Below, piece by piece: positions 1-37,575 of a stretch of DNA of 37,575 nucleotides. The stretch is from a virus (Duplodnaviria > Caudoviricetes), in the IMG/VR virus record IMGVR_UViG_3300029317_000052, positions 1-37,575 of that record. One strand, given 5' to 3'. A model generated the notes under the pieces. The model ran no database searches. It worked only from the letters and a program-made list of their open reading frames with translations, and was not told the DNA's origin. Numbering within the stretch: the first letter of the stretch is position 1; each line of letters starts with the position of its first letter. The position numbers and the translations under genes were made by a program.

Positions 1-321
1 CTATTCGTTGTTGTTAGCTTCAGGCTTAAAGCTAGGGTGATTGTCGTGTATCCATCTGCCTTGAGCCCGGCTTAGTACACCTAGCTTATGGTTGGGTGTA
101 GCTTCTGCTAGTTGAGTTATAATCGCGGTCAGTTGTTCAGTTGATTCGGGGTCATTGTCAGGATTAAATTCTAAAAGATCAACCCTATTAACGTCACCGT
201 CGAACTGTGCTATTTTCGCTTCAGTTATATCTCTGATTACAACCTTGCCGTCGAGATACTCGGCGCCCCCCCCTAAGAACTCAGCATTTTCTTTGTACAT
301 TACTGCGTATAAATAAGACAT
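1..321 (-). CDS. hypothetical phage protein
   Basis: 106-aa ORF coupled to the upstream gene by a TAATG overlap; no recognisable motif. Confidence 0.7.
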   Translation of the reverse strand: MSYLYAVMYKENAEFLGGGAEYLDGKVVIRDITEAKIAQFDGDVNRVDLLEFNPDNDPESTEQLTAIITQLAEATPNHKLGVLSRAQGRWIHDNHPSFKPEANNNE

Positions 322-1652
322 TAAGCCACCTGTATGAGTTGTTTGACAGATATATCTATAGTTGTGCCGACAGTAATGTCGGAACCTCCATATTGTAAAC
401 TGTTTACATAGTGTAAAGCTGTACGAATCTCTGTCGTAGTGCCGTTAGTCAAAGGTGAATTACCGTCTTGACCGAACGATCTGCCGATATTTGCACGTAT
501 ATCTCCGAAATCACGACCACTCACTATTGTTTCAATTTTGTAGTTTACCCCAATTTCTAGAGATTGACTCGCTGCTGGAAAGGAATAATTAGTCTGAACA
601 ACTTCAGTTTCCACAAATTGACCCGCATCCCACAATTCAATATCACACAACCAACCCTCATCTGTAAATGTAAATGGCTTGCGATTTGATTCGGGTATGT
701 AGATATATTCAACTGCGTTGTCTTGGATTTCCTTGATTGACATTGTTACGTTATCAGCTGTCGAACCGTCATCGCTCAACTCAATTACATTCATGCGCTC
801 TACGCCTATTGTTTCCGCAACGAATTCAAATGAACCAGTATTGTTTGTTACTGAGCCAGTGGAATAATTGTCATTGCCGACATTAAATTTAATAGCGCCA
901 GTTAGTTTTTCCCATGTACACATTACTTTGTATGAATTGCCGACAGTTAGTGGCGCGCCTGTCGACACACCATTTATTGGCGAGAATTTTGCAGCAGTTG
1001 CATCGGCAATAGTCGTTCCGTATACCCATAACTCATCACCAAACGTATTTTCTTGGCTATATTCAATATTACCTGTGGTGTTATCAAGATTAAACGTGGT
1101 GATAACTGGCCCTGCACCCGATAAATCGGTAAATTTTGGCGTTGATAGTATTCCGTTGAAAAAACTGCCCAAATTTGAGTTCGCGCCAATTTTAGCAACG
1201 ACAATATCGTGTGTTACATTTATCACGGTATGTAATATATTGTCATTAATTGAAATTCTACCAGTGTTTAGTGAATCTCTGGTAATCGCCATCGTCAAAT
1301 ACTTACCGCCCATTTCTTGCGTTATTGCACCCGAAGTGCCACTGAAAATACCGTTATGCACAAACTCAACTCTACCTGCGTGTAACGCATGTGTAGTGCC
1401 AAAAACTACAATTCTAAAATCGCTATCCTGTAGACCCCCTAAAATTATGTGTGCAGCAGAATCGGTAGGCATGACAAAATCTATAGATTGTTCAAATTCA
1501 CCCGTAAAAACAATTGGCTTAGCAAGCCTGTAATAGCTTTTTAGTACACTGTCTAACGATATTAAAGTTTTCGTGATTGCTGTTGATAATTTCGATGGCG
1601 AAAAGTGCCCTAAGGCGTTATGGCCAACATCACTCGCAAAATGGCCTATCAT
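321..1652 (-). CDS. putative virion carbohydrate-binding protein (LamG-like region plus two repeated beta-sandwich modules)
   Basis: Beta-rich and G/S/T/N-rich. Two similar C-terminal modules (ELW...L.vG..YK...G.I..N.G...S(I/V)K). Lies at the distal end of the late operon. Confidence 0.55.
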   Translation of the reverse strand: MIGHFASDVGHNALGHFSPSKLSTAITKTLISLDSVLKSYYRLAKPIVFTGEFEQSIDFVMPTDSAAHIILGGLQDSDFRIVVFGTTHALHAGRVEFVHNGIFSGTSGAITQEMGGKYLTMAITRDSLNTGRISINDNILHTVINVTHDIVVAKIGANSNLGSFFNGILSTPKFTDLSGAGPVITTFNLDNTTGNIEYSQENTFGDELWVYGTTIADATAAKFSPINGVSTGAPLTVGNSYKVMCTWEKLTGAIKFNVGNDNYSTGSVTNNTGSFEFVAETIGVERMNVIELSDDGSTADNVTMSIKEIQDNAVEYIYIPESNRKPFTFTDEGWLCDIELWDAGQFVETEVVQTNYSFPAASQSLEIGVNYKIETIVSGRDFGDIRANIGRSFGQDGNSPLTNGTTTEIRTALHYVNSLQYGGSDITVGTTIDISVKQLIQVA

Positions 1653-1924
1653 GACAAAAGCACTGTTGCATGGCCAACAAGCTTAGCTGACATTGCTTTA
1701 ATGTGAATTTTGCCTGTAAATCCAGAAAATGTTCGTTCTTGACCTGCAGGTATATAATAATCGTTGGTGTCACCTGCAATAACTCTGTCGCTTAGCTCTC
1801 TATCATCAACAACAACGCCAACCGCACTATCCGCTTGGTTTTGCACAGTAACAATTGAGTCTGTTGCGCTGTCAGCTATTTGCTGATATTCATCAGTTAA
1901 TATAATCTTTTTAGTTTGCGTCAT
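1649..1924 (-). CDS. small beta-rich hypothetical protein (possible spike-base/decoration protein)
   Basis: 91 aa with alternating hydrophobic strands; ATGA overlap with the next gene. Confidence 0.55.
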   Translation of the reverse strand: MTQTKKIILTDEYQQIADSATDSIVTVQNQADSAVGVVVDDRELSDRVIAGDTNDYYIPAGQERTFSGFTGKIHIKAMSAKLVGHATVLLS

Positions 1925-2202
1925 CAGTTTATAACCTCTATTTTCTCGTTGTTTTTGAATCGACTGTAATGCACTTTTTCAAAGCCAAGGCCATTGATAA
2001 ATGTTTTCAAGTCTTTAAAGTCAGCGCGATTAAAATTGTCATCATCTTTATTTGTTAACAGCTCAACGTGCGCGTGGCCGTCGGTAATAGTAATAACAGC
2101 ACTAGCAATATAAGGCTGGCCGTGCTCTGCGGTTTTTCTGCAGAATACTTGTTTTAGTTCGAACTGCCAGTTGCCTTGCTGCGCTGTTTTTTTCATCGTC
2201 AA
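1924..2202 (-). CDS. hypothetical phage protein
   Basis: 92-aa ORF tightly packed in the operon; start may be the ATG at 2196. Confidence 0.65.
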   Translation of the reverse strand: MTMKKTAQQGNWQFELKQVFCRKTAEHGQPYIASAVITITDGHAHVELLTNKDDDNFNRADFKDLKTFINGLGFEKVHYSRFKNNEKIEVIN

Positions 2203-2206
2203 ATCC

Positions 2207-2713
2207 CTATAAAGCTCCGTTGTACTTCTCTTTTTCTGTGCCGTCTTTCAGTAATTCAACAAGTCGTGCTTGCTCATCAATTACCGTTTTTACGAGTTCA
2301 TTTTGCACATCATCAATAGAAAGTAGATAGTTGAGCACGATACCCAAACCAGCGGCCATATCAGGGTCATCGAGATCAATATACAAGCGACCCGTTAAAT
2401 CTGCGTAGATGTCTTCTATATACATGTTCGTTGTATTACGTACTGCATGTCGTTCTGAAAAGAAAAGCCGACTTGTGAGTGATGCTACCGTTATATATCT
2501 AATGCCAGTTTTTACGGGCTGAGTAGCAAGCCATGATTCGTAACTGGTATAATTGTCAGCACCCGTTTCTAGGTCTAAATCACCGCTGTATTTACAAAGA
2601 AAATAATCCGATTCATTAAACCTGATTGCTGTCATTTCTGAAAAAAGCTTATAGTCATCGGGGTACGTAGATGTTCCTTTAATCTGAAAAAACGGAATTA
2701 ATATATTTTTCAT
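2207..2713 (-). CDS. putative tail-fibre-associated/assembly protein
   Basis: Follows the fibre gene. The IT...L.SR....ER...IDLDDP...GL...RL.ELL pattern resembles small post-fibre phage proteins. GGAG RBS upstream. Confidence 0.55.
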   Translation of the reverse strand: MKNILIPFFQIKGTSTYPDDYKLFSEMTAIRFNESDYFLCKYSGDLDLETGADNYTSYESWLATQPVKTGIRYITVASLTSRLFFSERHAVRNTTNMYIEDIYADLTGRLYIDLDDPDMAAGLGIVLNYLLSIDDVQNELVKTVIDEQARLVELLKDGTEKEKYNGAL

Positions 2714-2721
2714 GTTCGCTC

Positions 2722-4263
2722 CTATGGCGCGTCAGCAACAAGTTTAGTGTTAGAATGTAGTAATGCTGAAGGTACATATTTTCCGACGGTAAAAATAGTA
2801 CCAGTCCACGGATAATCGTTAGCAGCTATTCCAGACACCGCAAAACTTTGTTCATCTGCTGCCCATCCGACACTAAAGAAGCCTTGATTCGCATCGCGAC
2901 TTGGTTTTACTTTATCTAAGATACTAACCTGACCCGCTAAACTGATGTGTACTACATAATGAAAACCTACCCCATCTTTGATGGTTACTATGCCATTCCG
3001 GTATCTCGGTTTGAATAGCGTATTACTCCATTGAGACCAGCCACCATTATCAGAACCACTTACGGTGTAACCAGACACGTTTTCGGCGGGTGCAGGGATA
3101 GACTTCCAAGTAATGCCTTTGTCTTCCGAATGGAATACCCCTGCGTTATATGTGCCACCTAACAACGCTAGTAAGTTGGTAGGGTTGTTGGGGTCTAGTA
3201 CTACAATAACGTTAGACATAGTGCTGGTGGTAACTACTTGGTCAAAGGGATGCGCATTTATACGAGTAAAAGTGTCCCCTGCATCTTCTGAATATTCCAC
3301 GACTTTCTCGTCAGTACCATTTCCTGCATCATAGCTAACTACCATAGTCAAACCATCATCTGTAAAGCTAGCATACATGCTTAAGGTGGTGCTGGTGGCT
3401 ACCGACAGGTTTTCGTGTATCATTTTATTGACATCTACTGCTGAATTAGCCGCCGGGTTGTCAATTCTCAAATATCGGTAATTGGCAGAAGCATCAGACA
3501 TTAAACAAGTAATGGTACTGCCGTTAGGTGCTACGTGTAAGCTAATATCATCGGCAATAGCACAGCCACCAGAGCTGCTACCAGCATTGGTGAAAGTACT
3601 TCCACTATTCACAGACACCCAGAGCCTATTGTTACTATTACTACTGTCCCATTGAACAAACGCTACTATCACACCATCAGCACTACAGCGGACAGCGGTA
3701 ATATCGTCACTACTACCTCCTGAGAATTCAAGGGTCGCTGTGTCTGTAGCGCGATTATATGAGTATAAAAAATTATTTTTCCCGTAATAAAATTTACTAC
3801 CGTCTACGACTACTGCGAACTCTTGAGCCTCGGGGTTTGTTAGCGTTAGATATGGTATTCCTACTGTGCCTTGTTGCGTCATTGCAGGTAAATTAGGAAG
3901 TACTTGACTTAACTCAGGATACAGCTCTTCTTCATCAGCTGTTAATATTCGGCCTCGGGTATTCAAAGGTAGTAATACTCGCCCGTCAGGCAGTGAGTTG
4001 CGCTGAGTTGTTGTAATACTACCAATATTTAACTGGGAAGAATAATCAGCTAATGCTGCATTGGCTTTTGCTAATTGCAGTGATGTTGCATTAACACCTA
4101 AAGCATCGGCATAATTTTTTATTGCTAACTCAATAGCTGCGGTATCTTTCGTGTTTCCTTTTGCAGCAAGTTTTAGATACGTTAATTCATCTAGTGTTTC
4201 AGTGCCTGTTAGCGCTAGCACTTTAATATCAACTCTGGTTTTTAAATTTGCGTTAACTGTCAT
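2722..4263 (-). CDS. tail fibre/receptor-binding protein with BNR/Asp-box beta-propeller
   Basis: Asp-box-like motifs VSVNSGSTFT, YSEDAGDTFT and HSEDKGITWK; helical N-terminus. Start reassigned to ATG 4263, just after the upstream stop. Confidence 0.7.
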   Translation of the reverse strand: MTVNANLKTRVDIKVLALTGTETLDELTYLKLAAKGNTKDTAAIELAIKNYADALGVNATSLQLAKANAALADYSSQLNIGSITTTQRNSLPDGRVLLPLNTRGRILTADEEELYPELSQVLPNLPAMTQQGTVGIPYLTLTNPEAQEFAVVVDGSKFYYGKNNFLYSYNRATDTATLEFSGGSSDDITAVRCSADGVIVAFVQWDSSNSNNRLWVSVNSGSTFTNAGSSSGGCAIADDISLHVAPNGSTITCLMSDASANYRYLRIDNPAANSAVDVNKMIHENLSVATSTTLSMYASFTDDGLTMVVSYDAGNGTDEKVVEYSEDAGDTFTRINAHPFDQVVTTSTMSNVIVVLDPNNPTNLLALLGGTYNAGVFHSEDKGITWKSIPAPAENVSGYTVSGSDNGGWSQWSNTLFKPRYRNGIVTIKDGVGFHYVVHISLAGQVSILDKVKPSRDANQGFFSVGWAADEQSFAVSGIAANDYPWTGTIFTVGKYVPSALLHSNTKLVADAP

Positions 4264-4264
4264 T

Positions 4265-4723
4265 TTATAATCCGTTTGCGATTGAGAAAAATAAAGCATC
4301 GTCAGCAGTTTTTTGTGCTGCATTTAAATCAATTTGCGACGCAGCCCCAAGCGCTGCTGGGGTTGGTTTATTACCCGGATGATAAACCGCAACACCATTA
4401 ATTTTTACATTAATAAAATCAGGGCTTGTGCCATTAATGTCAGCTAAGGCTATCGCTTCAGCTGCGTCACGAAGTGCAAACGTTTCGTTTCGTAGATTAG
4501 TCATTTGACTAACTAAAGCAGCGATGTCGATATCACGAAGATTTATGATGTCCGATTTGATTGCTGCAGAGTCTTCAGCTGCTACTAGTTGCGCGTTAAC
4601 AGCAGTAAGAACACCGTTGTATTCAGTCACTAAATCTTTTAGTTTTTGTAGATAGTTACCGCTATGAGTGCCGTAATCTTCAGCACTAAATTGCCACTCA
4701 ATTAAGGGGAATTGTTCAGCCAT
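4265..4723 (-). CDS. tail fibre proximal/adaptor protein
   Basis: Coiled-coil N-half; VYHPGNKPTPAALGA motif typical of tail fibres. Confidence 0.65.
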   Translation of the reverse strand: MAEQFPLIEWQFSAEDYGTHSGNYLQKLKDLVTEYNGVLTAVNAQLVAAEDSAAIKSDIINLRDIDIAALVSQMTNLRNETFALRDAAEAIALADINGTSPDFINVKINGVAVYHPGNKPTPAALGAASQIDLNAAQKTADDALFFSIANGL

Positions 4724-5565
4724 TATGCCTCTCTTATTGTAAAGTCTGCTTTAAAATTATTATAAAATGCACCATCAATTTCAGGTAAGATTTCAAACAT
4801 GCACGACATGGCATATTGACGCTCTTTTTGACCGCCAACGCCAGGGAACATGGAAATGTACCAAGTGGTGTCATCACCTACACGTTGGATAGCGTTGTAA
4901 AAATGAGGTCTGTCCAATTCATCGAGGTATTTAAGCGAAAATGACAATTTGCGGGGTCTGGCTTTTTTCTTAGCGTGAACACTGCCGCCTGCTGTTCTTC
5001 TTTTTTCAGTTTGACTTATCCAGCCTGATTTATGGCCATAACTAAAATTGATTTTGGGCTGTAGTGCTCGGCCTGCGAAAATACGCCCAATATCAATAAA
5101 GCCATTGGCGTTGTTTACATCAATAATTGTGATACGAACGGCTTGTGCTATGCCACTCTCGAACCAATAATCACAGGCGGTAATCTTCATACTGACAACA
5201 GCAGAAACTAACGGATCAATGAGAAATTCTAATTCACCTAGGTTTTTTTGCTGAACAGCTTGCAGCACTAACGAGTCATGAATTAATGTTGTCATAGCAA
5301 CATCACTAAACACCTCAACGCGCCACGTGGCGCCGTCGCTGACATTGATGCGGTTAAGCGCAACGCCTGATAATAAAACGGGGTTTTGCCAGGTCATTAC
5401 TATTTGCACTTGCGCAATATCTAGCGAGCGAAACGTGCGTGAATTACTCGGTAATTGCACATTAGTTAACGGTAGCGTTGCCACTTCTGAGCCTGTTGCT
5501 AGACTTAGTGCTGCTGTGTCAGCATCATTCACCATCAGCATTCTCACATTTTTAGTTATAGCCAT
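4723..5565 (-). CDS. tail tip structural protein
   Basis: Second gene after the tape measure; GFIDIGRIFAG and RTAGGS motifs resemble siphovirus tail-tip proteins. Confidence 0.7.
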   Translation of the reverse strand: MAITKNVRMLMVNDADTAALSLATGSEVATLPLTNVQLPSNSRTFRSLDIAQVQIVMTWQNPVLLSGVALNRINVSDGATWRVEVFSDVAMTTLIHDSLVLQAVQQKNLGELEFLIDPLVSAVVSMKITACDYWFESGIAQAVRITIIDVNNANGFIDIGRIFAGRALQPKINFSYGHKSGWISQTEKRRTAGGSVHAKKKARPRKLSFSLKYLDELDRPHFYNAIQRVGDDTTWYISMFPGVGGQKERQYAMSCMFEILPEIDGAFYNNFKADFTIREA

Positions 5566-5568
5566 GCT

Positions 5569-6987
5569 TTAGCTCCAAAGCTCAACGGTTACTTCACCAT
5601 CAACGGGGTTGTCTTCTAAACCAATAATAATCGCATTACGGCCTGCGCTTAAGCTGAAATCCCAATAGTAAAATATAACTTCACCGCCTAAATCAAACAA
5701 AAAGGGCGCGGCTAGGCCGTGAACCTTATGAATAATGCGCTTGACGCTGTACATGCCTGCTAATTTAGCTGCAACCGCACCCGCATCAACTTCATCAACT
5801 AAACAAGTATTGCGCGTTATTGGCGAGGCATCGGGGTAGTCAACCAAGTTATTGACTACTGTTTTCGTTTGATATTGTTGGCTAAATAGCTCTCTATTTT
5901 CTGCACTTACGCCACCGGCTAAACCGTCATTTTGCGGAGTATGGTTTTGCTTGTAATTAATGGTTACTTGCGATGCAGGCTCAATGGTTTTTCTAACACT
6001 TACGCCATCTTCAACAATATCATCTAGCGTTAGTGCATGCGCAGGAATACCCGTGATTGCAGGCATGATCTTAGCGACAAACTGACCGTTACGCGCGTAC
6101 ATGTGATAACCGATAATTGACTTACAAATTGTGTCGATAACCGTGCGTACTGTGCGTGGCTCGCGCTGATAAATACCAACTTTGTAGAGTGGTAACGCTG
6201 AAAGGTCAGCAATATTGTCAACCGTTTCACCTACAAAGGTGGTTAATAGCCAGGTAATAACGTCACCCGGGTACTGTATATGTGTGGCTGGTTTTGCCCC
6301 TTTAACGTCGCACGTTATGCGACCAACAGGCGCTTGATTTAAAGTAAAGCTGCCGTCGGCATTGTTTTTGTTGATGCTAATCGCGAGGCCGTTATCGCGC
6401 ACCTCAACTACATCTTCAACACTAATGTAGTTAACACAATATTTATGCGTGGCTGCATCTTCAAGCATCGGTTCAATGTTAAACACTTCACCGATACAGA
6501 TAGGCTTTGATTTTCCTGCATTTACTCCCGTCGCAAATGTGCCTGTATCAATGACTTTATCTAACTTCAAAGACGGGTCGCGTAATTCAATACTATATTC
6601 ATCATTACGGGCGGTAACTCGTTCAGCGAGTTGCTTGGCTATCACCACAAAATCACTGAGTCGCCACTCTTCATCACCGAGTAAATAAGTTACTTGACGC
6701 TTGAACACATTACCCAAAAATAGTGGCGTTAAGCTTTCATCTGCAAATAACGTTAACGCACTTCGACTCGCGGTTGAACCATTCGAGAAAATGGCCATAC
6801 TTTTTGAAAAAGTTGGAGATTCTAAAATAAAATCATCAAAAGCAATGTTAGCCGGTAAATCGTCAGGCAAGCTGACAAAAGGCGCTGTTGATAAGTAAGC
6901 AGTTTGAGCGCCGTTATTTAAGTACTCAACTTTAGCGAGTAAGGTGCGTTGCTTTGATGGCGATTCTAGCCACTCTTGAATAGTCAT
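5569..6987 (-). CDS. tail tip/hub structural protein
   Basis: Directly after the tape measure; GKSKPICIGEVFNIEP motif resembles siphovirus tail-tip proteins. Confidence 0.75.
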   Translation of the reverse strand: MTIQEWLESPSKQRTLLAKVEYLNNGAQTAYLSTAPFVSLPDDLPANIAFDDFILESPTFSKSMAIFSNGSTASRSALTLFADESLTPLFLGNVFKRQVTYLLGDEEWRLSDFVVIAKQLAERVTARNDEYSIELRDPSLKLDKVIDTGTFATGVNAGKSKPICIGEVFNIEPMLEDAATHKYCVNYISVEDVVEVRDNGLAISINKNNADGSFTLNQAPVGRITCDVKGAKPATHIQYPGDVITWLLTTFVGETVDNIADLSALPLYKVGIYQREPRTVRTVIDTICKSIIGYHMYARNGQFVAKIMPAITGIPAHALTLDDIVEDGVSVRKTIEPASQVTINYKQNHTPQNDGLAGGVSAENRELFSQQYQTKTVVNNLVDYPDASPITRNTCLVDEVDAGAVAAKLAGMYSVKRIIHKVHGLAAPFLFDLGGEVIFYYWDFSLSAGRNAIIIGLEDNPVDGEVTVELWS

Positions 6988-9900
6988 TATGGTAGTGCTC
7001 GCATAAATGCATCGCTTTGGTTCTCAATAATTGTGGCTTGTTCTTTCAATTGACGTGCTAACTTTTCTGCTCTTTTTTGAGCATCAGCTGCTTGTTGCTG
7101 CGCTTGTAAAATTTGTTGATTCTGCTTTTTAGTTTGCGCGTTAAGCTCAGCTTTAACCGAACGTAACTCTGCGACTACTTGCTCTCTCATTTTATTGGTG
7201 GCATCGGTTTGTTTTTCGTTGTTTTGCTGTACTGCAGCGTTTTGTTGGGCCCTAGCTTCTAATTGTCTTTGCATGGCTTCATTTAGAGTTTGTGCGTCAG
7301 CGGCAGCTTGGGTATTAATTTCAAGGGTATTGGCACTTAGTTCTGCTATTAACAGTGTTTTGTTAGTGTCAAGCTGAAGCGTTAAATCACTCATGGCAAT
7401 ATCAAACGCGGTTTGGTTCTCAGCTTCTAGCGCTTTACTTAATTCGTGTAGTTCTTGGAGGCTTTCAACGGTGGAGGTTTGCAACTCTTGCACTTTAACG
7501 TTGTGGCGAGTAATAGCCGCAGGTACTGAAGGTGCGCGTTGCTTACTTGGTGAATGAATGTTTTTAGCTGAAATGGCAGAAACTTCAGCAAATGATTTAT
7601 CAAAAATATTTTGAAAGGCATCACTGCTGGAATACATGTTTTGAGCTTCAGACAAGTAGTTTCTATGAACATTACCGAGACTAGAAATAGCATCAACATC
7701 GCCCGTTTTAGCTCTGGCTAAAGTGGTTTGATATTGCGATTTAGACTCTGCTAATTTTTGCTCATTAGTCAGCGTTGATAAATCACTGAGTAATAAGTTA
7801 TCTACCGCATCTTTTAGCGAATCAAGTGCAGAGCGCATGCCGTTGTATACTTCTAGCTCGGCTTGGTATCTGTTTTCAATTTGATTTAGCTGATTATCAT
7901 AAGCGCTTTGTGCTGCATCACGGCTGGCATTAAGCCCTTGAAGCTCTGCGTTATACTTATTAACATAAGCTTGCTGTAAGCTGTCAATGTTACTAATTTG
8001 CTCTTCAACTGAGCCTTCGCCAAGTAACGATGACAAGTCACTGATTTGAGTTGTTTGATAGTTACTTTCAGACCAGTTACTGCCTTGGCGTCTAATAGAT
8101 AAAATACTATTGGCAATACTGGCATTCAATGCGCTAAACGCTGACACTAAACGAGTGTTATTGTTTACTAAATCATTGACTACTTCTTCATGGTCACGGG
8201 TTAATGTGTCCATTGAACGTTGATGTACGGCATTCACATTTTCTAATGCATCTTCAACAATGGTTTGACGACGGTTAGCATACAGTTGCTCTAATAATGC
8301 GGTTTCTGCACCCAACTGCTGGGCGTCTTCAAACGAGTCTAAAAATGTTTTTTGTAAATCATCCAGTTTAATTTGCAAGGGCGACATATCAAGTCGCTCA
8401 AGCTGACCTTGAATGTCTTCAACAAAGGCTTGTCTTGCTGCCGCTAGTTCATTTTCTTTTTCAAGCGTGTCGTCAATAGCCGTGCCTTGGTTTTCAAGGG
8501 CATCGTAATATTCAGCAGATTGTCCTGATAATAATAATAATTGAGCATATAAACGTTGGTCAGCTTCGTTTAGCGGGTCTAATACACTAATCAGTGTTTT
8601 GAAGCCATCGCGTGTTGCTGGCACGCTAAGACCTAATGCTGCAAACTGTTCATTAAGCTGTTTTTGTAAATAATCAAACTGCTCAGCTTCGCTATAAAAT
8701 TCATTGAAATACGTGCTTGCTGCGCTTTGCAACGCTTCAATTGAGCCAGCAAAGCCAATAATGGCCTGAGTAGCCTCAATTGTTTGGTTAGCGTCAACAT
8801 CGGCCAAGGTGTTGCCGGTGATTTCAAGCACTGAGTTGAAAACAGCTTGCTCTTGCGCAAGGCGAATAAGTGTTTCGTATAAACCCTCTCCGACTTGTTG
8901 AAAGTCTTGTAGTCCTGGTACTAAGTAAGTGGCCATTAAGTCAGACTGACTAGAGAACATGGCTTCAAGTTCCGCTTGAATCTCATCACCGCTTAAATCT
9001 TTAAAACTTATTTTAGGCAAATCAATAACAAAATCATCTAGGCTTTTAGAAACATCTAAGTCAAGCACGTCAACCGCTTGATTAATTGAGTTACCAATGT
9101 CGCCAAAAATCAGCGCCATTTCATGCTCAAGTTGTGAGCCGATACTTTGGTATTCGGTGTTATAACTGGTTGATGATGATATGCCCCAAAATTTCTTTTT
9201 CTTAGTTTTTATATCAAAATAAGCTTGGGCTTGTAAAAGCCCGGTATCGATAACATCGCCGAAAGTTTGCGCGACAATACTGATGCCCGAGTCAACCAGT
9301 GATTTCTTTTTACTAGAAAAACTGCTAAAAATTTTGCCTACTATGCCCGTTGGATCTAATGATTTTAAAACTTGCCCAATACCGCCACCAATCAACAACT
9401 CTTCAAACTTAGAAGTTGTGCTTTGGTTGCCTAATTGGCCGCCGTAACTGGCTTCATCAAAGCGGCCAAAATTACTGACTAAATTAGCAACCAAATTCGT
9501 AATGTTGTTATTCAAATCATTCAAGCTAGCATTCATTTCACGCAGCTCTGCGTATTGATCGAGTTCTAACTCTTCAATGCGTTCGTAGCTGTTTAAAATA
9601 GAGGCTGATTTATCATCACTGCCAAGTACTGTGCCGGTGCCTTGGGTTTGTTGACGTTGCTCTGCACTTTCTGGCGCAGAGCCTGAGCCACCAGAAACAG
9701 CAACACCTAAGCCTGCCATAATGGCTATCATGGCAGCACCACTGGCGAAGCCGATAGGCCATGGTGCTGCGAATGCGGCGGTAACCGCCTCGATAGCATA
9801 ACTACCAACTCGTAATGCTGAATTTGCTAATTCTATTGCAGTAAAAACATCACTAGCGGCTTGCATGGCTTTGCGGCCTTTAGAGTTTTCACTAAACATA

Positions 9901-11981
9901 CTGGCGGCAGAATCAGTAATAGCACGATAAGAGCTTATTTCACTTATCGCGTTTCGGTCTTTTTGTTTAGCGAGGGCGTTTTCAGCCTTGGATATTTCAC
10001 CTAATTTTTTAGGATCATCGGCATATTTAACTTTGTCTGCAGCAAGTTTTCTTTGTTTATTGGCGTAACTTTCTTGTTGTTGGGCAAGCTTGTCTAATTG
10101 CTCACCGATTGTGCCAAAAGTGTTAACAATAACGTTACCAGCAGCGTTCCAACTTTCGCTAATATCATTAGCGCCATCGATGACTGACTGATAATAATCA
10201 CTGTCATCTTGTTTTTGCTCTGCTATTTGTGACTGTTCATATAATGCGGCAGTAAGCTCTTTTACCTTAGCTATTTCACCGTCTTTAATTTCACTTGAAA
10301 GTTTGCTTAGGTTGATTTCTTCCAGCTTCTCTATGCCAGTTAGTTTGCTTATTTTTAACTGCTGTTTAAGCGATGCGATCAGTTTTTGGTTAGTGGTTAA
10401 TTTAATTTTTTCGTTATTAGCTGACTTTTTAGCGGCTTCAGCTTTTGCTTTGGCTAAATCAACACCTTTTACAATAACTTTATTCCATTGAATGCCAGCC
10501 ATGCCCGCATCAAACAAAGCACCTTCAACATCTGACAATGAATTTTTTAACGCTTCAAGTTCTTTAGTCGCTGTTTTTGCTTGTTCGCTAGTTCCCCATA
10601 ACTGAACACCAGACGCGGTTGATGAATTTTTACCGTTAGTATTATTAGCTTGTTGTGCTTGTTCTTTTGCCAGGGCTTTTAATTCATCAATAGCCGCTTT
10701 CTTTTCATTGATAAGCTTTTTGTAAGCAGCCTGTGTTGATAGCTGCTCAGCACGTGTCATGTCTTCAATGGCTTTTCTGGTTTTTCCTAAAGTCTCTTCA
10801 AGCTGTTCTGCACCTGTTCTGGTTTCACCCATTGCGTCATTTAGTTCATACAATGCATAGCCTGCTAACACAGCAACACCAATAGGGCCACCAATTAGCG
10901 CTAACGAACCTTTAGCCGCACGGCCTGCCGCAGCCATTAAATTCATTTTCACGGTAGTACGGCTAATAACTTGCCCCATAGCATTGGTACTTACGCTTGC
11001 TGCAATATTACTGGCTATGTAGGTTTTAATGCCATTGGCAACAAGGCTTGTGTAGGCAGGTAATAATTTAGCACCAACAACAACGGCCATTACTTCAAAA
11101 AGCGTGGTAATGTTTTCTAAAACTTCAGGTAAGTTTTTGGTTATTTCATCAATAAGTGAAGCAATACCATCAATAGAATTACCAATACTGTCTGCAGCAC
11201 CTAAGTTACCCATTTCATTATAAAGTTGTGCGATAGAGGTTTGTAAGTTGCTTGATTTAGCACTTAAGCGACCCATTTGGTCGCCCATTGCGTCACCAAA
11301 CTTATTGTTACCTAAATCAATTAAATATTGCTGAATGCTAGCCGCATCTTTTTTAATGGTGGTACTAACATTTTGAAAGGTAAAACGAACGTTTTCACCT
11401 TGAGAACTGGCTTTAATACCAAATTCTTTTAAGCGTTCAAACTCGCCAACGCTAGCATCGGCTACCGCTTCAATCATTTGCATTAAATCTTTACCCATGG
11501 CCGCTGCAGTGTTGCCATAGCTGATCATAGATTGTTTAGACGGGTCTAAACCTAAGTGAGTAAGCTTGCTAAAGCCTTCAACTGATTGTGCTAGGGTAAA
11601 TGGCGTTTCTTTTGAAAGGTTAATAAGTCGGTCAAGTTCAACACTGGCAGAGTCAAAGTCACCAGTGATGGTTTTTAATTGGCCACGGTAGCCTTGAAAG
11701 GCATCAATACCGTCGTACATACCAGAAGCAATTTTGTCTATACCAAAACCAAGGGCAATAACACCTGCGGCTTGTGCAAGCATAGACTTTAACGAACCCG
11801 TTAGTACATCTGCACCGCCACTGGCTTGATTTAAGCCTTGACCAGCAACACGGCCGCTTTTACCTGTGCCGGTTAATGAGTGATTCACTTTATCTGCAGC
11901 ATCGTCAATTTGCTGTAAATCTTTTACAACAATTTTGCCGCCGTCAGTAGTAAGCTTTATCGCTAGTTTTAAATCACTCAT
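6987..11981 (-). CDS. tail tape measure protein
   Basis: 1664 aa, Ala/Gln/Leu-rich and helical. N-terminal tape-measure region (ETPFTL...GEFERLKEFGI). Follows the chaperone pair. Confidence 0.95.
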   Translation of the reverse strand: MSDLKLAIKLTTDGGKIVVKDLQQIDDAADKVNHSLTGTGKSGRVAGQGLNQASGGADVLTGSLKSMLAQAAGVIALGFGIDKIASGMYDGIDAFQGYRGQLKTITGDFDSASVELDRLINLSKETPFTLAQSVEGFSKLTHLGLDPSKQSMISYGNTAAAMGKDLMQMIEAVADASVGEFERLKEFGIKASSQGENVRFTFQNVSTTIKKDAASIQQYLIDLGNNKFGDAMGDQMGRLSAKSSNLQTSIAQLYNEMGNLGAADSIGNSIDGIASLIDEITKNLPEVLENITTLFEVMAVVVGAKLLPAYTSLVANGIKTYIASNIAASVSTNAMGQVISRTTVKMNLMAAAGRAAKGSLALIGGPIGVAVLAGYALYELNDAMGETRTGAEQLEETLGKTRKAIEDMTRAEQLSTQAAYKKLINEKKAAIDELKALAKEQAQQANNTNGKNSSTASGVQLWGTSEQAKTATKELEALKNSLSDVEGALFDAGMAGIQWNKVIVKGVDLAKAKAEAAKKSANNEKIKLTTNQKLIASLKQQLKISKLTGIEKLEEINLSKLSSEIKDGEIAKVKELTAALYEQSQIAEQKQDDSDYYQSVIDGANDISESWNAAGNVIVNTFGTIGEQLDKLAQQQESYANKQRKLAADKVKYADDPKKLGEISKAENALAKQKDRNAISEISSYRAITDSAASMFSENSKGRKAMQAASDVFTAIELANSALRVGSYAIEAVTAAFAAPWPIGFASGAAMIAIMAGLGVAVSGGSGSAPESAEQRQQTQGTGTVLGSDDKSASILNSYERIEELELDQYAELREMNASLNDLNNNITNLVANLVSNFGRFDEASYGGQLGNQSTTSKFEELLIGGGIGQVLKSLDPTGIVGKIFSSFSSKKKSLVDSGISIVAQTFGDVIDTGLLQAQAYFDIKTKKKKFWGISSSTSYNTEYQSIGSQLEHEMALIFGDIGNSINQAVDVLDLDVSKSLDDFVIDLPKISFKDLSGDEIQAELEAMFSSQSDLMATYLVPGLQDFQQVGEGLYETLIRLAQEQAVFNSVLEITGNTLADVDANQTIEATQAIIGFAGSIEALQSAASTYFNEFYSEAEQFDYLQKQLNEQFAALGLSVPATRDGFKTLISVLDPLNEADQRLYAQLLLLSGQSAEYYDALENQGTAIDDTLEKENELAAARQAFVEDIQGQLERLDMSPLQIKLDDLQKTFLDSFEDAQQLGAETALLEQLYANRRQTIVEDALENVNAVHQRSMDTLTRDHEEVVNDLVNNNTRLVSAFSALNASIANSILSIRRQGSNWSESNYQTTQISDLSSLLGEGSVEEQISNIDSLQQAYVNKYNAELQGLNASRDAAQSAYDNQLNQIENRYQAELEVYNGMRSALDSLKDAVDNLLLSDLSTLTNEQKLAESKSQYQTTLARAKTGDVDAISSLGNVHRNYLSEAQNMYSSSDAFQNIFDKSFAEVSAISAKNIHSPSKQRAPSVPAAITRHNVKVQELQTSTVESLQELHELSKALEAENQTAFDIAMSDLTLQLDTNKTLLIAELSANTLEINTQAAADAQTLNEAMQRQLEARAQQNAAVQQNNEKQTDATNKMREQVVAELRSVKAELNAQTKKQNQQILQAQQQAADAQKRAEKLARQLKEQATIIENQSDAFMRALP

Positions 11982-12408
11982 TATTCTTTTTATGCTCCGA
12001 CCAAGTGGTTAAACAGGCGCTTTCCATAATGTCTAATCCTTGCCAAATCAGCTCTATTGCTTCATCGTCAAGGTTTTTGTACCAACGTAGTTTTGATGCC
12101 CGTGCTTCAACTTTTAATGGATCTAAACAAAGTCGGGTGGCATCCATGCCTGCACGTTCCCAATACTTTCCAACCGCAAAGAACAACTCTACGATGGCAA
12201 GATTACCCGGCTGTACTTCAGGCATCTTGCTTGCACTTTCAACGACATTGCTTCCGTTCGCCTCCTGTGCAGCTAATACTTCCTTTATTTCCTCATCACA
12301 GACTTGCATGTCTCTGAGGGTTTCCCCCAATAAATCGCCGGTCAATTCATCTGTTTTCCCAACAAAAGAAAGACTGGCGTAATATTGGGCTACCGCTTTA
12401 AGTTTCCC
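11974..12408 (-). CDS. tail assembly chaperone GT, -1 frame segment (DUF1799-like)
   Basis: Frame is open from the slippery site GGGAAAC into ORF 11974..12345 (GKLKAVAQYYASLSFVGKTDELTGDL...). N...VELF.....W...GM pattern. Confidence 0.8.
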   Translation of the reverse strand, partial: GKLKAVAQYYASLSFVGKTDELTGDLLGETLRDMQVCDEEIKEVLAAQEANGSNVVESASKMPEVQPGNLAIVELFFAVGKYWERAGMDATRLCLDPLKVEARASKLRWYKNLDDEAIELIWQGLDIMESACLTTWSEHKKNNE

Positions 12409-12866
12409 GACAGTACTTTCGATAATTTTTCATTTTGATTTTTGTTAATTTCATCTTCATAAGCATCAGAAACAGCTTCTTGAAATAAGCGAATATCAAG
12501 TAAAATTGGGATATCTTTAAACTCTTCCTTACCGCTCAAAAATGGAAATGGATGTTTTTTATGTTTTTCAATACCAACCAGATACTTTTGAATAAAACTA
12601 TTTTTTAGCGTTTTAACTGCTTTAGTCAGTTTTTGACGGTCTTCAAAACTAGCATCATCGGGCAGTGCTTCAGCTTTATCGCTTATCTCTTGTAACTGCT
12701 TTTGATTAGCTTCTCTTTCTTTATCATCCACATTGATGTATTCAGCAACAAAGTGCGCTTTGTGATAAATTGTTTTACCTGCATTGTTCATCTCTTCACT
12801 AGGTACTGAAATTTCTACGGGCTTCTTAAAACGACCTTCTTTTAATGCTTCAACTTGAAATTGCAT
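12390..12866 (-). CDS. tail assembly chaperone G
   Basis: Between tail tube and tape measure; ends ...SGNLKR over the slippery site. Confidence 0.85.
   Translation of the reverse strand: MQFQVEALKEGRFKKPVEISVPSEEMNNAGKTIYHKAHFVAEYINVDDKEREANQKQLQEISDKAEALPDDASFEDRQKLTKAVKTLKNSFIQKYLVGIEKHKKHPFPFLSGKEEFKDIPILLDIRLFQEAVSDAYEDEINKNQNEKLSKVLSGNLKR
12402..12408 (-). other. programmed -1 ribosomal frameshift site G GGA AAC
   Basis: X XXY YYZ heptamer in the correct frame, three sense codons before the chaperone stop; same arrangement as lambda G/GT. Confidence 0.85.
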
Positions 12867-12910
12867 AATGTTCTTCCTATTGGGGTTGGTTTACTTTGGT
12901 GACTATTTAT

Positions 12911-12936
12911 AAGTAAAGGGGCGTGCACCCCCGTTT
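12911..12936 (-). terminator. possible weak intrinsic terminator/stabilising hairpin after tail tube gene
   Basis: Minus strand GGGGT-GCAC-GCCCC followed by TTTACTT. Confidence 0.4.
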
Positions 12937-12954
12937 AATTAGTGATAAAAGCGG

Positions 12955-13884
12955 TTAACGGGTTTTCATCGCTATTTCGTTATTTGCAGCAGTTGGCACA
13001 CAAACAAACGAACAATTAAGGTAGCTAATTTTGTTACGTTCGCTGCTGGTAACATTGGCGAGTTGGGCATTAGAAGCTAGCGCTTCAAAAATATGACCTT
13101 CATCTACAACATCAACACCTTTTTGAATATCAATAACGCCATAGGAGCCAATTAATTCATAAAAATCTTTCACGTCTGGGCTTGGCTCTTGTAGTTCAAT
13201 ATCAATAGTGACTTTACGGTCAATAATCTCAATTGATTGTGACTCTGGGCTATAAATCACCTCGTTATTGCCTTTGATCATGACTTTAGAAATAGAAGCG
13301 GAATAGCCAAACACATCGGTTTTAACAAAGTTAACTGGCGTTAAAGGTTTAGGGTTTTTAAACGCTGACAAATCAACATTAGGTGCACCACCTTCAACCA
13401 CTTGTGGGGCATAAAGCGCCATATAGCTAGGGAATTTAATTTTAGGTAAAGCGTCCAGGCTAAGTTCAATTTCCCAATTCATACGCGCACCTACATGGGT
13501 TTGACTGGTTAAGCCGCGAAAGAATTTTCCGGTGATTGAGTCTAAATTTTTCAAATCAGCTAAAGCAATTGCTACATGATCAGCTGCTGCCGTTACACTT
13601 AACCCTGCAGCTTTTAATAGCGGGGTAATAGCGGGAGGTACAATTGCAGTACCAGAGCCTGCCATATAAGAATCAAGTGAGCCTTCAACACGACGAGTTT
13701 TTTCTATAGTGCCTTTTGCGCCACTGCGGCCTGAATCGTAATCCATTTCTTCAGTGTCCACCTTGGCTACGTCAATATTTGCTTTAACGCGCATGGCATT
13801 TAAGGTGGTATTTGGCGTAGCATCAGTACCGTAAGTTGCTTCAACTTTGGCAGCAAAAACGTATTCAGCAAGTAAAATAGGCAT
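12955..13884 (-). CDS. major tail tube protein
   Basis: 309 aa; N-terminal AKVEATYGTDATP motif typical of siphovirus tube proteins; precedes the chaperones. Confidence 0.85.
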   Translation of the reverse strand: MPILLAEYVFAAKVEATYGTDATPNTTLNAMRVKANIDVAKVDTEEMDYDSGRSGAKGTIEKTRRVEGSLDSYMAGSGTAIVPPAITPLLKAAGLSVTAAADHVAIALADLKNLDSITGKFFRGLTSQTHVGARMNWEIELSLDALPKIKFPSYMALYAPQVVEGGAPNVDLSAFKNPKPLTPVNFVKTDVFGYSASISKVMIKGNNEVIYSPESQSIEIIDRKVTIDIELQEPSPDVKDFYELIGSYGVIDIQKGVDVVDEGHIFEALASNAQLANVTSSERNKISYLNCSFVCVPTAANNEIAMKTR

Positions 13885-14078
13885 TATTTAGTCTCCTTAG
13901 CAGCGTTAGCATTATCAATAAGCTTTTGGCGTTGCTTAGCAATGTGCGAGCCATCGTTTTTAGTGTTGGTTTTAGCCGCTTCAACAGCTGATTTATCATG
14001 CTTATTTAGCACTTGTTCAACTGAAGCCGATTTAGCAACAGCACTGTTTGCTGGGATATCTTTTTTGTTAGTTGTCAT
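13884..14078 (-). CDS. small hypothetical protein
   Basis: 64 aa, K/A-rich, overlaps both neighbours; GGAG RBS. Confidence 0.6.
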   Translation of the reverse strand: MTTNKKDIPANSAVAKSASVEQVLNKHDKSAVEAAKTNTKNDGSHIAKQRQKLIDNANAAKETK

Positions 14079-14514
14079 AAGTTGACTCCAAATAGTAAGT
14101 TGTTGAAAATTTTTCTAACCACCAAATACCGTTATCAGCCATATTAAGCAAATTACCACCTGCTAGCTTAAAACCGCGATAACCTGCTTTTGGTGAGTAA
14201 GCCAGCAAACTTTTACGCACTTGGCTTAATGTTTCTTGTAATAGTTCATTTCCTTTTTCTCCTGTTGGATCATTACGGCTTTGAATACCGATAACTACAG
14301 CAACAGTTGATGTGATTTCTTCAACGGAGCCAGCTAAATCATCAGCTAAACTTCTAGGTAAATCACTTACAGGGACGACATAAGCACAATAGGATTTAGG
14401 TATACTTTTACCTTTAAGTGCGGCCATATTTAACGCTGACTTAACTTGATCAAATACACGCTGTCCTTGCGCATTATCAATCTGCTCTACACGTTGCTTA
14501 ACGGCAGTAAACAT
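14068..14514 (-). CDS. tail terminator/completion protein (Mu gp37 position)
   Basis: Follows gp36; AYVVP...VR..LL.Y.P...G.WW...F.T pattern. Confidence 0.75.
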   Translation of the reverse strand: MFTAVKQRVEQIDNAQGQRVFDQVKSALNMAALKGKSIPKSYCAYVVPVSDLPRSLADDLAGSVEEITSTVAVVIGIQSRNDPTGEKGNELLQETLSQVRKSLLAYSPKAGYRGFKLAGGNLLNMADNGIWWLEKFSTTYYLESTYDN

Positions 14515-14937
14515 CTAAATAAAACCCTTACTAACATTTCGAGCAAAAATACTACCAGCGCTTTGAATGTCGGCTAAATCTGTACTGGTCGCTTTTGCCC
14601 CTGAACCATCAACACCTAAGCTAATTTCACCTTTAGAAACACTAAATAAAAATTTAATAGCACTGTCGTAACGTTTGGTTACTTGCTCACTGGCTTGCTC
14701 GTCGTACAACTTGTAACGGGCAATATTGCAACAAAGCGCTTTAAGTACTGGCGGTACGGTTACTAGTGGTAATTGATAACGACCACCTAGGTAACCGTCC
14801 ATTTCAGCACTGCCATCTGCAATAGCTTGGTCAAGTACGGTTTCGTCAATAACACTCATGTTGTCACGGTCAGTTAAATCAATTAACTCGTCCTCACCAA
14901 AGCGGTCTATCAAGTCTTGTTTAGTGCAATAAGGCAT
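14515..14937 (-). CDS. head-tail connector, Mu gp36 (DUF1320) family
   Basis: MPYCT..DL..RFGE.EL..LTD...DGYL..RY.LPL...KRYD.AI..L..V..G signature. Confidence 0.92.
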   Translation of the reverse strand: MPYCTKQDLIDRFGEDELIDLTDRDNMSVIDETVLDQAIADGSAEMDGYLGGRYQLPLVTVPPVLKALCCNIARYKLYDEQASEQVTKRYDSAIKFLFSVSKGEISLGVDGSGAKATSTDLADIQSAGSIFARNVSKGFI

Positions 14938-14942
14938 AATGA

Positions 14943-15446
14943 TTAACCTGGCACGTGATTAATAATGTTATCTTGATACCAAACCCACGCAGCATCGCGC
15001 TGTGCTGCTGATGGTTTCACCATTTTAGTGTTGTTATCTTCATCAACAAACTCACATTCGAGTTCGTCACACTTTGGAGCTTTAGCTAATGGTGTTTCTT
15101 GGTGTAACAAATGCAAAGTAATAACAAAATGAATTAATTCAGGTGGTGCGCCATCAAAAATGGCATTATCTAAATGAATTTCATCTTTTGAATTTACAGA
15201 CATGCCCAAACCATCTGCATCCAAGTTCCCTTGCGTTGAGTGATCCGTATTTGGTTCAATAGACTCAGTTGATTGTACCAATAGGTTGCTATCTTGTTCG
15301 ATTTGCGCCAGTTGCAATTCATCAATTTCAACGGTGTTGTCACCTTTATCAAACGCAATACCTGCACGGCGATAGCCTGTGTGCATTGCACTAATAATGA
15401 CAGCGGCAATAAGAGATACTTTATATTTAAGCTTAGTTTTAGCCAT
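14943..15446 (-). CDS. HI1506-related protein (Mu gp35 position)
   Basis: GYRRAG.AF...QIEQD.NL.V and SAAQRDAAW motifs; directly after the capsid gene. Confidence 0.75.
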   Translation of the reverse strand: MAKTKLKYKVSLIAAVIISAMHTGYRRAGIAFDKGDNTVEIDELQLAQIEQDSNLLVQSTESIEPNTDHSTQGNLDADGLGMSVNSKDEIHLDNAIFDGAPPELIHFVITLHLLHQETPLAKAPKCDELECEFVDEDNNTKMVKPSAAQRDAAWVWYQDNIINHVPG

Positions 15447-15473
15447 TTCATGTTTACTCCAAAATTTGGAATG

Positions 15474-15513
15474 AATAAAAAGGACTAACCATGCCTGTGT
15501 AATACATGGCTAG
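15474..15513 (-). terminator. hairpin/terminator downstream of major capsid gene
   Basis: Minus strand CTAGCCATG...CATGGTTAG followed by TCCTTTTTATT. Confidence 0.55.
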
Positions 15514-15536
15514 CCAAAGGGAGTTAGCTGTTTACG

Positions 15537-16445
15537 TTATAAATAGTCAGCAACCAATATTTCTAAGCGACCTTTTAATTCGTTGGAGCTGTTGGCATCT
15601 AACTCACGTTCCATTAGACGCGTGGCTAGCTTTTCTAAGCTTGGTGGTACGACTAACAAAGTAGGTTTAATCGCTAATTTACGACCACCATCAGCGGTAA
15701 AAGCACGCATAGCGGCAATGGTGTCCCATAAATTATCTGCGTTAAGTTCACGCTTGTTAGCAAAGGCCATTTGCCAAAAGCCATAACCAGCTTTATCACG
15801 ACAATCAACGCCATAACGGAATTGCTTGCTCATAAATACCGCTTCATCGTCAGTTTTAGTCATACTGATTAAGGCTGGCATTTTGCGCTCTTGAAATATA
15901 ATAGGCTTAATGGCTTTACTGGTATCGAGTAAAAACCAAGGTTCGCCGGCATAACCACCATCAATCTCCACATTGGCCACTGAGACATCAACACCTGAGC
16001 CATCAGCTTCTGGATTTACGGGGTGATCGGTATCAAAGAAAAATTGACCGTCATAACAGTCAGTAGTAAAACCTGCACTGAGTAATGAAAAGCACTCTTC
16101 ATCAGGATGAATAGCCGCCGCACGCCCCATTTCTTTGAAGATTGGCGCGTAAATACCAAGGTTGTCATCTTCAATGTCGTTACGATCAACACCCACGGTT
16201 GATTCATAGTCTTCATTAATAATGGTGTAACCATGAGCTTTCATTGACTGAATATTACGATCGCCAATCCATTTAGCTAAGCTTGGAAATTTACCCAACC
16301 AACCATAAGTATTACTAGCAGTGGTTGATTTAATAACCGAAGCAATTTTACTAAATTGCGGTTGGGCTTCTGATTTACCCGCTTCAAAGTTGGCGTTGTA
16401 GCCAGTAAAAAGCGCGGTAATTAATGCGGGAGTAACAATCGCCAT
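15537..16445 (-). CDS. major capsid protein, Mu gpT family
   Basis: SNTYGWLGKFP...WIGDR, IEDDNLG.Y, CYDGQ.FFDTDHPV and GYGFWQMA motifs. Confidence 0.97.
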   Translation of the reverse strand: MAIVTPALITALFTGYNANFEAGKSEAQPQFSKIASVIKSTTASNTYGWLGKFPSLAKWIGDRNIQSMKAHGYTIINEDYESTVGVDRNDIEDDNLGIYAPIFKEMGRAAAIHPDEECFSLLSAGFTTDCYDGQFFFDTDHPVNPEADGSGVDVSVANVEIDGGYAGEPWFLLDTSKAIKPIIFQERKMPALISMTKTDDEAVFMSKQFRYGVDCRDKAGYGFWQMAFANKRELNADNLWDTIAAMRAFTADGGRKLAIKPTLLVVPPSLEKLATRLMERELDANSSNELKGRLEILVADYL

Positions 16446-17044
16446 TATTTAGTTTCCTTATTATTAAGTGTTGCTAGAAAATCTTTATGACTAAGACCAA
16501 GTTGATCAGCGGTGTATTTTTGCTCAGCGGTAAGTGCCGCTATGCCTGTGTTAGTTTCACCAGGCTTTTCTTTGCCTTTTGTTTGGGTGGTTTTTAAGGC
16601 CGCAATCACAGGGCGAGCATCAACCATGGTTTTTAATGCGGCAAAACCTTGCTGTTTGCCAAAATCCGTTAAGTAGCCAATTTCAGATTCAAACACTTTG
16701 TCAGTGTTGTCTTTTAGTAACTGCTCAACCGAGTTGCTATCACTCCCTGCTTTTAAAGCGGCAAAATTAGTAGCTAGCGCGTTATAGGTTTCAACAGGGA
16801 CAAATTTAGCTAAATCAACAGCACCATTAGTGTTCGCTGCAGTAGCTTTTAGCGCGGTAACCGATGTTTGTGCAGTATTTAAATCTTTTTCAAGTTGACC
16901 TGCTTGATCTGCTTTACTCTTAAGCGCAGCAATGGCCACCTTGGCTTTATCTTGAATTGCAGTTAACGCCGCCACATTCGATAAATCATCATCGGTATGT
17001 GCAACGCCTAACAAATCAAGCATGAGTTTTAAGGCTTCATTCAT
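16445..17044 (-). CDS. scaffolding protein Z, in-frame internal start within I
   Basis: GGAG 8 nt upstream of an in-frame ATG (MNEALKLM...) right after the protease domain; same I/Z arrangement as Mu. Confidence 0.7.
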   Translation of the reverse strand: MNEALKLMLDLLGVAHTDDDLSNVAALTAIQDKAKVAIAALKSKADQAGQLEKDLNTAQTSVTALKATAANTNGAVDLAKFVPVETYNALATNFAALKAGSDSNSVEQLLKDNTDKVFESEIGYLTDFGKQQGFAALKTMVDARPVIAALKTTQTKGKEKPGETNTGIAALTAEQKYTADQLGLSHKDFLATLNNKETK

Positions 17045-17671
17045 TGGGATATCTCCAGTTGAGGGGGCAGATTTGCCAGTTAAGTGATTTTTTGTTTTTA
17101 AAGCCGCAATAGCTTTCATGCCATCAAGTGCTGGCTCGTTGGTTAATGCAACGTGCATTAATTCAATGGGGCGACCTGTTTTAAGGTCATAAGAAAAAAC
17201 AGCAGAGGTATAACGATATTCTTTATCGCTAATATGTTTAGTGGCTGTTGGCGTCCAATCGACATTGACAGCAAACAACCCTTCACCTGGCACATAGTCT
17301 AATTTTTTAAACCAACCAGCAGCGGGAGCAGGCTTGCCATTTTGTTCGGTGTAAAGTGTTTGATGTTCGTAATCAAACATAAAGTCGTTTTTACGTAGGG
17401 AAATATTTGCTGTTAAAGAGGCGAATGCTTGTGCATCCATCAACCACTGCCCACCTTCTACATCGACTTCACGGCCATCGGTTGGCACAAAATAACCATC
17501 AGGTAAAATTTGTACGCGGTTACTTTCGCCTTTACTAGATAGTGAGGCAATAGCGCAACCACCAAACGTGAGCACAGCCACATTTGTTGCAGCTTGCTTG
17601 GTTAGAACGGCAAGACCTATGTCTTGGCTAAGTGATTTTTTGGTTGCTTTTTGTGCTAGAAGTATTTTCAT
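16445..17671 (-). CDS. prohead protease I (Mu gp32 family) with C-terminal scaffold
   Basis: DYEHQTL, PAAGW, EYRY.SAVF and ALTN.PALDGM motifs. Confidence 0.95.
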   Translation of the reverse strand: MKILLAQKATKKSLSQDIGLAVLTKQAATNVAVLTFGGCAIASLSSKGESNRVQILPDGYFVPTDGREVDVEGGQWLMDAQAFASLTANISLRKNDFMFDYEHQTLYTEQNGKPAPAAGWFKKLDYVPGEGLFAVNVDWTPTATKHISDKEYRYTSAVFSYDLKTGRPIELMHVALTNEPALDGMKAIAALKTKNHLTGKSAPSTGDIPMNEALKLMLDLLGVAHTDDDLSNVAALTAIQDKAKVAIAALKSKADQAGQLEKDLNTAQTSVTALKATAANTNGAVDLAKFVPVETYNALATNFAALKAGSDSNSVEQLLKDNTDKVFESEIGYLTDFGKQQGFAALKTMVDARPVIAALKTTQTKGKEKPGETNTGIAALTAEQKYTADQLGLSHKDFLATLNNKETK

Positions 17672-17725
17672 AACGCCAGTATGACGTTATGAGGTTAATT
17701 GCTGAGATTCAGGGGGGTTAATGCT
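17669..17725 (-). promoter_or_regulatory. late promoter for the head operon (P_I-like) with activator site and hairpin
   Basis: AGCATTAA-N6-TGAATCTCA-N19-CATACT-N6-ATG; identical geometry to 26526-26582. Confidence 0.8.
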
Positions 17726-17779
17726 AAATTCAAGTTGTTTTCTTAAGGGGTAATCTCTAGGTAGTTATATTCAATCAAC

Positions 17780-17801
17780 ACACCCATTTAACACCCGTTT
17801 A
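17780..17801. repeat. 11-bp tandem repeat in the G-I intergenic region
   Basis: ACACCCATTTA ACACCCGTTTA. Confidence 0.6.
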
Positions 17802-17909
17802 AAAACCTCTCAGTTGAATTTGTTTAAATTTCTTAGGGCAATATACCAGATTTACAACTTAAGGCGATAAAATCGCTTACAGGGCTTTGAGTTAAATCAT
17901 TGAGTAGCA

Positions 17910-18350
17910 TTAAATACCATCAATTAAATGATCACGTAAAATATCGAGTATTTCTATTCGTTCAAATGGGGCAACACCTAAAAATGGTCGTGCAGGTATG
18001 CCGTCAGCTTCACGTCCAAACTGATGGGTTGATGCATACTCAAGGTTTGAACCAAACGTTAATTGATTAGCGCCTAATTGATAATTAAGTGTATCTGCTA
18101 ACGTGCCTGTTTCGGTGAGTACTCTGTCTTGGCGCTTTTTCTTTTTAAGGGTGCGAGGTGATAACGGCTCCCATGGTTCACCGTCTGGTGCTTGTTGATC
18201 AATAAAACGCTGTTGGGTTGACTCAAGTAAATACTCGCCAATGTCCCTAAAGGCAGGTTCAAGATCACTACCTTGCTTTAATAAACGGTTTAATGCCTGG
18301 CTTATTTGTTTTTGGCCACGAACATCAACGCTAACGAATGAACCTGCCAT
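17910..18350 (-). CDS. virion morphogenesis protein, Mu gpG family
   Basis: PDGEPWEPL, L..TG.L, GSNLEYA.THQFG and IPARPFLG motifs. Confidence 0.95.
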   Translation of the reverse strand: MAGSFVSVDVRGQKQISQALNRLLKQGSDLEPAFRDIGEYLLESTQQRFIDQQAPDGEPWEPLSPRTLKKKKRQDRVLTETGTLADTLNYQLGANQLTFGSNLEYASTHQFGREADGIPARPFLGVAPFERIEILDILRDHLIDGI

Positions 18351-18610
18351 TAGTCTTGCTCTGAATCATTTAATGCTGATAACTCATCTATGCTAGAGGT
18401 AACTATTAATGATTCATGAACATCAGAAAAACAGGTTAGCTCGTAACCTTTTGCTTGTTGCTCTAGTCGTTCAATGCGAATTTTCTTTTCAGTAAAAGTT
18501 AGACCTATGCTGCTAATAACAACAAAAGCCTCATCAACCAAAGGTAAAGGTACGCTATGGTTAATAGGATCTGTTTTCATTTTGTTTAGCATTTTATCAA
18601 GCGAACTCAT
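18350..18610 (-). CDS. small acidic protein, candidate immunity protein for the MuF C-terminal domain
   Basis: 86 aa inserted between F and G, with an ATGA overlap with F and a TAATG overlap with G. Confidence 0.6.
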   Translation of the reverse strand: MSSLDKMLNKMKTDPINHSVPLPLVDEAFVVISSIGLTFTEKKIRIERLEQQAKGYELTCFSDVHESLIVTSSIDELSALNDSEQD

Positions 18611-20019
18611 TGTAAAGCCTTCTTCATCAAATTATCAAAATACACGGCAATGTTATTATTCCACCGAGCAAGCGCTTCTCTATTTAACATCCAAGCAGCA
18701 AAGTGCTCTGCATGCCACTCAACATCTAAATCACTTCCGTACCGCGTTAAACTAATATTGCGGTTCATAGGTGGCTTAGGACTACCTGCTTTAAAATGTA
18801 CTTGGTGACCAAGCTCATGTAACCAAGTAATAATAGCACCACCATGATTACCGCTATCTCCCCAGTGTCTAATTATCGAAGATAATGTACGAGGAATATT
18901 GCCTTTACCTTGAAGTATAGCAAGCTCTACTACGTTAATCAGTTCACTCACATTTACTTTGTTAAAATTGGCGTTACTCTCAAGCTTTACAGTTATATGA
19001 TTAAGCTCTGCTGCCGTCCAGCCGTTAGGCATAGCGCCTCTTTTAGCGCGATAAGTATAATTATTGTGACCATACTTTTTAACTGCGTCAGGCAAATAAG
19101 CCATAACCGCATCATTAATTTTCCTTGATGCTTTACTGCGAGGTGTCATTTCACTTGCTTTAACAAATAACGTTTTAACCTCGTGTTTTGTTAAAAATTT
19201 ACCAAGTAAGTCAAACTGAGGCTTAGCGGTTTTAAATTCAGCTAATTTACTATTTAAACTATGAACATCAGCACCTTTTACCGTACTAAATGCTGTTGGG
19301 GCTATACGTTCTGGTGGTTCAAATGGCTTAGCTTTTTCAACACTAAGCTTTTGTTGCTGTTGCTTAACTACGACTTTTCGCGGGGCATAATCAAAACCTG
19401 GATCAATACCTTTCGGTATTTTATGTACTTTGCCTGTGGCTTTATCTGTCCACTCGGTAATTTCAGTCTTAGGTGGTAGCTTTACTTTATTACCTTGGCG
19501 CTCTAATTGTTTAGCTGTTCGGCCTCGCACTTTACACTTACAGCCCCAACCATTTTGTGGAAAGTGTGTTTGCCAAAAGTCATGTTCTTTGGGTAAAACA
19601 GTTCCGTGCCAGGATAAGTGCATTGCTCTTGGGTGCACGCTGTCGCCATGTTGATACTCCCAAAAGTCAAAGTGCTGCAGCTGCTCATACCGGCCAGCAT
19701 TATAACTTTGTCTCATATTGGTATCGTAAATCACTTTAGCACGCCAATTGGCTTCACCTGTATGGCTCCAGCCGTGCTTAGCGACAATGGTTTTAAATTC
19801 TTTTTTAAACCAACCAATACTTTTGCCTTCTGCTATCGCACTATCAACCGCTCTTCGAAAATCGTTAAGCAAATCATCTTTCAATGCACCAGCGACCATA
19901 AAGCCGCTGTTATGGCCATCACGCCAAACATCAACCCAACGTTCTGACGGTATGTTTAACTTATTTTGAAAAAAACTTATCGCCTCTTTAAAGGGTAAAG
20001 AGCCATAACGGGCTGTCAT
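18607..20019 (-). CDS. MuF (gp30) minor head protein with C-terminal zinc-metallopeptidase-like domain
   Basis: MuF motifs IYDTNMRQSYNAGR, PQNGWGCKC and GIDPGFDYAP; C-terminal HELGH...YG.....EWHAEHF. Confidence 0.9.
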   Translation of the reverse strand: MTARYGSLPFKEAISFFQNKLNIPSERWVDVWRDGHNSGFMVAGALKDDLLNDFRRAVDSAIAEGKSIGWFKKEFKTIVAKHGWSHTGEANWRAKVIYDTNMRQSYNAGRYEQLQHFDFWEYQHGDSVHPRAMHLSWHGTVLPKEHDFWQTHFPQNGWGCKCKVRGRTAKQLERQGNKVKLPPKTEITEWTDKATGKVHKIPKGIDPGFDYAPRKVVVKQQQQKLSVEKAKPFEPPERIAPTAFSTVKGADVHSLNSKLAEFKTAKPQFDLLGKFLTKHEVKTLFVKASEMTPRSKASRKINDAVMAYLPDAVKKYGHNNYTYRAKRGAMPNGWTAAELNHITVKLESNANFNKVNVSELINVVELAILQGKGNIPRTLSSIIRHWGDSGNHGGAIITWLHELGHQVHFKAGSPKPPMNRNISLTRYGSDLDVEWHAEHFAAWMLNREALARWNNNIAVYFDNLMKKALQ

Positions 20020-20153
20020 AACTCACCTCTTTTGATAAGTGAATCAGGATCAAGCTCAAGAAATTTAAATAACTTTTGGTCAATAATAGTTAGCCTATTA
20101 AACTGATAACGATTATGCCAACGCTTATATCGTTTAATGAATTTGGCTAGCAT
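20016..20153 (-). CDS. 45-aa basic small protein (not in the ORF track)
   Basis: MLAKFIKRYKRWHNRYQFNRLTIIDQKLFKFLELDPDSLIKRGEL. Starts 2 nt after the portal stop, and its TGA overlaps the F start codon. Confidence 0.65.
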   Translation of the reverse strand: MLAKFIKRYKRWHNRYQFNRLTIIDQKLFKFLELDPDSLIKRGEL

Positions 20154-20155
20154 AA

Positions 20156-21778
20156 TTATTCGCCTTCATTTACATCAAAACGACCGCCAAGCTCTGCGGC
20201 CACAAAAGCTTGCTGCATCACTTCGTTTGCTTCATTTACGTCTAAATCTAAATCTGCTAGTAATAATTGCAGATCTTCTAATGACTCAGCTTGCTCCACC
20301 AGCTGCTGCACTTCACCTGTAAAACCTTGAAGAACAGATGACATTTCATTGGTAAGTTGCTTGGTGAAGCTGTCTAATTGTTCAGGCGCTACTGATTTAG
20401 CTTTAAGCGCCGCTATTTTGCGAATAGCTTTTAGTTTTGTTTGTGTGCTTCTTTCGTCAATTTCTTCCACTAACTGACCTTTAGCTAAAACAGTTTCGTT
20501 ATCTTTGGGTAAAGGTATTTGTACCTTTTCTTGTGCCCAGTTCAGTGGGATTTTAAAACCAACATCAACTAACGCAGGTAAAGAATCCGCGAACGCTTTT
20601 AAGTCTTCCGCTTCGGTGATGTCAAATTCAAACTTCGGGCACCGTTGTGGGTGCTGATAACTTTTGCCGTTTAAGTAATACATGGGAAAAACGAGATCAC
20701 GCGTTAAGGTATTGGCAATTTGTTTTAGGTCACTATCGCGCAGTTCCTGGCGAACTTCGTTATGTACATTACCCAAGGCATTGGTTGAGCTTTTACCGTC
20801 TGCTTGGCTGGTAAGTGTGCCGCCAAGAATAGCTTTAGAGATAGTTTTTTCCATCAAACTAACCATATATTCAAACGGCTGCTGTGTACCTTTGGCTGCT
20901 TCTTGAAAATCTATTTCCATACCTTTAGGAATAATGCCACCTGCATTGTGGCCAATACTCATTACGGCATTAAGTAAGGTGTTTTTTTCTTCTGGGCTAG
21001 CACCTGTTGGGTATTTACCAAGGCGAAGCGGTAAACCATAAATCTCTAAAAATTCGGCTAAATCACGGACACTATAATTTTTAAATAGATACGGCCAAGC
21101 CAGTACACGCGTTAAGCCTGAGCGGGCTAAGTAACCTGATTTAGTTTTATGACAATGAGAGATCCAACCAAAGGGCTGTAATGCTTCACCATCAGCGCTG
21201 TTATCGCGCAGGCGTAGTTCATTGCGGTTTTGTCCTAACTCTTGCGCTGGGTGAGTCATAAACCAACTGGGATCTTTAAACTCAATATTAGATGGTAGCC
21301 ACACTTTGCTTGCACCTACACTTTGCTGTTGCCAAGTGATCTCTTGATTAGAAAACCCCTTTAAAATAGCATCAGACATGTCAAAGATGACATCATCTAA
21401 AAAGGTCATATCTTCGAATAGCTCTTGCAGCATTTCAGCGTCTTTAACCTCGCTTGCACTGGCATTGCGCGGCGGCACTATTTTCCAATCGACACCCAAC
21501 AAAGCACGGCGGCGCTTTTGCAGTTCAGCAAATACATGACCGTCTTTTTCTTCCATGTCTTCAGCTAGTTCACACTGGGCAATAATATTACCCTGTTCTG
21601 CACCTATTAGAATATCGGCTAGTTTTTGTGGTGTTAATGCTCTGCTTGGGTGGTCACTGTAATGGTTGCGTAAATGGCCAAGTTTGGCATCATCAGTTTG
21701 CTGCTCTTTTAAATATTTAATGCGGAACTTATTGCCGTTGCTATCGGTTTGAATGGGGTTAGCCGTGTTGTTAGCCAT
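20156..21778 (-). CDS. portal protein, Mu gp29 (DUF935)
   Basis: DMEEKDGHVFAELQKRR, FLEIYGLP.RLGKY, SKAILGGTLTS and ALGNVHNEVR motifs. Confidence 0.97.
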   Translation of the reverse strand: MANNTANPIQTDSNGNKFRIKYLKEQQTDDAKLGHLRNHYSDHPSRALTPQKLADILIGAEQGNIIAQCELAEDMEEKDGHVFAELQKRRRALLGVDWKIVPPRNASASEVKDAEMLQELFEDMTFLDDVIFDMSDAILKGFSNQEITWQQQSVGASKVWLPSNIEFKDPSWFMTHPAQELGQNRNELRLRDNSADGEALQPFGWISHCHKTKSGYLARSGLTRVLAWPYLFKNYSVRDLAEFLEIYGLPLRLGKYPTGASPEEKNTLLNAVMSIGHNAGGIIPKGMEIDFQEAAKGTQQPFEYMVSLMEKTISKAILGGTLTSQADGKSSTNALGNVHNEVRQELRDSDLKQIANTLTRDLVFPMYYLNGKSYQHPQRCPKFEFDITEAEDLKAFADSLPALVDVGFKIPLNWAQEKVQIPLPKDNETVLAKGQLVEEIDERSTQTKLKAIRKIAALKAKSVAPEQLDSFTKQLTNEMSSVLQGFTGEVQQLVEQAESLEDLQLLLADLDLDVNEANEVMQQAFVAAELGGRFDVNEGE

Positions 21779-21780
21779 AG

Positions 21781-23394
21781 TTAATAAGCTCCTTGGTCAT
21801 AATTCTGTTGGTTGTCGCCACTGTGATCAGATCGCATGTAATCTTTTAAGGTTTTTTCGCTTTGGTGCCAAGTACCCGCTTTTTGAGATAACTCTGTATA
21901 TTCAATTACCCCACCATCCATCCAACTGGCACGAATGGCCATAGCTAAGCCTACAGCGGTATCACCATGGCGTTGACGACCATCACTGCCTTTAGTACTG
22001 CCTTTGTCTATTTTTGGAATACCACGAATGGTTTGAATTTGGTTAAGATCATCTTGCACATCTTGGTGACGAGGAATTTCTAAATTGAAGTCTTCAAACT
22101 CAGCTTTAAGCTTAGGCATCCATTCCATGTACCATTTATCGGTTAGCATGACTTGCTCAACCATTTCACAGCCATAATGCTCTGCAGCTGCCTCAGCTAA
22201 ATAACCACCATTACCCGTAGCATCAAAGGCTAAACCTTGTAATCTAGGTAGTCGATCACATAAATAAAACAACAACTCTTTTTGGGCATCGTAAGTGAGG
22301 TTGCTCATTTCCAGTAAGAACGGCACACGTTTGCTTAAGTCTTTATTTATTTGTAATGGCACAAATACTGATAAATCCCCTTTACGGGCAAAATCTTCAC
22401 CGAAAGCATGATTTAAGTCTTTTTTAAGGGCGATTAAATGCGGATTTAATGACTCTTGCCATTCTTTAATTTGCATTTGTTTATGCCGTACTGACCACGT
22501 TAAAAAATCTTTGTCTGCAGTAAAACGTAAAATAGGAATATCAGATTTCATGGCCTCATCAACCAGAACGCGCTTGATATAAACACCACCGCCTTGCTTA
22601 GGCACACAAAAGTATTCTTCTAAGGCATCGTCTTCTGTTGCTGTATCACCGAGTAAACCATCTTTCCATGCTTGCTCTTTTTCACGACTCCAAGTATCAC
22701 CTTTAATTTGGCAAATACGTTGATACAAACCTTCGTTACAAGCATCATCTAAGGTAATACGATGTACTGAGTAACGTTTTTTACCTGCACGGCTATCTTG
22801 AATAATGTTATTGAATAAGTTGTCGGTGCCATTGTGAGTTGATATTAAACGTACTTTTGCACCCCACATGGTAAGCGCCAAGGCTGCTTTGAGTACTTCA
22901 GCTAGTCGGTCATGAAAAGCAGCTTCATCAATGGTGACGTTACCTTGCATACCACGAAGATTTGACGGGTTTGAGCTTAAAGCTTGAATTTTAAAACCAC
23001 TGGCAAAGTGAATGGCAAAGGTGAGAATTTCTTTACCGTCTTGCCCTGAATCAATGAATATATCTTCTTTAATATCACCTGCAGCTTTATCAAAGGCTTT
23101 CGCCCACATAGCGGCCGCGTCAATAAACTCGCGCGCCATCTCTTTGTTTGAGCCAACATAAAAGTGATTAGTACCGTGGGCAGCTTTAGTTTTACTGGCA
23201 GCTAATACCGCATCGGCAGCCTCAGCCCAAGTTAACCCAGTACGACGAGATTTTTCGGCTATCTTTAACGGTGATTCGTCGGCTATCCAGCGTTTTTGAT
23301 AACCGAGTAATAATTCATTTTCGTCAAATGGTGTATAGTCTCCCATTTCAACTGCTAGTTTAGTTTTTCTAAAATCAGACGTCATGTTAGTCAT
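21781..23394 (-). CDS. terminase large subunit, Mu gp28 family
   Basis: EKSRRTGLTW, Walker B VTIDEAAFH, GEDFARKGD, DATGNG and HGD motifs. Confidence 0.97.
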   Translation of the reverse strand: MTNMTSDFRKTKLAVEMGDYTPFDENELLLGYQKRWIADESPLKIAEKSRRTGLTWAEAADAVLAASKTKAAHGTNHFYVGSNKEMAREFIDAAAMWAKAFDKAAGDIKEDIFIDSGQDGKEILTFAIHFASGFKIQALSSNPSNLRGMQGNVTIDEAAFHDRLAEVLKAALALTMWGAKVRLISTHNGTDNLFNNIIQDSRAGKKRYSVHRITLDDACNEGLYQRICQIKGDTWSREKEQAWKDGLLGDTATEDDALEEYFCVPKQGGGVYIKRVLVDEAMKSDIPILRFTADKDFLTWSVRHKQMQIKEWQESLNPHLIALKKDLNHAFGEDFARKGDLSVFVPLQINKDLSKRVPFLLEMSNLTYDAQKELLFYLCDRLPRLQGLAFDATGNGGYLAEAAAEHYGCEMVEQVMLTDKWYMEWMPKLKAEFEDFNLEIPRHQDVQDDLNQIQTIRGIPKIDKGSTKGSDGRQRHGDTAVGLAMAIRASWMDGGVIEYTELSQKAGTWHQSEKTLKDYMRSDHSGDNQQNYDQGAY

Positions 23395-23966
23395 TAGACA
23401 ATACCTAAAATTTCACGTTTAATGGCATTAGCACCATCACTGGTTAAGCCTGCTTGCACCACTGCATCTTCCACCAGTGCCGCCGCTTCTTCAGCAAACG
23501 CCTTACGAATTTCTTTCTCACGTTTAGTTGATTCTGTTGCTGCTTTCTCTAGTTTTTCAATACCTATAGCAAGGTCTTTGATAAATTTAGGATGTACTGG
23601 TTGGTCTGAATTAGAGGCATCTAATACGCTGTCAAACGCTAAAGTCCGTACCATTTCAATCAATATTTTACTGACATCGCCACTTGGCTTGTCGCCTAAC
23701 TTAGCAACCCATTGCTCAGACACTGCACGTGCTTGAGCGATACGTGAGCCTATTTCTTGCATTTTACTTGAGTAACGATTTAACCCTGATTTACTCAGCT
23801 GCTCGTCTTGTGCAAGCTCAGCCTCTTCAATCATTTTATTGATTTTGTTGAGGATGGCTGTTTGCGTTAATCGACCATCTCGAAGCAGTTGATCAAGTTT
23901 GCTTTTAATCGCATCGGGCAGCTGGTTAACTTTTGAGGGTTTTCCGCGTGTTTTACGTTCCTTCAT
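23394..23966 (-). CDS. terminase small subunit, Mu gp27 (DUF3486)
   Basis: RG.PSKV..LP and SKSGLNRY motifs; precedes the large subunit. Start reassigned to MKERKTRG. Confidence 0.9.
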   Translation of the reverse strand: MKERKTRGKPSKVNQLPDAIKSKLDQLLRDGRLTQTAILNKINKMIEEAELAQDEQLSKSGLNRYSSKMQEIGSRIAQARAVSEQWVAKLGDKPSGDVSKILIEMVRTLAFDSVLDASNSDQPVHPKFIKDLAIGIEKLEKAATESTKREKEIRKAFAEEAAALVEDAVVQAGLTSDGANAIKREILGIV

Positions 23967-24231
23967 TAGCTTTCTCTGCCTCCGCATATTTTAAATAGTC
24001 ACTACGAACCTTTTGAACTTCTTTTTGAAAAGCATTCCAAACACGCTTAACTGTTGGATCACTCTTTAAATAAATATCTAAATAACCGCCTTTTGACTGA
24101 TATGGCTTACCCGTTTCCTTTTCAGTCGCAGGTTTAATTACTTGGCTTTCTATTTCTGCAGCAATCATTGCTAAAGCTAACTTGTGAAAAACTCGTTTTT
24201 CACCTGCAGTAAAAGCTTTAATTTTAGCCAT
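23953..24231 (-). CDS. hypothetical protein inserted between gp26 and gp27
   Basis: 92 aa, overlapping both neighbours. Confidence 0.65.
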   Translation of the reverse strand: MAKIKAFTAGEKRVFHKLALAMIAAEIESQVIKPATEKETGKPYQSKGGYLDIYLKSDPTVKRVWNAFQKEVQKVRSDYLKYAEAEKANEGT

Positions 24232-24524
24232 TACTTAGCCCTCGGTTTTTTAACACCTGGGCAAGTAGCCATACCGTTGCTTACATCTTGGCCACGACCT
24301 GATAAAGTTGCCATGGTGTAGGCGCCATTGCTTTCTAATGACACTAAACCTTGTTCTTTTAACCAGGCTAAATGACTTAACACTCGGTCATTGCTCATGG
24401 TATGACCATAAGCCGCACAAGCACTTTGCAGCATTGAATCATTAGTTTGGTAACCATTCATTGCGCCAAGAGCTAATAAAATTGATAGTCGTTGGTGTTC
24501 GCTCATTACTTTGTCTATCGCCAT
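24231..24524 (-). CDS. Mu gp26-like winged-helix protein
   Basis: RLSIL..L...N.S.L...L.WL.EQGLV...RG.DV..G....PGVKKP signature. Confidence 0.88.
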   Translation of the reverse strand: MAIDKVMSEHQRLSILLALGAMNGYQTNDSMLQSACAAYGHTMSNDRVLSHLAWLKEQGLVSLESNGAYTMATLSGRGQDVSNGMATCPGVKKPRAK

Positions 24525-24536
24525 TGTTTTTTCCTT

Positions 24537-24839
24537 TTAGCCTTTACTTTTCAACTCGTTTTCTAACAACATGTCAGATAAATTTTTAACAGAGATAAGC
24601 CCTGGTTCTATTCGCTTAATGTCACCGCTTAATTCTTCAATACGCAGCTCTAACTTATGCACTAAATCTTTATCAGGCAGGTTATTAATGTTGGTTTTAA
24701 TCAGTAGCACCTCTTTTTCTAAATTGTCTACTGATTCACGCTTGGCATAGGTTTTATGCAATACATAAACAATTAGCCAAAACACACCGTTAAACACTAA
24801 AAATACCAAAGGGTAATACTTCAGCAACCAATTAATCAT
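24537..24839 (-). CDS. Mu gp25-like (DUF2730) membrane-anchored coiled-coil protein
   Basis: One N-terminal transmembrane segment, then KTYAKRE...LP....H.L...LLENEL. Confidence 0.85.
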   Translation of the reverse strand: MINWLLKYYPLVFLVFNGVFWLIVYVLHKTYAKRESVDNLEKEVLLIKTNINNLPDKDLVHKLELRIEELSGDIKRIEPGLISVKNLSDMLLENELKSKG

Positions 24840-25066
24840 GGATAAAACCTCTTATTTTTATGCTCAAGCAAGGTTTGACAATCAACACAACGCACTGCTT
24901 TTGGGTTAGCAATTAAGCGATTTGTATCTAGCTCAAGATCACAGTCAAGGCAATAACGATGACCATGTAATTCCTTAGGCTTTTCTATTGTCACTCTAGC
25001 CGCAGCTAATGCTTGTTCACGCTGTTTTTGTTCAAGTTCACAAGCTTTATCTACTACGTCAGTCAT
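24836..25066 (-). CDS. TraR/DksA C4 zinc-finger protein
   Basis: N-terminal DxxDxA; CLDC...RCVDCQ. Confidence 0.92.
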   Translation of the reverse strand: MTDVVDKACELEQKQREQALAAARVTIEKPKELHGHRYCLDCDLELDTNRLIANPKAVRCVDCQTLLEHKNKRFYP

Positions 25067-25068
25067 GG

Positions 25069-25287
25069 TTATTCCTTAGGGCTTTTAATTAAAATGGCAT
25101 CAACTAAGCCAGCACTGGCACAGTAATCAACGCCAATACTTACCCCGTTTTCTTTTAGCGTGACTTTAATTTGGGCTCGAAGTTCAGTGCTTGTAGTAGC
25201 ACAATAAACACGTGAAACATCGCCAAATTCATAGCTTGAGCAAGCAGTAGTGAGTGCAACTAACACCATTAAAGTTATCTTTTTCAT
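25069..25287 (-). CDS. lipoprotein in lysis cassette
   Basis: MKKITLMVLVALTTAC signal peptide with lipobox-like Cys; ATGA overlap with the upstream gene at 25284-25287. Confidence 0.8.
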   Translation of the reverse strand: MKKITLMVLVALTTACSSYEFGDVSRVYCATTSTELRAQIKVTLKENGVSIGVDYCASAGLVDAILIKSPKE

Positions 25288-25703
25288 ATTCCTTTCCTTT
25301 TTTCTTGGTAATTTTTCCAACGAGGTGCGCCAATTTTCAAAGCGATATACATAGCTTTTGCTTTACTTTTTCTTACGCCATCAGCGCGTATAGCGTCATA
25401 AAACATACGGTGTACTTGCTTGTGAGGGCGTGATTTAGTGACACAATAAACATCATGTATCACGCTGGCACGGCGGTAATGACCGTTAAATGGCGAGCCA
25501 ATGCAGTACCAAAAAATGCGAGGAATACTGGCACCATCAATAATAGAGCCAGCAGGAGCTGTCCACTTAATACCTTTGCCATCTACAAAAGAAAACGATT
25601 CTTCTAGTAACATTTTTCGAGACTCTAGCGCCAACCAGTGCGTGAGTACTCGGCCAATAAAATAAGGCGACTTTTTATGTTTTCTCGTTTTATTGCTAGG
25701 CAT
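25284..25703 (-). CDS. DUF1353 family protein
   Basis: PAG...DGASIPR..W...P....RASVIHD..C motif. Confidence 0.88.
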   Translation of the reverse strand: MPSNKTRKHKKSPYFIGRVLTHWLALESRKMLLEESFSFVDGKGIKWTAPAGSIIDGASIPRIFWYCIGSPFNGHYRRASVIHDVYCVTKSRPHKQVHRMFYDAIRADGVRKSKAKAMYIALKIGAPRWKNYQEKRKGI

Positions 25704-25965
25704 GATTCACTCCAAGGACGCGTGGCGTTTCAGGTAGTAACTTGGCTTGACCTGCTTTTACTTTTTTAACGGCTACATCAATATCTATTGCCGTGACACT
25801 ATCCCAACCACGACGGTACTGCCGTGCATGTTCAGGGCGAAGATAAACACAGCTGTAATTAATAGGTAAATCTTGCAAACGGCTAAATACTTCTTTGCGC
25901 AGTCGTGCTTGGCGACCTTCAAAGTATCGTTTACGGGCTTTGATTGAATTAAAGGCGTGAGTCAT
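25696..25965 (-). CDS. Rmf/CrpP-fold-like small protein
   Basis: Y..G.QA...CxY-x7-QY..GW pattern. Confidence 0.55.
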   Translation of the reverse strand: MTHAFNSIKARKRYFEGRQARLRKEVFSRLQDLPINYSCVYLRPEHARQYRRGWDSVTAIDIDVAVKKVKAGQAKLLPETPRVLGVNHA

Positions 25966-26528
25966 GGGGCATCACCACCAAATACGGCAATTATCTGGCA
26001 TTCAAGGAGAATATCTAAGGCGCGATCAACCCAACCTTCAATAAATTCAACTTGGCTAATATCAGCTTGAACTAAATTAGTATATTGCTGGCAACGCAAT
26101 CGGGTAAATTGTGTAATTAAAATAAGGCTAGGAGCAGCAAAGGCAGCCGCAATAGTTTTACTGCCAATAATACCGTCTGCTTTAACGTTTAAAGTTTGTT
26201 GCAAAGCTTTACGGGCGAAGTTCCCCCCTTGGTTTACGGCACTATCAAAAAGCGTTAAGGCAATATCTTGCGGCAACTTATCGCACTTATTGAAACACCA
26301 ATAATCACGATAATAAATTTTCGAAGCTTTTACTGAGGTGAGGTTTTTAATATCAAGGGTTGGATACCAGCGTTTAGTGATACCATACTTGGTTTCAAGA
26401 CCTTTATCATTAGGGTTATTAACGTAACCTTTTTCTTCTTCAAGGATGCGTAGAATGGCCTGACTCGCTACCGGTGGTAGCGAATCATCAACGAGTAATA
26501 TTTTATGTGGTAGGTTATTTTGTTTCAT
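25962..26528 (-). CDS. endolysin, glycoside hydrolase family 108 with peptidoglycan-binding domain
   Basis: EKGYVNNPNDKGLETKYGI (variant of EGGY), FD.AVNQG, DGIIG..T and F..GW..R motifs. Confidence 0.92.
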   Translation of the reverse strand: MKQNNLPHKILLVDDSLPPVASQAILRILEEEKGYVNNPNDKGLETKYGITKRWYPTLDIKNLTSVKASKIYYRDYWCFNKCDKLPQDIALTLFDSAVNQGGNFARKALQQTLNVKADGIIGSKTIAAAFAAPSLILITQFTRLRCQQYTNLVQADISQVEFIEGWVDRALDILLECQIIAVFGGDAP

Positions 26529-26582
26529 GCCGCCAGTATGGCGGCATGGTTAAGTTAGGTGAGATTCAACAGCATTAATGCT
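26526..26582 (-). promoter_or_regulatory. late promoter for the lysis/packaging operon (P_lys-like) with activator site and hairpin
   Basis: AGCATTAA-N6-TGAATCTCA-N19-CATACT-N6-ATG; perfect 10-bp stem CATGCCGCCA-TAC-TGGCGGCATG. Confidence 0.8.
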
Positions 26583-26643
26583 TCTGAATCTATTTTAAAT
26601 GGATAGTCTAATAACGAATTTAACTTATTTGATAAATTTAAGG

Positions 26644-26676
26644 CAATAAAAAAGCCTAACTAAAGGCTTTTTATTG
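26644..26676. terminator. bidirectional intrinsic terminator closing the moron
   Basis: CAATAAAAAAGCCT-AACTAA-AGGCTTTTTATTG. Confidence 0.85.
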
Positions 26677-26681
26677 AATAA

Positions 26682-26957
26682 CTATTTTGATTTAAATAAT
26701 GTCGTTAAATAACAAATCAAAGAAAAGACAAACCAAAAGACAAAAGGATATGCTAAAAGTTCCGCTATTTGGCTTGATTGCTCGAATGTAACTTTAGGCA
26801 TTTTATCAAACCACATACCCGCAAGAACAATCAAGACAACAAAGCCCAATATATCAAAAATCATATTAAGCTTATGATTATCACTTTTTGGAAATGCTTT
26901 TGTTAATGATTTAACTAAATTAGGAAAAAAATTTAACAATGGTTCTAAAAAAGCCAT
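26682..26957 (-). CDS. moron gene 3: small two-TM membrane protein
   Basis: 91 aa; two hydrophobic segments after an amphipathic N-terminus. Confidence 0.75.
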   Translation of the reverse strand: MAFLEPLLNFFPNLVKSLTKAFPKSDNHKLNMIFDILGFVVLIVLAGMWFDKMPKVTFEQSSQIAELLAYPFVFWFVFSLICYLTTLFKSK

Positions 26958-26958
26958 T

Positions 26959-27531
26959 TTATGTGCTCAACCCTTTGCGTTTTTCATCCACTTTATTTAA
27001 TTGAATGCCACAAGAAAGTAAGACTCCTGCTGCTGAAAATGCCCCAGGTATCCATGTAAGAGCAGGAAGAATGCCTGATACGGCAGCCCCAACTAAAAGA
27101 ATGCAGCCAAGCGAAGAAATATTAACCCCTAGCTTTAATATCTTTTCTTTTTTGACTAAATCATTTTCCATCGCAACTCTCTCTGTCAGAGTAGTAGTCT
27201 CAAGCACATTTGTACTTTTAACTTGTAGCATATTATCTACAAAAGAATCTTTTTCCTTTGCTTCACTCATTATAGATGAATCTAAAGATATTAGTTCATT
27301 AAATTTAAGGGGTAAGGCTGGATTAACTGCAATGAATGCAGCCAATGCAGCTCCCATTATCCCTGCAGAACCAACAGATGAGATTGTCCTAGAAGTCACT
27401 CCTGACCCAACTGAAATAGAACTAACTGAAGCAATAGACGATATTGAAGTTGAACTTAATGAAATCAAAGTATTATCCATTGAAGTATCATTAGCGTATT
27501 CTTTGGTGCTTGTAGAAACAATGCTTTGCAT
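26959..27531 (-). CDS. moron gene 2: Ser-rich N-terminus, three hydrophobic segments
   Basis: 190 aa; TAATG coupling to gene 1. Confidence 0.75.
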   Translation of the reverse strand: MQSIVSTSTKEYANDTSMDNTLISLSSTSISSIASVSSISVGSGVTSRTISSVGSAGIMGAALAAFIAVNPALPLKFNELISLDSSIMSEAKEKDSFVDNMLQVKSTNVLETTTLTERVAMENDLVKKEKILKLGVNISSLGCILLVGAAVSGILPALTWIPGAFSAAGVLLSCGIQLNKVDEKRKGLST

Positions 27532-28070
27532 TATTTACTTTGCTCCATTCTATCAATTACAGTTGAAAGCATTTCATGTATATTTTTCAAATCATCTAAT
27601 GAAACGTTTATAGCAGTAACATGTTCTTTTGTTGGAACGCTATGTATTTCACCACCTTTTTCTCCTAGGGCTGGAAGAAGTTCAAATTCACAAACAGGGC
27701 GATCTGCGTAAAATGATAATTCAAGCCTATTATCATTCAATTGGTGGCATACAGCACCAGTTACCGACTCAACAGAATACTTTGAAGCTCTTCTGTGCTG
27801 TATGCCTGGCTTCATTTGACCATTACCCATTTTTTCCAAAACTTCAGGAGGGATCCCTTGATTAACTGTACCAGCTTCGAAAGCTTCTATTATTTCTGGT
27901 GGTAAGCCTTTAATTTTCCCATTTAATAAATTGTCTCGTAATTCTGTAGGCATACCTTTAATTTGTCCATTTCTTACTTTTTCCATGAACACTGGCGGCA
28001 ATATTCCCTGAATTTTATTTGAGGCTTCCATTGAAATAATTAACTCCTTGAACAATTCAAAATGAAACAC
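27531..28070 (-). CDS. moron gene 1: soluble protein with four ~16-aa repeats and an alpha/beta C-domain
   Basis: 179 aa from GTG 28070; alternative ATG at 28031 with AAGGAG upstream. Confidence 0.75.
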   Translation of the reverse strand: MFHFELFKELIISMEASNKIQGILPPVFMEKVRNGQIKGMPTELRDNLLNGKIKGLPPEIIEAFEAGTVNQGIPPEVLEKMGNGQMKPGIQHRRASKYSVESVTGAVCHQLNDNRLELSFYADRPVCEFELLPALGEKGGEIHSVPTKEHVTAINVSLDDLKNIHEMLSTVIDRMEQSK

Positions 28071-28120
28071 CTACTTAAAAGTAAGTGTTTAGGATTTGTT
28101 TACATATATTTGATAAGCGA

Positions 28121-28149
28121 ATATTAAACATTAACGTTTTTCAATTCAA
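28121..28149 (-). promoter_or_regulatory. putative sigma70 promoter of the moron
   Basis: TTGAAT-17 nt-TAATAT on the minus strand. Confidence 0.55.
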
Positions 28150-28223
28150 CTTAATGTGGGATTTAAGTGGGATTTGGGTGATTTACATACGATTCAAGGT
28201 GTGAACACTGAGGATAATAACAG

Positions 28224-28580
28224 CTACTTAACACTCATCAACGGCAAGCCATGAATATAACTACAATCAAACTGCCCTTTAAAAACAGCGTTACAGCCTT
28301 GTGGTAATGGCAATTTACAACTATTGCAAGTACCAATAGCTGCTTGATCATGTTCAATGCGATCACCATCAATACGCATCAGTGTCATTAAATATTCACT
28401 GATACTATCAAAGCCTCGCGTTATAGCTTGCTCATTAAGTTGCTGTTGCTCGGTAGCACTGGCGTTTACTTCCAAGGTTTTCACCACTAGCTCAGCCTTT
28501 TTAGCCCGTTGTTTTTGCTTGCGTAAACGTGCTTGTTCTCGTATTCTTGCTTTCTCAGCTTCTGCCTGTTCTTTTTTCAT
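28224..28580 (-). CDS. putative ribbon-helix-helix DNA-binding protein with Cys-rich tail
   Basis: Basic RLRKQKQR helix; KTLEVN-helix-RG-SISEYL pattern; CNSC...C...C. Confidence 0.6.
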   Translation of the reverse strand: MKKEQAEAEKARIREQARLRKQKQRAKKAELVVKTLEVNASATEQQQLNEQAITRGFDSISEYLMTLMRIDGDRIEHDQAAIGTCNSCKLPLPQGCNAVFKGQFDCSYIHGLPLMSVK

Positions 28581-28610
28581 CGTGACACCTTGTTAGTTAT
28601 CGTTTTTTTT

Positions 28611-28625
28611 GCGTGACTGTCACGC
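28611..28625. promoter_or_regulatory. palindromic operator-like site
   Basis: GCGTGAC-T-GTCACGC, plus a half-site CGTGACA at 28581-28587. Confidence 0.55.
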
Positions 28626-28632
28626 CCATTAT

Positions 28633-28836
28633 TTAGCGATTAGGTTCATTTGGTGAGTACATCCAATGCGTTGGTATACTTAACTTTTCATCACATTCTA
28701 ATGACAAGAACTCTTGCTTCACTGATGAATACCAAACAATTGCTTTAGCTTGGCACCCTAGAGTATTAAAAAATGCTAATACTTCGCAGCTTTCATTTGG
28801 TAATTCATCAACAACTTTTATCCAAGAGTGAATCAA
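28633..28836 (-). CDS. DUF551-like protein
   Basis: WIKV.DELP...THWM..P..P motif. Confidence 0.8.
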   Translation of the reverse strand: MIHSWIKVVDELPNESCEVLAFFNTLGCQAKAIVWYSSVKQEFLSLECDEKLSIPTHWMYSPNEPNR

Positions 28837-29252
28837 AACAACTTCCCCTGCCTCTTATCAATGAACAACTGACGTTGCTCTGCACATATCTGATAAACCG
28901 ATTGCTGAGTAAGATCATATTTTTTCATTAACGCCCTGTGGTTATGGCCATTAAAATCATGGTACAAATTGGCATCACGCAAGGCTTTTTTAAGTTTGTC
29001 GTTACGTGGTAAATAGACCATGCCACCACCTAAGAAGTGTGATTGACGTATGATCAAACGTTTGGCAATACGCCATGCTTCGTTATGTTCAAAGCCATCA
29101 TCTTTTAGTTCGGCAACATTAACGGTAATTAAGTCAGCTAACATTTTAGGCCATGCGAGGTCATCATTGGCCAAGCTGTCGCTATGCGCTAATAAATCAT
29201 TGAGGTTGTCATCACTTCCTAAATCAAGGGTTAACGATTCTTGCTGGCTCAT
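28833..29252 (-). CDS. Mor/C family transcription activator
   Basis: GGGMVYLP...RD..LY.DFNG.N...L..KY.LT...VYQI signature. Confidence 0.93.
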   Translation of the reverse strand: MSQQESLTLDLGSDDNLNDLLAHSDSLANDDLAWPKMLADLITVNVAELKDDGFEHNEAWRIAKRLIIRQSHFLGGGMVYLPRNDKLKKALRDANLYHDFNGHNHRALMKKYDLTQQSVYQICAEQRQLFIDKRQGKLF

Positions 29253-29782
29253 GCGCTTTCTCCTGCTCTTTTACTTACTTTAAACTTGGCTAATTGTTCC
29301 TGGCGAAGACGCTCATTCTCAACATCACTTAACGTGTGGTAATGTTTGACTTGAGCATTACCCATATCAGTTGCTTTTTTAGCACCACTTTTCATGCCGT
29401 TAACGGGGTGATTAAACTGCTCTTTAAGCCCTGTTAAAACTTGTTTTAAGTAGTTGTGATTGGTTAACGGTTTAACGGTTTCGCCCGTTCCTTGTGAAGA
29501 GCTACGTTTACCATGAATATTGCGCACAGTTGCATCACAACCAGCCGAAAGTAATTGTAAATTAGGGGTTAACTCTAATGCTTCGGTAAGTAACTTTAAC
29601 GCTCGGCCATTGTTTAAATCACTTTTAGCTGGGCGAAATAAACCTACATATTGCAAAACACTACTGCCCGTTTTACTATTCAATTTAGCCAGTGTGGCCA
29701 TTAATTCTCTACCTGCTTCATCCTGAACCATGGCATCAACGTGAACAGCGGCGTGACACGTTGGACATCTGCCTAATTTCAT
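29249..29782 (-). CDS. conserved Mu-like phage protein with N-terminal CxxC
   Basis: RCPTCHA, YVGLFRPAK and PL.NHNYL motifs; located between gemA and mor. Confidence 0.75.
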   Translation of the reverse strand: MKLGRCPTCHAAVHVDAMVQDEAGRELMATLAKLNSKTGSSVLQYVGLFRPAKSDLNNGRALKLLTEALELTPNLQLLSAGCDATVRNIHGKRSSSQGTGETVKPLTNHNYLKQVLTGLKEQFNHPVNGMKSGAKKATDMGNAQVKHYHTLSDVENERLRQEQLAKFKVSKRAGESA

Positions 29783-30450
29783 AATTCTTTACTTACTCCT
29801 ACGTCACATGGATGTGACTGATTAGACAATGCAGGAGCACATTGTCCTGTAGCTTCATCAAAAATAAAACAAAGGTTTTGATAACTTTCTTGTTTAGGTG
29901 CTTTACCTGAAAGCAAAGCAGTACAATGACTTAATGAGGTAAAGCGTTTATGAAGACGCAGCGCTTGCCATTTTTCATCAAGACACTTTATTAACTCGCG
30001 TTTGTGCCAGTTCTTAATGATTTCTAATACCTTGTAAGCTTGTTGCCCGTTTAAAAACTGACAATGAAAGCTGATGTTTTTACCTAACGTTTTTCGGTTA
30101 AGCATTCTGCTAATATAATTATCAAGGGCTTGCTCTGAGCCATCACGCACAAAGCCTTGTTGGTGCATGGTTATCCAAATAGCGCGAATTTTGCCACTTT
30201 CTGGTGATACGCTACGGTTAAGCTTTGGTGCTGTTCGCTTGTTAGTGCTACTTTTCTTTTTCACTTGCTTTTTCTTCACAGTAAAGCCGACACTTTTAAA
30301 GTGTTCAAGTACTTGCTCAAGCTCTTTAATGCTCATTTTGGCGCAACTGCTTTTGCCTGTAACATTGTTTAAAATGCTACGGTAAATGTCTTCATCAAGG
30401 TTAAGCTCTCGCTTGGCTACATGAACTAGCTGTATTAATCGGTTACGCAT
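29779..30450 (-). CDS. gemA: GemA / Mu gp16 (DUF1018) family
   Basis: IQLVHVAKREL.LDED.YR..L...TGK.S, KIRAIW and SE.AL motifs. Confidence 0.9.
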   Translation of the reverse strand: MRNRLIQLVHVAKRELNLDEDIYRSILNNVTGKSSCAKMSIKELEQVLEHFKSVGFTVKKKQVKKKSSTNKRTAPKLNRSVSPESGKIRAIWITMHQQGFVRDGSEQALDNYISRMLNRKTLGKNISFHCQFLNGQQAYKVLEIIKNWHKRELIKCLDEKWQALRLHKRFTSLSHCTALLSGKAPKQESYQNLCFIFDEATGQCAPALSNQSHPCDVGVSKEL

Positions 30451-30628
30451 TTTTATTACCTATTGATGACAAAACCCATTCAATGTGATCTTCAATAAGC
30501 ACACGTATCTCACCATGGCTAATACCGTCATCGGTTAATTGTTTAATAACTTCTGCTATTTGTAATTCTTGAATAATATCCATCAATATTTCTCTCAAAG
30601 GCTGCTCATCAGTACCCAATAACCACAT
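30443..30628 (-). CDS. hypothetical protein
   Basis: 61-aa acidic ORF overlapping the gemA start. Confidence 0.5.
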   Translation of the reverse strand: MWLLGTDEQPLREILMDIIQELQIAEVIKQLTDDGISHGEIRVLIEDHIEWVLSSIGNKNA

Positions 30629-30674
30629 TGGGTAGACCCTGTAATGAAACAGGGTTTCGCTTAGTTAAGGTAAA

Positions 30675-30842
30675 TCACAAGGCAAACTCAGCATCAAAGC
30701 GCTTTTGCTCTTCTAATGCTTCAATACGCCTGCGCCTTGATACTGCCGCCATATCTGACCTGTCTTGCGTTGCTTTATGTTGCATTTTTTTAGCAAACAT
30801 CATAGTAATAGCTTGCTTTTGCTCATGGCTTGGTTGACTCAT
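30675..30842 (-). CDS. 55-aa hypothetical protein (not in the ORF track)
   Basis: MSQPSHEQKQAITMMFAKKMQHKATQDRSDMAAVSRRRRIEALEEQKRFDAEFAL; GAGGT RBS and ATGA overlap with the upstream gene. Confidence 0.7.
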   Translation of the reverse strand: MSQPSHEQKQAITMMFAKKMQHKATQDRSDMAAVSRRRRIEALEEQKRFDAEFAL

Positions 30843-31058
30843 GCTGCTACCTCTTCATTTAATTCAATATGCTCAGTGCCATAACAGCCTGACTTTCCTT
30901 TCAATTTCACAACAACTTCACCATGCCCAAGTAGCCAGGGCTCTGATGCTATTTCACTTTCTTCAAAGTAACTATTGGTAGCAAGAGGGAAGTATTTCAC
31001 CTTAGTGCCAATAGGAAATTTTTCACCAAATTCAACTAAACTCATGCTGCTACCTCTT
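30837..31058. repeat. 19-bp exact direct repeat flanking one early gene
   Basis: ACTCATGCTGCTACCTCTT at 30837-30855 and 31040-31058. Confidence 0.9.
30839..31045 (-). CDS. hypothetical early protein
   Basis: 68 aa, FPIGTKV.Y motif; RBS and ATGA overlaps. Confidence 0.75.
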   Translation of the reverse strand: MSLVEFGEKFPIGTKVKYFPLATNSYFEESEIASEPWLLGHGEVVVKLKGKSGCYGTEHIELNEEVAA

Positions 31059-31263
31059 TTGCATTTTCAAAGCCATTGGCTTGCTCAAACTCTTCAAGAC
31101 ATTCCACCATTAAGCTTGTTTGGCCTTCACTACCTATTACCCAAAGCAAGGCGGCTATTACGCCCTCTTCAAACGTGGCATCCTCACACATTACCGTGCC
31201 GTGCTTTTCTTGAGCTTTAGTAGCCGCGCCAATCTCTTCAATAATTTCTAAACCGTGTTTCAT
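31042..31263 (-). CDS. hypothetical acidic early protein
   Basis: 73 aa, TFEEGV.AAL.WV.G motif; AGGAG RBS. Confidence 0.75.
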   Translation of the reverse strand: MKHGLEIIEEIGAATKAQEKHGTVMCEDATFEEGVIAALLWVIGSEGQTSLMVECLEEFEQANGFENAKEVAA

Positions 31264-31296
31264 AACTCACTCCTGTTACTAAATAGTAATCGCGCC

Positions 31297-31950
31297 TTAT
31301 GCGTTAGCAATGTCTAAACTAATTTGCTCCATGGCATCTTTAGCATTACGTTGATATAAGCGCAGATAGGTTTTAGAGCCAGTAATTGAGATTGAATCAG
31401 CAATGGCCTCCATAGCTTTTAACCACTGTTCGTCTTCAATATCTAGTCGACGTAAACCTAAAATACGGGTAACTGAAATATTGCCCTCTTTATCGGTTTG
31501 AAAAGCATGCTCAATCAAGGCTTTAATGTTGTCATTGCCGCCTTGTGTCCATTCATGAATACAATTATCAATTAACGATTTGGCAACAATTAAGCGCTCA
31601 TCAAAGGTTATATTTTCGTTTATGCTACGTTTGAGCATTTGGTTGCCATCAAAGCTAACTAGGCTGGCATTACCTTTTTTACCACCGATTTGTTGGCCAT
31701 AGGTTTGCGCGCTTAAGTCAATAAAGTCTTGAATGCGCATCAAAGCTTTTACCTTGAACTCTTGCAGCTGCTTGGCGATAGCTTGTGCCTCAGCGGTTAA
31801 CTCTTTCACCAATTCGTCACGAAGCAGATCAATGGCATCAATTTTTGATTCAGGCACCAAGTGGCCTGCGGCATTAGTACGATAGCCTGCTGGCACTTGT
31901 GTTGCTGTTAGTGCTGTGTTTTTTACTGCTTGTTCTGTCATTTCTATCAT
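31297..31950 (-). CDS. DUF3164 family protein
   Basis: PAGY..NA.G.LVP...I..ID..RD, GGKKGN..L.SFDG and SKTY.R.Y motifs; start at ATG 31950 or 31941. Confidence 0.88.
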   Translation of the reverse strand: MIEMTEQAVKNTALTATQVPAGYRTNAAGHLVPESKIDAIDLLRDELVKELTAEAQAIAKQLQEFKVKALMRIQDFIDLSAQTYGQQIGGKKGNASLVSFDGNQMLKRSINENITFDERLIVAKSLIDNCIHEWTQGGNDNIKALIEHAFQTDKEGNISVTRILGLRRLDIEDEQWLKAMEAIADSISITGSKTYLRLYQRNAKDAMEQISLDIANA

Positions 31951-31952
31951 TC

Positions 31953-32222
31953 CTATATTTTCCAAAAGATGATGCAGCCATTTAGGGTGCTAAAATTAAT
32001 GTCTTCTCGTATGCCGTTTTTAGTGCCACGAATAACTAAGGTTTCACTAGGTAACTCACTACGCGGTGCTTGTATTTCAATACGTGGCTTTTGGCGTGCC
32101 ATTTCTACGTTTAATACCGTGATGCCTTTGCTGATTAAATCGCTAATCGCACGTTGTGCCTTGTTCATCTGTTTAATGATCAAGTTGTTTTGTTTATTAT
32201 GTTGTTGCCTGCTTTTAATCAT
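31953..32222 (-). CDS. hypothetical early protein
   Basis: ATG 32222 with AAGGA RBS, overlapping the upstream stop; ends GC.I.W. Confidence 0.7.
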   Translation of the reverse strand: MIKSRQQHNKQNNLIIKQMNKAQRAISDLISKGITVLNVEMARQKPRIEIQAPRSELPSETLVIRGTKNGIREDINFSTLNGCIIFWKI

Positions 32223-32754
32223 TATTATTTTCCTTTTTACCAATACCTTTAATTAAGCGGTTGTATTTAATACCTAGCACTTCTAATTCACTGATGAGTA
32301 GCTCGTTTAAGTGCTGAGCTGTAGCAAAGCTATTGGCGCCATCAGCTTGTCGTGTTAACCGGCGAACTGCACTTTGATAGTCATAGCTTTTAACCGTTCT
32401 AGTAGCATCAAAAGCAATGTTCACTGGACGCTTTAATCGTTCAGTTAAACTGCTATGTGGACAGCCACTACGGCAGGACTTATACAACTGCATATAAAGA
32501 GGATTACTTGAAATTCCTTTACGTGCTTGATGCTGCATACACTCATGCAAAGCTAATTCACCTAACACAGGGCAATTAACACACCGTTGTAAAAATGCCC
32601 CTTCAACTAACTTTTCAATACGTTGCATATCTCCTGGATATTTTTCATTAACTACCTGAGATATACAGGCAGTGGATACACCAAGCATTTTGGCAACCTT
32701 AGGTTGTCCGCTTTCAGCTACCTGTTGACGAAGTACTTCAAGCCACTTGATCAT
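32215..32754 (-). CDS. HTH protein with Cys-rich domain
   Basis: Q..VA..LGVS.A.ISQV...KYPGD...CPVLG...C...CRSGC. Start reassigned to ATG 32754 (TAAGGA RBS). Confidence 0.8.
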   Translation of the reverse strand: MIKWLEVLRQQVAESGQPKVAKMLGVSTACISQVVNEKYPGDMQRIEKLVEGAFLQRCVNCPVLGELALHECMQHQARKGISSNPLYMQLYKSCRSGCPHSSLTERLKRPVNIAFDATRTVKSYDYQSAVRRLTRQADGANSFATAQHLNELLISELEVLGIKYNRLIKGIGKKENNND

Positions 32755-33331
32755 GATGATTTTCCTTATTCGTTCCATTGAATGGATAAAGTTGCTGTTC
32801 GTTTTGATCCCAACAACCATCTTTGCGAACTATCGGACATAAACGCCCAGTATCTCTTAGTAATTGATAAGTACTGGCTCTCCCCTTAACTTCACAATTA
32901 GGTAAGGCTGTATTGACGGCATACTTAACGCGTACATAGCTTGAGTTAACTAATTTACGAAGGTACAAACTTGCATTTGCCTCTGTAACAGCAGCAAGGC
33001 AAACTAGATCCGCAACAGAAACAACTCGTTGAATTTTTAAGCTGTTCCAAATTTTTTGACGGCCTGTTTTCTTGTATTGACGTTTTGAAACAGTACTTCT
33101 ACCTGCTGTTAGTATTGGTTTTGATGCAGCAATAACGGCAAAGTGATAAATACGACCTACTTTTTGCTTTACTGCACATTTTTGTTGAACAAAACCATTT
33201 AGTACATTGCGACAATGGTTAACTGATATTTTTAGCTCTTTAGCAACTTCAAGGCTGCTAACTAAACAATCCTTTGCAAGCATGTACTGCCAAATCCTTT
33301 GACATACTTGATTTTTATTGTTTGTTTTCAC
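32738..33331 (-). CDS. tandem winged-helix DNA-binding protein
   Basis: Two Q.IW...helix-turn-helix repeats; YQL.RDTG..CP motif; GTG start. Confidence 0.75.
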   Translation of the reverse strand: MKTNNKNQVCQRIWQYMLAKDCLVSSLEVAKELKISVNHCRNVLNGFVQQKCAVKQKVGRIYHFAVIAASKPILTAGRSTVSKRQYKKTGRQKIWNSLKIQRVVSVADLVCLAAVTEANASLYLRKLVNSSYVRVKYAVNTALPNCEVKGRASTYQLLRDTGRLCPIVRKDGCWDQNEQQLYPFNGTNKENHHDQVA

Positions 33332-33368
33332 TTTTAATTACTTCTTTTAATACTTGTTTTAGTGGAGT

Positions 33369-34088
33369 TTAGCGGCGGCGGCTATCAAGGAATATTTCAC
33401 GAATATCTACATCATCTAATGAAATTTTGTCTCGGTCTGCAGCAATGGCTTTACGCTCTATTTTCTCTAAAGCAGATAAAATACGGCGAACTTCACCATT
33501 AGCTTTACTCTGTATAGCGTCAAGTAAGTCTTCTGATAAGCGAATTTCATTTTCTAACAGCTCATCGGCAAATAGTGCAACGTCTTCCAAATCAGCCGGT
33601 TTAAATTCAATCCATTCACTAATACGATTAAATAGTTGTTTACGATGGCTTATGCGGCGTGCAATTTGATCCATACCTATAAGTAGTACTGGCTGTTGGG
33701 TTAAGTCGTAAATATCGCGTAGTGACTCCATAATACGAGTAGAGCCAATCACGTAATCAACTTCATCAATAAACAATGACAATTCTTTGTAACGCATACG
33801 TTCAACAATATCGTCAACCATACGGCCTAACGGGTATTTAGGCTCAAGCCCCATTTCAAAGGCAATTTTGGTTAATAATGATGACGGGGTATCAGTCGCA
33901 CGGCAGCGAACATAGATAGCATCTACATGATCTTGGTTGAATAACCAGGTCATGGTGGTTGTTTTACCAAAGCCACTCGGACCATGTACAAGGCCTATGC
34001 CTTCAACAATTGCACTACGGCTATTTAAGTTGTCAAACAACTCTTCACAGCGTAAAACGTTTTTTACTTCGACAGTTTTCAATTTCAT
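33369..34088 (-). CDS. MuB-like AAA+ transposition ATPase
   Basis: Walker A GPSGFGKT, Walker B LFIDEVD; directly after the transposase. Confidence 0.93.
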   Translation of the reverse strand: MKLKTVEVKNVLRCEELFDNLNSRSAIVEGIGLVHGPSGFGKTTTMTWLFNQDHVDAIYVRCRATDTPSSLLTKIAFEMGLEPKYPLGRMVDDIVERMRYKELSLFIDEVDYVIGSTRIMESLRDIYDLTQQPVLLIGMDQIARRISHRKQLFNRISEWIEFKPADLEDVALFADELLENEIRLSEDLLDAIQSKANGEVRRILSALEKIERKAIAADRDKISLDDVDIREIFLDSRRR

Positions 34089-34133
34089 AGGTATTATCCT
34101 TAGTGTGATTGCCCTTTCGGGCGTTTACTCTAG

Positions 34134-36416
34134 TTAAAGCGCGTCACCAGTTAGGTTCGAGTCTGTTTGGTGGCGTGCTTCTTCTAAAAATTTGTTAATT
34201 CTTCTCGCTGCCATGACATGGCTACGCAAATAATCTTTAAACCATTTATTTTCTTTTTCCGTTAATGCTGTATGCACTGATTTACGGGCATGTTCCCAGG
34301 CAATTTCTAATTCTGAGCGAGTCAATTTGGCGTTATTTTCAGCCGTCATTGCTTGCTGTCGGCTACGCTGTTCACGTCTTGCAGCAATAGCAGTAAGCTC
34401 AGCTTCGCTATAATTAGGTTTATCATTGTCATCGCCTATGGCTGAAATAGGTTTGTAATCATCAAGTGCTGACAACATGCCATTTTCATTAGGTAAACTA
34501 GGTTTAGGAAATGCCGCTAAGCTGCTGTTCTGGGCTTTGTGGTAGGCCAATTCTTTGGCGTGAATATCATCAATACCAAATATTTCAGCATATTCTTTTG
34601 CGGATTTTCGAAATTTACTCAGTACTTTACGTTCAGCTTTACGACGTTCAGCAAAGGCTTGTGGACTGATCTCGTTGCCAATTAGCTCTTGGTTAACGGC
34701 CTCTATCCAACTGGTATCTTCACCAATAGCATCAAGTGGATATAAAACCGCGCGGCCAACATCACTTGGATCAATAAATACTCGTACTTTTTTGCGATCC
34801 CATACGGCTTCCATCAATTCAGGGGCGGTATATTTCACGCTACCGGCTTTAACAATGCCGCGTATAACCGTTGCTTCACCAATAAAGTTAAGCAGTAAGT
34901 TGAGTGCATCTGGGTTAGTTATCATGCGTGGTTGATATGCAGATTGCTGATAGATATTAAAAGGCGTATCACCTAACTCGCTATGTACGCTGTGGTGATA
35001 GTTATACTCCATCCATTCATCAAAGAATTGCTGTAGTTCAGTACTGGTAAGCTTTAACTCCTCAACTTTTTTATCATCACGAGTTTCTTTTTTACTAATA
35101 CGCTCAGCAAAGCTTTTTGCTGCTTCAATTTGTTTTCTGTCTGAAACATTGTGACCAATATAACTAGGTAGTTTTTCAACAATAGAGTGGCTTAACGTTC
35201 TGAAAAAACGTTCAACAAAGGGCTTTTCCCAACCTGAATAGGCTTTAGTTCTGTGCTGATTATTTTCAAGCATGTCAAACAAAGCACCAACACGCTTACT
35301 AACATAATCACTACCATTATCAGTAACCGCTAAGCCATCTTCATTGAGCATGCCCCAATCAAGTATGGTTTTGCGCAGTAGTAAACAAATACCCTCGCTG
35401 TTTGATGTTTTCGCTACCCATAATTTAACGCGACGAGTAAAAACATCAATAACGGCAATAATGCTATGACGGCCATCTTTAAGCATGACATCGGCAGGGG
35501 TTGAATCGAACTCCCAAATATCATTGGGTGCTGCAAGGCGTTGGTGCATATAAGCAGTACCATATAAAGGTCTATGACTACTGTTATAAGCATCAGGGTT
35601 AGTGACGAAGGCAAATTCAGCGCTATGCTTTCTTACCCAACTATTTACCCAACGTTGCACGCTGCTTATTGAAGGAATTTCCCAGTACGGATAATCGGTT
35701 TGCTGCATTACTACTAACGACTGGTGAATGGCTTTAGGCTTACTAGCTAGATGAGGCATTTTGCATAAAAAACCCATTAAAAATTGCTCAACTTCGTCTT
35801 GTTGGTTAATAACTGATTTACCACGAGTGCTCGTGTAGTTTCCTGCTAAGGCAGACAAGCCTCCGTTATCAAGATGATTTTTCCAACGGTACTTAAAGTT
35901 CTTTGAAATAGTTTTAACCGCGCTATAAATCCACTGCGGCAATTCAAGCGAACGAGCTTTATATTCAGTTAAAAACTGGTGTAAGCCATCAACTTCTTTA
36001 CCAACAGATTTGTGTGGCACGATATAAACCTCATAAGCTTTCATGATCAGTAGCTTAGCTTCAGCTCTTGTTTGTGACTTTTTAGGTAAACAATTAAAAT
36101 CTATAGCACCCTGCACTTTTACCGCTTGTTTTTGCTCTTTATCAACAACAGCTTGACGTGTTAACTCTGCCGCCAGCTGTCGCGCTGATAATACTGGTGC
36201 GGTATTAGTTTCAACTAACGTTTGAGCCGCTTGCTTGGCTAAAAATTGCTGCGTAGCTTGTGGTAAAGAATTGATGTGGTATTCATGACCTTTACCAACA
36301 GAACACTTCCTTTTTTGCCAACTTTCTTTCGCTGCTTTCAAGCGAATATTTCTAGCGTTATTTGGTGTCCCTGGTAAGTCAGAAATTTCTAATGCTGTGA
36401 ACCAATCCTTAGCCAT
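34134..36416 (-). CDS. MuA-like DDE transposase
   Basis: N-terminal Mu DNA-binding domain (WFTA.E...LPG.P...W..R...EYH..SLP); catalytic motifs WEFDST, TDNGSDY and KPFVERFF. Confidence 0.96.
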   Translation of the reverse strand: MAKDWFTALEISDLPGTPNNARNIRLKAAKESWQKRKCSVGKGHEYHINSLPQATQQFLAKQAAQTLVETNTAPVLSARQLAAELTRQAVVDKEQKQAVKVQGAIDFNCLPKKSQTRAEAKLLIMKAYEVYIVPHKSVGKEVDGLHQFLTEYKARSLELPQWIYSAVKTISKNFKYRWKNHLDNGGLSALAGNYTSTRGKSVINQQDEVEQFLMGFLCKMPHLASKPKAIHQSLVVMQQTDYPYWEIPSISSVQRWVNSWVRKHSAEFAFVTNPDAYNSSHRPLYGTAYMHQRLAAPNDIWEFDSTPADVMLKDGRHSIIAVIDVFTRRVKLWVAKTSNSEGICLLLRKTILDWGMLNEDGLAVTDNGSDYVSKRVGALFDMLENNQHRTKAYSGWEKPFVERFFRTLSHSIVEKLPSYIGHNVSDRKQIEAAKSFAERISKKETRDDKKVEELKLTSTELQQFFDEWMEYNYHHSVHSELGDTPFNIYQQSAYQPRMITNPDALNLLLNFIGEATVIRGIVKAGSVKYTAPELMEAVWDRKKVRVFIDPSDVGRAVLYPLDAIGEDTSWIEAVNQELIGNEISPQAFAERRKAERKVLSKFRKSAKEYAEIFGIDDIHAKELAYHKAQNSSLAAFPKPSLPNENGMLSALDDYKPISAIGDDNDKPNYSEAELTAIAARREQRSRQQAMTAENNAKLTRSELEIAWEHARKSVHTALTEKENKWFKDYLRSHVMAARRINKFLEEARHQTDSNLTGDAL

Positions 36417-36636
36417 GTTTTACTCCTATTAAATCAAAACCAATTGTTTCTGATAGCTTTGTTAATATTTCTATAGCTAACTTACGCTTTGGCTTTCGCC
36501 CTGTTTCAGGGGCAAACCACTGCACATACTTCTGTACAGTTCTTGGCTTATAACCATTAGAAATAGCCCAAGACCTGCAACTCATGCCCTGAGCAAGGAG
36601 TGCTGCATGTATATGATTTGCTTTTTCTATCTGCAT
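36409..36636 (-). CDS. Ner/Cro-like early regulator
   Basis: 75-aa HTH-like protein; first early gene, divergent from the repressor. Confidence 0.75.
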   Translation of the reverse strand: MQIEKANHIHAALLAQGMSCRSWAISNGYKPRTVQKYVQWFAPETGRKPKRKLAIEILTKLSETIGFDLIGVKHG

Positions 36637-36665
36637 AAATATAAACTCATGTTATTATCTTAAAT

Positions 36666-36788
36666 GTTCGCAATGCGTAAGTTTTGTCGCATTTAATAAA
36701 TTACGCATTGCGTAACTTATGGAACATATTAGATCCGTTTCTTGCGCATTGCAATATATATTACGCGATCCGTTTCGTTTTTTACGCA
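36666..36788. promoter_or_regulatory. operator array, consensus TTACGCAwTGCGTAA
   Basis: Sites at 36666-36680 (13/15), 36701-36715 (perfect palindrome), 36742-36756 (11/15) and 36761-36775 (11/15); half-site at 36782-36788. Confidence 0.85.
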
Positions 36789-36899
36789 CCACGAATAAGA
36801 AAACAAACAAATGACTGATTTAAAAGAAAAAAGTAATACAACGGATCGGGATGATAAGAAAGGGATCTGTGATCCCTTACTTAATAATAGAAACGGATC
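36732..36899. repeat. six copies of a GAAACGGATC-like motif
   Basis: Exact: 36732-36741 (rc), 36767-36776 (rc), 36890-36899. Variants: 36838-36847, 36858-36867, 36871-36880 (rc). Confidence 0.85.
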
Positions 36900-37575
36900 T
36901 CTAGCGAGTAGAGTAGAACAGGCAATAAAACCTGACAGCATACGAGCTTTTGCGTCAAGAATTGATGTATCTGAAGGTACTTTACGCAGAATTCTAAAAG
37001 GTGAAGATCCAAAACTAAGTGTTGTTGAGAAAATAGCTATGGAGGCTAAAGTAAACTTCAATTGGCTTATTAAAGGTGTGTCTGGAGATGTTAGTCCTGC
37101 TGATAAATCTGATAATTCTTACGGCTGTGCCATCGTTGACGTAGCTGAATTTAATGAAGAGTATGTGCTTATACCTGGCTATCATGTATCTGTAAGCACA
37201 GGCCATGGCGCATTGAATGGTGATGCAGAAATTAAGCGTCAGCTAGCTTTTCGTAGCAAGTGGCTAAGGTTTAGAAAACTTAACGCTAAAGACCTAGCCG
37301 TTGTATTCGCTCACGGCGACTCGATGGAGCCAACCATCCATAACGGCAACAGCATATTAGTAGACTTATCTGACACTCAATTAAAAGACGGTTCTATCTA
37401 CGTACTACGTTTTGGCCAAGAACTCTACGCCAAACGCCTACAAAAACGCTTTGACGGCTCTGTATGCTTAATCAGCGATAACAAAGAGTATGACGAGCAA
37501 ATAGTAAAAGAAAACGAACTAGAGCAACTAGCCATCATTGGTAAAGTTGTTTGGATTGGTAAAGATTTATACTAA
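36811..37575 (+). CDS. CI-like repressor (XRE HTH + S24 peptidase)
   Basis: HTH SIRAFA.RI.VSEGTLRRIL; GDSMEP (catalytic Ser) and YAKRL (catalytic Lys). Confidence 0.95.
   Translation: MTDLKEKSNTTDRDDKKGICDPLLNNRNGSLASRVEQAIKPDSIRAFASRIDVSEGTLRRILKGEDPKLSVVEKIAMEAKVNFNWLIKGVSGDVSPADKSDNSYGCAIVDVAEFNEEYVLIPGYHVSVSTGHGALNGDAEIKRQLAFRSKWLRFRKLNAKDLAVVFAHGDSMEPTIHNGNSILVDLSDTQLKDGSIYVLRFGQELYAKRLQKRFDGSVCLISDNKEYDEQIVKENELEQLAIIGKVVWIGKDLY

Follow-up and report, generated by a model that had tools for sequence, protein, structure and literature searches.

MuF toxins were defined by Jamet et al. 2017 (PMC5576092), and the accessible part of that paper reports 20% metallopeptidases among 191 of them and small downstream ORFs in 89%, while its Table S5 includes MuF1-ATLF proteins of Aeromonas and Alteromonas. 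For Apk2 and Bxa, the reports, as far as accessible, show that non-enzymatic immunity proteins bind and block the toxin (PMC12226406, PMC11699363). The short MuF protein of phage SPP1, gp7, is described in the available text of PMC6316719 as portal-bound, packaged in few copies and an aid to infection, and the injection of MuF toxins is still termed a hypothesis in the portion of PMC10083569 at hand. Besides Jamet et al. and Iyer et al. 2017 (PMC5512222), prior work includes Zhang 2012 (PMC3482391). A literature search that covered the main texts of open-licence PMC and bioRxiv articles retrieved no paper on the function of MuF-ATLF proteins and no bench study of the protease type, and the same search returned no inhibitor family and no orphan copies of MuF immunity genes.

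One protein of the published list, AMEC673_08885 (MuF1+ATLF in the available Table S5 of PMC5576092), is identical to the MuF protein of a locus in our set (L043), and shares 65% (N-terminal part) and 42% (C-terminal part) identity with the protein studied here. Because a direct homologue is thus on the published MuF-ATLF toxin list, the architecture is not new. In current Pfam, ATLF is assigned neither to AMEC673_08885 nor to the protein described below.

Setting of the MuF gene pair

The whole stretch of DNA that was analysed (37,575 nucleotides; hereafter the window) is a Mu-like transposable prophage with its head module on the minus strand. It encodes a Mu transposase at 34134-36416 and, also by Pfam, a small terminase, gpT (the major head protein) and the Mu I protease. 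The head-module genes follow in the order portal, F, small ORF and G, so that the MuF pair stands behind the portal gene, and by likeness to gp6 and gp7 of SPP1 the portal is predicted to be the docking partner of MuF. The features of the locus are as follows.

20156..21778, minus strand: Mu portal protein (PF06074, E 3.5e-99)
18607..20019, minus strand: MuF (F), 470 aa (ORF and Pfam)
19381..20019, minus strand: MuF N-terminal head-targeting region, aa 1-213 (PF04233, E 1.7e-12; phrog_220)
19318..19380, minus strand: variable linker, aa 214-234 (no column at least 70% conserved from aa 214 to 235)
18607..19317, minus strand: predicted C-terminal lethal-factor/PPEP-type zinc-metallopeptidase domain, aa 235-470 (AF2 model, structural matches)
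18805..18819, minus strand: HExxH motif, H401-E402-L-G-H405 (invariant in homologues)
18706..18741, minus strand: Y427-x6-E434-x3-E438 motif (invariant in homologues)
18350..18610, minus strand: acidic protein of 86 aa modelled as a three-helix bundle; predicted to be the cognate inhibitor, i.e. the immunity protein (linkage, co-fold, dN/dS)
17910..18350, minus strand: MuG/tail-completion (neck) gene, 146 aa (PF05069, E 6.8e-36)

Frames of 470, 86 and 146 aa are present at these positions. A preliminary description of this DNA had located HELGH at aa 401-405 together with Y427, E434 and E438, where every one of these residues is indeed found. It had placed the MuF end at about aa 213: the stretch GIDPGFDYAP occupies aa 204-213 and 257 residues lie beyond it. 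The Pfam domain Phage_Mu_F (PF04233) itself covers aa 53-164 (48.5 bits against a cut-off of 29.6), and what stops at aa 213 is the N-region that the protein has in common with relatives carrying other tails. The phrog_220 match of this N-region corresponds to a minor head/DNA pilot protein. The small acidic ORF, which had been described as wedged between F and G, does overlap both, by 4 nt with the F stop (ATGA) and by 1 nt with the G start (TAATG), and it is translationally coupled to the two genes. The pI of its product is 4.6, compared with 9.9 for the C-terminal part of MuF. A protease profile run over the source genome (72 contigs) matched this protease copy only.

The C-terminal zinc-peptidase domain

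From 964 candidates, a search with aa 235-470 picked out 65 proteins, of which 63 also carry a MuF domain, and a wider search with the same region gave 130 cluster representatives at E<=0.001. In all 66 sequences compared, H401, E402, H405, Y427, E434, E438, G333 and T335 are invariant, and the six residues of the catalytic set (H401, E402, H405, Y427, E434 and E438) are kept in all 85 de-duplicated loci. The motif residues are therefore not a chance occurrence. As in lethal factor, we take H401 and H405 to be zinc ligands, E402 the general base, Y427 the catalytic Tyr, E434 the third zinc ligand and E438 the second Glu. The dN/dS of the domain is about 0.05.

The AlphaFold2 model of aa 235-470 has a pLDDT of 96.3, and a lethal-factor-type fold is predicted, in line with the zincin fold that the preliminary description had expected. 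Structure comparison (VIA) covered 48,161 solved chains, only three of which reach a Z score of at least 8. The best match is the catalytic domain of lethal factor, residues 568-775 (1yqy; Z 10.9, 168 aligned positions, rmsd 4.1, 16% identity), followed by PPEP-3 (Z 9.7, 160 aligned, rmsd 3.4) and PPEP-2 (Z 8.2, 154 aligned, rmsd 3.7). Identity to these lethal factor and PPEP structures is 13-16% and the alignments extend across the whole domain model; unrelated zincins score Z 5.5 or less, below all three. With Foldseek, the top row against the PDB is also lethal factor, a weak match (E 0.36), no PDB match being found at E<=0.001, and two unnamed matches at E<=0.001 were obtained among viral models.

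At the sequence level, no single-sequence search, be it of Pfam, PHROGs, NCBIfam or (with phmmer) the PDB, turned up anything specific to the C-domain, and the window protein has no Pfam ATLF (PF07737) match at E<=0.1, i.e. it falls short of the PF07737 cut-off. Four of 55 family members do match Pfam ATLF at E<=0.1 (best E 0.0012). The family profile aligns to PDB 2l0r, the catalytic core of lethal factor, with E 0.029, a value that is weak alone, and both motifs are in register in this alignment, so that the lethal-factor spacing Y-x6-E-x3-E given in the preliminary description is borne out. A look-alike search of an atlas gave 0.92 to an ATLF-named cluster, which is a lead only. No strongly hydrophobic segment was found in the C-domain. 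On the model and these alignments, the domain is apparently a divergent ATLF-fold peptidase outside formal PF07737 membership, with the catalytic set intact.

A small gene linked to the peptidase

The small ORF has a dN/dS of 0.12-0.19 against three close relatives and on this ground is a real gene. Its family is fast-evolving (mean identity 24%), and a single-sequence search with the 86-aa protein returned only 5 relatives. No match was found in the family libraries; the model of the protein is a three-helix bundle (pLDDT 79), and its structural relatives are generic matches only, the best with Z 6.7, none of which names a fold. The family profile draws on 45 viral loci, for which reason counts on viral loci are partly circular, and it matches the small gene in 75 of the 80 viral loci kept out of 181. 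The five misses comprise three contig ends and two full loci, L066 and L067, the former with a similar-looking helical ORF below the profile threshold.

Among 53 named-genome loci, some of which duplicate viral loci, the protease is found in 52, always fused to MuF (52/52), and the small gene lies directly downstream in 51 of these; at locus L142 it lies about 550 bp further on. Of 401 genomes searched from the same order, 15 have the protease, and in each of the 15 the small gene comes immediately after it. Moreover, 147 de-duplicated MuF loci, each with at least 300 bp of downstream sequence, divide into 114 with protease and small gene, 2 with protease only, 31 with neither and 0 with the small gene only, counts that come from loci related by kinship and mostly fetched via the protease. 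That is, the small gene is found behind MuF proteins with other tails in 0 of 31 cases. These alternative tails include short forms, PBECR1-like and DRAT-like tails and a different ATLF tail, and the same MuF N-domain is thus seen with differing C-termini. Over 85 pairs, the net charge of the protease is positive in 75 and that of the small protein negative in 81.

In G059, G102 and G391 the small gene is intact beside truncated or shortened F frames. At G059/L183, which belongs to the window's genus, its neighbours are a protease remnant of no more than the final 64 codons and a fragment of IS66. An internal promoter for the small gene was also considered and rejected, as the scans did no better than chance: using weak consensus scans, the last 150 nt of F ranked top in 9 of 85 loci, and in the window 7 sites were found where 6.3 were expected, which is not above chance for so weak a scan.

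Joint exchange of protease and small gene

For a comparison of distances, loci more than 95% identical were removed, leaving 85 of 120. The small protein and the protease show a partial distance correlation of 0.63 (Mantel p 0.001, a value that overstates the significance, kin not being independent), and the corresponding values for the small protein are -0.08 with the MuF N-region, -0.10 with G and 0.19 with the portal. The covariation of small ORF and C-domain that had been anticipated is thus present, in addition to the 0/31 count behind other tails.

Individual prophages, which had been suggested as a place to look for such swaps, bear the same pattern. Identities to the window for N-region, protease, small protein and G are 93/58/30/91% in L008 and 91/52/26/80% in L130, and the pattern is reversed in L001 (71/90/78/76%). 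At the DNA level, identity to L008 is 80-89% in the N-region, 41-68% in protease and small gene and 78-91% in G. The drop against L008 and L130 runs from about 19200 to about 18350 and encloses exactly the protease and the small gene; the right-hand boundary of the swapped cassette is the G gene, identity to L008 recovering from about 18300. The protease and the small gene have been exchanged jointly, as one cassette.

As to linkage in general, adjacent genes may travel together by linkage alone; yet G, which is equally adjacent, does not co-vary.

Predicted complex of protease and small protein

Co-folding, proposed earlier as a check, places the 86-aa protein at the active site of the protease with a score of 0.94, against 0.01 for the best of 3 controls; the mark used is reached by 116 of 157 solved pairs and by 2 of 215 mismatched pairs. 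The runs share at least 95% of contacts, and the pLDDT of the partner is at least 88. In the models the third helix of the small protein lies in the active-site cleft, its residues D63, E66, S67, I69 and V70 facing Y427, E434, H405 and the G333-T335 edge strand. The closest pairs are E434-S67, E434-D63, Y427-D63, H405-V70 and A437-V70, together with P331-W334 against E66 and T335 against I69/V70. The interface is large (119-128 contacts) and reaches beyond the cleft. Among the 114 protease-linked small proteins, 84 have D or E at position 63 and 76 have E at position 66. A mutual-information analysis of covariation (Neff 52) placed 5 of the top 50 pairs at the interface, where 5.1 were expected. 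The co-fold supports binding of the small protein at the active site, and the 86-aa protein is accordingly modelled and predicted as an active-site-blocking inhibitor of the protease.

A MuF homologue in virions

Two cultured phages, HS6 and vB-Vv-ZX4290, encode both the protease and the small gene. A published proteome table (Duhaime 2017, PMC5498523, Data Sheet 3), covered here for the complete set of 54 HS6 rows, shows the HS6 MuF homologue among the proteins of purified virions. The table carries no peptide positions, and for this reason the protease domain itself is not placed in virions by it. Its abundance column is apparently one row off: gpT (the major capsid protein) and the portal show 'none', and rows labelled 'phage structural protein' have a value in 7 of 7 cases if the column is shifted, compared with 3 of 7 if it is read literally. 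The HS6 MuF is detected on either reading. The small protein is detected only under the literal column and is off the virion list with the shift, an absence that is weak, the protein having just 4 usable tryptic peptides.

Stand-alone copies in bacterial chromosomes

The small-gene profile matches 26 of the 401 genomes, as against 15 with the protease. In genus g52 the match is found in 23 of 46 genomes and the protease in 6 of 46. This genus is most likely Aeromonas, since all named homologues of the orphans are Aeromonas hypothetical proteins. In 17 of the 46 genomes the orphan occupies one non-phage chromosomal site, between rsxA (mostly together with a DMT transporter gene) and a chemoreceptor gene. 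No MuF or protease was found near the orphan small gene in these 17 genomes, and the protease match is absent altogether from 13 of them. Among the plasmid collection, orphans came from one record only, which is chromosome-sized. A search for the flanking transporter in 10 of the 23 g52 genomes without the small gene, run with no positive control, gave no match.

The orphan genes are intact. Their ribosome-binding sites are purine-rich (AGGAG in 14 of the 16 displayed), and for 16 of the 17 sequences the median dN/dS is 0.17, with 116 of 116 usable pairs below 1; they are under purifying selection. The profile match of the orphans is 95.5%, their identity to the closest prophage copies is about 50-57%, and of 26 orphans, 20 have E at position 63 and 22 have E or D at position 66. 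In a tree of 110 small proteins (79 columns, midpoint root), the orphans fall among the prophage copies with modest support, a placement that, under a midpoint root, no more than suggests transfer from phage to host. They may have another role now. We tentatively raise the possibility, less likely than not, that Aeromonas-type bacteria have taken over this inhibitor for counter-defence, keeping it at a fixed chromosomal site to neutralise a MuF protease that Mu-like phages would inject along with their DNA. If this were true, the MuF protease would be a genuine effector directed at the host early in infection, and MuF immunity genes would be convertible into anti-phage defence. The chromosomal orphans are in this sense a genetic hint that the host gains from blocking the protease.

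Proposed role and alternative explanations

For this locus and its relatives it is established that the genes stand in this order, that the invariant catalytic residues are intact, and that protease and small gene are strictly linked and have been exchanged jointly. Its membership of the MuF polymorphic-toxin family, as first proposed for it, agrees with the MuF domain, the position next to the portal, the toxin-type C-domain, the varied C-termini and the linked small ORF (<150 aa). The pair is probably a MuF polymorphic-toxin/immunity pair, in which a predicted zinc endopeptidase would be packaged in the head, delivered together with the DNA and act on a host protein, with the small protein as its inhibitor. 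Late expression would yield the protease and its coupled inhibitor together, and the inhibitor would hold the protease inactive for as long as it is in the cell that makes it. A small number of MuF molecules would pass into the capsid at the portal, probably unaccompanied by the inhibitor, and the protease would likely be released into the next cell along with the DNA. There it may cut one or a few cytoplasmic host proteins and so help the phage to establish itself, a step that would be weakened in hosts with an inhibitor copy of their own. As to the target, we favour a defence or regulatory protein over general growth poisoning, though we put this at somewhat below an even chance.

The explanation that survives best besides this one is an inter-bacterial weapon, i.e. 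the injected protease would, as a growth-inhibiting toxin, harm non-lysogenic competitors while lysogens were immune through the inhibitor. Such a model was put forward for MuF toxins in the accessible text of PMC5576092, Apk2 and Bxa are described as toxic in E. coli in the available parts of PMC12226406, PMC10083569 and PMC11699363, and small genes that stay intact beside a broken protease (G059/L183) or as orphans would fit it. However, the consensus scans, weak as they are, gave no conserved internal promoter before the small gene and so no support for expression in lysogens, a result that counts against immunity of lysogens and in favour of a protective role during assembly. Furthermore, the reported MuF content of a head is only 1-3 copies, and peptidases are graded as likely of low toxicity in the accessible part of Jamet et al. 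(PMC5576092). We regard this model as unlikely.

A morphogenetic or self-processing protease, which would cut MuF or another head protein at assembly or ejection with the small protein as a timer, would suit a gene located within the head module, and the zincins of phage polyvalent-protein MPTases have been proposed, in the portion of PMC5512222 at hand, to be mainly autoproteolytic. We nevertheless consider it improbable, as the same N-region occurs with short tails (L090, L228 and L117) or with the unrelated PBECR1-like and DRAT-like ones, which argues that the domain is dispensable for assembly; the prophage already encodes the Mu I protease, the domain is terminal and has no cargo to release, and host-chromosomal copies of an inhibitor would hardly make sense for such an enzyme.

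Protease substrates bind in extended form, and this bears on whether the small protein could be a folding chaperone, an adaptor or a substrate instead of an inhibitor. The co-fold is unable to separate these roles, its interface being larger than the cleft, and the HS6 table at face value puts the small protein in virions. Against this, it is a helix that occupies the cleft in the co-fold, unlike an extended substrate, and the column shift (with its better fit to the structural rows) takes the small protein off the virion list; these roles are therefore hardly probable. A late, non-injected pair of the toxin-antitoxin type, acting in the producing cell only or stabilising the prophage, would account for the coupled two-gene layout and for an undamaged small gene next to F frames that are truncated or shortened in G059, G102 and G391, but is very improbable given that the MuF fusion is retained in every named-genome locus with the domain, that the weak consensus scans revealed no promoter of its own above chance for genes coupled inside a late operon, and that the MuF homologue is present in HS6 virions.

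Comparison with known systems

The proposed MuF toxin/immunity pair shares with the published MuF1-ATLF proteins (PMC5576092, as far as accessible) a MuF1 N-domain behind the portal of a temperate phage, an ATLF-like C-domain and a small downstream ORF. In the part of that source covered (29 of the 32 ATLF rows) the assignment is a profile label only, and neither a structure nor a partner family, an exchange or orphans are given with it. The MuF-ATLF architecture is thus already known; what this analysis adds is the delineation of a family of predicted inhibitors, the swapping of the cassette and the orphan copies in chromosomes.

Apk2/IapK and Bxa/Bsi are alike in the MuF fusion, the adjacent small non-enzymatic immunity protein and the fast divergence of the pairs, according to the available text of PMC12226406, PMC10083569 and PMC11699363. 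In those systems a (p)ppApp synthetase and an ADP-ribosyltransferase serve as warheads and there is a further immunity gene of enzymatic type, whereas here a predicted protease warhead comes with a single small partner. The polyvalent-protein MPTases (Iyer et al. 2017, PMC5512222, in the part at hand) are likewise virion zincins thought to be delivered early and LF-like by profile; they sit mostly inside large multidomain proteins and are proposed to act in self-processing, whereas the window domain is lone and terminal and has a dedicated partner gene.

Anthrax lethal factor, PPEP-2 and PPEP-3 (ATLF fold, PF07737) share HExxH and Y-x6-E-x3-E with the domain and are its closest structures. Lethal factor is a multi-domain component of a binary toxin, unlike the single 236-aa domain on a phage head protein found here; only its residues 568-775 align to the window domain, and no other copy or partner was found in the genome with the protease profile. 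There is no sign of an animal toxin here, and the fold leaves the substrate unspecified. The papers on MuF toxins treat their part in phage life as unsettled, and this family is well suited to testing it: the enzyme is compact and confidently modelled, its single predicted inhibitor is small and has named contact residues, cognate pairs have been swapped in nature, and HS6 and vB-Vv-ZX4290 are carriers in culture.

Protease and small-protein genes in other contexts

A MuF from a different type of phage may show the pairing of protease and small protein as well. At L207:1495-3149 (genome G332), the MuF tail gave a weak match to the Pfam ATLF family (anthrax-lethal-factor-like peptidases; E 3.3e-5), and the MuF gene is followed by a distant relative within the same small-protein family as the 86-aa ORF between F and G (E 7.5e-5). 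The pairing may therefore reach beyond Mu-like phages. In L142 (4702-5260) and L072 the protease gene and the small gene lie ~550 bp apart; the spacer holds an open frame of 121 codons that runs on the other strand. The pair is also represented in a degraded prophage remnant, where the small gene is intact:

L183 (G059:C1:901349-901791), prophage remnant with the protease reduced to its last 64 aa

In this remnant G is shortened, an IS66 fragment lies upstream and a RelE-like gene is close by.

Different MuF tails were found as well. The tail at L109:3610-4347 exceeds the Pfam cut-off for ATLF (34.6 bits) and represents another ATLF subtype carried by MuF; no gene of the window's small-protein family follows this MuF. 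The MuF tails of L112, L120 and L123 measure ~530 aa, and that of L112 matched a DRAT ADP-ribosyltransferase (E 8e-8) and, weakly, a HipA-like protein.

Copies of the small gene without any MuF context occur in L242-L258, L259-L261, L264, L267, L270, L271, L205 and L206. Seventeen of them (L242-L258, from 17 genomes of genus g52, most likely Aeromonas) occupy one and the same rsxA-DMT-chemoreceptor site. Genomes G259 and G291 carry tandem pairs, and single copies lie at other sites, with trpA adjoining the copy in L206; IS5 adjoins a single copy in L211/L270. Directly behind the orphan gene of L252 (G412), the disrupted chemoreceptor gene holds a MuG-like fragment (39%; L252:1700-2400). This fragment stems either from a Mu insertion at a later time or from the event that gave rise to the site.

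Portal-F gap and tail region of the window

Window 20016-20153, minus strand, 45-aa basic ORF in the portal-F gap, overlapping the F start by ATGA
Window 2207-13884, minus strand, tail region beside the Mu-type head, with a tape-measure-sized ORF of 1664 aa

Among five close relatives, identity in the portal-F gap is just 7-36%, against 65-88% for both flanks, and the 45-aa ORF had no match in Pfam. The tail region gave no sheath match in Pfam and a weak tail-tube match.

HS6 is a cultured phage with a homologous MuF and small gene. Its virion proteome table (PMC5498523, Data Sheet 3, HS6 rows 30-52) seems to have the proteomics column displaced by one row, in which case the paper's 'major capsid protein' label would go to gpT, the Mu-type major head protein. 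With its Mu-type head and this tail region, the window resembles the sipho/Mu hybrids of the HS6 type.
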